From: Octopus vulgaris
Taxonomy: Eukaryota
Assembly: GCA_951406725.2 (NCBI GenBank)
Contig: OX597817.1
Coordinates: forward strand, 100,998,001 to 101,062,000
Reading direction: 5' to 3'
DNA length: 64,000 bases
Shown: in pieces, positions 1 to 64,000 of the stretch
Layout of the letters: each line of letters starts with the position of its first letter
How positions within the stretch are numbered: the stretch's first letter is position 1
Notes under the pieces: generated by a model
The model's input: only the letters and a program-made list of their open reading frames with translations
Databases searched by the model: none
What the model was told of the DNA's origin: nothing
Made by a program: the position numbers and the translations under genes

Positions 1-600
1 TATCAGTCAACATTCATCAAAACTGTTAATTTTCTCATATATACAATATATACTAAATTACTGTAACGAACTATTTAATTTGGTAATAAACTGTTTTGAG
101 TATTTGCTTGAAATATTTTAGTCTTGTTTTCTTGTTTTAGTAATCCTCATAACTGCTTCATGTATTATTTTCGATTTTTATACATTATTTTATATTGTTA
201 GTATTAGTAGAAACGTAGAGCGCTGCTGCTATATTTAGTTAGTCCCCTTTATAGTTTGACATCAATTTTCATAAACAACCAGTCAAATGCTGAGGCCCTA
301 AAACTTTGAGGTTGTATCTACATTAAATTATTCAATATCTCTTTATTACATGATGAATATATTAACCCGAATTTACAAACAATATTTGGAAAGGAGAAAT
401 TTACAACGTTTATGTTTTTCGTAAGCTTATTAGCAATGGAAGAGACGACAAATATCTTCAATAAATGATAAGCATACTATAACGATAGTATTTATGTACA
501 TGTTGAACGGCATAGAGTTAGTAGAAGTCTCTGGTGAGTCGAACTCGAGGTGTTTGTAATTCTGTTGAAGAAATTTTATTCTATTTATTAAACTGTTCTT

Positions 601-2074
601 TACGAGGGTCGGTTGAACAAAATACCCTCAGGAATGGTAACCAAATGAGGTCTATTTTTCAGCATAGTGCTCCCTTACGATCCACACACTTCTTCCATCA
701 GTGTTACAGTGCTTGGTTCACATTTATGAAGAAGCTTTCATCATATTTCTTGCTAAAGAAGTTTTTGAACAACAGGATGAAAGCTTCTTCATAAATGTGA
801 TCCAAGCACTGCAACACTGATGGAAGAAGTGTGTGGGTCGTAAGGGGGTGCTATGCTGAAAAATAGACCTCATTTGGTTACATTCCTGAGGCAGTTATAA
901 AAGATTTTGAAGACCAAATGCCCAAGAAAGTGAATAATGTTCTAGCACATAAGTCCTTGGCTTCAAAGGTTGCTGTGCATTACTGTGGATTTGAACTGGT
1001 TGATCACCCTCCCCATTCTCCTGACTTAGTCCCATCAGACAATCGACTGTTCCCCAACTGATGATGACCTCATATTTCTTGCTAAAGAAGTTTTTTAACA
1101 ACAGGATGAAAGCTTCTTCATAAATGTGATCCAAGCACTGTAACACTGATGGAAGAAGTGTGTGGATCGTAATGCACAGCAACCTTTGAAGTCAAGGACT
1201 TATGTGCTAGAACATTATTCACTTCCTTGGGCATTTGGTCTTCAAAATCTTTTATAACTCCCTCAGCAAGTTAGTACTTTACTTTCCATTGATAGTGTGG
1301 CAATTTTGAAAATAGTTAATAAACACAATGCCTTTTGCATCTCAAAAATCTAAGACCATCAGCTTCCCTGCAGATGAAACGACCTTGGCTTTCATTAGTT
1401 CAGATGAGGAAGGGTGTTTCCAGGGCATAGATTGTGTCTTTGTCTCTGGTTCAAGGTGATGAAGCCATCTTCGTTTAGGAAACGATCAAGGAAACCAGCT
1501 GGATCTGCCACAAACAATGTCAGATTTTCCCGTGGTGCGATTAATCTGGGGCGCTTTTGTGTCAGAAGACGTGGCATCCATGGAGTAGAAACCTTCGTCA
1601 AAGTTTACTGTACAGAATATTCTTAATTCTCTCATGGGTTATTTGATTTATAATCATTCATCTGTCTTCCATCATCATGTGGTGAATATCATCAACGTTT
1701 TCTTCGGTGGTGGTAGTTGCAGGACGTCCAGACGTTGGGTCGTCTTTAAGACTCTCTGCTCCCTTCCTAAATTCAGGTGCCCACGTTTGCACTGCTGGTA
1801 AAGCCGGAGCATCATCCCTTAATATGTCAACCATGTTCTTGTCTGTTAAACCTTTTTGCTTGATAACACCATGATGTCAAATTTTGTCGATTTTCAAGAG
1901 AAGTCGCTACTAGTTACTTTTGAAATCTCCTTTGAATAGTCAGATGTCAGTTTACCTGGAAAGAAATAATGCAGTTATTAAGAAATACAGTTGAAATTAA
2001 TGCACGTAAAATTTAATAGCGCTAGCATCACTTTTTTGATAGTGAGCCTATGAAAATTTCAGTCTACCCTCGTA
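601..2074 (-). mobile_element. Degenerate mariner (Tc1/mariner) DNA transposon with internal inversions
   Basis: Ends TACGAGGGTCGGTTGAA (601) and TTCAGTCTACCCTCGTA (2074) form imperfect TIRs with TA at both ends. Minus-strand peptides MTKVSTPWMPRLLT (WVPREL-like), DPAGFLDRFLNED and KAKVVSSAGKLMV..DAKGIVFINY. Plus-strand FELVDHPPHSPDLVPSD (YSPDL motif) at ~985-1040. Confidence 0.85.
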
Positions 2075-2608
2075 AAAAGACACAAAGTAAGACTAGCTTA
2101 TTTCTTATGTTTTAGTATTAAAAGTTTCCTGTTAATAATGAATACTTAAAAACCAAAACGTCTGTAAAGAACCGCTGTAGCTGACATCTCGAAGTCTGAT
2201 ATGTTTACCAATTAACCGCCTTATTTGTTTGTCTTACATTTGAGCACATAAAAATTTAGGTGTTTAAGATGTAAATTTAAAGCAAATTATAATATTCATT
2301 TTACATATATATTTTGGGCATAAAGTTCTTGAGAAGATTTATACATACAGATTTGCAAAATATATGTTTTCTTTGTTAATTAAATTGTATGTTATAGACA
2401 TGCTAAAGGTTTTGGAAATTCACGACCGGTTGTGAGGGGAAAAATGTGTTCCTACTATCATTCACTCACAATCTGTTCTAAGATATGTTGCACCGCACGT
2501 AATGTACAATCAAATTTTATAAATCTCGAATTAACTGAATTCAGACATTTAATTTATTTTTTATTGAATTTTATAGATTTCATTGAAGTGAAAAATACAT
2601 AACCGTAT

Positions 2609-2697
2609 TTGTATCTATTCATTCATCTATCTATCTATCTGTCTGTCTGTCTGCTTGCCTGCCTGTCTGTCTGTCTGTATACATATGTATCGGGAGA

Positions 2698-2729
<32 letters not shown>

Positions 2730-2764
2730 CAGGGAGAGGGGTATATACATACATACATATATAC

Positions 2765-2808
<44 letters not shown>

Positions 2809-2977
2809 ACATGCAAATATGTGCCAACATACGCATACCTACATAAATACATACACACACACACACGCATATATATATGTATGTATTAATGTAAGTATGA
2901 GTATTCATATATATAATTATATATCTATAGATATCTATGCACACACAAACACACACACACAACGACATACACACACA

Positions 2978-3016
<39 letters not shown>

Positions 3017-3026
3017 AGAGAGTGTA

Positions 3027-3099
<73 letters not shown>

Positions 3100-3100
3100 A
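2609..3100. repeat. Compound microsatellite (TCTA, TCTG, CG, GA, TACA, TA, TG)
   Basis: Directly visible simple repeats; the ORFs here are low-complexity artefacts. Confidence 0.95.
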
Positions 3101-3237
3101 CACCACAGAGCGAATCAATTCTGTATAAGGGTATAATTGTATGTAAATTGTATGTGAACTACTTGATATTTAGGGTCCGCCTTCTTATTCGATAGGTTTT
3201 TTTAATTTGTTAGTTTTTTTAACAAAAATTTTATATC

Positions 3238-4808
3238 TGCAGTCCCTCTGACCAGCCTCTGGAGAAATTCTTTAGACTCAGGTTATATACCGAAACAGCT
3301 CCTACCCCAGTCTGTCATCCCAGTTTTCAAACAGGGAAACAGACCCCTGGCAGTCAACTATCATCCAATCTCACTCACCTCCAACATCATTGCAGTGTTT
3401 GAAAGAGTGGTAAGATCAAGGATAGCTGACTTCCTGGAGACCCACAAACTCCTAAATGTAAATCAGCATGGCTTTCGCTGTGGCAGTGACTGTCTAACAC
3501 AGCTCTTACACCACATTAAAGATATACTCATAGCCTTGGGAACAGGTTCGAACTCTGATGTCATATATCTTAACTTTACTAAAGCGTTTGACAGGGTTGA
3601 CCATCTCAAAATTGGCAAATGTTGGAATCCGTGGAAAACTTCTGCACTGGATTGAGTATTTCCTGGTGAATAGAACACAAAATGTTGTGGTCGATGGAGT
3701 CCACTCAAGCCCAGCAAAAGTCACTAGTGGTGTCACTCAGGGGACTGTCTTAGGCCCGCTCTTCTTTAAAATTTACATAAATGACCTTTCCAGCGTCGTA
3801 AATCACTGCAAAGTGAAAATATTTGCTGATGACACTAAGCTCCAGTAAATCATCAATGAAGAAGAAGACCGAACACAACTCCAGTCTGATCTATAAGCTG
3901 TGAGTCAATGGGCAGACAAAAACAAAATGCAACTGAACGAGGGAAAATTTGAGCTGATGCATTTTGGAAGAAAGTCTATAGTAAAACAGCCATATTTTCT
4001 TCCTTCAGGGGAACCGCTCACGGCATTTAATAATATCAGAGACCTGGGCGTAATTGTAGATAACAATCTCAGTTGGAGTGCTCACATCAACAATAAGGTC
4101 GATATAGCTCGTAGGATGAGCTCCTGGATCTTAAGAACCTTCCGGTCCAGAGAACAAGGAGTCATCATTCCACTTTTCTCCTCCTTTGTGTGGCCACACC
4201 TCGAATACTGCTGCCCCTTGTGGTCTCCCCATACAAAACTAAACATCTCGAGGATTGAATCACCCAGAGGGCACTCACTAAAGGAATTGAAGGCATGACT
4301 GATCTCGATTATTGGGACCGCCTTAAAGCCTTGAAACTCTACTCTCTCCAGCGCCGCCGCGAGCAGTACATCATTTGCACGATGTGGAGAATATACCGCC
4401 AGCATTGCCCAGACGACCTGAATGTTAGTTTTAAGGTTCATCCAAGGCTGGGACCACGGGCTATACGTCCCCTGTCCAATTCAGGATCACAATATATAGG
4501 TACACTGCGACGCAATTTCTTTTCCTCAACAGGCCCTGCCCTGTTTAACATTGTCCTGAAAGAGATCAAAGAGGAAAAGGATTTCATCACCTTTAAACGG
4601 AGTCTGGACAAGTAATACCGGATAAGCCACCCATACCTGGGTATAACTCACTCAACAAGAACTCACAACTTGAATAGACCATAAACAAAACTTGACTTAA
4701 ACAGGATTTAGATAATCCTATCAGGTGGTGCTATTAAGTTAGACATGGCCTGGACCAATCTTTGGTTGAAACATATCTAAGTCCATCTAAGTTTATCTAA
4801 GTTTATCT
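3238..4808 (+). mobile_element. 5'-truncated CR1/L2-group LINE, RT pseudogene
   Basis: RT motifs across frameshifts: NQHGFR, DVIYLNFTKAFDRVDH, SGVTQGTVLGPLFF, FADDTKL, RDLGVIVD, PHLEYCCPLWSP, LYSLQRRR. The 3' end is a 10-nt tandem tail (ATCTAAGTTT)-like at ~4773-4808. Confidence 0.9.
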
Positions 4809-4827
4809 ATGTGGGTGTGTGTGTGTG

Positions 4828-6940
4828 TATAGGTGTGGAAGTATGTGTGCGTACATGTGCATGTACGTTGTGTGTGTGTGGTGTGTTGGGAGTAGGTGTG
4901 TTCGTGGGTACGTATGTGTGTGTGTGTGACTGCATAAGGACAATTATAAAAATTAAAAAATAGAAAATAGAAAATAAATAATAATATATAAAAAATAAAT
5001 AAAAAAAGATGCTCGTGGGGAGAAGTGGAGCGCAGTCACTAAGAGGAGGGGGCTGTGTTGAGTCCGTGTGGGGTTAGAGTCTGTAGAAGGAATATGAGCC
5101 GTTGCTCCAGGTTGTCAGACCGATTCGCCGAACATCTGAGGGATGTTCGTCTACTTTCCAATTCTCCCGTCTCACGTCACTTCCGCTCGGCCAGCCATTT
5201 CCCCGATGACATCTCGGTGTTTGGTCTTGCCCCACACAACGGCTCTCCACAATCTAGGCTTCACTTGGAGCAACGACTCATATTCCTTGTACAGACTCTA
5301 ACCCCACACGGACTCAACACAGCCCCCCTCCTCTTAGTGACTGCGCTCCACTTCTACCCACTAGCATCTTTTTTTATTTATTATTTATATATTATTATTT
5401 ATTTTCTATTTTCTATTTTTTAATTTTTATAATTGTCCTTATGCAGTCACACACACACACATACTCACGTACCCACGAACACAACTACTCCCAACACACC
5501 ACACACACACAACGTACATGCACATGTACGCACACATACTTCCACACCTATATACCCCCCACCCCCACACACCCCCACGCGCACACACACACATGCCCGT
5601 GCACACACAGCAGGGACAATACTCATACAGATACGCACACTCCTATAAACACCTAGCTGAGACGCACAGATACACGCACGTAAGCGCACACACGCACACA
5701 AGCACGCGCATGTACCTTACGCCCACACAACTCACCCCCCCCCACACGCATACATTCACACACACATACATACGTACACACACATAATACATACATAGAT
5801 ACATTCATACATACATACATACACACACACGCATACATACATACATACATACATTCATACATACATACACACACACATGCATACATACACACATACATAC
5901 ACACACATACACATATGCACACATACATACACACATACATACATACATACATACACATACATACACATACACACATACATACACACACACATACCCACAC
6001 ACACGCACGCACACATACATACACACACATACATACATACATATACACACGTACACACATACATACATACATACATACATACACACATACATACACACAT
6101 ACACACACACACAATCATACATACACACACATACACACACACATACACATACACACACACATACACACACATACACACATACACACACATACATATACAT
6201 ACATACATACACACATACACACATACACGAATACACACATACATACACACACACATACACACATACATAGATACATAAACACACACACACATACATATAC
6301 ATACATACACACACACATACATATACACACATACGTACACACACGCACATACACACATACACGCATGCACACATACATATATACACATACATACACACAC
6401 ATACATACGCACATACATACACACGAACACACACATGCACACACACACACATGATACATATACCCCTTTGTTTTTTGACCTGGCTTTGACCTGGCTGGAT
6501 ATAAACGAGCCAGCTTGTCATAAAGGAGTGCCTTATGACAGCTAACTTGCCATTGCTTATTATTCACCACACATACACACACACACACACACACACGCAC
6601 GCACAAACACACTTGACATCCTTGCACACACACACACACACACGCACCCACACACATTCCCTTTTTTTGAAACTCTCTTGCTTTTAAAAATCATGATTCG
6701 TCTACCTCTCAACTTCGGTTCTTTCAACATGTGGTCTCTTGAGCACCACCAGCGAAAATATTTTTTCCTCTGTCTTCCCTTCTTGGGATCTTTCCTTCTC
6801 CTTGATTCCGACGAAGAGCTCCGCTCGAAACGTTAAACCCTCCTTCCCTTCTTTCCTGAGCGTCAATAATACTTTAATTGTTCCACGTCCTCGCGTTGCT
6901 GTGTTTTTTTCTCTTTTTTTCTGTGTTTTCTTGTTTGGAT

Positions 6941-6945
<5 letters not shown>
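4828..6945 (+). mobile_element. Penelope-like element 3' fragment (GIY-YIG C-terminus, inverted pLTR segment, microsatellite UTR)
   Basis: 5110-5320 encodes RLSDRFAEHLRDVR..SPVSRHF..SH..LEQRLIFLVQTLTPHGLN, typical of the PLE GIY-YIG C-terminus. 4828-5109 is an inverted copy of 5266-5552. Hammerhead motif near the 3' end, which runs into (TA)n. Confidence 0.8.
6805..6867 (+). ncRNA. Type I hammerhead ribozyme-like motif (core variant CCGACGA)
   Basis: ATT-CCGACGA-A-GAGC(tcc)GCTC-GAAA-CGTT...AGC-GTC-AAT: stem II GAGC/GCTC, stem III ACGTT/AGCGT, GUC triplet, 3-bp stem I. Confidence 0.6.
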
Positions 6946-6998
<53 letters not shown>

Positions 6999-7110
6999 TC
7001 TGTGTGATTGCTAACTTAGATTTTTGATATTCTTCATGTCCGAACTTAGTTTAAATAGTTATCTGTGCATAAAAATCAACAACATTCATACTTCAGTATC
7101 AAAAAAATTA

Positions 7111-7156
7111 CCTCTGACGAACTAAATATATCTTACAAGTGAAACAAGGTAGAAGG
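7111..7156 (+). ncRNA. Degenerate hammerhead-like motif
   Basis: CCT-CTGACGA-ACT...AGT-GAAAC-AAG-GTA-GAAGG; intact core, 3-bp stem II, stem I out of register; lies between (TA) tracts. Confidence 0.35.
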
Positions 7157-7536
7157 CTACCATATATATATTTGAGAAGTACAGATAGAAATGTAACGTC
7201 AAAGTAAACAAGTTGAAATTGAAAATGATAGAATACACAAGCCTTTCTAGGAAACGTTGGTAATTCCGTAGGAGCTAGTCTTGTATTGAATACAAATAGA
7301 ATATATATAGAATTCTGAAAGTAATTCATTATTCAATTGAAATATTTGCTAAATTAATTATATATTCTGTAATTATTGTCAGTTTTGTTTGAAATATTTG
7401 AAAAATGTAAGTTCTTTATAACTGATAGACCTAAGAAGAGGTGTATAACAAATACAATAAGTAATTAATTTAAACGACACTGTCTTCATTTTCAGTATAA
7501 GAAGCATATAAGAAACTGAAACATTGTTTATGCTAT

Positions 7537-7646
<110 letters not shown>

Positions 7647-8152
7647 GTTTGTCTGTCTATCTGTCTCTCTGTCTGTCTGCCTTACAGCCTGTCTGTCTCT
7701 GTGTATGTGTATGTTTGTTATGTTGGTGTGTGTGTGTGAACGCGCGTGTTGTGAGAATTCTGAGAGCCTCACTTAATGTTAATGTTGAGTACCTTTCTGA
7801 TGTACCCTAGGAAGTCAACATTTTTCAGTGTTTTTGTTTTTTTTTTGTTTTTAAGTGAGGAGATTTTTTCAAAAAATGCATTCATTCCACCAAAGTGTGG
7901 GAAGAATATCTTGGCGCCCTATTTTTATGTTATGTTTTAGTGAACAAGAGAATCGCTGGTTTTAGGTTTTCAACCGGTCAACTATTAATTCACTGCATTT
8001 CTCATTGTGCGAGTGTCAAACATGCATAATATAAAATTCTGCAATATATATATATTGTATATGTGTGTGTGTGTGTGTGCGTGTTTGTGTGTATGTGTGT
8101 GGAATAATGATAATAATAATAATAATAATAATAAATAGTAATATTAATAATG

Positions 8153-8229
<77 letters not shown>

Positions 8230-8781
8230 TGGAAGCTATGCCAACATTATGGAATAACAACAGAAAAAAGATGGTATAGGCACACACCAGAAAAGGTCAC
8301 AGAAAACGAGAAAGCAACCATACTCTGGGATATGCCGATACACACAGATAGAGAAATTAAGGCCAACAGACCAGATATAGTTGTCAGAGATCATGAAGAA
8401 AAAAATGCTTTCTAATTGATGTATCAATACCGGCAGATGACAACGTGTCTCTAAAAGAAATGGAGAAACTCTCAAAATACAAAGACCTGGAAATAGAGGT
8501 AAATAGAATGTGGAACCTGAAAACAGAAACAATTCCTATCATAGTAGGTGCATTAGGCATGATAAAAAAATATTCAGACAAATACATAACAAAAACACCA
8601 GGACTTACAAACACATATAACATAGAGAAAATTGCACTACTAGGCACTGCACACATCCTACGCAGAACACTTTCCATACAATAACCATCAGAGCATCACA
8701 ACAAATCACAGCACATACCCAAGGCACACAGAGCTGCGCTCGGTAGTGAAGTGAAAGCACGCTATAAAAATAAAACTACTG
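8230..8781 (+). mobile_element. R4/Dong-like RLE non-LTR retrotransposon, 3' fragment (family 1)
   Basis: ILWDMPIHTDREIKANRPDIVV..FLIDVSIP..EKLSKYKDL..PIIVGALG (PD-D..K RLE domain); (TAA)n on both sides; near-identical to 58008-58560. Confidence 0.9.
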
Positions 8782-8805
8782 AATAATAATAATAATAATA
8801 ATAAT

Positions 8806-9359
8806 GCCATGATGCAGTACCAGGCAGTGGCTCTCATGGCTTCTGATCTTAACTGATTGGAAGTGTTATCATGTACATTGTTTTGTCTTGGTATAAAAGA
8901 TGGGCTACAGCAAATATTCTGCTCAATACCACAGATTTGCTTGTCAGTTGTTTGACCTTAACCAGTTGAGCATGTCCCTTAGTGGCTGACGATATGTGCA
9001 TCTCTGATCACGAGCAGAAGTAGTGGGGGAGCATTATAGCCATGTGTTGAGAGGGATTCTTTGGGGTTTGAATAGTTCACCTCTGGAAACATGGGTGGTT
9101 CTTTCAACATCCTTAAACAACCCTTATTCAGGGACCGTTTGAGCGGGATGGGCTACTCAACCTGAAGACAATTCTAACTGGGCCCCACCTGCAAGGTCAT
9201 GTGCTGTTTATCTTGGTATGAGATCACCATGTCGCGCACATAGGGTTGTGATGCATGTGCCTGGTGTACCTTTATCAGACGGGTAGTCATGATGGGTATA
9301 TTGGGCTTCGTATATTTTACCCCAGTGTCACTTTGATGGCATGAACTGCTCTCTCACTC
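8806..9359. repeat. ~550-bp non-coding insert between (TAA)n tracts, probably a retroelement 3' UTR
   Basis: Higher GC than flanks, bounded by TAA repeats on both sides, no ORF; identity inferred from context only. Confidence 0.4.
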
Positions 9360-9380
9360 AATGATAATAATAATAATAAT

Positions 9381-12300
9381 GAGACATACCGCAAACTCTT
9401 ACAGTATATGGAGAACACGGAATCAAGACAGTAGGCCCTATTTGGACGAGAACAAATTGGCAAATGTGAGGAGGGATATCCTTAGAAATAACAGACTTGT
9501 CAGACAGTGAAATAAGCGCGATCAAGCACGCAACGGAAAATGACATAAATATAAGACACAAAGGAAATGAAGAATCAGATGAACAGTATAGCCCGCCACG
9601 AGGCTTAATTGAAAGACTGCCATCTGACCAAAGTATGCAAAGGCCTGAAGATACAAGAAATTCTATTGAACCTGTTAAAGATAGCCAGGAAAATGATAAA
9701 ACAACAATAACTGAAGATCTCGCATTTGCTGAAGAACACAGAGAGTCTATGGCAGAAATGAGGCAGAAAATCCTGAATACGCTTGTATTGTAAGACATAC
9801 TAGTATGAATGATAGAGAACCACTTCATAAACTCTCAAATACAAATCAAAATAAAAAACAAATCCAAATTGGCAACTATGTAACAAATGAAATAATACAA
9901 GAATTAAAACCCAATTTTACTGAGTTAATTGAAATTATTTACGCTTCTGCTAGGGCAGCTGTATGCCCCCGAAAAAACAAAGAAAACCAAACCTGGGAAG
10001 AAATCAAACCTGGAGAAGTAAAATTGAAAAAGAGATTGAATTTATGAGAGGGGAAATATCAATATTAAATGAACTAATATGTGGAAATGATGTAAAATCC
10101 AGAACAGGAAGAAAGATGAAGAGAAAATTTGGATCCTCACCAAGAGAAGAACTGATATCCATAAAAGAAACGCTAAAACAAAAAGTCCAAGCAAAAGCCC
10201 AAAGAATACGAAGATTTGAGAAGTGAAACAAGTTTTACAAGCAAAATAAGCTGTTCACATCCAATGTCAAAAAATTCTACAGAGAAATAGGGAAGGAGAA
10301 AGTAACCGTTAAAGACCCCCCCTCCCATGGAAGAAGTTCAAAAGTTTTGGAAAAGGATTTGGAGTGACAAGAAGACGTACAACATTAATGCAGACTGGAT
10401 TATACAAACTGAAGGATCCTACCAAAATTTACAACAACAAGCATGGGAAAACATCACAATAGCAGACTTAAGAAAGGCACTCACGAAGGCCCATAATTGG
10501 AAATCCCCGGTAAAGATAGGGTGCCGAATTTCTGGCTCGCACCGCTCCCATGCTAGTTCAGCTGCTCAATGGAATTATGAGAGACCCAAAGAAAACACCT
10601 GAATGGTTAGCAAGCGGTATTACTTACCTACTCCCAAAGAATAACGAAACCAACCTTCCAAAAAACTATCGGCCTATAACCTGTCTATCCACCACGTATA
10701 AAATCCTAACATCTATCCTGGCGGAGAAAACATATGCATTCATGGAGAAGAACGATATTTTCCCCATTGAACAAAAAGGGTGCCGCCGAGGCTCATACGG
10801 ATGCAAAGATCAACTGCTAATTAATCGTATGATCCTTGAGAACTGTCACAACAAGCGCAGAAATCTCAGCTCCGCATGGATTGACTATAAAAAGGCCTTC
10901 GACAGTATACCGCATCCATGGATCTTGAGATCGCTGGACATCTTCAAAATTTCCCCTGTGATTTCAAGCTTCCTGAAGCACAATATGTCGTTGTGGAATA
11001 CGAATCTCCAATTATACCACTCTAATGGAGTACTTGCCTCAGAAAATATAAACATCAACTGTGGAATTTTTCAAGGTGACTCACTTTCACCGTTAATATT
11101 CTGCATAGCCCTAATACCCCTTACAAGTGAATTAAACAGAACGGGGTATGGGTATAAAATTGCCAATAAAAAATAAACCATCTATTTTATATGGATGACT
11201 TAAAGCTCTATGGTAAAGACAATAATGAACTTGAAAGCCTATTGCGCACTGTGAAAGCATTCAGCGATGACATAGGGATAGAGTTTGGGCTTGAGAACTG
11301 TGCTAAGTCCACTTTCCAGAAAGGGAAAGTGAAGACCACAATTTCAGTCGTGTTAGATGTTGACACAGTCATAAGAGAGCTTGAGCAAGAACAAACATAC
11401 AAATATTTAGGGATAAATGAAGTCTCTGTTATTCAGCATGCAAGCATGAAAGAGAACATCAGGAAGGAATGTTATAGGAGAGTTCGTGCAGTTCTGAGAT
11501 CTGAACTAAATGCACGTAACAAGGTGTTAGCTATAAATTCCTTAGCAGTTCCAGTTGTTACTTATAGCTACAATGTGCTGAACTGGAATATGAGTGAAGT
11601 AAAGAATATAGATAGGAAAATACGCAAGCTGCTGAGTTGTAATAGGATGCACCACCCAAAGGCAGACGTAGATCGCCTTTACCTTCCCAGAGCTCAAGGA
11701 GGTCGAGGCCTGATCCAATTTGAACTAGCTTACAAAACAACCACAATTGGACTGGCCAGATATATCGAAATAACGAATGTCTGGATGCTAAAGCTCGTGG
11801 AAAATCACAAGAGACGAAAGAAGCTTCATTCTATCATAAAGGAAAGCAAAAAATGTGCTATTGATCTCGTGCAGGATACCCAAACTGAACAACCCGAGGG
11901 AGGTACGGCAACTATTGTTGCAAAGAAGGTGAAAATAATAGCAACGAAAAAAGCGCACGAGTAATTGGCTGATAGGTGGGAGGAGAAACCTCTGCACAAC
12001 AAATATGTGGCCCGCAGCAAACAAGCTGATGTTGACCAGAAGCAAACCTATCAGTGGCTACGGAGCTCAGGGCTAAAAGCAGAGAGCGAAGGTTTCATCC
12101 TGGCTGCTCAAGATCAAAGCCTATTAACCCGGAACTACCAGGCCAATGTGATGAAAAATGGAGCAGACCCAAAATGCTAATTCTGCAACGACATGATTGA
12201 AACAGTGGACCACCTAATCTCTGGATGTAAAGTCTTAGCACCAGTGGAGTATAAATTAAGACATGACAGAGTTGGCCAATATCTCCACTGGCTAATAAGT

Positions 12301-12883
12301 CGGCATTACAATATCAAAACTGCCGACAAGTGGTATAATCACCACCCTGAAGCTGTAACTGAAGGAGAAAATGTAACGATTCTGTGGGACTTTCCAGTAC
12401 ATACAGACCGAACCATCAAAGCCAATAAACCAGATATTGTTGTGAAAGACCAAAACAATAAAGTTTGCTTATTGATCGACATGAGCATCCCCTGTGATCA
12501 TAATATTTCGGCGAAAGAGGTTGTCAAGCGCAGAAAATATAAAGACCTACTCATTGAAATTGAGAAAATGTGGCATCTCAAGACGGTTACAATACCAGTG
12601 ATCGTAGGAGCGCTAGGAATGATCAAGAAGGGAACCGAAAATTATACGAGAATGATCCCTGGCTTACCATCCCAGCAAGAAGTGCAAAAGATTGTCTTAA
12701 CTGGTACATAACACGTATTGAGAAGAGCATTGTCTATGTGAGAATTATTACTACCCATGTATTTTTTAAAAAAATGATTGAGTTATTGAATGGCCTACCA
12801 ATGTATACTATGAGTTTCTTTGCCCTAGAAGTCGGGAAGGCACTCGGCAAGAAATGGAAGCAAATTTGAAAGAAGAAAAAAAA
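9381..12883 (+). mobile_element. Near full-length R4/Dong-like non-LTR retrotransposon (family 2): RT + CCHC + RLE, disrupted
   Basis: NYRPITCL, WIDYKKAFDSIPH, GIFQGDSLSPLIF, YMDDLKLY, YKYLG, C*FC..ETVDHLISGC, RHD, KPDIVV..LIDMSIP; several stops and frameshifts; begins and ends in TAA repeats. Confidence 0.92.
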
Positions 12884-12889
12884 ATAATA

Positions 12890-13045
12890 ATAGCATCGAA
12901 AAATACCTTATGAATGAGAACCCAGGTTCGAAATTTCCCCAAGAAACCTGATGAAGGCTGGAGAGTATATCAGCGGAAACGTTGTGTTAACAAACAAGAT
13001 GAGGACAAATATCCGTCAAATGTAAATAATGTAAATAATGTAAAG
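12890..13045 (+). mobile_element. Short non-coding element with minimal hammerhead-like motif and tandem (AATGTAAAT) tail
   Basis: GAAAC-CTGATGA-AGGCTG(gagagtatat)CAGCG-GAAAC-GTT-GTGTT at 12943-12988; ends AATGTAAATAATGTAAATAATGTAAA. Confidence 0.5.
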
Positions 13046-13046
13046 T

Positions 13047-15517
13047 CAATATTGTTCTGAGACACATTGAAACGAAGATCATCACACAAACAAATAATCT
13101 TATCAAGGCTGCTAGTAGGATTTTGGCGGAAAGGATGGGATTGGGATCTACTGAGAATACAACAGCGGCGGAAAGAAGAGGAAATAAACAACCGTAGTAG
13201 AAAAGGAGAATTTCTGAAGATATAAACTCCTTGAGCAGTATAGTGTTAATACTTTTCAGAAAAAGAAATGGAGAACTGAAGAATGAATGGAAATTTAAAA
13301 AAGTTAGGAAGGATTATGTTGTAGATACAAAATGTTTGAAGGTTGTAATTGAAGAACAGAAGCAGCGCATACATACAAAAAAAAAGCAAAGCTAACTAGG
13401 TTTGAACAACGGATTAAGCAATACCAGCAAAACAAATTGTTTAGAACTCACAAAAAAGATTTTATGAAGAGAGTAATGACGATAAAAACGTGAAAGAATA
13501 GTCCTTGATGCTAATGAAAGTCGACTTTTGGCGGGTAAGATATTGAGTAAGCAAGAACAATATAATACTACAGCTGAATGGCTCTGCAACATGAAGCAAA
13601 CAGCTTCTTATTCCCATCAAGAGGTTATCCACTTCACAGAAGACAGTATCAGAAATATGAGTAAAAAGATAAGCAATTGGAAAGCAGCAAGGACCTGATG
13701 GTGTACAGGGATTTTGGATAAAGAAGTTCGGTAGTTGCCATAAATTGATCGCAGAACAGTTTAATGCATTGATTAATGGAGAAGATGAAATCCCAGGTTC
13801 GTTGACAAAAGGACGAATGGTGTTGTACATGAAGGATGCATCAAAGGGAAATGCTGCTGACAATTACAGACCAATTTGCTGCCTCCTGTTAATGTGGAAA
13901 TTACTGTCAGGAGGACTTGCAGAAGAACTGTATAAATTTTTTGATGAAAACGATATATTACCACTGGAACAAAAAGGCTGTAGAAAGAGATGCAGAGGTA
14001 CCAAAACTCAACTATTGAAAGACAAGGAAAATATATCTGGGAATGGCCTGAATTGACTATCGCAAAGCTTATGAAACGATTCCACATTCGTGGATCATCG
14101 AGTCCTTAGATCTGTTTGGAATTGCGAGGAGTGTAACGTAATTTCTCAAGAGAAGTATGGCGGTATGGAAAACTGAACAAACATCTTACGGGAAAGCTTG
14201 GGCACCCCGAGTATCAGAAGAGAGACTTTCCAGAGTGACAACCTCTCTCCGTTGCTTTTTTGTTCTCTGCATGATACTCCTAACCTTGTTACTCAAGAAA
14301 ATGAACCTTGGGTACCAACTAAAGGAAAAATCTCAAACAATCAACCACCTCCTCTTTATGGGTGATTTGAAACTGTATGGCAAAGTTGAGACACAAGCGA
14401 GTTCCTTGGGGAATACAGTCTACTGTTTTTGTACTGATATTAGAACGAAATTTGGACTCAAGAACTGCAGAGTAATCTACCTTAAAAGAGGCAATGTACA
14501 GTCTCTAGCAGATATAGAATAACAGAATAGAGTCTTGATTAAGCAAATTGAAGCGGAAGGATACTAATACCTTGGTGTACTAGAGTGCAATGAGATAATG
14601 GAAATGAAAGAGCAACTGAGAATGGAGTATTTTCGAAGACTAAGTTTGGTTCTGCACTCAAAATTAACTGGCTGAAATAAAATCCAAGCAGTATGAAGCG
14701 GGAATTATAAAATGGCAAAAGAGAGAAATGAAGAAAATGTATACCAAGACCAGAAAAATATTGATAGCACCCGGAGCCTTCCACCCTGAGTGACACCGAT
14801 AGGCTGTACTTGTCCAGAAGAAAGGGTGGGAGAGGTTTGATCAGTTGCCAAGACTATATCGAAGCAGTGGAAAACAGGCTAGGAGTTTTATATAAAAAAT
14901 TCTTTGGAGCCACTGTTGAAACACACGACGAAGGTCGGCGTCATCAAAACTGAAAATTGTGTAACTAAAGAACATTTTAAACAAGAAATGAACGTAAAAA
15001 AAGCATGTAAGGAAAAAAATGTACGGTCAGTTTGCAGAGATGTGAAAAGTCGAGACATATACAGAGGACCAGTGGCTATGGATGAGGAGGAGTGACCTGA
15101 AGAAAGAGACAGAAGCACTCCACTCATGTAGGCAGATCAGGAGCAAGCTGATATAAGATATAATATGCATGATTATCGACATAGCATGCCCCGGTGAAAA
15201 CAGGATCAATGTGAATGAAGAAGCAAAAAAAACCTCGACGATTGCAAGTGGGATATACGAAGGTTGTGGTCAATGAAGAAAGTAGACGTGATACCAATAG
15301 TAAATGGCGCACTTAGAAGTATCAGCACTCAACTACAAACATGGCTGAAAAAGATCGGTGCAAGCATGGAGGTAGAATACCTACAAAAATCAGCATTGCT
15401 TGGAACTGCAAGAATTCTTCGCAGGGTTCTTGAAGCATGATCAGTAAACAAGTGTCACCTTAGTCTGCTGGCTGTGGACAGCTGACACTTTCCACCATAC
15501 CCCAGCAAAATAAGCTC

Positions 15518-15518
<1 letters not shown>
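13047..15518 (+). mobile_element. Old, heavily degenerate R4/Dong-like element (family 3)
   Basis: NYRPICCL, PLEQKGCRK, INHLLFMGDLKLYGK, KFGLKNC and the C-terminal LQKSALLGTARILRRVL; terminates in a long (AAT)n. Confidence 0.85.
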
Positions 15519-15594
<76 letters not shown>

Positions 15595-15620
15595 TATTAT
15601 TATTATTATTATTATTATTA

Positions 15621-15708
<88 letters not shown>

Positions 15709-15709
15709 G

Positions 15710-16420
15710 ATACATTCTTTATTGACCACCAGTGCCAAACACAAAACATAGAGGACGATACACAGACGAAGGTCAGTGAGGTTAAACGTGTAGACAGCAA
15801 ACAAACACAACGATTAACAAAGAGATTAAATCAACAATATGCTTCCCCAGTAGGGGGAAGTTCCACCGTAAGGTGACCAAAGAGACATCACGCACTGTGG
15901 ACACCTTAACACCAATGGCTCCTCAGGAAGGCACCCTCTCTTCTCGCTTCCATCCGGCCTACAGGCGCACACTTAGAGTAGGCCCATTCACGCGGTCATT
16001 CTTGCCACATTCAACAGCTTTCAACAAACTTACTGACTTTCCTTTAGAGGTGGCGTTGACCAAAGAGGAAGGGACGCGTCTTCAAATTCTTTCAATGGCG
16101 TCCACCGCACAATCTCTTTTGCCATAGCCACCAGATAGAGAAAAATTGCCCTCCCTTCCCGCCAAATGAAGGAAGTGGGGCGATCTTCTCAATCGACTCG
16201 GACGATAGCCAGATCCGTTCTACACGTGACAATAACTGTTCGACAAAGCTCCACAAGTCAGCAATACGCGGATTCTGTACGAGAGCATGCAGAACAGTTT
16301 CATTGCACCGCGTGCATCTCGGACAAGTCCGACTGACTGCACACCCGTACCTGTTGAGCTTATCTAGAACCGACAATGCCCCCAGTAGCACTGCCAGGCC
16401 AGTGATTTCTGGAAGTTATC
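15710..16420 (-). mobile_element. Tx1/L1-like LINE 3' fragment
   Basis: LSVLDKLNRYG..TCPRC..ETVLHALVQ (zf-RVT/CCHC region), homologous to 17751-18236; minus-strand AATAAA near 15720 followed by (TAA)n. Confidence 0.8.
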
Positions 16421-16445
16421 AATAATAACAATAATAATAATAATG

Positions 16446-16581
<136 letters not shown>

Positions 16582-16597
16582 CACTAATTATAATAAG

Positions 16598-16992
16598 AGA
16601 TCACCGAGGAAAAAATGCTTTCTAATCGATGTATCAATACCAACAGATGACAATGTTTCTATAAAAGAAACTGAGAAACTTTCAAAATACAATGACCTGG
16701 AAATAGTGGTAGCTCGAATGTGGAGTCTAAAAGCAGCAACAATTCCTATCTTAGTAGGCGCAATAAATATGATAAAAAAATATTGAGACAAATACATAAC
16801 AAAAACACCAGGACTAACAAATTTATGTAACATACAGAAATAACACTACTAGGCACCGCACACATCCTACGTAAAACACTTTCAGTAGAGTAAAAATAAG
16901 AGCATTACAACAAACTACACTGCATATCCAAGGCACATAGAGATGTGCTCGGTAGTGCAGTGAAAGCACGTAATAAAAATAAGACTACTGAA
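16598..16992 (+). mobile_element. R4/Dong-like family 1 3' fragment (diverged)
   Basis: Aligns by eye with 8386-8781 (FLIDVSIP..EKLSKY, same 3' UTR ending ..GACTACTGAAT); preceded by (TAA)n. Confidence 0.85.
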
Positions 16993-17019
16993 TTAGAGTA
17001 ACAGTATACATGTACACAT

Positions 17020-17430
17020 AATCCTTTCTACTGGAATCATAAGGCGCCAAATTTGGGGGAAGAGGTTAGATCGATTATATCAACCCCAATGCGTAACTGG
17101 TACTTAATTTACCCACCTCGAAAGGATGAAAGACAAAGTCGATCCCGGCGGCATTTGAACTCAGAACATTGAGATAGACGAAATACTGCTAAGCATTTCT
17201 CCCGGCGTGCGAACGATTCTTTTCTACTCTAGGCACAAGGTCTGAAATTCTGGGGAGGGGAGGAAGTCGATTAGATTGACCCCAGTACGCAAGTGGTACT
17301 TAATTTATCGACCCCGAAAGGATGAAAGGCAAAGTCGACCTGGGCGGAATTTGAACTCAGAACGTAAAGACAGACGAAAAACCAATTTCTTTATTGCTCA
17401 CAGGGAACCAAACACAGAAATGGACAAAAC
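17020..17430 (-). mobile_element. Two tandem tRNA-derived SINE copies
   Basis: Reverse complement contains B-box GAGTTCAAAT(G/T)CC and the body GTCGACTTTG(C/T)CTTTCATCCTTTCG shared with 40135-40368 and 62984-63820. Confidence 0.8.
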
Positions 17431-17449
17431 AACTGATTGAGATCAGTAA

Positions 17450-18231
17450 TACATTATGATTTTACATAAAATATGAATATAAAAATTATCCAAAATATTT
17501 TAAAAATCGAATGAAATTAACAATACAGAGACAACACAAATATAGCGATGATCAAGGCCACGCTCCGACCCCACAAGCCCCGATCTATCGCTTGTACCTT
17601 ATTTTTTGTTCTTCTTTTATAGCCTATTCACACGGTTCCTTGCACACACAACACTTGTGCAACATGCTTCCATCACCTTTTGAACATACTCTCAGACAGA
17701 CACCTCTTCTCCAGCCATACCTTCCTTTTCAAACGAAAAGTAAAAAATGATCATAAATCGCGGCCGGAGATAAAGTTGCCTGTCTTAATCTCTTTTATTA
17801 TCCTAGTCTTCCATACTGCCTCTTTCGCTATAGCTACAACTGTGAGAAAACATTTCTTACTTTCGTTTGTTAAAACTTCCGGTGGATCAATTTTTATTAT
17901 TGACTCAGTCCACAGCTGTACTCTTCCTTCGCCGGACAACAGGTGTTCAGCATAAACCCATATATCAGATATCTCCGGACACTGGACAATAGCGTGAGGG
18001 ACGGTTTCCCTGTCTCCCCCGCATCTTGGACAGGTTAGAGACTGACGCTTACCATGTCTTGCGAGCTTATCCCAAACGGGCAAGGCACCTCTGTAACATT
18101 GCCAGTTCAAGGACTTTTGGAAGTTGTCCAACGTTCTCAACCCGAACGTAGGATGGAACAGGCTGTCCAGTTGAATATACCCGAGACCTAGAGTCCCCCA
18201 GATCAAGGTAACATTTAGACTATACCATCGT

Positions 18232-18232
<1 letters not shown>
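17450..18232 (-). mobile_element. 3' part of a Tx1/L1-like LINE (ORF2 C-terminus + 3' UTR), continuous with 36098-40120
   Basis: LDNFQKSLNWQCYRGALPVWDKL..TCPRCGGDRETVPHAIVQC..VWKTR; YSLNVT peptide at the break is also present at ~36105-36122. Confidence 0.85.
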
Positions 18233-18281
<49 letters not shown>

Positions 18282-18292
18282 TTTATAGAAGG

Positions 18293-18343
18293 AGCTTCTA
18301 CAGGACTAGAACTGTTTCATTCAAATGAAATCATCAGGAAGCT
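18293..18343 (-). ncRNA. Type I hammerhead ribozyme (PLE A)
   Basis: Minus strand AGCTTC-CTGATGA-T-TTC(attt)GAA-T-GAAA-CAG(ttctagtc)CTG-TA-GAAGCT: 6-bp stem I, intact core, GUA triplet. Confidence 0.85.
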
Positions 18344-18556
18344 TGGCGTCAAGAATAGTTTTGGCATTTATACATTTAGGCAGATTTGATGGGGTGGTGG
18401 TGGGGGACTTTTTTGGGGTAGGCAGGGCACAAACTGTCTTTCTTAGGGGAGTGGTCAAAAGAATCAGTGATAAAGTAGATAAATGAATAAATAGAATAAT
18501 AGAATAGAGTTTTAGGTAAATAGGAAGACTATTGCTTATATATATATATATATATA

Positions 18557-18894
18557 ATTAATCAATATAGGGTGGCAAAAAAAATTTTGTAGAATTCTTT
18601 TGCCACCAGCGGCCTAGTAGGAAAAAATTAAAATAGTCATAGACCATTTTTAAGTTCAACATCAACAATAAAGGAACGGCCATAATAGGCCATTCACCCA
18701 CTAGAAATAACAGCCAAAGCTTCAACCGCAAATAAAAGTTAATTCAGTAAACCAGGAGAAAATTTAAAAAATTACAGGGTAAATGTTTTTTAAATTTTCT
18801 CCTGGTTTACTGAATTAACTTTTATTTGCGGTTGAAGCTTTGGCTGTTATTTCTAGTGGGTGAATGGCCTATTATGGCCGTTCCTTTATTGTTG

Positions 18895-18896
<2 letters not shown>
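18557..18896. repeat. Miniature fold-back element: 111-bp perfect inverted repeat plus ~100-nt one-sided extension
   Basis: 18661-18771 = revcomp 18786-18896 with a 14-nt loop; flanked by (TA)n; shares CTAGAAATA(A/G)CAGCCA and an ATTGTTGAT(AT) end with 25597-25802. Confidence 0.85.
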
Positions 18897-18932
<36 letters not shown>

Positions 18933-19191
18933 GTATACATATACATATGTATACACATATACATATGTATACACATACGCACACACACACATACACATAC
19001 TCATACACACACACTTATATACATACGCACATATATATATATACCTACATATATATACAGATACACATACACATACATGCCAACATGCAAGCACACGCAC
19101 ATATATATCTACACATATATATATATATAAAAAAAAGGAATATACACACCCATACACACACACACACATACATATACGCATGCATATATAC

Positions 19192-19272
<81 letters not shown>

Positions 19273-19980
19273 CACATACATGCACATATATACACACACA
19301 TTTTCTCCCTTATTTTATTTTATTTTTATTTTTATTTTATTTTTAGTTTGACCTCTTCAGAATCATAGAAGGTGTAATATATGACCTGCCCACTCGCCGA
19401 CACACATTTAGTGGCGCTGGAGTAGCCGTTCACCGGGGTGCTAGCCGGTCTGAATGAAATCCATTTACCGCCCCTCTCTCTTCCTTCACACTCATACACA
19501 TACACAAAGACATATGTTCTCTCGCTCATTTCCTTATCAGCCACTCATACTTATGTATGTATCTCTCTCTATACAGGCGCATATATACGTATATACATAT
19601 ATATGCATATATGTATGTACATACATATACACACGCAAGTACACATATTCATACATACATAAATGTACCCACTTTCACATAAACGTATACATAACTATGT
19701 ACACACAAAACCACATATATAAAAGTACTTCAGTACACATAAACACACATGAACATCTGCCCGCATATGTACACGCATATGCTTATAAATACATATATGC
19801 ACACATGCGCGCATACACGTGTACATAAAAGCATACCTACATATACATACCTACACACATATATATATCCACATACATGCACGTACATACACATGCGTTC
19901 ACGTACATACAAATATATATCTACACACATACACATACATACATATATACACATACAGAGATCTACAAGTCCTTATATAT

Positions 19981-20027
<47 letters not shown>

Positions 20028-20110
20028 GGTCCCGGGTTGATTCGGGGTTAACCACAGTAAATAAGGTACTCAATACATAGCAGAGTAAAATTAATTTATT
20101 ATATAGAAGG

Positions 20111-20161
20111 AGCTTCTACAGGACTAGAACTGTTTCATTCAAGAGAAATCTTCAGGAAGCT
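20111..20161 (-). ncRNA. Type I hammerhead ribozyme (PLE D)
   Basis: AGCTTC-CTGAAGA-T-TTC(tctt)GAA-T-GAAA-CAG(ttctagtc)CTG-TA-GAAGCT on the minus strand. Confidence 0.85.
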
Positions 20162-21329
20162 AGTTAACAAGAATTGTATTGGCATTTATACATTTAGGCA
20201 GGTTTAAAGGGGTGTTGGTGGGGGACTTTTTGGGGGTAGGCATAGCGCAAAATATCATACTTGGGGGAGTGGTCAAGGAGTCAGTGTTAAATTAGATAGA
20301 AGAATAAATAAAAAAAAAAAAATAAAATAAAAAAATAAAAAAATAAATAAAAAAATAAAAAAATCTATATATAAAAAAAGGGGAATAGAGTTTTAGGTAA
20401 ATAAGGAGATTCTCACTTATACCTATGCACACATGTATACATACATACACACATATACAAACATATATACATATACATACACACATACATACACACACAT
20501 ATATATACATATATATACACTTACACATACATATACATATCTACACATACACATATATGTATACATACACACACTCACATGCATACACGTATACACACAT
20601 GTATATATACACACACGACCACACATACATATACGCACAGAAAAATATATATACACATACACACACATACTCACATACACGCATACACACACGTACCACA
20701 CACACACACACACACAGCACACTAGTCCCTATATACACATACACACACATATACACACACACACATACATATACATACATGTATATATATATATACATAT
20801 ATATACATATGTGTACCTATGCATACCTACACACACACACATATATATACACATACAAATACAGACCCATTCCCTAATTTTAATTTTATTATCTTCGTTT
20901 ATTACTTTTGTTATCTTTGGCCGCTTGGTCACAAACATCTTGGCTATGACAGCCAGTCCATTTATCTGTCTACTGGAAAACAAGCACTCATTCACTCACG
21001 CACACTCTTTAGCACGTACACTCACTCATTCGTACACTCATACACATACACGCACGCACGCGTTATATTCATACATACATACATCTACATACATTCACGT
21101 ATATACAGATACGTACGCGTACCTACAGATTCATGTCTACACTCTTAGAAGGCTAGTCTATATATATACACCAATAAATATAAATACACACACATACATA
21201 TACACCTACATACAAATACATACATGTATATATATATATATATATAAAAAAGTTGAGTTGTGGGGTATCGCACGAGTGGGATTATATAAGAAAAAAGGTT
21301 TGAAAATGCAATTTAAACGATGTTTATTT

Positions 21330-21370
21330 ACTTAACCGGTTTCACTCTTTGGTAAAAGATTGTCAAAAGT
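21330..21370 (-). ncRNA. Degenerate minimal hammerhead-like motif
   Basis: ACTT-TTGACAA-TCTTT(tacc)AAAGA-GT-GAAA-CCG-GTT-AAGT; core has two transitions from CTGACGA; palindromic stem III (AACCGGTT). Confidence 0.45.
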
Positions 21371-21383
21371 TACATTTAAGGAA

Positions 21384-21612
21384 ACATTGAATAATATGGG
21401 TTCAAAAAAGTTTTTTACATAATTGTCACATTGAATATTATGCATTCAAAAAAGTTTTTTACATAATTGTCACATTGGATATTATGGGTTCAAAAAAAGT
21501 TTTTTACATAATTGTCACATTGAATATTATGCATTCAAAAAAGTTTTTTACATAATTGTCACATTGGATATTATGAATTCAAAAATGTTTTTTTATACAT
21601 AATTGTCACATT
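21384..21612. repeat. ~44-bp minisatellite, 5 copies
   Basis: Unit ACATTG(A/G)ATATTATG(GG/CA)TTCAAAAAAGTTTTTTACATAATTGTC. Confidence 0.9.
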
Positions 21613-22158
21613 ATTTGGGAAAATTTGGCAGAAAAGGATAAAACAAATATATTATTGGGAATTGGTTGCGTTAATTATTGGTTGTCGCAAATTGTCACAT
21701 TACATGTATATATATACAATCTTTGGTATATATATACAGCGTTTTGACAGCAAAAATTAAAATGGATTTTTTGTACATCTCAGAATATTTTAAGTATGTT
21801 TTTACTGACCTGTCAGTATTAGCAGAAAGGCTGAACTGAGAGAACAGAAGAAGTAGCCAATGTGGTGTATACTTCCCCTTTATGCATGAATGATTTTGGG
21901 GATATCAGGAGGTTAGTATGCGGGTGTGAATAGATGTGTCCGTGCCTGCTGGTCAGACAGTGTCTGTTTGTCACACACATATATATACACACAAACACAC
22001 ACACACACAACAACACACACACACACACACATAGTATACAAACAACACACACACACACAGAACACACACACCCACACACAACGCACCCACATATATCACA
22101 TATACACACAGCACACAAATATAACATGTATCTATATATAACATACACAGATATATAA

Positions 22159-22211
<53 letters not shown>

Positions 22212-23019
22212 CACACGCACACATACATACATAATATAAATATCACACAAATACACCTAGCATATATATACACACATACAATACACACATACAGCATGTA
22301 AGTAATATACATACACAATATATGCATGCAATATACATACGCAATACATACATATAATATATATATATATAGACAATGCATATACATATATACACATATA
22401 CATATAAATAGTGTTTACATACACATACATAGATGTACCACATATACACACAACACACATACATACAATGCATACACATACACGTACGCATACATATAAT
22501 ATATATATACACACACACACACATAACATACATACACACACAATGCATACATATATATACACGCAATGCATATACATGTATTCATGCACATATAGCACAC
22601 CTACAATATACATATATACAGTGCACACATACACACAAATATATACACTTAATTGTACACGTACATATACAATACACATACATACAATATACATATACAC
22701 AATGCGCATGCAAATAATGTACATGTTTATACACACATAAACATGCAAATAAATATACACACACACACATACACACACACACATATATATATACACATAT
22801 ATATATATATATATACACACATACATACATACATACATACATGCACATACATATATTTTTTCACACACATACACACACATATATATATATAAAAAATTCA
22901 CCCCCCCACACACAAATTACAAACCTATAGCGTACACACTCAAATATATCTCTACATACCGCACACACACACAAACAAAGTACTAACAAATACACACATA
23001 CCATGCATATACACACACA

Positions 23020-23067
<48 letters not shown>

Positions 23068-23232
23068 GATACATATGTAAATACATACACACGTACACAA
23101 TGCTCACACACACACACACACATACACACACACCCGCACACAGTGCACACACACACACACATATATACACACGTGCACACACACACACATACAACGCGCG
23201 CACACACACATATACACACACACGCACACAGT

Positions 23233-23264
<32 letters not shown>

Positions 23265-23405
23265 CACTCACACACATACATCACCTACATATATATAATG
23301 CATGCGTGTGCATGCCACGTATGTGTGCGGTCAATGCCCGCTAGTGCACACACACACACACATACAACGCGCGCACACACACATATACACACACACGCAC
23401 ACAGT

Positions 23406-23445
<40 letters not shown>

Positions 23446-23889
23446 CACTCACACACATACATCACCTACATATATATAATGCATGCGTGTGCATGCCACG
23501 TATGTGTGCGGTCAATGCCCGCTAGTGTGTCCTATGCGTGCCGATGCGCGCATGTGCCCGCCCGCACGATATGCTGTGAGCGTGCGCGCGTCCCTGTGTG
23601 CTTGCTCTGGATGTGCTTCCAGGGAGTATGTTAGAGTATGTTTAGTTGTGGTCTGTATTTTTGAATAAGATTACTTTCCTTATTTATTCGTGTTTGGTCT
23701 GTGGTGTTGTCCGAGCATTGGTATAGTGGGAAGACTAAGAATTTGGGGGACTTATTGTGTGCACAAAGGTCTAAGTGTCCACTTAGTGGTATCTGTCTTG
23801 TGGAGGGGTCCCTCAGTTGTTGTCGGTGAACTAATCCCATAAAAGGCAAAAACAAAACCTTAGACAAATTTTGGACAAATTTCTGGTAC

Positions 23890-25020
23890 CTTTTAAGGTA
23901 CCAGATGTGGGCGGCGAGGGTAGTTTGGTTGGATTTATCCTGTCGCCGGAACGAGTGTGTGTGTGCGTACCAACGAGTCTTAAAGCTGTTTGACGTCATT
24001 CCTATGTAGGATTTTCTTTTATCGTCAGGGCCTGATCTTACCTCGCATGTATATACTAGGTCCCTCTGTAGGCAGTTGTTGTTGAGGGGGCAGGTGGTTT
24101 TATCAGGGCAGTTGCAATTGCTATCGGACGTTGGATGGGCCTCGGAAAAAGTAGATATGTTAAGTTTTTTCACATTGTTGTTGGCTAGGTTCCTGGCTAG
24201 ATTGGGCGTGGTAGAGTAGGAGAGTCTAATAGTGTTCTTATTTAGGATAGTGTAGTACTTATGTTGGGTGGGGAAGTGTTTCTGTAGGAGAGTGAAGAAG
24301 ATTTTAGCTACAGGTGTAGCGACCTCACGGTTGAAGGGGGGTTGTACCAGCTAATGTGTCTTCGTCTATTTTTCCTGGGTTGGCGTGGGGCTATACTAGT
24401 ATAGGTAATCTTATCTTTGAAGCCACTGCGGGCCAGGGCCTCGTTGTAATAGGGGGCTGCGGCCTTAAAGATATCTTCCGTGGCGGACAGGCTAGAAATT
24501 CTAATTGAGACACTTTTTACTAGGTTATCTAATATATTTTTGGGGTGGTTGGAATTAATATCTATATATTTAAGGGATTCATTCGGTTTGTGGTACGGGT
24601 AATAAAGTGAGGTTTTTAAGTCGAGGGTGACATCAAGGAAGTTAGCTTTAGTTAAGTTGGATTCTAAGGTAATCCTAAGGCCTAAGTTTTTAAAGAAGGT
24701 GTAAAGATTTTTCCGGAACCCATCCGTGGTCCTGGGGTTTATTTTGTGGAGGGCGAAAAGGCCGTCATCGCGGTAAAGACCACCGGAGAGGCCTGTGAAT
24801 AGGGTTTTCAGCCTATGGAGGATGAAAAGGCCCACTAGGTCACTTATTTCAGCAGAGTCGTTAGCACCCATGCTGACGTCTAAGGGGGTCACAGATTTTT
24901 TGTTGATCCAGTGGGATCCGTCATAGAAAAGAAAAGTCTTACGTGCGTGGAGGATCACATCTTGCTCGACCTCGGTGATGGTGGAAGACCTCCTGGCGAA
25001 GTTAATCGCGTCGATCAGCA
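23890..25020 (-). pseudogene. PLE reverse transcriptase (motifs B-E, thumb) + Cys-rich linker + GIY-YIG, frameshifted
   Basis: LLIDAINFA..ILHARKTFLF..LDVSMGANDSAEISDLVG..GLYRDDGL..NFLDVTLDL..YHKPN..SNHP..WYNPP; then CNC..CPL..C, VYTCEV, YIGMTSNSFKTRWYAH..LAAHIWYLK. Confidence 0.9.
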
Positions 25021-25411
25021 AGCTCTCGTGGAAACTACTACAGAAGGCGCGCTCGTACACAGGAGGCCATACCTGCTGTGACCTCTGCATATCGGAGAGC
25101 CTAGAGATCTTGTTCGCCAAAGGCCCTCTCCTTAACAAAATCTCAGAACACTCCCCAAATTGTATGCATAAGAAGTATGCGAACTACAAGAACTATAGAC
25201 CTACCCGGCAACCAGATTGATGACCCCCCCCCCCCACAACCCCCCCAATCCCACCGTTCCCCTAGCACCCCCGTTTACCTTTTCTCCTAAGACCTTTCAC
25301 ATATTGTATGTGCACGCTTGTATATGTGTATCGTATATATGTATAGAAATGTATGGGTATAGTAGGATTATACGCATGTATTATGTGTGTGTGTGCGTGT
25401 ATGTATGTAAA

Positions 25412-25466
<55 letters not shown>

Positions 25467-25468
25467 GC

Positions 25469-25501
<33 letters not shown>

Positions 25502-25939
25502 TAGATGTATGTATGTATATATGTATGTATGTGTGTATGCATATGTATGTGTATATGTATGTGTGTATGTATGTGTATGTATGTATAAAATATTATATAA
25601 TTAGGGCTTAGTAAAATAAATTACTTTGCCACATACTGAACTTTCTAGAAATAGCAGCCAATAAAGTTTTTTAGCCTCTTCCACTACTTAGAGAATATTT
25701 TCCCTCAGACATTGTTTACTCATAAAAATAATGGTCCTTTTACATACTGAATACTTGGTGAAATTGATTAATAACTAATTAACTTTACCCTCAATTGTTG
25801 ATATACGTATGTGTGTGTATATATATGTGTGCGTATGTGTATATGTACATGTATGTATATGTGTATGTATGTATGTATGTATGTATATGTATATATATAT
25901 GTATGTATATGTATATATATATGTGTATATATATATGTA

Positions 25940-26010
<71 letters not shown>

Positions 26011-26255
26011 GTATGTGTGTGTATATGTGTATTATATATGTATAGATTTATATATATGTATATGTATGTGTATATGTATGTGTGTGTGTATATGTATATA
26101 TGTGTATATATATGAGTGTACGCGAGTATGTCGATGTATATGTAGGTATGTAGAGTTATGTGTATGTACAGGTATGTGAGTGTAGATACAAATTGTAGAT
26201 GTGTATATATATGTATGTGTATATATACATGTATATAGGTATATGTATGTGTGTG

Positions 26256-26300
<45 letters not shown>

Positions 26301-26391
26301 GCGAGTATGTAGAGATATAAGTATGTGCATGTGTATATGTATATGTGTGTATATATATGTATGGGTATGTGTATGTGTATGTATGTATGTG

Positions 26392-26432
<41 letters not shown>

Positions 26433-26889
26433 ATGTATGCATATACGTATGTATGTATGTATGTATGTACATGTGTATGTATATATGTGTGTAAGTGTGT
26501 GTATATATGTAAATGTAAGTGTGTGTGCTTGTATGAGAATGTATGTATGTTTGCACACATGTATATATATGTGTGTGTATGTGTATGTGTATATATGTGT
26601 GTATATATGTATATATATATATATATATGTATGTATATATATATATATATGTGTATGTATATATATGTGTATGTATATATATGTGTATGTGTGTGTGTGT
26701 GTATACATGTGTGTATGTGTATGTATGTATGTATGTATATATATGCGTGTGTATGTGTATGTGTATGTGTACATATACGCGTACGCTCGTGTGTTTATGT
26801 ATATGTAGGTACGTAGAGTTATCTATGTGTGTATTTATATGTACATGTGTGTAAGTATGTATATATATATATATATATATGTGTGTGTA

Positions 26890-26950
<61 letters not shown>

Positions 26951-27604
26951 ATGTGTGTAAGTTTATATGTATGTATCCGTCTATATAATAGGTAACTGCA
27001 CGTACATATACTTAATATTTATTATTTATCTTTTGAGTATGCATGTATGAATAACTGCGCGTATATATATTTTACTATTTACTTATTTTTTGAGTATGCA
27101 TGTAAGTATGAATATAAGGAGGCGCGTGTGTGTGTGTGTATGTGTAAGCATAGATATATGTATACTTCTACGCATGGGTGTACTTATGTGTATATATGGA
27201 TGCGCGCGCGTGCGTGTGTGTATGGGTACGCATGTACATGTGTATGTGCGTGTATGAGTATATGAGTATGTATGTATGTGTGTGCGTATATTTGTATATG
27301 TATGTATGTATATGTATGTGTGTGTATGAATGTGTGTGTATATGTGTATATGTATGTATATATATGTATATATATATATATATATAGATATATATATATA
27401 TATGCGCGTGTATATATATGTATGTATGTGGGTGTGTGTATGTGGATAAATGTATGTATGTATGGATGTATGGATGTATGTATGTATACGTATGTATGTG
27501 TATGTGTGTATATGTATGTATGTGTATGTGTCTATATATATGTATATGTGTGTGTATGTGTATGTGTGTGTATGTGTGTATGTATATGTATGCGTATATA
27601 TATG

Positions 27605-27659
<55 letters not shown>

Positions 27660-28734
27660 ATTTGTATGTAGGTGTATATGTATGTGTGTGTATTTATATT
27701 TATTGGTGTATATATATAGACTAGCCTTCTAAGAGTGTAGACATGAATCTGTAGGTACGCGTACGTATCTGTATATACGTGAATGTATGTAGATGTATGT
27801 ATGTATGAATATAACGCGTGCGTGCGTGTATGTGTATGAGTGTACGAATGAGTGTGTGTACGTGCTAAAGAGTGTGCGTGAGTGAATGAGTGCTTGTTTT
27901 CCAGTAGACAGATAAATGGACTGGCTGTCATAGCCAAGATGTTTGTGACCAAGCGGCCAAAGATAACAAAAGTAATAAACGAAGATAATAAAATAAAAAT
28001 TAGGGAATGGGTCTGTATTTGTATGTGTATATATATGTGTGTGTGTGTAGGTATGCATAGGTACACATATGTATATATATGTATATATATATATACATGT
28101 ATGTATATGTATGTGTGTGTGTGTATATGTGTGTGTATGTGTATATAGGGACTAGTGTGCTGTGTGTGCATGTGTGTGTGTGGATACGTGTGTGTATGCG
28201 TGTATGTGAGTATGTGTGTGTATGTGTATATATATTTTTCTGTGCGTATATGTATGTGTGGTCGTGTGTGTATATATACATGTGTGTATACGTGTATGCA
28301 TGTGAGTGTGTGTATGTATACATATATGTGTATGTGTAGATATGTATATGTATGTGTAAGTGTATATATATGTATATATATGTGTGTGTATGTATGTGTG
28401 TATGTATATGTATATATGTTTGTATATGTGTGTGTATGTATGTATACATGTGTGCATAGGTATAAGTGAGAATCTCCTTATTTACCTAAAACTCTATTAC
28501 CCTTTTTTTATATATAGATTTTTTTATTTTTTTATTTATTTTTTATTTTTTTATTTTATTTTATTATTTTATTTTTTTATTTTTTTATTTATTCTTCTAT
28601 CTAATTTAACACTGACTCCTTGACCACTCCCCCAAGTATGATATTTTGCGCTATGCCTACCCCCAAAAAGTCCCCCACCAACACCCCTTTAAACCTGCCT
28701 AAATGTATAAATGCCAATACAATTCTTGTTAACT

Positions 28735-28785
28735 AGCTTCCTGAAGATTTCTCTTGAATGAAACAGTTCTAGTCCTGTAGAAGCT
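28735..28785 (+). ncRNA. Type I hammerhead ribozyme (PLE D)
   Basis: AGCTTC CTGAAGA TTTCTCTTGAAT GAAA CAGTTCTAGTCCTG TA GAAGCT; predicted cleavage after 28779. Confidence 0.85.
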
Positions 28786-28796
28786 CCTTCTATATA

Positions 28797-28835
<39 letters not shown>

Positions 28836-29172
28836 CACACATACACGCATACACATACGTATATACCTACATATACATACACATATACATATACATATAC
28901 ATATATATACCAATACACACATATACATATATATATACATATATACACATACATATACATACACATACATATACATATATATACACACATACATACATAC
29001 ATACACCCTCCCACATGTATACAGGCATATACACACTTATACATACATATACATATATATATACATATATATACACAAATACACGCATATACATATATAT
29101 ATACATATATACACCGGTACACATACGCATACATAAATATATACCCACACACATGTATACAAGCATATACAC

Positions 29173-29247
<75 letters not shown>

Positions 29248-29748
29248 GACACACACATATACATATATATATACATATATAGACCAATACACATACGCAT
29301 ACATAAATATATACATATGCATATACACACAGGTATACAAGCATATACAGACATATACACATACACACACATACACATGCATATATACACATGTATATAT
29401 ATATATACATATACATACATATATATACACACAGACACACACATATACATATATATATACATATATACACCAATGCACATACGCATACATAAATATATAC
29501 ATATGCATATAGACATGCATACATATACACACACACGCGCGCACCTATATATACATAAATACATACAAGCATACATACATATACATATACACATATACAT
29601 ACATGCATACACAAATAATAAATATATATACATGCAGATACCCATACTTACACATACATATACGCGTACATGCACATATACACACAGATATATACACACA
29701 AATATACACATACATATATACATACATATATACATATATATACATATA

Positions 29749-31092
29749 GAAATTCAGGGTGAGTACTTGATAATTGTAAGCACCTGTATATACCGTTTGG
29801 TGGTGTAGGTGGTGGAGTAAATTAATCAAAATAAAAACACAATGCCAAGGATTCAGCGGTACATATGTTTCGGGCCTTTATTAGACGGATTTATAACAAT
29901 GCATAATGTGTGTCTATGGCCTTCTTCAGCCGCGCACAACTACTACCTCAAGGACATGTATTACATAAAAAATTCTACGTTGGGGAAGCAAATCCTCTCA
30001 TTCGCGTACGACACAATGCGGCAACAGCATAAAAATGAAGCGTCCATCTCGTCCTTCTCTCAATGTAGAATGAGGAAGTTTGGATGTTGAGGTAATATAA
30101 ATAAATGAATAAATAAATATATACATATATAAATACAGACAGACGTGAAGGAACCTGGTAATAAGAGCAAATAGGGATAAAGATGGAGGGGCGAGAATTC
30201 AGGACGAAGGATAAAAAAATATATAAAAAGTGTAAGTATAGAAAAATATAAAAATGTAGAGTATAAAGATATAAAGAGATATATAAAAAAATATAAATGA
30301 ATATAAAGGTATAAAGTTATAAAAAAATAAAAAAATAAAAAAAATAAAAAAATAAAAAAGATTATCAGAAATATAAAGGGTATAAGAGTGTAGGAATGTA
30401 AAAGAATATAAGGATAAGGGATATATAGTAGTTACGGACCAACATGGTGGTCAGGAAAATGACAAATTCTGGTTCTAGAAGGCTTGGGTGTCATAAATCA
30501 ACCGGGGCGTCTGGGAACCTAGTGTATTGTAAATTAGAGTTGTTTGGTTGAGCTGTTTATCTAGTTCTTCGTAACGTGTTAAGTGGTCATCATGTACATA
30601 CGTACACGCATGGATACATACACCCATATCCACGCGCACATATACGCACGCATACGCAACTACACGCATACAATCATACATACGTACTCTCGTGTAAACA
30701 TATACAGATATACATGGAAAAAAGCGCATGTAGTTGGGTACACGAACCGACGCGTATACGTACGTACATACATACATACACTCATATGCGTTCATATAGG
30801 CACACTCGCACTTACACGCATGTACAAGACGAAGTGAATCTCTATGCGTGTGGGCAGGAATATGTATATACCTGCACTCGCGTCCACCTCCACGCACATG
30901 GGGGAGTAGATCCCTATGCATATACACAAAAGTATGCATATGCACAGACACAGGTGTAACAAAAGGATCCGTTCTCGCACACGGGCAAGATACGGAGTCA
31001 TAGTGGGTACATTAGGTAGACATGAACGTAAGAAACTTGCGGGCAAAAGATTTTAACAGAATATGCATATATATACACGGACAATATACATA

Positions 31093-31124
<32 letters not shown>

Positions 31125-34100
31125 TACGCATATATATATACACATATATGTATATATATATATGTATATATATACATATACACACATATACATACAGACA
31201 CATACACACACCCATACCCGCACACGCACATATATATATGTGTGCATACATACACACCCACGTGTACATACATACACGCATACATACATACACACGGACC
31301 CACGCACACGTATCCACACGCACACACACACACATCTGTGTGTCTATACGTGCGTGTGCATATACACTTACATACACATACACAGACACACACACATATA
31401 GGTATAGATATAAGATATTAAAAGATGTATAAAAAATGTATATAAGAAATCTACAAACGCATGTAAAAAAAACGGACCCACGCACACGTATCTACACGCA
31501 CACATACACACATCTGTGTGTCTATACGTGCGTGTATACATACACTTACATACACATACACAGACACACACACATATAGGTATATATATAAGATATTAAA
31601 AGATGTATATATAAGAAATCTACAAAAGCATGTGAAAAAATTATAAAAAAAGTATAACGGGGGGGTACACATATAAACACAGATATTTACTCATACATAC
31701 GCATACACATATATACATATACATATATACACAGACACACGTATAATCATAAAGCGGATACATAGTTAAGTAAACAAGGAAAAAAGCTAAAAATATACAT
31801 ATATAGAGATATAAAGTGATAGAATAGGGGTAAAAATAGGAGTAAGAATAAGGGTAAGAATAATAATTAGAAATAAAAATAAGAAATAAAATATAAAATA
31901 TAAAAATTAAAATAAAGAATAAAAATAAAAATAAGAATAAAAATAAAATAAAATAAAATAAAAATGTAATCGGGTAAAGCTTAAAATGAGATGAAGGTAA
32001 AAATAAAGGGTGGTTGAAAATGTAAAGTTATAGGTGTGTGTTAAAGGTGACCACGTAGGGGCGGGCGGGGGGAACTGAGAATTGGAAGGGTGGGAAGCGG
32101 GGTTTGGTGGTGTGCGCTCAACATCAGAGTTAGAAATGGAAAAAGGTATAGATATAGGGAAACAAAAAATCTAGATAGGAAGAAGGTAGGTGTAGGAGAA
32201 GAAATATATAGGAAAAAACATATATGGGAGACAAAATATGTATATATAGGAAAATATATATAGGGAAACGGGATGCGCTGGAGCCGACAGGTTGCACTTG
32301 GGTGGGAGGAAATTGCATGGGGGAGTTGGTATAATAGCCTAAGTTTTGTAGTATTTGAAAGTATTAATAAGTTTCTGACCTTTTGTTAATAAGATTGTGT
32401 TTCTCCTTGAATTTCAAGATATTCAGGAGTTCTACACAACATAGTTGGCATCCTGCTCTAATATTTAAATAAGGTGCAGCTGATCCGATGATGGACCACC
32501 TGAGTTTGAAACCTATGCTTTTGTCTTTTAATTCCCAAATTTTCTTAGAAAGGGAAGTGCTGCTAGCTTTATGTCTATGCTTAAACGAGGACCGGTGGTT
32601 GTGGTATCTAGATTTCCAGGAGGTCGAGCAACCTATGTAGGTGAGTGTGTTAAACTGGGTACTCACCTCACATGAATAGATTACGTTTTTCGCCCTACAT
32701 ACACCACGTAGCGGACACTCGGATGCACATATGCAGTTGCAGTGCACTGCATTTTCCGGTCGTGTGTTGTTAGTCCCAGGCGGAGGTGTTGCATTAAGTG
32801 TAGGGGCACTATTATCCTCCTGGTTGTTGATTGGTGTGGTGTTGCCTCTGTTGTGTTGGCGGGTGTTATTACTAACTGTTTGGGTATTATGGTTGCCAGC
32901 CCGATTATATTGACTACTGTCTGGATGAATGGGGTTCGATTGGTTGTTATAGCCTGCTCTTAATCTAGCTGTTCTAATGTTAATATAGATATGCTTAGCT
33001 ATGAGGCAGCTCATGTTGGGCAGGGTAGAGTAGGAGATCCTAATGGTTTTGTTGGAGAAGATACTTCTATACTTATGGGTGGGTGGGAAGTTGTTGGAAA
33101 TGATAGAGAATATTCTCTTACATAATTTACCCCTAACTGCTATGTTGTATGGTATGTTGTACCATATATATTTGCGTAATCTACTATTTCCGCCTCTATT
33201 TCTCCTAATATGATCTGTGTTGCTCTCGTCGAAAGGGTTATCATTGTGTACTATTCTATTGGTTCGCCTTTTTCCTATACGTTGCTTAGAAGTTAAATTA
33301 GAATTAGCGTTAGCTTGGGTTGAATACGGAGTTCGTTTATAAGTGGGAGTTTTACAGCCGACGGACGTTCCTACATGCGCTTTTTTCCATGTATATCTGT
33401 ATATGTTTACACGAGAGTACGTATGTATGATTGTATGCGTGTAGTTGCGTATGCGTGCGTATATGTGCGCGTGGATATGGGTGTATGTATCCATGCGTGT
33501 ACGTATGTACATGATGACCACTTAACACGTTACGAAGAACTAGATAAGCAGCTCAACCAAACAACTCTAATTTACAATATACTAGGTTCCCAGACGCCCC
33601 GGTTGATTTATGACACCCAAGCCTTCTAGAACCAGAATTTGTCATTTTCCTGACCACCATGTTGGTCCGTAACTACTATATATCCCTTATCCTTATATTC
33701 TTTTACATTCCTACACTCTTATACCCTTTATATTTCTGATAATCTTTTTAATTTTTTTTTTTTTTTAAATTTTTTTATAACTTTATACCTTTATATTCAT
33801 TTATATTTTTTTATATTTTTTTATATATCTTTTTATATCTCTTTATATCTTTATACTCTACATTTTTATATTTTTCTATACTTACACTTTTTATATATTT
33901 TTTTATCCTTCGTCCTGAATTCTCGCCCCTCCATCTTTATCCCTATTTGCCCTTATTACCAGGTTCCTTCACGTCTGTCTGTATTTATATATGTATATAT
34001 TTATTTATTCATTTATTTATATTACCTCAACATCCAAACTTCCTCATTCTACATTGAGAGAAGGACGAGATGGACGCTTCATTTTTATGCTGTTGCCGCA

Positions 34101-34285
34101 TTGTGTCGTACGCGAATGAGAGGATTTGCATCCCCAACGTAGAATTTTTTATGTAATACATGTCCTTGAGGTAGTAGTTGTGCGCGGCTGAAAAGGCCAT
34201 AGACACACATTATGCATTGTTATAAATCCGTCTAATAAAGGCCCGAAACATATGTACCGCTGAATCCTTGGCATCGTGTTTTTAT
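29749..34285 (-). mobile_element. Penelope-like element E with ~900-bp inverted pLTR
   Basis: 29831-30733 = revcomp 33371-34285; GIY-YIG ORF between the arms; TA-rich flanks. Confidence 0.85.
32364..33370 (-). pseudogene. PLE C-terminal region with GIY-YIG endonuclease (5'-truncated, open frame)
   Basis: RKYIWYNIPYN..FPPTHKYRSIF..IRISYSTLPNM..CNC..CPLRGVC..VIYSCEV..YIGCSTSWKSRYHNH..LSKKIWELK..CQLC..E..LINKRSE; the first ~50 aa of the listed ORF come from the inverted arm. Confidence 0.88.
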
Positions 34286-34462
34286 ATATACATATATATA
34301 TATATATAAATATATATACACATACACAAAGCATACAAGCGTACATATATATACACCCATATACGTATACATACATACATACAAACACATAGATCGACGC
34401 ACATAAGCACATACAAATATATATCCATATCCAAATTCATATTCATATTCATATCCGAATTT

Positions 34463-34495
<33 letters not shown>

Positions 34496-34784
34496 CATAT
34501 ACATACGTAAATACACATACACATATACATACGTGTATTCGTATCCACATACGCACACTCATATCTACATTTATACACATATATATACATGTGTACATAT
34601 ACACACCCATTAACATATACACATGCATATACCTACACATGAATATATATCCGTGTACACACACACACATACACTAGTACATATACATACACACCCACAT
34701 ATATCTATAAATACATATATATATATATATACATACATGTACATATACATTCACATACACATACACAGATATACATAGATACAT

Positions 34785-34847
<63 letters not shown>

Positions 34848-35650
34848 TAAAGCCATGTACACATATACACATACACACGTATACACGCCTTCACATACAC
34901 ATGTACATACACTGTTGCACATGCGCTCACATACAAATACGTATATGCACTCGTATACATATATGTACGCACACACACACATGCAAACATCCATATATAT
35001 GTGAATAGTCGTAGGAGAGAAGGTAATTGGGGGTGCTGAAGGAAAGGTGGGGGTGGGGTGTTTTTGTGGGTGGGGTGTCGTCAATCGGGATGCCTGGTGG
35101 GTCTGTAGTTTTTGTAGTTTGCATAAATTTTGTGCATACAGTTTGGGGAGTGTTCCGAGATCTTGTTGAGGAGAGGGCCTTTGGCGAACAAGATCTCCAG
35201 GCTCTCAGAAATGCAAAGGTCACAGCAGGTATGGCCTCCTGTGTAAGCCCGCGCTCTCTGTAGTAGTCTCCACTTGATCTTGAAGGGGATGGAGTTAAAA
35301 TAAAAATAAAATAAGGGAGAAAATGTGTGTGTATATATGTGCATGTATGCGTGTATGTATGTGTATATATATATATATGTGTGTATGTGTATGTGTGTAT
35401 ATATGCATGTGTATATGTATGTGTGTGTGTGTGTGTATGGGTGTGTATATTCCTTTTTATATATATATATATGTGTAGATATATATGTGCGTGTGCTTGC
35501 ATGTTGGCATGTATGTGTATGTGTATCTGTATATATATGTAGGTATATATATATATGTGCGTATGTATATAAGTGTGTGTGTATGAGTATGTGTATGTGT
35601 GTGTGTGCGTATGTGTATACATATGTATATGTGTATACATATGTGTATGT

Positions 35651-35713
<63 letters not shown>

Positions 35714-35905
35714 CAATAGTCTTCCTATTTACCTAAAACTCTATTCTATTATTCTATTTATTCATTTATCTACTTTATCACTGATTCTTTTGACCACTCC
35801 CCTAAGAAAGACAGTTTGTGCCCTGCCTACCCCAAAAAAAGTCCACCACCACCACCCCATCAAATCTGCCTAAATGTATAAATGCCAAAACTATTCTTGA
35901 CGCCA

Positions 35906-35956
35906 AGCTTCCTGATGATTTCATTTGAATGAAACAGTTTTAGTCCTGTAGAAGCT
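35906..35956 (+). ncRNA. Type I hammerhead ribozyme (PLE A)
   Basis: AGCTTC CTGATGA TTTCATTTGAAT GAAA CAGTTTTAGTCCTG TA GAAGCT. Confidence 0.85.
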
Positions 35957-36038
35957 CCTTCTATAAAATAAATTAATTTACTCTGCCATGTATTGAGTAC
36001 CTTATTTACTGTGGTTAACCCCGACTCAACCCGGGACC

Positions 36039-36097
<59 letters not shown>

Positions 36098-36100
<3 letters not shown>

Positions 36101-39100
36101 ATCGTAACATTCAAACTATAAAATCCGTGTAGAACCTCCACCGCTGGCGTTGCTCGAGCGCCTAAATAGCAGGATGGCCTTACGGCATTTTTTATGCCAT
36201 TCACTTGACCTCAGTCTACGAAAACACCAAGCTTCTTGTTCGCAAAAACTTTTGAACTCGGGGAACATTTGTCTGGCCAGCGGAGACCACACCCGTTCAC
36301 CATCAACGTATGACTGCGCATCATTAACCAAGGCATCCCTAAACCTCCCTTTAACAGCTTTTGATAAAAGACAGAACGTTTCACAAGTGGCGACCTGCCC
36401 TTCCACAAAAAGCGAAAGAGCTGTCTCTCCAACCTGATCAACCACGAATCCGGACAGGGCACGACGGTCAGGAGGTAGGTAATGACCGATGACATAAACA
36501 CATTGGCCGCCTCCGCCATCCCTTTCAGGGATAGCTACCACCAAGACCAGGTCTTGACTACTGCAGCCACCCTGCTCGAAACCTCCGTCCAGTTCTTCTC
36601 TTTCTGGAGGCCTGGTCTAACCAGACTCCCAGCAAGTTAACCACTCCCTCTTTCCAGCGCCCAGCAACGCTGTCTGAAGGCATTGACTTGCCAACCCTGG
36701 TGTCGAACCTTTCCCGGTTAATCTTTGCTCCTGCCACAAACTTGTAAACTTACTCACTTCACGTAGGCGTGCTAATGTGTTTACGCTGATTGTGATATCG
36801 TCCGAGTAAACTGTAACAAACTCCTCTAAACCTGATTGTCTCGGATGCCACTCAACCTTCGCAGTAGGGTCTCAAGAGCCACCACACGCAAAAGTGGTAG
36901 GAGCGGATATCCTTGACAAACCGAGCGCCTGATGCAGAACGGCTTCGAAAGGAAACCCAAACTATCGAGTCAATGTTGTGATACAAAGCGATAAAGCACC
37001 TGCGGAAGCCAAGGCCTAGGCCGAACTGTGCAAGCACAGTCGCCAGGCATCGATGGTCAATCCTACAAAAAGCTTTAGACTGGTCCAAATGTACCAATGC
37101 CCCACCTCTATGGTATAGCAAATAAGGTGGAGATTATCCTGAATAGTTTTGCCTGGGATGGCACATATCTGTACCTCTCCGACTATACCATTCGCGTCAC
37201 GCGCCAACCTTTTTGCAAAGACCTTGGGTAAAATCTTCACTTTTGCGTTTAACAGAGTGGTGGACCTGAAGTTATCTAAAACGTCCCCCTTGTCCGGGTC
37301 TTTTCTGATCAACGTCACTACTCCCCGGCGCTCAGACCTGGGGATAAACCCATTCTGTTGCCAGTTCGCGTACACGTCAGCCAGTAGGTGCCCGAACAAG
37401 TCTGGCATACATTTATACAGCTCGTACGGAAGACCAACAACTTCCGGCGACTTATTCGCTTTACAAGTCGGCCATAGCCTCCATCTCCTCCACAGGTGTG
37501 ATCGGCCCTTCGCTTCCGACCACGAGAGGCACGGCAGCCCGGCAAGAAAGTCCTCGAGGACTCCCCCACCATCAGGACCGCCATGACCCCTGAATAGCTG
37601 GACGAAGTACTCCCGAAAGGCCTCACACATGTCCTCGGGTTCGTTTACCAGGACACCATTTTGATTCGTCCAAACTATTTCCTTGTCGAGCTTCCCCCAC
37701 TCGGACCCATCCAGCGGCCTTGATTCCTTCACTTCCCATCGCACGTAACTTAGCTCTGGCAATACTTCCCATGTGTTGGGCTTCAAGATGCTGGTTTAAC
37801 TCCAGTTTCTTCACCTTCACTTGGTCCACGTTACCAGTCCTCCAGGCTTCTTCTAGTACCTTAACTAGACCATCTCTTATTCTACGTCCATTCTTAGCTA
37901 AACTTATGCTAAACCTAATAGACTAATATTGTATGGCTCTTTTTAGGGCGTACCACAATTTGTTATTAATGATGGTACCTGTCAATGCCCTCTGTGTTAA
38001 CATTTCTTTCCGCTTTCTGTGCTTCCCAATCGCCAAAAGGGACGTATTGAGTTTCCAGTAGCCCGATCCCTGTCTATGCAACTTATCTACTGTCAGCTTA
38101 CAGGTAACCATATTGTGATCATTGTAGCTGACTAGATAAATTGTGGACACTTATCTGTTTTCCTCATTAAAACCGTATCGAGATATGTTTTGGAAGACCC
38201 GTCATTATTTGACCACGTTCACTGTGGAGTGTTCGGGTGTTCCAACATATTTGGATCTGGTAACTGAAAGTGACTTAGCAGATCCCGTAAGCCAGGGTTA
38301 CATTTTCTATTCATGTTCCAGCCAACACAATGTGTGTGTACGTCACAGATTGTGTTCAAGCCTCTTATCAGTATTAGCGAATGCGACGTGGACAGGAACT
38401 TGCCCAGATCACGAAAATACTCACTTTGCGGCCATAACGTTGAGTGCATAAATTGCAACCAGCCTGATTATCTGAATGTCAGGTCGAGGACGACCAACTT
38501 GCCTTCTGGATCAGAAACAAACAACTTTTTGGGGGGGCTACCCGGTTTCGTTTTAGTAGGATCAACATCCCACCCCCACCTTCCGCCCGTCTCGGAGAAA
38601 AGTATTTCTCATAGACGTTCAGGAGGTGGGGCAGATCTCTTGGTCCATTCACCCGGCTTTCCGTTGCAACAATCACATCCAATTTTCTTGACCTGATGTC
38701 ATTTAAGAAGCGTCCTTGCTTCCAACTAGACAGGCCACGAACGTTTATACAACCATTGTGAATAGACATTACTTACATATTTAGTCCGGGGTGTCCTGTG
38801 GAGAGGGACTCTCTACCTTTTCTTGACATAGGGTCGGAGGTGGCAAGTCTTGAAAAATGAATTGATTAAAGTCCGATCTCATCATCGACACCGACTTTCT
38901 ATACGTGTTAAGTAATACATTATGAGTCTTTTTATCCATTTCGTAGAACTCGTAATTCTTATATTTATCAGAAAGTTCTGCAATCCTAGTGGCTGACTTT
39001 TCGCTTTAATTTCTCTCATTAAATCTTCATTTTTACTGTATAACGCGACTATCCCTCTGTTTTCTGCTTCCTTCCTTACTCTCCTTCTCCTCACCATCGG

Positions 39101-40120
39101 AAATCTTCCTCGCCGTCTCTACAGTGTTTTTTATATGGCCCAGCTGGCCGCACTCGAAAAATCGGGGCTTACGCCTCTCGACGAATACGTTAAGGAATTC
39201 CTCCCCAATTTCTATTTTCTCCGGTAACTATTCTAAAATTGACTGTTCTGCTTGTATAAGGAGGTGAACCGTCTGACCGGTCCAATAAGCCTTTTCTGTG
39301 ATGGTAGCCTGAAGGAGTGCTATATTAATCTTCCTTTTTTGCCAGGACTACCACCATCAACCACACAGGGTCGACTTGAGGTGGGACCCTTGGTATACGT
39401 ATCTTTGACGCCCTCATTCCCATACATATTGGAATTAAAACAATGTCGTCCATTTCTAAAGATTTAACTGAGTGTATTTGTGCAGTTTCTATATCGTTTA
39501 GTCGTACTTCGATAGTACCAAACTTCTTCCCTTTGGCTAGGTATGTGATATCCTGCCAGTTGGGCTTCAAGCACTTCTCAATTTTCTCTTCGCTCACTCG
39601 ATCAATTTTTTTCCTTTTAGACAATAAGATTTTAAAATAATTGTTTTTCTTTTTTCTAACATTAATAGTTCTTCCGGGAGTTGAACTTTCACAACACCGT
39701 CTTCAATTGCTATCATATCTTTGTAATTTATCAGGTCATTTTAAATTTGTCGACAGCTGGCGGGTTCCACCAACATACGCCGACGCAAAACTTCTTTATT
39801 TTCTTCTGTTTAAATGTTTTTCACAATATTCCTCTTTGCAACAGTATACATTGATGGTTGAAGAAATTCACTTTCAGAAGAAGCAGAAATATCGCCAAAT
39901 ATTAAGCTTTCAATCTTTTTTGCCACCCTGTCGGTTGACGACTCTTCGCCAGACGAAGTTACACTTTTCAGCATCTTGTCAGCAATTAATGTTTCCCTCA
40001 CAGGGGAAAACATACAATAGTTTTCGAAATAAGACACAAGTAATTATAACAGGAACAATAATTATAACAAGAAATAGCACAAAAACAGTCAATAGAATCT
40101 TGCATTTCAATAATAATTAC
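36098..40120 (-). mobile_element. 5' part of a Tx1/L1-like LINE (ORF1 with zinc knuckle; ORF2 APE + RT), degenerate
   Basis: ORF1 pieces incl. FFECGQLGHIKKHC-like knuckle near 39120-39165. ORF2 start MSIHNGCINVRGL..DVIVATES (APE), DHNMV, GYWKLNTSLL, KSPEVVGLPYELYK, NFRSTTLLN, LDQSKAF, KGGLGMP. Confidence 0.88.
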
Positions 40121-40134
40121 CCATAAATCCAAAC

Positions 40135-40368
40135 TCAGCCGGACGAAATACCTATTTCTTTACTACCCGCAAGGGGCTAAACACAGAGAGGACAAACAAG
40201 GACAGATTATATCGACCCAGTGCGCAACTGGTACTTGTTTAATCGACCCCGAAAGGATGAAAGGCAAAGTCGACCTGGGCGGAATTTGAACTCAGAACGT
40301 AACGGCAGACGAAATACGGATACGCATTTCGCCCGGCGTGCTAACGTTTCTGCCAGCTCGCCGCCTTA
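40135..40368 (-). mobile_element. tRNA-derived SINE
   Basis: Revcomp GGCGGCGAGCTGGCAGAAACGTTAGC (A box) ... GAGTTCAAATTCC (B box); same family as 63208-63445. Confidence 0.85.
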
Positions 40369-40408
40369 CATGTACATTTATAATAATTATGCATATAAAT
40401 ATACATAA

Positions 40409-40805
<397 letters not shown>

Positions 40806-40831
40806 CATCACTGTATATATATATATGTATA

Positions 40832-40896
<65 letters not shown>

Positions 40897-40898
<2 letters not shown>

Positions 40899-42424
40899 TA
40901 GCATTATGACCCGTCGTTGCCGGGTCATAGTGCTAGTGCATGTATATATGTGTGTATATATGTGTACATATTACATGTACATCTATATATATACATCTAC
41001 ACGTAAAATACAAAATACAAAGTTATATCTTGATATCGCTAGTGATAACAATACTCAAAATATATAACAGACTGGAATTGTAGGCCCGTGTCTTGCAATT
41101 TTGATCAATTAGATCTTGTCCTCCATCTTGTATAGAAGTGTGGCTACAATCCAGCCTACCTCTACTTCTGGGTGGGGGGAATTTTAAATTTTTATCCAGG
41201 ACGTCCTACGTCCCAGATATAAAGGTAAAAATAAAATATTTCCATTTTGCAAGGTTTGAGTCGAGTACTCCCTTGCACGCTCCGTTGACTCGAACCTTGC
41301 TTCTATTGTGGCGAATTTACCGCCTCTGGTTAGATATCTTTCATAGTCGCACCAAGACACTTTTCGATGGTGCTTTCCTCCAGGTGTTCAAATCTTTTTT
41401 TCTCTCTATATTGTATACTTTATAGACAATAGTATTTTCTTTAATTTAATTTTTCATTTCGTTTGGTGGTATTATCCTAGATTCACTGTCTTTGTCGGTG
41501 ATCAATCCGTATTTCTTCCATTTTAATTTCAATGAGTTCGCGCCCGCCAACGGCTGCAGCAAAATTCGTTTTTGGACTTTCTTCTAACGAAAATGTTTCC
41601 GTGTAAATGGTGAAAATATTGTCAATTTCCCCAAACAGGGACACAATTCAATTTTTAAACAATAACCAAAGCTCCTTCTCCCAAAGGGGCAGGGTTACAG
41701 TTTACAATTATTTAACAAATGCAACACAACAATGTTTCCTTTACGAGGAACCAACAAACGTGATAACAATAGTTAAACAGTAATAATAACAACAAACCCT
41801 ACGATGAGTCAGAAAGCAGTAAGCAGTTGAAGTCCTTTATGTAAAAGAAATAAACCAACAGGAGCGGCTGTTCGAGAAAACAGATATTACATACAGCCAA
41901 ACTTCATATAGATGCTTAATGCTAGCTAATTAGCAGATAATCTAATGTAAAAGCCGTGGTAAAGGGTATTGCACACCTCCATCTGGACTATTCCATTTCT
42001 GCACGCTAATTTTATTTTTAACTTATTCCCATTCATGTGAAACCACTTATTCATGTTCAAGTCATTGATGCAATTTTATACCAATTGCTATTTTTACTTT
42101 TGTTATGTTACGATTATATTATACTTTAGTTTGATTTTAATTATTACTTACTACATATAATTCAATTGTTATTATTTTTTTTATTGTTAAAGTGAAAGCA
42201 TCTGACATAAAATAGAGAAATGTTTTTGTTTCACTTTTAACACGTAATACTGAAATAGTGGAGAAGATATGATATTGCTATGGGCTCACTCTAGGCAAGA
42301 AGTTGAACATTTTCTTGCCAATGAAACTACATGGACCCTAAGTAAGGCATGTGTAAAATTTGAATGAAATTGGTTGTGCAGTTCTCAAGTTTTAGGGAAA
42401 CACACAGACAGACACACATTCTCA

Positions 42425-42430
<6 letters not shown>
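40897..42430 (-). mobile_element. Non-autonomous Helitron-like element
   Basis: Minus-strand 5' end TATAAAACTGAGAATGTGTGTCTGTCTG..GAGAACTGCACAACCAATTTCATTCAAATTTT (shared with 55826-55915); 3' GC hairpin CCCGGCAACGACGGG then CTAG before T. Confidence 0.65.
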
Positions 42431-42497
<67 letters not shown>

Positions 42498-42710
42498 CGG
42501 AATGGTCATATTGCCAGTTTAGCCAATAAAAACACACGCACTATATATTTGGTGTTATTTTGCTTCAGTGATATTTATTTTTTACATTAATCTTAATCTT
42601 ATTTCGGCCAAAGTTCTTTCGTCACACTCCTGTGACCGCATCAGTGGTCCTTTGTTTTCTTCTCACTTACTTGTGTCTCTCAAAAAATCTTGCACAACAA
42701 ATATTTAAAC

Positions 42711-42774
<64 letters not shown>

Positions 42775-42783
42775 GTGTGTGAT

Positions 42784-42817
<34 letters not shown>

Positions 42818-43738
42818 CGCGCGCATTATACACATACAGATACAAACAGATATTCATACATAGAAGAATTTACAATTAATGTTGAAGGGAGTGTGAAGCG
42901 AGCCATCTAGGCAGTAAGGATGCAAACTTTCAAAGGCCATGCGTCAAAATATCGCTTCATAGTTCTGTTATCACAAATAAGTGAACCTATAGTTGATATG
43001 TCGGGAACCTATAAACGACGACTGCATGTAACCTTTTGAGAAATCACCTTTCCAAGAGATAAAAAACGATAACTATTGACTACCTACTGGGTGCATCAAA
43101 AAAGTATTTTGATATTATGAGAAAATACTATGAAAGGTAACAAGCATTCGTTTGTTGTAGGTACATGTAGAACGACATAAAAGCTGATCTGAGTACAAAT
43201 TTTGTTTGCCGTTAATTTCTTTTAAACCAGATTTTTATCCTACAATATGTTCACGTAAACATATCAATGGAAGGAAAAATGCATAACTGTTTGTGCTATG
43301 CCTGTTGCTTTTCATATCGCTCACACAAACAATATCACTGGATGACATCCATTACAAGCCAAATTATCCATGCTTGTCGCTTTTAATTTTGGTGCAATGG
43401 TCTCTTAATATTGTGGTTCCATAGCTTGTTCTGTTATTGCTAACAGTTTATAGATGCCAATTCAAACTGTCGAGAACACTTTATTAGACTAACACTGAAT
43501 GAGAAAAAGAAATGTTTGTCATTTCGGCGGCTTTATGTTACCTCCAATAACGTGGAAAAGTGAAAGAGAAAGAGAGTAAAAGAAAAGAATGAAATACAAA
43601 TAAATCCGGAACGTCAAACATTTCTCCCTGTCATTCAGCGTAAAACTAACATATTTTATCATGTTTATTCGTTTGTATGTATGTATGTATGTATGTATGT
43701 ATGTATGTATGTATGTATGTATGTATGTATGTGTGTGT

Positions 43739-43785
<47 letters not shown>

Positions 43786-43794
43786 TGCGTGTGT

Positions 43795-45230
43795 ACAGGA
43801 ATCCTTCGCTTAACGGACGTAATGCGTTTCTGAAAATCTGGCCGAAACCCTGACTCCTATCTTTTCTGTCGCTTCACATTATAACATACTTTAGTATGTG
43901 TTTTTCTGCGTCTGCGATGTCGAGTTTCAAGCGCATTTCAGAGATTTCTGTGCATAAGGCTTGACTGCACGCAACAAGGTCTCCCCAGAAAGGGAACTTT
44001 GGTTCTGTGACTGTGTTACAACACAGTAACAGAACCAAAGTCTGGGGAGACCTTGTTGCGTGCAGTCAAGCCTTATGCACAGAAATCTCTGAAATGCGCT
44101 TGAAACTCGACATCGCAGACGCAGAAAAACACATACTAAAGTATGTTATTATCTATTATCTAGAAAAAGAATTGACGTGACATCTGTGCTGGGTACCCTA
44201 GATCTATTGGCTGTAATTTTGTATGATGCTGGGGATAACTCTAAAATTTATTTAGCCAGTTCAATTGCTGTACAATCTTTTGTGCCATGTATAAAAACGA
44301 TTGCTATTCTGCTGCAGCCCTTATGACTTGATAGGGCTGACTGTTAGAAGCAGTGCACATTACATCAGCGTATTTTCGTTTTGGTGCAGGTGATGCGCGA
44401 TTTTTCTCCCTTTAGAGTCTTTGTTTATTGTTTGGTGTCTTTGGACGGAAGTTTTCATCCTGCTTCATATAGCTGTGACACGGTTTTGGATGTGAGAAAC
44501 GGCAGTTTGTACTGTCGTTTTCATGCTAACTGATATCGTGCAAGTAGAATTTACACACTTGTGTGTGCTCTCACTTCTTTCTTTTCTATTGTCTGGAGTC
44601 TTCCTTGCGTCAATGTTTGTTTTCTTTATAACTATTTGAAACTTCGCGCATGGGCAGTTTGATTTATTTCTTTCCTTGGTTGTTCTTCATTAGGGATGTT
44701 TTTGGATTTTTCTTATTTTTTTATTTGTGTCGTCATCATCCTTTTGTTTCTGTGTGATTTTAGACGATTTTTTTACACTTTTTCTTCATTGTCGTTTCTT
44801 TTTTGCCCATTCGTCCCTTTGGTTGTTCACACTAGCAGTAGTAGGGCCATTAGTCCTGGTGTCTAGCACTCATGGTTTCATTCTTGATCCCGCGTCGATC
44901 AGTTGCACCAGCGGAGAAACTCTCACTCACATCATTATCTCCATCCTTGTCCTTTTCTTTGTGCCTGTTTTCAAAGATGATGTCAAAGATTGTGTCAAGG
45001 ATGCTAATGTGAGGTCTTATGAGGGCATAAGAGCTGACGAATTCTTGTTTTCCTTTGCTCTATCTGAGCTGTGATTCTTATGTAACCGTTGATCTTTAGT
45101 GCTGCCGTTATAATATTATTTGCATTGTCCCCTTCTGATATTTGCTAGCTTCTCAAAAACAATTTCAAATCTGCGCTTCTCCAGTTTCGAAGCATTTTTA
45201 GTGTGATTGTCGGCCGTTTCTTCTTGTATA
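43795..45230 (-). mobile_element. Probable pogo/Tigger-family relic
   Basis: TA-CAGGAATCCTTCGCTTAACG resembles a Tigger-type TIR; minus-strand KLQPIDLG (~44197-44222) resembles the DDE_1 LQPLDxG motif; second TIR not found. Confidence 0.4.
43881..44149. repeat. ~270-bp near-perfect palindrome
   Basis: 109-bp outer arms appear identical; inner 22-bp arms with one mismatch and a 2-nt loop; one ~6-nt bulge. Confidence 0.95.
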
Positions 45231-45980
45231 TTTAGAGAGATATAGAGATAGGGAGAGAGATGAAGTGATATGAAGAAAGAAAGAAAGAGATGAGATTTAT
45301 ATTGATTTACAAGTGGATATATCCATGCAGAGATAGCGTGATGGGAAAGAGAAGGAAAAGTTGTATAAATTGCGCAGGTATTTGAGTGAATATACCTATA
45401 TATGAGACGCAGAGAACGATCTACATATGTATGTTTGACACACATAAATCAACAAATGGGGAGAGAGAGGGAGAGAAAGAAAGTGACAAGGAGAGAGGGG
45501 GGGAAGAAAGAGAGAGAGGGAATGTGTGAGACACGGAGAGAAAGAGAAAACATTTCATTATTTTATGCAGTAAGGATCAGGTGCGAGGAGAAATCCAACG
45601 AAATTAAGCAATTGATTAATTAATTAACGGGTAGCAGCATAGTTATATGTCCAAATTATATAGAACATAAAGAAGTTACCGATCAGTCTACAGGCGAAGT
45701 AGTGAACTGTAAATGTAAACAAAGGTACTTCAGTAACGATATTGTGGTACGTAAAAGTAAAACACCTTTAGCTCCAATCATCACTTCTAGGAGTCAATAC
45801 TTACGTCCGTTCAATATTATTAATTAACTAAATAAATTTCCCTGAAAACCATGCTATCCTATACTCTGTTTATAATTATTGTATATTAGAAACTACTGTC
45901 GATTGTGTACTCTACCGATCTTTTTCAATTTTCTCAGAGCTTTCTACAGGAATGATTATCATACATACGAAGGAATGGCC

Positions 45981-46038
<58 letters not shown>

Positions 46039-46044
46039 GGCCAT

Positions 46045-47633
46045 ATATTTATTAATCATATAAGATTTTAGAATATATTTAATAATTAGTGGTTTTTAAT
46101 CCTTTCAATTATTTAATTCATTTTGTATTAAGTATTATTTATCATAGTTATTTTATTAATAAATATTATAGTATAGAGAGATTTTATTCTTTATTTGCGA
46201 CTTCATTCTATTTACACTGATAAACCATTAATATTCCCATTCACAATCTTATTGATAAAGCGTATGTTCCTCACGCTTAATGAATTCTTCAACAATTTAT
46301 TCTTTTTTTTTGTTGCTAATAACGTAAATCCACGAGTATTCTTATAAACGCTGTAAAGACGTTTTCCGATTCAAAATTTTAGTTCATTACTAAATCTCGC
46401 TAAGATAAGTATTTATTTATATTTAAGATCTTCTAATTGTAAATTTTAATATTGTATAAGTCTTTGGTGTAATAATATTTTCCTTATGTAAATATCGTTG
46501 TTTATGTAATGATCTAATTATCGTAATTTTCTATATTATTAGATATTAAATTTAAGTTTATTCGTGAGATACTACTTAGCGATAGATTTGTTGTTTGATA
46601 GCAAGTATACGACGTGTCAAAAGTTAGACTTTTGTATATACATGTTTTAATAGTATTAATTGCAGTTTTAAATTTCTTATAATTAAATAAGATAAACTTT
46701 GATAAACTTAGATATGTTTCGACTAAAGATAGGTCCAGTTCATGTCTAATTTAATAGCTTAATTTAGCTATTGTTTTTTTAAATTGATATTCGCTAGTTA
46801 TTCCCATTGATAATTATATTTATAGTATTTATAGTATTTATTCGATACTATATTACTACGAATTGATTATTTCTATAAGTATTTTACATAAGATTTCCGA
46901 AAGTTCGTTTAAGTTTGTTTATTTGTATTTTGAAATTAGCTATTTCATCTTTAAATATGAAAAGTTAATTTATTAGGTTTTTATTATATGTGCATATATA
47001 TTTATTTATTATTTTAGATCTTAATTATAATATTTATATACATTTATATATTTTCATTGATAATTTATATATAATAGTCATCTTTAAATATTTATGTAAT
47101 TAGATATAGATTAATACCGATATTAGATTATTGGTGGGTTTCCTACCTTATAAATTAAAATTAATATTTAACATTATAGTCGATTTTGATATAATCATAA
47201 TTGTTAAGTTTTGTTTCTAGTTTGATAATAGAGTTTATTATAAGTAAAATTATTATATTCTTTATATCTTAAAAATATTGTTTAAATATTTCTGATTATT
47301 TTTTATATATTTCAATTAATCTGAAGATTGACTGTAACCATAACTCGAATTATTAATTGAATTTAAATTATTGTTATTCGAATTGTACAGCCATGAAACG
47401 ATCGTAGTGTTTTACTCTTTATCTTTTATTAAACTTTTAATACTTTTGATATATATTTAAAATAATATAAATTAAATTAATTTTATGTATTGGCTTATGT
47501 TTTTCATTGTTTGATTTGCCTAATAGTGGTTTTATCTCTAATTTAATATAATATAATATATTTATGCTATAAAATTGGATTTAATCCTAAATCTGATTTT
47601 TCCCTGTAAGTTTGGATTTATTCCCTAATATTT

Positions 47634-47640
<7 letters not shown>
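46045..47640 (+). mobile_element. AT-rich probable PLE pLTR fragment with hammerhead-like motif
   Basis: Bounded by (TA)n; CTGAAGA (47321) ... GAAACGATCGTA (47395-47406) with a pairing stem II; no coding remnant seen. Confidence 0.45.
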
Positions 47641-47680
<40 letters not shown>

Positions 47681-47880
47681 TTATAAAATAAGGGCAAAAG
47701 AAAAATTCTAATGCCAAATATGCCGAAAATAAACAAAATTGTCAATAACCATTATAATTTATGCGTCTCGAAACAAGCCGATAGAAATTTTTTAAAAAAT
47801 CCGTTATCACCGTATTGGTCCCAATTTCAGAGTTAATTCATAAGAATTTTCTCCTCCTATATATATATATATATATATAT

Positions 47881-49516
47881 AGTGGTTGTCTACTTCTTAT
47901 GCAGAGTTTGACAACCTCTTGTACCTACACCTTAGCGCTATCATGGCATCTGATATGGCTTTTTAAACCAGACAATGTTCTGAAAAGACACCTACACAGA
48001 TTGCACAACCAATTTGAACAACCAAGAGCTGTAGATAGGTTCTGATCTTTGTGGATCTTAAAATGTCTTTTGAGGCCACCATTAGATTTGCAAACCTTCT
48101 GGCATACATTACATTCAAAGGTTTCCACAGACATATAGGCAAAATAGTTGGTGGAGGTTCGTTTTCCATGGTTCCGCAGATGAGATTTGAGCCCAGCAAA
48201 AGACAGGCATGTTCTGTCACAGACTGTGCACACAAAAAGGTCGTTGTCATTCACCTTCTCGATCGTTACATTCTTCCTTAGATCTCTTTTGAGTCTTACT
48301 TGTGTTATCCTGGCCTCTTCAAATGCTTTCATTCCACTCCACACTTTTGTTCGCCATCCAACTCGATCCGAAGCAAGAGGTTCTATGTCTTCTGGATCCA
48401 TTCCAAGTGACTTCATAGCAGTCCTTACGCCGTTATTAAACCTTTCTTTAGGTTTATGCCGATAGCATTTCCCCTATGTAAATTCACCATAAAATAGCTG
48501 TTTCGGCATACTTTCATCTGTCATTCGAACAATATGGCCACACCATCTCATTTGGTTCCTCAAAATCATAGCGCTAATTGAGGTGATGCCCGCAGATGCA
48601 AGCTTTGTATTTATACGTCGTTGGCACCTAACGCATAACCTCAAGCCACCAAATGCTTTTGCTACCCTTTGAATTTGCAAATGTATTTCTGTATCAAGAT
48701 TTCCATCATTTGGAACAGAGCTTCAAAGGTAGATGAACGAATCGACAACCTCAAGTAACTTACCCTTAACAAAAGTTTTAGGGAGAAGGGGTCACAAGCA
48801 GCACCACACATAGGTTGACGCATTACAATAGCTTTTTTCAAGTTGATGGTCATGCCAAAATCATCACAAGCTGAGTCAAATGCAGATACAAGAGATTGTA
48901 GACCTGCTTCAGAATGACTGATAAAATCGCAATCGTCAGCGTATAAAAGTTCTCTAATGAGTGAAGTAAAATCTTTCGTTTTGAATTTCAGTCTGGTCAG
49001 ATTAAAAACATTCCCTGTTGTTCGATAATTTATGTAAATACCCTCCTCAGAATTTTGAAAAGCATGTTACAACACAAAAGCAAAGTATATTGCAAAGAGG
49101 GTGGGTTCATCAATGTCTCCTTGCTTTACTCCGTTTTCCACGGCAAAAGATTCAGAAAGCCTACCACCAAAGTTAGCTCTAGCTTTCATATCTTGATGCA
49201 AAGCCCTGATCGTGTTTACAAATTTTCCTGGGCAACCTATTTTCTTTATAATTAACCACAGAACATTTCAATTAACAGTATCGAATGCTTTGCCCAAATC
49301 AACACAGCAATGGTACAGAGTAAGATTCTGTTCAATGCACTTTTCTTGTAATTGTCTGACAGTAAAGATACAATCAGCTGTGCTCCTGGAGGAACGAAAA
49401 TCACACTGAAACTCAGACACTATATTTGGAACTATGAAGGTATTTAAACGTTCTAAAAAATGCGGGCATGTACCTTTCCAACCACAGACAAAAGCAAAAT
49501 CCTACGAAAATTATCA
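47881..49516 (-). mobile_element. 5'-truncated RTE-clade LINE with three C-terminal C2H2 zinc fingers
   Basis: FTVRQLQEKCIEQN, VDLGKAFDTVN, GVKQG, LLYADDC, MTINLKK, MRWCGHIVRM..MPKQLFYGE; then CTVC..H..H, CNVC..H..H, CNLC..H..H (47925-48240). Confidence 0.9.
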
Positions 49517-49547
<31 letters not shown>

Positions 49548-51755
49548 CGTATGCTACAGTGAAATCAGTACACATCAAAGTCTTTACATAATCCACTTAT
49601 CTTTTTGTCCAATGCTTTGAAGATGGAATCTGTCGCTTAAAAACTCTTGTAATTTTTATTTTAGATATATGTCAGCAGATATAAATATAATATTACATAT
49701 TTATATAGTCTTTATAATATTTGCATTTGTTTCGCAAAATTCTTGATGAGATGCCATATGTCAAGACATATTTTATCTTGGGAGCTGTAAATGAAAACTT
49801 TAACCAAATAATCGGTTCATAAAAAGTGATGAACAAGTAGTTTGTGTTTATAGGCAGAATGATTCCCCCAAAATACAAGAATATGGAAGAATTTGATGAG
49901 TACTACTGTATGTTGGGGTTTGTATAAATGGTCATGGGACTTTTATGGCACAATTGTAGTATCGACAGATTGGTAGTACTTGAAATTTTCCAATTAAGCA
50001 TATATAAACAAAGACTGTGCAACAGAAAGTGAAGTGTGCATACTTCAAAGTCATCAGCCACACCGATATGTTATTTCATTGGAATATTTACTTTGAAAGT
50101 GTTTTAGCTTCAGAGACAGTTGTGATGCTTTCAAATTTCTATGGTAAAAGAATTATTGGTCTGAACTTTTAAAGGTTGTGACAAATGCAGCAGATAATTC
50201 CCAGTGACAGGAAGAGGAAACACTTTCAGACAAGAAATTTTTCTATGTACGCATTCACACATACTCACACACATGCACATACAGATATTTGCGTGTGTAT
50301 TCATGCGTGCGTGTGTATGCGTGTGTGTGCGCGCACACACCTATGTATGTGTGTTTGTGTATTTGTAAGTATGTACACACAGAAACATGTGTATATATAA
50401 ATATATATTCGATTGTTTCAAGAAGAAATTCATGCGACCGACGATAAATTACTATTTTCTTACTTGAGCTGGAGGGATGCATGCAGAGATTTTAGATTTA
50501 TAAACAAAATCGTTGTCCGTTTCATTGCAAATACTCAGTCATCAATAAGCTGAAAACCCCTATTTTCTGTTTTCTCTGTCTCTTTATCTACTATTATTTT
50601 AACGATCCCTGCTATTTAAGAAAAAAATGCAGTACCTATCAACATCCCAATCACCGGCCTCTAATTGTGTCAGTTCTGTGGTTTATCACAATAATACCTT
50701 ACTTAACACTTCATATAATATTTTCTTTCACAGAGCTTACATCTTCTAGGTTCTATGTCTGGTACATTTACTTTACTGATACAAGCTTACAACAATTCCA
50801 ATCGTATAAAATGAAAACGCACCCGCCGGTCATGGAAGACTTGTAAGGTTTTATACGACTTCCTATAGATTAATGCAAATGCAAACCCGCTAGATTAGCA
50901 TGACTATTTAAATGTGCGTATAAAACTCCCCAAATTATGCAACATTTGTAAATGTTTTGTAATTTAATTAAATTTAAACACTTAGAAAGAACACTCTGTT
51001 ATGTTATAAAACGAAAATATTTTTAAGAGCATAACATTCACAGCAACACCTAAATTTATATGTTTCGTAGAAAAAAATTATACTCGCATTATTCTGCAGC
51101 ATTGTTGAGAACTGAATTAAATTTCTACTGAAGAACAATAATTACACGAATATTAACTACATATTTTTTGCGTAATTGACTGTGGAAAGAAAAGGAGCTG
51201 GAAACACAAAATCAAATAAAAGATCAATAGCAAACATACTACCAATAAAAAATAACAGAAATTTAATTTTAAAAATGCTATTTTGCCAGCTGTGTAAAAA
51301 ACCACTTTAATTTGAATAGAGCAGTTTATTTTATTTGCACAGCAGTGTGGAGTTGAATTAATACGTGAGTACGCGAAAGAACATTAATGAAATCATATAA
51401 GTCTGACAGGTTGTGATAGGCACGTGGACAATTATCCCCAATATCTGATAAAGCAACTTGAGTTCGTATACTCTCAGTGGAACACCACTTTGGATAAGAC
51501 AATAAACATTATTCATCCTATGTAACTAGCATTAGAACAAACAAGAAGAGATAAAAGAAACCGTCAAGACGACGCCACATTCTCAATAGAATTTGATAAA
51601 TTGTTAAATCTAACAATTGGTTTTCGTTGTCGATTTCCGAAAATATCTGCTGTATTAGAACAGCCAAGCACCCAATACACGCACATAGACACACTTGTAT
51701 GCGCACATATACGAGCGCACGCAAACATATATATATATATATAATTTGTTTTCCC

Positions 51756-51829
<74 letters not shown>

Positions 51830-51905
51830 CATACATTTGGTTATACAAACGAGACAAAGATTACTGAAAACAAATGGTAGATTTTATTATACATACATAC
51901 ATACA

Positions 51906-51966
<61 letters not shown>

Positions 51967-51999
51967 TTTTATTTTAAGCAGCAGAAAATTCAACAAAAT

Positions 52000-52037
52000 C
52001 TGTTACTCTGAGTTTCTCGTTGCCGTTCATCAGACAG
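52000..52037 (-). ncRNA. Minimal type I hammerhead ribozyme (PLE F, inverted copy)
   Basis: Reverse complement of 54223-54260. Confidence 0.75.
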
Positions 52038-54222
52038 TTTTTGCTAGAATGGAACTGATATATCAATTCAATCTATACTCTTACAAACGCTACACCTTTA
52101 AAAAGAAATGGACTTGTTTGATTGGCCCTTTAGAAAAAACGGTCAATCTTCGAGCGATAAACAAAAAGGTCAAAAATATATGTATATATATATAAAAAAC
52201 TTATAAAAATTATAAAATCCGAGGAAAAAACCTATTGACGTTAATGAAGACAGTGCAAATTAATGCATAGAAATTAAACCTGTTATAAATACTGCAATAC
52301 ATATTTATATTAAAATTTACATATATATATCAACATACACAAAAGGATGCGCGTAAACGCCATACATACATATACAGACGTATGAATATAAATCTAAATA
52401 TACACATAAAAGCATGTGTACATATATTCACGCAAACCGTCTCGCACGCAAGCTAAAATTCATCTATGTAGCAATTCTCATATACTGAGCAAGGAGGGGG
52501 AACGAAAGAAAGGAGAGAGAGAAAAAGGAACGAAGAAGGGGTGGGGAAAAAACGAAATAATAAAAAATTATGTATACAAGCAGTGTAACGGTATTATTGG
52601 CATATATAGAGACCAGTATACATACACAAGTTTGAATGGATACATATACATACAGTCGTGTATATGTGTGCTTAAGCACAAATATACTTTCACTTACACA
52701 TACACAGATACGCATGCTTACAAATACATATGCTTTGCTATACATATACTTATATAAACATTCTAATTTTGACAACATTGCTTTTTTTTAAAAAAACATT
52801 GCTTTTAAAAATGGGTGCATTAATAAAAATATATACGAAAGACATATAAAATAAAATATAACATCCTATTTTGGGTCATTTATAAATAATCAATGTAATA
52901 TAAATAATCAAGGTAATCCTATGCAATACAATAACATGAAAACAAAGTTTGTAGGTTTTTCCTAATATATATGTAGAAACATAAGACTTTGCTATACGGA
53001 TTAAGATCCGCATACAAAAATAATTTCAAGTGCAAGCTTTGTCTATTAGAAAAAATGTACATCTTATTCAAAGACAATAATTCTTTGAATCAAAGAAGTG
53101 AGCTAATGAACTTATGTAGGCACGCGGCTAAATTTAAAATGTCGAATATAAATATACCATATGGATAGAGTATATATTTTGTATTTTTGATTTTGATTTT
53201 GACTCTTGAACGATGAGCGCTACGATGGATTTTGTTTTTGTTTCAAGCTATGCGGATCTTAATCCGTATAGCAAAGTCTTATGTTTCTACATATATATTA
53301 GGAAAAACCTACAAACTTTGTTTTCATGTTATTGTATTGCATAGGATTACCTTGATTATTTATTTTACATTGATTATTTATAAATGACCCAAAATAGGAT
53401 GTTATATTTTATTTTATATGTCTTTCGTATATATTTTTATTAATGCACCCATTTTTAAAAGCAATGTTTTTTTAAAAAGCAATGTTGTCAAAATTAGAAT
53501 GTTTATATAAGTATATGTATAGCAAAGCATATGTATTTGTAAGCATGCGCATCTGTGTATGTGTAAGTGAAAGTATATTTGTGCTTAAGCACACATATAC
53601 ACGACTGTATGTATATGTATCCATTCAAACTTGTGTATGTATACTGGTCTCTATATATGCCAATAATACCGTTACACTGCTTGTATACATAATTTTTTAT
53701 TATTTCGTTTTTTCCCCACCCCTTCTTCGTTCCTTTTCTCTCTCTCCCTTTCTTTCGTTCCCCCTCCTTGCTCAGTATATGAGAATTGCTACATAGATGA
53801 ATTTTAGCTTGCGTGCGAGACGGTTTGCGTGAATATATGTACACATGCTTTTATGTGTATATTTAGATTTATATTCATACGTCTGTATATGTATGTATGG
53901 CGTTTACGCGCATCCTTTTGTGTATGTTGATATATATATGTAAATTTTAATATAAATATGTATTGCAGTATTTATAACAGGTTTAATTTCTATGCATTAA
54001 TTTGCACTGTCTTCATTAACGTCAATAGGTTTTTTCCTCGGATTTTATAATTTTTATAAGTTTTTTATATATATATACATATATTTTTGACCTTTTTGTT
54101 TATCGCTCGAAGATTGACCGTTTTTTCTAAAGGGCCAATCAAACAAGTCCATTTCTTTTTAAAGGTGTAGCGTTTGTAAGAGTATAGATTGAATTGATAT
54201 ATCAGTTCCATTCTAGCAAAAA

Positions 54223-54260
54223 CTGTCTGATGAACGGCAACGAGAAACTCAGAGTAACAG
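54223..54260 (+). ncRNA. Minimal type I hammerhead ribozyme (PLE F)
   Basis: CTGT-CTGATGA-A-CG(GCAA)CG-A-GAAA-CTC-A-GAG-TA-ACAG: 4-bp stem I, GNRA-capped stem II, palindromic stem III, GUA triplet. Confidence 0.75.
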
Positions 54261-54364
54261 ATTTTGTTGAATTTTCTGCTGCTTAAAATAAAAGCGTATT
54301 ACTCTACCACTGGTATTTGAGTACTCTTTTTTTCCACCTTGTTTCACATTTATGTGTTTACTCC

Positions 54365-54404
<40 letters not shown>

Positions 54405-55287
54405 GGGAAAACAAATTTCCAAAACAATCAGGTGCAACTCATTAGCATATTGTACCTTGGGGTCTTATTTATCGTATATTTATATATGTATCTATAAATA
54501 TACAAAGAATCTGATAAAAGTCAATATTAATTCAATTTGGGGGGATTAATCGATATGCGGGTATTCTAATTCAGATAATATAAAATGTCCTAATGAGTAT
54601 ATCTGACAGTAAACTCATGGTATCAGTTTGCACATCACGAAATAATACTTAAAGGATATAACCAAAATTTCCAGCTGGGTATATAATGTACTTCCTTAAT
54701 TATACCCTATATTAGTTAATACTTATATTTATTAAATATGAAGGAACTACACGTGTTTCAGTAGAAGGAAAAATATATATGAAGAAAAAAATATATATGT
54801 TGTAATTTGCTTGAAGCAAAGTGTAAGTGATATAAATTTATTAGAAAAATAATTTTAAGTAATGTTGATAAGTTAGGCAAAATATATAAGTTGATTTCAA
54901 TAAATAAAATCAAAGAGAAAATATGGACGCGTTACTTTCACTCAAACATACGCTCTTAATACAGTGATTTCCGCTCTATTTCTCCGTTTCTCTCCCGCGC
55001 TAGTTTTCCTCCGCCTTAACCTTCCTGACATACTTTTCTTCTGTCTGTTTGTCTTTCCTTCCCCTCTCTCACGCAGTACTTTCGGCCCACATATGCACTT
55101 CACATTCCCTATTAGTTGTCGCCCGCCGTGCAGATATGATGGATATAAAGCTCTTCTGTCTTTTCATCCTTTTATCTCAAACCGAAAGGTCTTTGAACAA
55201 TACGTCGGAAATTCCAACCCTAAGACATACATACTATATCCTTCTAGTTACTTTTTCCCTAAATACAATATTTATATAACTACAATG

Positions 55288-55359
<72 letters not shown>

Positions 55360-55766
55360 CACACATACACACACACACAGAACGCGTTCGCGCTTACAAA
55401 CATATGTCGAGAAAGATATTCAGGTACATGAACATCGAAAAGATGGGTCAGAGAGGAGGATGTGGCAGCCGCAGAGGAGTGGCCGTTTCAATGGGAAGAA
55501 AGACAGGTAGAAGGTGGCTAAGCATGGAATGCGACTTTTATTCGTGTGCAGTGAGAGTAGGAAAGCGGTTGCACGGCCGAGTATCCTTGATTGAAGAAGT
55601 GTTACATTTTTCCACATTGGAATTCGATATCCGAATCAATGACAAAATGTTGACGAAGCCAGAGGAACAGGGAGAGATGCACACTCTGTCTCTGTCTATC
55701 TGTCTGTCCCTCACACACACAGATGCGCGCATGCACACACATGTACGCGTGTCTACATACTTACAT

Positions 55767-55825
<59 letters not shown>

Positions 55826-55830
<5 letters not shown>

Positions 55831-56400
55831 ACGAGAATGTGTGTCTCTCTGTCTGTCTGAGTGAATCCATAAAACTCGAGAACTGCACAACCGATTTCAT
55901 TCAAATTTTATACATACACTACATATGGTCCATTGAGTGTCATGGGCTCAAAAAAGTTTTCAACGTCTTACCTAATGCCGTCCGGAGCAATTTTTTGCAT
56001 TGGTTCGCTATTACGTGTCAAAAGTGAAAGAATAACATCTATGTCTCACTTTTATTCTTCCGGTTCATAACAATGTTACACTTTCATTGCACATTTATAG
56101 TAACATTCATTCTGTTTGTGATTCGAAACAGATTCACATGTTTTCCTCCAAGTAAATAACTTCATCGTTCTGTCATTAAACAATGCAAGTTCAAACTTCG
56201 TTACATTTACCCTGTATAGTGTACGGTTGTTTCCCATTCAACAACTTCTGTACAACTGGGCAGAATCTAACTGCCCTCGTCGTCCACTTTACACATATTT
56301 ACTTACTCTTTTACGAGATAGTTTTACTTATCAATATTGCTACTAATAGTTGTTGAAAACCCTTTCATCCCTGCCTTACATTCGAACCGGAATTTCAAAA
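55826..56400 (+). mobile_element. Helitron-like 5' end (same family as 42330-42430)
   Basis: TATAAAGACGAGAATGTGTGTCT..AAAACTCGAGAACTGCACAACCGATTTCATTCAAATTTTA matches revcomp of 42330-42430; right boundary uncertain. Confidence 0.55.
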
Positions 56401-56682
56401 ACATTGTCCCCTTACATTTCATTCTCATTTGCTTCCCACGACAGGGAAATGAAACTTACTGCTCACGACGGGACAATGGAAGATGGTAAGGGACATTAAC
56501 CAGATGCTACCTTCTCAAGTGAAATATATTGTCATCTACTTCACCTCTAAGCTTGCTAGCGCACGAAAGTTCAAACGACACCACACGACTGTAGCAACAT
56601 TGATGTCTTCATCCTTCTACCTGTCTGAATTCTTATAAATACGACAGAGCAGCCACGCATTGACAAACAGCACCCAAAATTA

Positions 56683-57024
56683 TATAGCATGTCCAGCTAA
56701 CAACAAGGTATGCGATAAGGAAGAAAGAAAAGTCGATAGATACGACAGGTTAGCTTGAGAGGTTAAGCAGATGTGGTTGATGAAAAACGTGGTAGTGGTA
56801 CCAATAATTGTCGGAGCGCTGGGAACACTGAGTAAAAATCTTGAGAAGTACATGGAACAAATAGGGTCTGCAATAAGGGTGGAGCACTTGCAGAAAACAG
56901 CACTGCTTGGAACTGCTCTAATACACCATATGGTGCTCGAAAAATAAACAGGTGTTACTTTAGTTCACTGGTAGTGAACAGTTGGCACCGTAGTACATCT
57001 CCAGAATGAGAAGCTGTGCAAAGA
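56683..57024 (+). mobile_element. R4/Dong-like 3' fragment (family 3-like)
   Basis: IACPANNKVCDKEERKVDRY..VVPIIVGALG..LQKTALLGTA; ends in (TAA)n. Confidence 0.8.
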
Positions 57025-57029
57025 CAATA

Positions 57030-57100
<71 letters not shown>

Positions 57101-57110
57101 TAATAATAAT

Positions 57111-58560
57111 TGGATTACAAATACTTAGGAATCCATGAACTAGATAAGACACAACACACACAAATGAAAGAGAAAATAAGAAAAGAATATTATAGACGAG
57201 TTAGATCAATACTAAAAACAGAGCTCAATGCTAAAAACAAGATAATAGGTATTAACACTTTAGCTGTCCCAGTTATAAGTTACAGCTACAATATCCTTAA
57301 CTGGACACTAAATGAACTGACCAAAATAGATAGGAAAACAAGAAAAATAATGACAGGGTCTAGGATGCATCACCCAAAATCTGACAGAAATACTATATAT
57401 ACAACGTATAGAAGGTGGTAGAGGCATTATACAGCTGGAAAACTACTATAAAATAACCACCATAGGACTGCAAAAATATCTACTTCAGAAGGAAGGAAAA
57501 CTTATACAAATAGCGACAAAACACGAGCAAAACAAAAAACTGTTCTCAGTATTTAAGGAAGCTGACAAATACAAACAAGAAATCATACCACCTAATAAAT
57601 ATGAAGAAGAAGAAGAAAATGAAGAAACAACAAAAGCTATAAAACAAATGAAATCCAAACTAAAAACAGAACAACAACGAACCATGATAAAACGATGGCA
57701 AAAAAAGCCCCTTCATGGTAAATACTGGACTAAACTAAACGCAAAAGAAATAGACTAAGAAAAATCCCAGCAATGGTTGAGAAGCTCAGGACTCAAAGCA
57801 GAGACAGAGGGATTTTTAATTGCAGCACAAGACCAAAGCCTCCCCACCAGAAATTACCAAAAACATGTAATGAAAAGAAATATAACAAGTAACTGCAGAA
57901 TATGTGGAGATGGACAAGAAACAATAAATCATATTATCTCTGGCTGCCCAGTCCTGGCTAAGAAGGAATATATTCACAGACATGACAAAGTTGGAACCTA
58001 CATACACTGGAAGCTATGCCAACATTATGGAATAACAACAGAAAAAAGATGGTATAGGCACACACCAGAAAAGGTCACAGAAAACGAGAAAGCAACCATA
58101 CTCTGGGATATGCCGATACACACAGATAGAGAAATTAAGGACAACAGACCAGATATAATTGTCAGAGATCATGAAGAAAAAAAATGCTTTCTAATTGATG
58201 TATCAATACCGGCAGATGACAACGTGTCTCTAAAAGAAATGGAGAAACTTTCAAAATACAAAGACCTGGAAATAGAGGTAACCAGAATGTGGAATCTAAA
58301 AACAGAAACAATTCCTATCATAGTAGGTGCATTAGGCATGATAAAAAAATATTCAGACAAATACATAACAAAAACACCAGGACTTACAAACACATATAAC
58401 ATACAGAAAATTGCACTACTAGGCACTGCACACAACCTACGCAGAACACTTTCCATACAATAACCATCAGAGCATCACAACGAATCACAGCACATACCTA
58501 AGGCACACAGAGCTGCGCTCGGTAGTGAAGTGAAAGCGCGCTATCAAAATAAAACTACTG
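57111..58560 (+). mobile_element. R4/Dong-like family 1, 5'-truncated
   Basis: YKYLG, LKAETEGFLIAAQDQSL, CRIC..ETINHIISGC, RHD, RPDIIV..LIDVSIP; (TAA)n on both sides. Confidence 0.92.
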
Positions 58561-58564
58561 AATG

Positions 58565-58646
<82 letters not shown>

Positions 58647-58650
<4 letters not shown>

Positions 58651-59728
58651 GGAAAGCAAATAATTTGCTATTGATCTCGTGCAGGATACCCAAACTGAAC
58701 AACCCGAGGGAAGTACGGCAACTATTGTTGCAAAGAAGGTGAAAATGATGGCAATGAAAAAAGCGCACGAGGAATTGGCTGATAGGTGGGAGGAGAAACC
58801 TCTGCACGGCAAATATGTGACCCGCAGCAAACAAGCTGATGTTGACCAGAAGCAAACCCATCAGTGGCTACGGAGCTCAGGGCTAAAAGCAGAGAGCGAA
58901 GGTTTCATCCTGGCTGCTCAAGATCAAAGCCTATTAACCCGGAACTACCAGGCCAATGTGATGAAAAATGGAGCAGACCCAAAATGCCGATTCTGCAACG
59001 ACATGATTGAAATAGTGGACCACCTAATCTCTGGATGTAAAGTCTTAGCACCAGTGGAGTATAAATTAAGACATGACAGAGTTGGCCAATATCTCCACTG
59101 GCTAATAAGTCGGCATTACAATATCAAAACTGCCGACAAGTGGTATAATCACCACCCCGAGGCTGTAACTGAAGGAGAAAATGTAACCATTCTGTGGGAC
59201 TTTCCAGTACATACAGACCGAACCATCAAGGCCAATAAACCAGATATTGTTGTGAAAGACCAAAACAATAAAGTTTGCTTATTGATCGACATGAGCATCC
59301 CCTGTGATCATAATATCTCAGCGAAAGAGTTTGACAAGCTCAGAAAATATAAAGACCTACTCATTGAAATTGAGAAAATGTGGCATCTCAAGGCGGTTAC
59401 AATACCAGTTATCGTAGGAGCACTAGGAATGATCAAGAAGGGAACCGAAAATTATATGAGAATGATCCCTGGCTTACCATCCCTGCAAGAAGAGCAAAAG
59501 ATTGTCTTAACTGGTACATCACACGTATTGAGAAGAGCATTGTCGATGTGAGAACTGTTGCTGCTCATGTATTTTAATTTAACTTAAAAAAAAAAAAAAA
59601 AAAAATGAACGAACTACTGAGTTTGGTTTAATGGCCTACCAATGAATACTATGAGTTTCTTTGCCCTAGGAGTCGGGAAGACACTCGGCAAGAAATGGAA
59701 GCAAATTTGAAAGAAGAAAAAAAAAAAA
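58647..59728 (+). mobile_element. R4/Dong-like family 2, 5'-truncated, open CCHC-RLE frame
   Basis: 290-aa ORF nearly identical to 11870-12740; (TAA)n on both sides. Confidence 0.92.
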
Positions 59729-59767
59729 GTAATAATAATAATAATAATAATAATAATAGTAATAGTA

Positions 59768-59816
<49 letters not shown>

Positions 59817-60817
59817 TAATAATAATGATAAAAATAATGATAAAAATCTTTACTTTGCATCGAGGAGGGTTTGGAAGTTATATTTGCAAGAAATGTCCAC
59901 TTACTTAAACGGAACGTAGATTGTTTTGTGGTCAGAGAAAATCCCCGACCTTCCGACACTACTGGATGTGTTTCGCAGTAACTTCAATGGAATAGGCTTA
60001 AGCAACAATTCATAAACATTTCTGAAGATGAAGGAATGAAATTTTCACAAGAATTTTAAGTACTGTTCCTCTCCAAAAAATTCGTAATGAAACATGAATT
60101 CGTTGAAAGGGATCATTAACAGAAGCCTATTTCCTCTACAAATTTTATTCTCGTCATGTTTGTTGAGATACAAGTTGGTGTAGAAGATTACTTAAGATTT
60201 TATGAGGTTACCAAGGCTATCACATTAGATAACAACTTGTATAAAACTGTAAGTGTCAATTTCAGTGTAAATCAAATCCAAACTGATATCCAGGCGTAGT
60301 TTCTGCAACAAAATTTATTATACCGTTAGCAATAACAATTCTCTCGCAGCATATTTATTGAATTTATTTATTCAAAATGTGTTGTTTTCCATAAGATATA
60401 AAAATACGTCGAGAGCAAAATATGGAAACGCATTTGAATGAAAACAGACTTATATAATTTTCATGCCCTTTGGTAAACCAAGTTACATATGAAGATAACT
60501 TTTTTCTGATACAAGTGAATTTTTGTCTCGAATGTTTAATGTATTGTATCACCAAATCTTAATATAAATCTTACGTTTGATTTTATACGCCTGTTTTTAT
60601 TTAAGTAATTTCTTCTATAAAATTCAGGTTAAAAATAATTGGAATTAACTAATATTTCATACAGGATTAGAATATATATAAACTTAAATATAATTTCATT
60701 TGAGTTGTTAAGTGAAGACTGTAGGCTTCCGTAAAAAATGTTATTCATATCTATTGATCTAGGTTAAATAATTAAGTGTAATATTAGATGTAATTAGCAT
60801 ATCGGAACTATGTAGTA

Positions 60818-61490
60818 TACGCGGTCTGTGTAGTAAGTATCCGGACTGTTGCCATAGTAACAAAGCTAAAGCACGCAGATTAAAGCCGATTAGTACAGAC
60901 TGATCGTGAACTTTGCTGTGCATGCGCACACAATTTTAACGTTCTAGCTCTTTTCCCTTTTTTATAGCAGTACTTGGAAGGAACGTGTGTAGCGTGTGAT
61001 CGTCCCAATGAGCGTGACGGAGAAAGTTGAGCAGAGAATTTGCATCAAAGTTTGCCAAAAGTCTGGTAATACCTGCTCAGAGGCCTACACAAAGTTTTCA
61101 AGAAGTTTTCATCGTTCTCGGCATAATCAAGATATTGTGCAACCCGAGTGTCGTTTTGGTCAGCTGAAAGCAGTTTGGGCATAAATTTGGCAGACACGCG
61201 TGTCATACCCACATCTTCAGTGATAATGGACTGAACTGAACCGTAACTAATCTGCACATCCTCTGATATAATTCACGGATGGTGATTCGACGATTTACCC
61301 TCACAGCTGCACGTATATCAGCGATGTTTTTCTCAATTCTGCTGGTTGCGGATCTTCCAGAACGTTTGTCAATATCGACATTTTCGTGGCCATCTTGGAA
61401 ACAACTGAACCACTCGTACACTTGTGTGCATCTCATACACCCCTCTTCATACACTTTCTGCAACCTTGGTTGGCCTCTGAGCAGGTATCG
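60818..61490. mobile_element. Mariner relic (5' half) with internal inversion
   Basis: TA-CGCGGTCTG..AAGTATCCGGAC TIR-like start; plus strand EQRICIKVCQK..TCSEAYTK; minus strand continues LQKVYEE..VYEWFSCFQDG..RSGR..NRRITIREL..MTRVSAKFMPKLL. Confidence 0.85.
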
Positions 61491-61999
61491 CCATGACAAC
61501 TTTCTTATTTGTGTGTATTGGTGCGTGTGCAGTTGAATGTGCTTATGTAATGTAGGTCTCCATCTACTACGTAAAACGCATAAAACGGAGAAAATGAAAC
61601 AAATATGGAGGATTTGTTCCGAAACACCCCCGAGTGGGGAACAGTTCTCAAAAATAGCCCTGAAATGTTCCCCCCAAAAATTCCTATGTTCTCGGAATCT
61701 ACATAGTCTGAAGTATATTTGTAGAGAATTTCATTAAAAAATATCCATTTTCTTGGGAGTTAAGACGGATTGAAATGGACTCCGGTGAATTTTTCGAAAT
61801 TCCCCACCCCACCCCTCTTAAAACATTTCCCCCAAAAAAGTTTTGTTTATTCGGAATCTACATAATATAAAAAATATTCGTAGGAAAGTTTATTAAACTA
61901 CATCCATTTTTCTGAAAGTTATGATCATCCAAAGTCGAGGCGGGGCAGAAATCTGTAGTTATGCTAATTTGTCTACAATATCAAGGTCAGCCAAAAGAA

Positions 62000-62170
62000 T
62001 GTCTCTGCCCAAAGAAAGAGAGATAACTGCAGAAAGAGAAGCATGCCAAGAAACGAACAGACTGTGCACTACAAAATCAGAGCATCTCAAATAGGACTTC
62101 CTCTGCAGAACGAAGAGTAGTTGCAACAGATCAGAGAAGCAACTTCTATGAAGCAGCTTTCAGTTATTCT
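62000..62170 (+). pseudogene. Possible Helitron Rep/helicase N-terminal remnant
   Basis: TAEREACQETNRL..SRAS..AAFSY-like charged segment across frameshifts; resemblance only. Confidence 0.3.
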
Positions 62171-62683
62171 TCTCCTCTCCTTTTCAACGTCCCCCCTCTC
62201 TCACTCCTCTTCCTCGACTCTCTCGTCGCTGACACGTGACGAAAGAGAAACTATCTTTCTGACTACTACCTTCGTAAAGACAACAACGTGCTTATACTGT
62301 CTCCTTCATATGCTCCTCCTCCTAGCGTTTAGAAGAATTTTTCTATCGTCTTGGCTTAACAGCCCTTAACGTTTGTTTTTATTGTTTTGTTCTCACTGTC
62401 CTGTTATTGTTACCATTTTCACCCTCCGCAAAAATCCCAAATTATATTTAATTTGTTTTGCGGGAGGGACTGTTTCAACAAAGTCGCGTCTTGTCATTAC
62501 CCTCGAGATGCGGAGTAGATGAAACAGGGACAACTGAAGAAGGGTAATAGTCTTTATGTTGTATGTCTCGTTTCTCTCTTTTTTTTCGTTGTTCGGAAAA
62601 AAGTTCGTTTCTATGTTTTTCTTTTATTTTCATTTCTCATTGTGTTCAACGTTTTTTTTATGTCCTGTACCCATATATGCTTG

Positions 62684-62805
<122 letters not shown>

Positions 62806-62862
62806 ATATGCATATATTTATATATTATTTATATTATTATATGATAGAACGCCACGCAAGTT

Positions 62863-62894
<32 letters not shown>

Positions 62895-62983
62895 ATATAT
62901 ATATATACTTTTATATATGTTTTTACTATTGTTTGTCTCTCATATATTGTTTGCCTACAATAGAAAAAAAATATTGCTATATC

Positions 62984-63820
62984 AAGGCGGTGAGTTGGCT
63001 GAACCCTTAGCACACTGGACAAAATGCATAGCGTCATTTCGTCTGTCTTTACGTTCTGAATTCAAATTCCACATTGGGCCAAATTTGCGTTTCCTCCACT
63101 CAGAGTCGATTAAATATGTACCAGCAGGTCACTGGGATCCATGTAATCGACTAGTCCCCTCAACCTAAATAACTGGCCTGGTGTCCAAATTTGAAATTAT
63201 TATTATTAAGGCGGCGAGCTGGCAGAATCGTTATCACGCCTGGCGAAATGTTTAACAGTGTTTCGTCTGCCGTTACGTTCTGAGTTCAAATTCTGCCGAG
63301 GTTGACTTTGTCTTTCATCCTTTCGGGGTCGATTAAATAAGTACCAGTTACGCACTGGGGTCGATATAATCGACTTAATCCGTTTGTCTGTCCTTGTTTG
63401 TCCTCTCTGTGTTTAGCCCCTTGTGGGTAGTAAAGAAATAGGTACTTCGTCTGTTGCTACATTCTGAGTTCGAATTCCGCTGAGGTCGACTTTGCCTTCC
63501 ATCTTTTTGGACTCGATGAATTAAGTACCAGGGAAACACTAGGGTCGATGTAATCGACTCATCCCCTCCCCAAAATTTAATAGAAAGTATTATGAGTAGT
63601 AGATAAGGCAACGAGCTGGCAGAATCGTTAGCACACCGGGCAAAATACTTAGCGGCATTTCGTCCGTCCTTTCGTTCCGAGTTCTAATTCCTCCGCTGCT
63701 GATTTTGCCTTAGATCTTTCCGTGGTCGCTAAAATAAGTACCAGTTGAGCACTGGAGTCTATGTAATCGACTTAGCGCCTCTCCGAAATTTCTCGCCTTT
63801 TCCAAAATTTGAAACCATAA
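62984..63820 (+). mobile_element. Cluster of 3-4 tandem tRNA-derived SINE copies
   Basis: Repeated AAGGC(G/A)(G/A)(C/T)GAG(C/T)TGGC(A/T)GAA heads at ~62984, 63208, 63606, each with a GA(G/A)TTC(A/T)AATTC B box; extra partial unit at ~63446-63575. Confidence 0.85.
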
Positions 63821-64000
63821 TTGTGTGAAGTAGCAGCAACAGGAACAGCAGTAGTAGCGTACCATAAGTTGTGTTAAATGATGAAGAGTGTAAAAGTGAA
63901 ATATTTACAGAAATATTTGCTTTTAATCGACCATTTTTTTTTAAAGAATTTCTAAACATATTCCAATGTAATTCATAACTTTAGTTCATTTTTTCTTCTT

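Follow-up and report, generated by a model that had tools for sequence, protein, structure and literature searches.

The window, a 64,000-nt stretch of Octopus vulgaris contig OX597817.1, contains a 17.8-kb stack of Penelope-like elements (PLEs) within an interrupted LINE (Table 1). D, E and mini-element 1 lie in the PLE that we call A, and a Neptune-type piece, G and mini-element 2 lie in D. Serial nesting of PLEs in the UTR of one PLE, inside a Tx1-like LINE and four levels deep, as proposed in the original prediction, fits this anatomy; the inner pieces, however, number six rather than five, and the stretch 21247–21700 (G) had been overlooked.

Table 1. Features of the PLE nest and its host LINE, in window coordinates.
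Feature	Position	Strand	Remarks
Tx1-like LINE, 3' part	17385–18235	−	ORF2 C-terminus, zf-RVT at 18194–17637; outer end approximate
17-bp duplication	18208–18224 (left); 36104–36120 (right)	+ (left)	2 mismatches between copies
A long copy, 3' end	18276–18556	−	hammerhead motif 18293–18343; no tail; abuts (TA)n 18236–18275
Mini-element 1	18557–18896		in (TA)n tract of A's left arm; no counterpart in right arm
A 3' UTR piece 3	18897–20024	−	18897–19330 duplicated in A's right arm
D left arm	20025–21246	−	arm 20094–21246; hammerhead motif 20111–20161; 69-nt tail 20025–20093
G, probable extra insertion	21247–21700		internal 44/89-bp tandem repeats
C', Neptune-type PLE 3' piece	21717–23832	−	~1.9-kb UTR; 3' end approximate
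Inverted Neptune piece, ~50 bp	23833–23881	+	from 5' part of Neptune ORF; twin-priming-like
7-nt snap-back	23882–23888		copy of 23899–23905, at junction
Hydra-type RT-EN piece	23889–25027	−	RT motif A to mid-endonuclease; one frameshift near 24335
D plus copy	25028–28802	+	last 63 endonuclease codons, ~3.4-kb UTR, hammerhead motif 28735–28785, no tail
Mini-element 2	25591–25800		in D's UTR; probable insertion
A 3' UTR piece 2	28803–29749	−	assigned by polarity and summed length only
E long copy	29750–33370	−	Hydra-type linker and endonuclease (33370–32364), 2.5-kb UTR; hammerhead motif 29856–29933; 81-nt tail 29750–29830
E short inverted arm	33371–34285	+	hammerhead core minus one base
A long copy, 5' part	34286–35296	−	last 71 endonuclease codons and UTR piece 1
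A short inverted arm	35297–36042	+	hammerhead motif 35906–35956; 69-nt tail 35974–36042
Tx1-like LINE, 5' part	36099–40140	−	degraded ORF2, P0159 residues 59–901 at 38512–36128; outer end approximate

The ORF2 homolog P0159, which carries an APE endonuclease, a reverse transcriptase (RT) and a zf-RVT domain in one ORF of 1111 aa, aligns to the minus strand over residues 59–901 (38512–36128) and continues collinearly over residues 920–1104, starting at 18194. P0002, P0003 and P0156 give the same split alignment, making four homologs with P0159. The predicted break of a Tx1 ORF2 at 18232 and its restart at 36098 are thus borne out, and a single homolog covers both halves in order. The host has an ORF2 of the APE–RT–zf kind, degraded by stops and frameshifts; it is putatively of Tx1 or L1 type, the name Tx1-like following the first reading. 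Equally good matches to the 17-bp duplication at the break arose in 1 of 200 shuffles, and an 11-bp duplication overlapping it is an alternative target-site duplication. The rebuilt empty site measures 37, 59 or 70 nt, compared to 54 nt expected from the homolog, a length that neither duplication model restores (37 or 59 nt). The 4.9 kb of LINE contain no (TA)6+ tract. Together with the mismatch in length, this leaves A's target unaccounted for. Metagenome scans found no relatives of the LINE.

The inverted pairs predicted for A (18276/35973), D (20094–21246/27631–28802) and E (29831–30733/33371–34285) are all real. In each element the two copies lie head to head, the hammerhead motifs sit at the outer arm ends and face outward, and a tail of 69–81 nt is found on one side only, those of A and D being alike at 64 of 66 positions; the tails might represent ORF starts, a reading for which no profile match was obtained. 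By motif scan, a canonical type I hammerhead motif occurs near the 3' end at five of six arm ends, E's right arm having a 1-nt core deletion. Strict motifs number five at nest arm ends and two in element F outside the nest, and 30 block shuffles of the window gave four loose matches. Folding gave no support, since in the monomers the hammerhead was not the fold of lowest energy (z −1.05 to +0.88). Rfam (E ≤ 0.05) showed no hammerhead among the 150 listed of 161 matches; all of those listed were microRNA-precursor matches to simple repeats or hairpins, below gathering score. Metagenome scans with the A/D hammerhead end found nothing. A reading as animal non-LTR retrozymes was dropped: the hammerheads are single, at arm ends, and form no tandem units.

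The endonuclease motifs of A, D and E are those of the Hydra clade. The full-length homologs P0011, P0021, P0008 and P0052, in which a C-terminal GIY-YIG endonuclease (EN) follows the RT in one ORF, match the D piece with their RT followed by their EN, and the stubs of E, A and D with the EN; Pfam had no match to these four proteins or to the PLE fragments of the window. The CxCx5C linker, present in 109 of 150 homologs, reads CNCPDKTTC in the D piece and CNCICASEC in E, and A starts downstream of it. A CxxC between GIY and YIG is absent from D and E, as from all 150 homologs. The CxxC and CxH that flank the conserved E and N appear in the A and D stubs as CDLC..E..N..CMH, and in E the CxxC is present and the CxH region frameshifted. 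Of the N-terminal motifs, RW[KR] is found in 5 of the 12 longest homologs, DK[TS] in 9 and DKG in none, and all window copies start downstream of these motifs. The truncated bodies alone, at 3368 (A), 3565 (D) and 3540 nt (E), exceed the Hydra-typical length of under 3 kb, a descriptive rather than diagnostic trait.

With mini-element 1 skipped, A's arms extend over about 680 bp, longer than BLAST indicated, and the short arm is followed by (TA)n up to 36098. Mini-element 1 consists of a 104-bp single-copy end and 112-bp palindrome arms, in which no hammerhead motif was found; it shares a 17-bp motif and a terminal word with mini-element 2. It had been proposed that the CA-rich pieces between the inner elements join into one minus-strand UTR of A. 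In favour of this, all pieces share the polarity of A's sense strand, and the rejoined body of 3368 nt comes near D's 3565 nt. However, unique 9-mers common to both UTRs keep the same order only within ~290 nt of the start and ~330 nt of the end, with a scattered arrangement between, the alignment of the interior being uninformative. The endonuclease stubs of the two elements are alike at 176 of 204 positions.

The stretch formerly called PLE C is not one element, but a Neptune-type 3' piece (C') fused to an inverted Hydra RT-EN piece. Only 23831–23634, the last 66 GIY-YIG codons, matches the Neptune-type P0001 (83% over 66 aa), a protein that has a Pfam GIY-YIG match and in whose sequence a Cx4CxxC linker, a CCHH endonuclease and a DKG motif can be read. 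Judging from these codons, C' is probably a Neptune-type PLE, Neptune and Nematis not being told apart. Seven HSPs of Hydra homologs enter the Neptune stub, only as gapped extensions at 30–34%, and ORF 23634–24350 was rejected as a single gene, its Neptune and Hydra parts matching different homologs. The inverted piece 23833–23881 matches P0001 residues 95–107 (1 of 300 shuffles as good, best of six frames), and the loose ends of four contigs continue its Neptune ORF. At the other end, the RT-EN piece is continued by D's plus strand from 25028: 46 of 150 homologs match both sides of 25027/25028 in order, and loose contig ends agree. G is flanked on both sides by a 16-bp word of D's arm (21221 and 21701). 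The Neptune/Hydra junction is not that of a clean insertion, as no continuation of D's left arm follows it and ~2.4 kb of D are missing.

Every part of the nest is a high-copy repeat, with summed contig depths of 10^3–10^5, and most junctions lie in simple repeats, so it seemed conceivable that the layout is partly an assembly artefact, abundant repeat copies having been joined via microsatellites. None of the listed contigs or reads bridges a junction, in a survey of 23540–25330 to which two raw-read runs, chosen by species label, contributed just 2 and 10 reads and are uninformative. Yet scattered substitutions and indels distinguish the arms, the two parts of the LINE meet in register, the pieces of A add up to a length that matches D's, and the inner junctions in unique sequence show repair marks (the snap-back, the inverted piece and the blunt 25027/25028 join); we give an artefact very little credence.

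The original prediction saw the outer junctions in (TA)n or TA-rich tracts, which holds with a distinction: both ends of A and D, and mini-element 1, lie in (TA)n as described for Hydra PLEs, whereas E and mini-element 2 lie in TA-rich sequence only. A's UTR has 11 (TA)6+ tracts over 2880 bp and that of D has 14 over 3586 bp, compared to 4 in 17,000 bp and 14 in 23,001 bp of the flanks, making these 3' UTRs 5–10 times richer in (TA)n. A (TA)n preference is among the traits given for Hydra and Neptune PLEs in PMC8557442. The claim that PLEs target each other is therefore overstated, since this preference suffices without mutual recognition, and is best read as the known preference acting on (TA)n-rich 3' UTRs. 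Cleavage and extension on both strands, with the tail as the interval between two RT start sites, are published in PMC11167929, which also proposes that elements nick AT-rich DNA in their own pLTR.

Comparison of the arms, suggested earlier as a means of dating, gave divergences below 1% for every pair and no order of events. Outside microsatellites, substitutions amount to 2/287 in A, 2/508 in D, 5/673 in E and 0/98 in mini-element 1 (Fisher p 0.62–1.0), so the arms of A, D and E are at least 99% alike; an apparent contrast between A (13/656) and D (4/1137; p 0.001) was set aside as slipped microsatellite alignment. That D and E are later than A thus follows from geometry alone. Mini-element 1 is present in only one arm of A, and G and the Neptune piece in only one arm of D, indicating that these three postdate the arms. 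The equal youth of the A, D and E arms would also suit a nest that was in part ready-made, D and E having travelled as passengers of a donor A in one long cDNA; both lie outside the duplicated part of A, which thus gives no direct ordering. Such a cDNA would have to be up to 17 kb long and to traverse a pair of long inverted repeats as well as two hammerhead motifs on the same strand, and the three one-arm pieces must still have arrived on site, which makes ready-made import quite improbable.

We favour, with a probability of roughly 0.6, a stack of recent Penelope-like insertions that arrived serially, the (TA)n-rich UTRs of A and D serving as later targets. Each element would nick a (TA)n or TA-rich site and copy its own RNA from both strands, so that a head-to-head pair of 5'-truncated copies remained. 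The 3' UTRs of A and D, being long, would supply landing sites for later elements. A would have entered the old LINE, followed by D, E and mini-element 1 in A's UTR, and by mini-element 2, the Neptune piece and G in D. D's left copy was probably once continuous between RT motif A (25027) and its tail. Neptune RNA may then have been copied from a (TA)n nick in this copy. As in twin priming, its 5' end would have been attached, by way of the snap-back and the inverted stretch of 50 bp, at a break that lies 23 nt outside the base of the 3.5-kb inverted repeat in D, with the loss of ~2.4 kb of D. Against serial insertion stand the arm divergences, which give no order of age, the LINE as a target for A, the interior of A's UTR, which does not align with D's, the junctions of E and mini-element 2, which are TA-rich only, the hammerhead folding result and the want of a bridging contig or read among those listed. 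The break at 23889 also coincides, to about the same or the next base, with the start of A's body, which counts against it, as random deletion does not explain this.

That coincidence would be expected if the middle of D arose in one complex event, from an element RNA with a discrete internal end, by cut or start, ~200 nt before the stop codon. Its 3' part would have given D's plus copy and A's body, its 5' part the inverted RT-EN piece, and Neptune RNA would have been copied into the unfinished junction. The RT-EN piece ends 23 nt before the start of the plus copy, as in L1 twin priming, and the D-family and Neptune pieces are both near the dominant letters of other copies. In five of the seven bodies in the window, the PLE starts ~150–215 nt before the ORF end, despite UTRs of ~0.25–3.4 kb; the simulated p is 0/40,000 for uniform starts, and for exponential starts 0.003 with a mean of 500 nt and 0.028 with one of 250 nt, for a clustering noticed post hoc, with n = 7 and two points from outside the nest. 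The bunching, however, does not extend to E or to the minus copy of D, D fits the usual layout of a long and a short copy, given a deletion, the Neptune piece has a (TA)n tract at its end, as an ordinary later arrival would, and the RT-EN piece may belong to an A or a D subfamily, given the likeness of their stubs. On balance we doubt a single event, while regarding it as a possibility to be reckoned with; the wider proposition, that PLE RNAs of more than one clade share a discrete internal end ~200 nt upstream of the stop, with D as a cross-clade chimera from a single insertion, we consider unlikely. If it held, such an end would fix the stop point of most copies, yield UTR-only copies full of the (TA)n sites that PLEs themselves use, and release a 5' half available for reverse-orientation copying; D would then unite both halves of a cut Hydra RNA with a Neptune RNA. 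Should the bunching near the stop codon hold genome-wide, it would offer a precise handle on the origin of PLE pseudo-LTRs and inverted units.

Returning to serial insertion, this one locus would illustrate the ability of microsatellite-targeting PLEs, equipped with their own targets, to form multi-kilobase piles and to seed microsatellite-rich DNA. Regions of this kind invite mis-annotation, an in-frame two-clade chimera resembling one ORF.

Compared with known systems, the host shares with Tx1/L1-type LINEs the APE endonuclease, RT and zf-RVT in one ORF2, from which it differs in being broken by stops and frameshifts. C' resembles Neptune-clade PLEs in its stub and in its 3' end at a TA tract. 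It differs in lacking a second 3' arm and a hammerhead motif, none having been found in a strict scan or in a relaxed scan of 21230–21990, and in its inverted 50-bp piece from the 5' part of the ORF, its join to an RT-EN of another clade and the loss of target. L1 twin priming leaves an inverted 5' piece attached to a 5'-truncated body and a deletion where the two meet, a likeness seen in the Neptune piece and possibly in D. Here, however, the Neptune piece has no framing target-site duplication, and at its second end it meets a break in a different element, at a distance of 2.4 kb as measured along D.

The closest known counterparts of A, D and E are Hydra-clade (C-terminal EN+) PLEs, with which they share the linker, the absence of CxxC inside GIY-YIG, the CxxC/CxH flanks, the type I hammerhead near the 3' end and the (TA)n junctions. 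Inverted 5'-truncated copies, as published for Penelope-13_HM, one-sided tails and hammerheads are likewise among the Hydra traits reported in PMC8557442, whose File S1 lists members of 1080–3045 bp. In contrast, A and D have microsatellite-rich UTRs of 3.2–3.4 kb and E one of 2.5 kb, implying elements of about 5–5.7 kb, and the tails measure 69–81 nt rather than the 30–40 nt given there. The Octopus bimaculoides member, Hydra-1_Obim (2507 bp; Craig et al. 2021, PMC8557442), has a listed hammerhead that differs from those here, indicating that A, D and E are other families; in the portions of that paper available to us, no such nests are described for the clade. Poseidon PAc of Anolis (Frangieh et al. 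2024, PMC11167929) and Penelope of Drosophila virilis (PMC2377424) also use AT-rich targets, including their own pLTR, which consists for the most part of the 3' UTR from a copy truncated at its 5' end, and cleavage of both strands with two RT start sites accounts for two outward 3' ends and one tail. The nest differs in having neither a partial tandem nor a full-length copy, and in its 5' ends, which bunch near the ORF end, whereas the upstream copy of PAc and Penelope is described as variably truncated. Its parts are thus of known kinds; what is unusual are the long UTRs and the closely bunched cut-off points.

The original prediction held that a LINE ORF2 is split by the nest of Penelope-like elements (PLEs), and this was borne out. 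On the minus strand, residues 59-901 of the homolog P0159 (annotated by profiles as APE endonuclease, RT and zf-RVT) align at 38512-36128, and the match resumes with residue 920 at 18194; since P0159, P0002, P0003 and P0156 all span both collinear halves with the same 18-residue gap, the halves form one LINE. The break is flanked by a duplicated 17-bp word with two mismatches (equally good in 1 of 200 shuffles), overlapped by an 11-bp duplication; these leave an empty site of 37 or 59 nt, respectively, compared to 54 nt in the homolog, and neither restores its length. No (TA)6+ tract was found in 4.9 kb of the LINE. The LINE itself apparently lies inside a dispersed repeat, with a short direct repeat at the LINE ends, which would give a fifth nesting level. 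Elsewhere in the window, this LINE group has another 3' fragment, and additional LINE copies, which we take to be RTE-like, carry RT frames and terminate in (TAA)n.

Within the nest, all three predicted inverted-repeat pairs, units A, D and E, were found, the A arms measuring ~680 bp once a mini-element (mini 1) is skipped. Type I hammerhead motifs sit at the outer ends of both A arms, both D arms and the left E arm, always oriented outward; the copy in the right E arm lacks one core base, and two further motifs occur in F, a unit outside the nest. Thirty block shuffles yielded 4 loose matches in total, a folding test of the motifs did not favour hammerhead monomer folds, and Rfam gave no hammerhead among the matches listed; we treat the hammerheads of A, D, E and F as sequence motifs, that is, putative ribozymes. 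A, D and E each carry a tail of 69-81 nt at one end only, those of A and D agreeing at 64 of 66 bases. Together, the inverted arms, outward motifs and one-sided tails indicate that each unit consists of two 5'-truncated copies head to head, 3' ends outermost, a layout described for PLEs (PMC8557442) and explained by both-strand priming from two RT start sites (PMC11167929). A short, hairpin-capable core recurs in the tails of A, D, E and F, which, as reading frames, had zero protein profile matches.

Features of the nest and of related units in the window
Feature	Position	Tail	Start before ORF end (nt)	Remarks
A	18276/35973	35974-36042	213
D	20094-21246/27631-28802	20025-20093	plus copy 190; minus copy 1352
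E	29831-30733/33371-34285	29750-29830	1007
F	51966-54370	54295-54370 (right)	~153	Hydra-type; arms 99.8% alike; hammerhead motifs 52000 (-), 54223 (+); endonuclease stub from ~53015
F flanks	51743-51793/54367-54417			51-bp inverted pair; small piece between TA tracts
Older inverted unit	4810-5569		~205 (to conserved end)	arms ~3.6% apart; GIY-YIG C-terminal stub from ~5110
Neptune-type piece	21717-23832		199
Mini 1	18557-18896
G	21247-21700
Local tandem duplications	21384-21612; 23176-23527; 31294-31640			44/89 bp, in G; 181 bp, Neptune UTR; ~178 bp, E UTR
Palindromic repeats	626-1269; 43878-44152			short; no hammerhead motifs
Dispersed repeat around LINE	17217-17382; 40142-40368			more copies 17022-17186, 62864-63799
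LINE 3' fragment	15962-16420 (-)			terminates at (AAT)n
Other LINE copies	8230-12892; 13460-15600; 56878-59734			11833-12892 vs 58643-59734, 93% alike

Judged by diagnostic motifs and homologs, A, D and E are Hydra-type. E and the RT-EN piece inside D combine a CxCx5C linker with the absence of CxxC from GIY-YIG, and in the A and D stubs CxxC and CxH flank the last E and N; among the best 150 of 4291 homologs, the linker occurs in 109, CxxC inside GIY-YIG in none, CxxC in 78 and CxH in 81. According to PMC8557442, these traits define the Hydra clade, and the Craig et al. supplement contains a Hydra-clade family from Octopus bimaculoides.

The middle of D, predicted to hold one element ('PLE C'), turned out to be a chimera of a Neptune-type piece and a Hydra-type RT-EN piece. 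Within the open frame 23634-24350, similarity to Neptune-type P0001 is confined to the last 66 residues (83%), and Hydra homologs align only as far as ~23892, resuming on the plus strand near 25020 (both sides matched in 46 of 150). As P0001 and the Hydra homologs each match a separate part, this frame is ruled out as that of one element. Breakpoints were set by loose ends of public contigs, read by eye among 13 of 129 loose ends listed: other copies continue past 23889 into residues NSIPFKIKW and past 25027 into RT motif A, the D plus copy begins at 25028, and the Neptune stub terminates at 23832. Thus, 23 nt are absent between the RT-EN piece and the D plus copy. The stub is followed by a reversed segment (23833-23881) of the Neptune ORF, from its 5' part, and by a 7-nt snap-back (23882-23888). 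The left arm of D does not continue beyond the Neptune piece, ~2.4 kb of D being gone there. Where this arm ends, an extra 454-bp piece, G, is bordered on each side by a 16-bp word found elsewhere only in D arms.

Near-identical sequence turns up in 8 studies (19 runs), and the window may itself derive from one of these. In a check of four public runs, covering 23540-25330, two contig sets fill all 30 bins, and among the contig pieces listed (2230 more are unlisted) none spans this stretch and none holds a joint. Misassembly of the nest is unlikely; the nest is real, with its anatomy corrected as described here. Raw runs X20 and X21, labelled with the species of the best contig set, yielded 2 and 10 reads on this stretch, though it is high-copy in the contig sets.

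As for the proposal that CA-rich pieces form one A UTR, once inner elements are excised, all remaining pieces have the strand polarity of A, and the A pieces sum to at most 6% off the D length (stub identity of A and D, 86%), but unique words shared by the A and D UTRs are collinear at both ends only, rendering the reconstruction plausible, not proven. With microsatellites excluded, arm-to-arm substitutions (A 2/287, D 2/508, E 5/673, mini 1 0/98) reveal no order of insertion among these elements. Mini 1, G and the Neptune piece are later than their host arms, as each is present in one arm only; for D and E, geometry is the sole basis of relative order. The pieces of the D family and of Neptune depart from the most common base in public contigs at few listed positions only, so both are young.

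(TA)6+ density, junction tracts included, is 2.1-5.0 per kb in the UTRs of A and D, against flank values of 0.24 and 0.61 per kb. Both arms carry copies of the microsatellites, which thus move along with the element. A (TA)n preference is on record for nearly all Hydra families (Craig et al. supplement, PMC8557442) and for Neptune (PMC8557442), and PAc has been proposed to nick its own pseudo-LTR (PMC11167929). (TA)n-preferring PLEs would land in the (TA)n-rich UTRs of A and D. Mutual recognition, with PLEs targeting each other, is not required: with a probability of roughly 60%, the pile-up reflects the known (TA)n preference acting on (TA)n-rich PLE UTRs.

Of the seven PLE bodies in the window, five begin ~150-215 nt ahead of the ORF end, E and the D minus copy being the exceptions, and the A body starts one base after the end of the inverted piece in D. 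For this post hoc pattern of five starts in a small sample of seven bodies, simulated p was 0/40,000 under uniform truncation and 0.003-0.028 under steep exponential models. Published accounts describe a variably truncated upstream copy (Schostak et al., PMC2377424) and RNA coverage elevated at the ORF C-terminus (Frangieh et al., PMC11167929). The open-licence literature yielded neither PLE-in-PLE nests in microsatellite UTRs nor truncation bunched near the stop codon, cases of which subscription papers, Repbase and supplements may hold; the accessible part of a retrozyme preprint (10.64898/2026.07.22.740005) mentions neither octopus nor nests.

Known PLE behaviour mostly accounts for the nest; the families are new, their UTRs being unusually long and self-targetable, and the breakpoint pattern is odd. 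Each of A, D and F has an ATG inside its hammerhead motifs, a trait shared with PAc (PMC11167929). Published Hydra elements measure 1080-3045 bp (Craig et al. supplement, PMC8557442), whereas even the truncated bodies of A (rejoined, 3368 nt), D (without its mini-element, 3565 nt) and E (3540 nt) are longer.

What the first reader, a model, noticed from the sequence alone, without database searches (positions are those of the whole stretch)
18293..35956. Four hammerhead ribozymes that vary only at unconstrained positions
Seen: copies at 18293(-), 20111(-), 28735(+), 35906(+) all fold as type I hammerheads with a 6-bp stem I (AGCTTC/GAAGCT), CUGANGA, GAAA, a 4-bp stem III and GUA. A and D differ inside the motif only at core N7 (T/A), loop II (ATTT/TCTT) and one loop III base, while the adjacent flank differs (CGCCA vs TAACT). 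Established: PLE pLTRs carry minimal hammerheads (Cervera and De la Pena 2014). Inference: purifying selection on self-cleavage. The U-U closing pair of stem II is atypical, and the CTAG in loop III could allow dimeric folding.
Basis: partly seen in the sequence, partly recalled or inferred. Interest (0 to 1): 0.75.

Follow-up and report, generated by a model that had tools for sequence, protein, structure and literature searches.

The report
Nested Penelope insertions carrying conserved hammerheads
The four hammerhead-ribozyme motifs are real, but they are the mirror-image ends of just two nested, broken copies of a common Penelope-like jumping gene, a known arrangement; the one unusual point is a longer third loop plus a neighbouring hairpin that is predicted to keep this ribozyme switched off.

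Summary
All four 51-nt type I hammerhead motifs are present at the stated places (chance 0.03 per shuffled window). They are not four independent copies: A/D and B/C are the inverted arms of two nested insertions of one Hydra-clade Penelope-like (PLE) family. B and C are identical and A and D differ by one base; the differences quoted for 'A vs D' are really B/C vs D. Constraint is still supported. The two subfamilies differ at 0 of 38 core/stem positions, against 22 of 125 flank and 20 of 63 third-codon positions. Thousands of contigs in five laid runs show no listed core variant. The tail is equally conserved, and no linked compensatory change was shown. The U-U pair is a Hydra trait (14 of 26 published rows). 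What differs is an 8-nt loop III, likely from a 6-nt duplication, which lets stem III fold as a monomer, and an 8-bp hairpin just downstream that is predicted to mask the cut site. Cleavage is untested. The scan noted Hydra-type fold-back insertions with hammerheads before, on other DNA of this genome. Verdict: new family of a known kind, with a modest variant worth one bench test.

The parts
18293..18343 (-). Hammerhead A (subfamily 1), on the tail-less inverted arm of the outer insertion; predicted cut between 18299 and 18298
35906..35956 (+). Hammerhead D (subfamily 1), on the tailed arm of the outer insertion; one private loop III change; predicted cut after 35950
20111..20161 (-). Hammerhead B (subfamily 2), on the tailed arm of the inner insertion; predicted cut between 20117 and 20116
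28735..28785 (+). Hammerhead C (subfamily 2), identical to B, on the tail-less inverted arm; predicted cut after 28779
35948..35965 (+). Predicted 8-bp hairpin covering the cut site and the 3' strand of stem I (same in A 18284-18302, B 20102-20120, C 28776-28794)
   Evidence: variant pattern in run X11
35974..36042 (+). PLE tail of the outer insertion (about 70 nt, two small predicted hairpins), then (TA)n
   Evidence: many contigs leave into (TA)n at 35973
20026..20093 (-). PLE tail of the inner insertion, 3 substitutions in 84 columns from D's
18276..19326 (-). Outer insertion, inverted arm (3' UTR + pLTR), 94-99% identical to 35297-35973; interrupted by a palindromic insert at 18557-18886
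35297..35973 (+). Outer insertion, 5'-truncated main arm
35081..35296 (-). Endonuclease C-terminal piece (CxxC..E..N..CxH) that begins the outer insertion's inverted arm at the inversion junction
20094..21246 (-). Inner insertion, main-arm 3' end, 98.1% identical over 1172 columns to 27631-28802
23889..25027 (-). Inner insertion: 5'-truncated RT (YRDD), thumb, CxCX5C linker and first half of the GIY-YIG-type endonuclease; one frameshift near 24335
25020..28802 (+). Inner insertion, inverted arm: endonuclease C-terminus (25020-25219), about 3.5 kb microsatellite-rich 3' UTR, pLTR with hammerhead C
18221..18231 (.). Candidate target-site duplication, left copy of an 11-bp direct repeat found only twice in the window
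36095..36105 (.). Candidate target-site duplication, right copy
29751..34285 (.). A third nested inverted Hydra-type insertion of another family (arms 29831-30733 and 33371-34285, 96.8% alike; endonuclease piece 32364-33521 -; own hammerhead, core broken in one arm)

Best explanation
The four motifs are type I hammerhead sequences in the terminal repeats of two nested, 5'-truncated, inverted insertions of one Hydra-clade Penelope-like family; the motif was likely kept by selection in the active parent elements, where it is predicted to cut the element's RNA only slowly or conditionally, and these genomic copies are likely inert. Steps: (1) shown: each insertion is a tailed main arm plus a tail-less inverted arm, in (TA)n, the inner one inside the outer one's 3' UTR; (2) from the literature: this layout and a hammerhead in the pLTR are standard for PLEs; (3) shown: core and stems are unchanged between subfamilies that differ by 18% in the flank and 32% at third codon positions; (4) inferred: the ribozyme trims tandem or read-through precursor RNA at GUA; (5) predicted: because loop III is 8 nt, stem III can close in one molecule, but a downstream 8-bp hairpin and a weak 3-bp stem II keep most RNA uncut until a second copy or the element's protein refolds it.
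For: Arm identities and tail asymmetry. RT/EN pieces match a 12-protein profile at E 5e-88 to 4e-10; nearest homologues 38-54% identical among the 120 listed, with RWK/RWR and DKT motifs; window pieces carry CxCX5C and CxxC..E..N..CxH, the Hydra traits of PMC8557442 section 11. Divergence contrast. Of 51 motif positions, only N7 (22-34% of depth in three runs) and the last stem I base (24%, run X11 only) exceed 5%; none of the 12 core positions is listed at 1% (5 rows not shown) or 2%. In X11, another organism label, depth falls from 2.4e5 to about 15 within 20 nt 5' of stem I while ribozyme and tail stay covered. PMC11167929 reports a PLE hammerhead that cuts only with the element's protein and is not needed for insertion in vitro.
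Against: No cleavage data. No linked compensatory change: every stem pair is invariant among the four copies. The tail is as conserved as the ribozyme (3/84 vs 22/125, p=0.001), so the whole 3' end may be kept for reverse-transcription start or by exchange between subfamilies. The contig tables miss clustered changes (the known loop II difference is not listed in either call), so invariance is overstated. The catalytic stem II register has predicted probability 0.01-0.07 in the truncated motif, and lacks the usual G10.1-C11.1 pair. No intact ORF is in the window; clade membership rests on motifs, not a tree.
Confidence: 0.85

Rival explanations
1. Built-in off switch: the family gained a monomer-competent stem III through a 6-nt duplication, and the downstream hairpin is selected to block premature cutting (or to release the product after cutting).
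For: Stem III hairpin -1.4 kcal/mol here; positive or impossible in 19 of 19 other PLE-type hammerheads tested. Hairpin over the cut site -5.9 to -6.1 kcal/mol, p 0.003-0.013 against 300 shuffles; next best of the 19 is p 0.056. P(stem I) falls from 0.91-0.98 to 0.01-0.04 with 12-25 nt of 3' flank. In X11, 13 of 24 sites around it vary, but its six central 3'-arm bases do not (p 0.003) and the seventh changes only to a G-U-compatible base.
Against: Noticed after the fact; p 0.003 over 20 families is about 0.07. No covariation. 4 of the 19 others also lose stem I in context (L128, L134, L129 6326, L136 1818), so misfolding in context is common. The same bases overlap a TATA-like word and lie just before the end of tail-less copies. 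Five table rows were not shown.
Confidence: 0.3
2. Obligate double hammerhead: two tandem copies pair through the 16-nt stem III/loop III segment and only then cut.
For: Self-duplex -12.8 kcal/mol; double-hammerhead fold -24.0 to -25.6 vs -17.4 to -24.4 for two monomers in A and B; loop III nearly invariant; metazoan PLE hammerheads cut as dimers (PMC4209133).
Against: Inactive co-folds are lower still (-27.4 to -33.6); D's change removes the gain (-17.0 vs -18.2); the paired arms here are antisense.
Confidence: 0.4
3. The motif no longer cuts; its conservation reflects a 3'-end block (motif plus tail) kept for protein binding, priming or promoter use, or homogenised between subfamilies.
For: Tail as conserved as the motif; a 23-nt identical run also lies in the 5' flank; hammerhead mutants did not affect insertion in vitro and no reads ended at the cut site for the anole element.
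Against: The three subfamily differences inside the motif all fall on N7 and loop II (3/13 vs 0/38, p 0.014); a pure homogenisation would not sort changes by ribozyme anatomy.
Confidence: 0.15
4. The four copies are host-selected ribozymes at this locus.
For: None beyond intact cores.
Against: Arms are 98-99% identical over flank and motif alike, as expected of young insertions; the neighbouring family's arm has already lost core G8; no host exon was recognised among the ORFs looked at.
Confidence: 0.03

Closest known systems
Hydra-clade C-terminal EN+ Penelope-like elements (Craig et al. 2021, PMC8557442; read: passages, section 11, File S1 Hydra sheet, File S2, passages of File S4)
   Same: CxCX5C linker, CxxC and CxH around E and N, (TA)n targets, tail on one arm, inverted 5'-truncated copy (as in Penelope-13_HM), type I hammerhead 3' of the ORF; U before and after stem II in 14 of 26 rows; ACAG/CUGU stem III in 4 rows; 3-bp stem II inside U-U in Penelope-9_HM.
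   Different: Loop III 8 nt (1-3 nt in all 26 rows); 3' UTR of 3-3.6 kb filled with microsatellites (published families mostly under 3 kb in all); hammerhead differs from that of Hydra-1_Obim, so another family.
Minimal hammerheads of metazoan PLEs (Cervera and De la Pena 2014, PMC4209133; read: parts 1-2 of 4)
   Same: Type I motif in the pLTR, also in opposite-strand pairs; N7 variable; palindromic word in loop III.
   Different: Not minimal: stem III has 4 bp and can close as a monomer, like the fungal and protist PLE motifs of that paper; stem II is short and lacks G10.1-C11.1.
PAc Poseidon element of Anolis (Frangieh et al. 2024, PMC11167929; read: passages and second half of main text)
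   Same: Tail between two reverse-transcription starts fits the tailed and tail-less ends here; hammerhead predicted misfolded without help.
   Different: Other clade; its ORF starts inside the ribozyme, which is not evident here.
Hydra-type elements in host-derived contigs L128-L136
   Same: Hammerhead 100-200 nt after the ORF match in 7 of 15 loci; L135 has the same stem III without the 6 extra bases; L134 has the same U-U plus 3-bp stem II.
   Different: Stem III plus loop at most 10 nt; no significant hairpin over the cut site.

Membership tests
Type I hammerhead ribozyme | Core CUGANGA, GAA, UH with stems I-III in type I order | tested here: met
Type I hammerhead ribozyme | G10.1-C11.1 pair and loop II/stem I tertiary contact of canonical motifs | tested here: not met
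   stem II is U-U plus 3 bp, no bulge in stem I; PLE motifs are described as lacking the tertiary contact
Type I hammerhead ribozyme | Covariation in the stems | tested here: inconclusive
   no stem change among 4 copies; unlinked hint of A-U to G-C at the end of stem I in X11
Type I hammerhead ribozyme | Self-cleavage after GUA | not testable with these tools
   needs transcription assay
Penelope-like elements (EN+) | PLE-type RT with C-terminal GIY-YIG-type endonuclease | tested here: met
   Pfam gave no RT or GIY-YIG hit for these pieces
Penelope-like elements (EN+) | pLTRs, inverted 5'-truncated copy, tail at one end | tested here: met
Hydra clade | CxCX5C linker | tested here: met
Hydra clade | CxxC and CxH either side of conserved E and N | tested here: met
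Hydra clade | RWK and DKT motifs | tested here: inconclusive
   region lost by 5' truncation in the window; present in nearest homologues
Hydra clade | Insertion into (TA)n | tested here: met
   all four arm ends run into (TA)n
Hydra clade | Placement in an RT tree with reference clades | not tested
   reference proteins seen only as cut supplement text
Non-LTR retrozymes | Short non-coding head-to-tail monomers, each with a hammerhead | tested here: not met
   copies are inverted, kilobases apart and joined to ORF pieces

The most novel reading that the evidence does not exclude
A metazoan PLE family that escaped the obligate-dimer design: a 6-nt duplication gave its hammerhead a stem III that folds alone, and an 8-bp hairpin over the cut site took over as the safety catch, to be opened by a second copy or by the element's own protein binding the tail. 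It would be a small natural ribozyme switch that times cleavage in retrotransposition, and a direct handle on what PLE hammerheads are for.
Probability: 0.25. Interest if true: 0.55.

Novelty: new member of a known kind. Interest (0 to 1): 0.3.

Why it matters
The role of hammerheads in Penelope-like elements is still open (PMC8557442 suggests they may even be passengers). The subfamily contrast here is one more sign that the motif is constrained. If the long loop III and masking hairpin work as predicted, the family offers an easy test of how cleavage is held back until the right step. Otherwise it is an ordinary abundant repeat.

Tried and rejected
No genome is held for this window, so no genome-wide copy alignment. 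Rfam: 0 matches. Pattern scans: 120 metagenome and 5 viral loci; among the 94 matches my slightly narrower re-scan recovered, none continued as this hammerhead. Viral contigs: 24 candidates, 0 relatives. Idea that the masking hairpin is clade-wide, raised by eye from File S2: rejected, 0 of 19 other hammerheads reach p<0.05. For that panel I used 16 of the 27 non-window rows, dropping 9 repeats or near-repeats of a family, one alternative register (L131) and one implausible hit (L140). No RNA holder listed on record; run X7, guessed RNA, has 106 contigs on the stretch but cannot show transcription or ends. No pile-up of contig ends at the cut site was listed. Lunse et al. on PLE hammerhead variants (PMC5785218) is not held; it and Repbase may already hold long-loop variants. 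Literature searches: (0 papers with 'loop III'); PMC13282606 on Octopus repeats has no mention of ribozymes (passages). Earlier-finding look-ups near this place and by sequence were blank.

Full report
Observation. The four 51-nt motifs lie where stated and have the type I hammerhead anatomy described. A strict descriptor finds them and one more motif of another family; 100 shuffled windows give 0.03 hits on average. Rfam does not detect them and their folding energy is ordinary. The comparison in the finding is mislabelled: A vs D differ at one loop III base, B vs C at none; N7, loop II and the flank separate A/D from B/C.

Anatomy. Self-alignment shows nested inverted repeats. Outer insertion: a short main arm 35297-36042 (+) ending in hammerhead D and a tail of about 70 nt, and an inverted arm that starts with an endonuclease C-terminus at 35296 (-) and ends tail-less at hammerhead A (18276). 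An 11-bp direct repeat found only twice in the window flanks the unit (18221, 36095); the left flank codes a zf-RVT domain. Inner insertion: main arm on the minus strand with 5'-truncated RT, linker and half the endonuclease (25027-23889), ending in B and its tail (20026); inverted arm from the endonuclease C-terminus (25020, +) through a microsatellite-rich UTR to tail-less C (28802). B's main arm is interrupted after the endonuclease half by the 3' part of a different element (23880-21249). A third inverted insertion of another family sits at 29751-34285. All arm ends run into (TA)n. PMC8557442 describes this layout, an inverted 5'-truncated copy with a tail at one end, as typical (passages). 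So the four motifs come from two events.

Family. The RT piece has 394 longer homologues at E<=1e-20, the best 54% identical. They carry RWK/RWR and DKT; the window pieces carry CxCX5C and CxxC..E..N..CxH. These are the traits given for the Hydra clade, with (TA)n targeting and canonical hammerheads (section 11). No tree was built. The hammerhead listed for Hydra-1_Obim is different, so this is another family. I was not told the host; earlier notes of this scan call the genome an octopus, which I did not test.

Constraint. Between the two subfamilies: 0 of 38 core and stem positions differ, 3 of 13 other motif positions, 22 of 125 flank positions, 20 of 63 third codon positions of the endonuclease piece (9 of 23 four-fold sites), and 3 of 84 tail positions. 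The stretch is held by 20 of 24 listed runs under five organism labels. Laying six different runs gave 106 to 13,397 contigs each. No core position is listed as variable; N7 varies in 22-34% of depth in the three DNA-type runs; other motif sites stay at or under 2.3% except the last stem I base in X11 (24%). In X11 coverage ends at the 5' edge of stem I, while ribozyme and tail remain covered. Limits: contigs, not copies; clustered changes are clipped (the known loop II difference is never listed); 5 rows were not shown; the tail is just as conserved; no linked covariation was seen. D's loop III base is private, and the neighbouring family has lost G8 in one arm: genomic copies decay, so any selection acted on parent elements.

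What is and is not unusual. In File S2 of PMC8557442 14 of 26 Hydra rows have U on both sides of stem II, one of them with a 3-bp stem, and 4 have the same ACAG/CUGU stem III. The U-U pair is therefore a clade trait. Loop III is 1-3 nt in all 26 rows, and stem III plus loop is at most 10 nt in 16 hammerheads from host-derived contigs in prokaryote bins and 3 other window families. Here it is 16 nt. Alignment with L135 shows exactly 6 extra bases, and the sequence reads as a tandem duplication with one change, whose junction creates the CUAG (inference). Stem III then has a negative hairpin energy (-1.4 kcal/mol), unlike all 19 others. Directly 3' of stem I lie 8 bases complementary to the cut site. 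With them, predicted stem I pairing drops from 0.91-0.98 to 0.01-0.04. This hairpin beats shuffles only in this family (p 0.003-0.013; 0 of 19 others under 0.05), and in X11 its six central bases are invariant amid 13 variable sites of 24. Against: post hoc, no covariation, 4 of 19 others also lose stem I in context, and a TATA-like word overlaps it. The catalytic stem II register is also weak (0.01-0.07 in the truncated motif).

Mechanism. Most likely the parent element's RNA carries this ribozyme to trim tandem or read-through precursors, slowly and conditionally: as a dimer, as shown at low rates for other metazoan PLE motifs (PMC4209133), or with the element's protein, as shown for the anole element, where cleavage was not needed for insertion in vitro (PMC11167929). 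Reverse transcription from two fixed starts, at the tail end and about 20 nt past the ribozyme, would give the tailed and tail-less arms (inference from that paper; contigs leave into (TA)n at the same base). The four copies here have no intact ORF and are likely inert.

Novelty. Hammerheads in Hydra pLTRs and inverted insertions are in print, and the scan has noted them on other DNA of this genome. I found no paper on a long-loop, hairpin-masked variant, but Lunse et al. could not be read and the supplements of PMC4209133 were not opened. Verdict: new member of a known kind, interest 0.3; switch reading 25%, worth 0.55 if true.

Noticed in passing
window 51969-54370: Another inverted Hydra-type insertion (arms 99% alike over 1047 columns, endonuclease C-terminus at 52977-53165, tail on the right arm) with hammerheads at 52033(-) and 54227(+) whose stem II has only 2 bp.
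   Followed up: partly
window 29856-29933 (-) and 34183-34260 (+): Hammerhead of a second family with a 51-nt stem II region and a fully palindromic 8-nt stem III; the right-arm copy has lost core G8.
   Followed up: partly
window 21249-23880 (-): 3' part of a different PLE (other endonuclease C-terminus, clade not determined) replacing part of B's main arm; carries a U3-A8 variant hammerhead at 21366(-). An 11-nt fold-back marks the junction near 23880-23905. Template switch or later insertion with deletion.
   Followed up: partly
window 35974-36000, 20070-20093, 54290-54325: Tails of two families share a 5-bp UACUC/GAGUA hairpin placed just after the point where tail-less copies end; possible protein or priming signal.
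   Followed up: partly
window 23887 and 35296: The endonuclease half in the inner insertion stops one or two codons before the place where the outer insertion's inverted piece starts; may be chance.
   Followed up: no
window 626-891, 5008-5368, 18557-18886, 43884-44146: Short fold-back palindromes beside microsatellites; no hammerhead found in them by the descriptors used.
   Followed up: no
window 12948-12990 (+): Core-like CUGAUGA with a 5-bp stem II, in which the GAAA is preceded by a mismatch; probably a decayed minimal hammerhead.
   Followed up: no
L126-L139: Contigs in GTDB bacterial bins that carry animal-type Penelope elements with hammerheads, likely host DNA in the bins.
   Followed up: partly
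window 9358-14522, 57759-59551, 17751-18230, 36110-37795: Decayed non-LTR retrotransposon pieces (RVT_1 and zf-RVT hits); the outer insertion appears to sit inside one of them.
   Followed up: no
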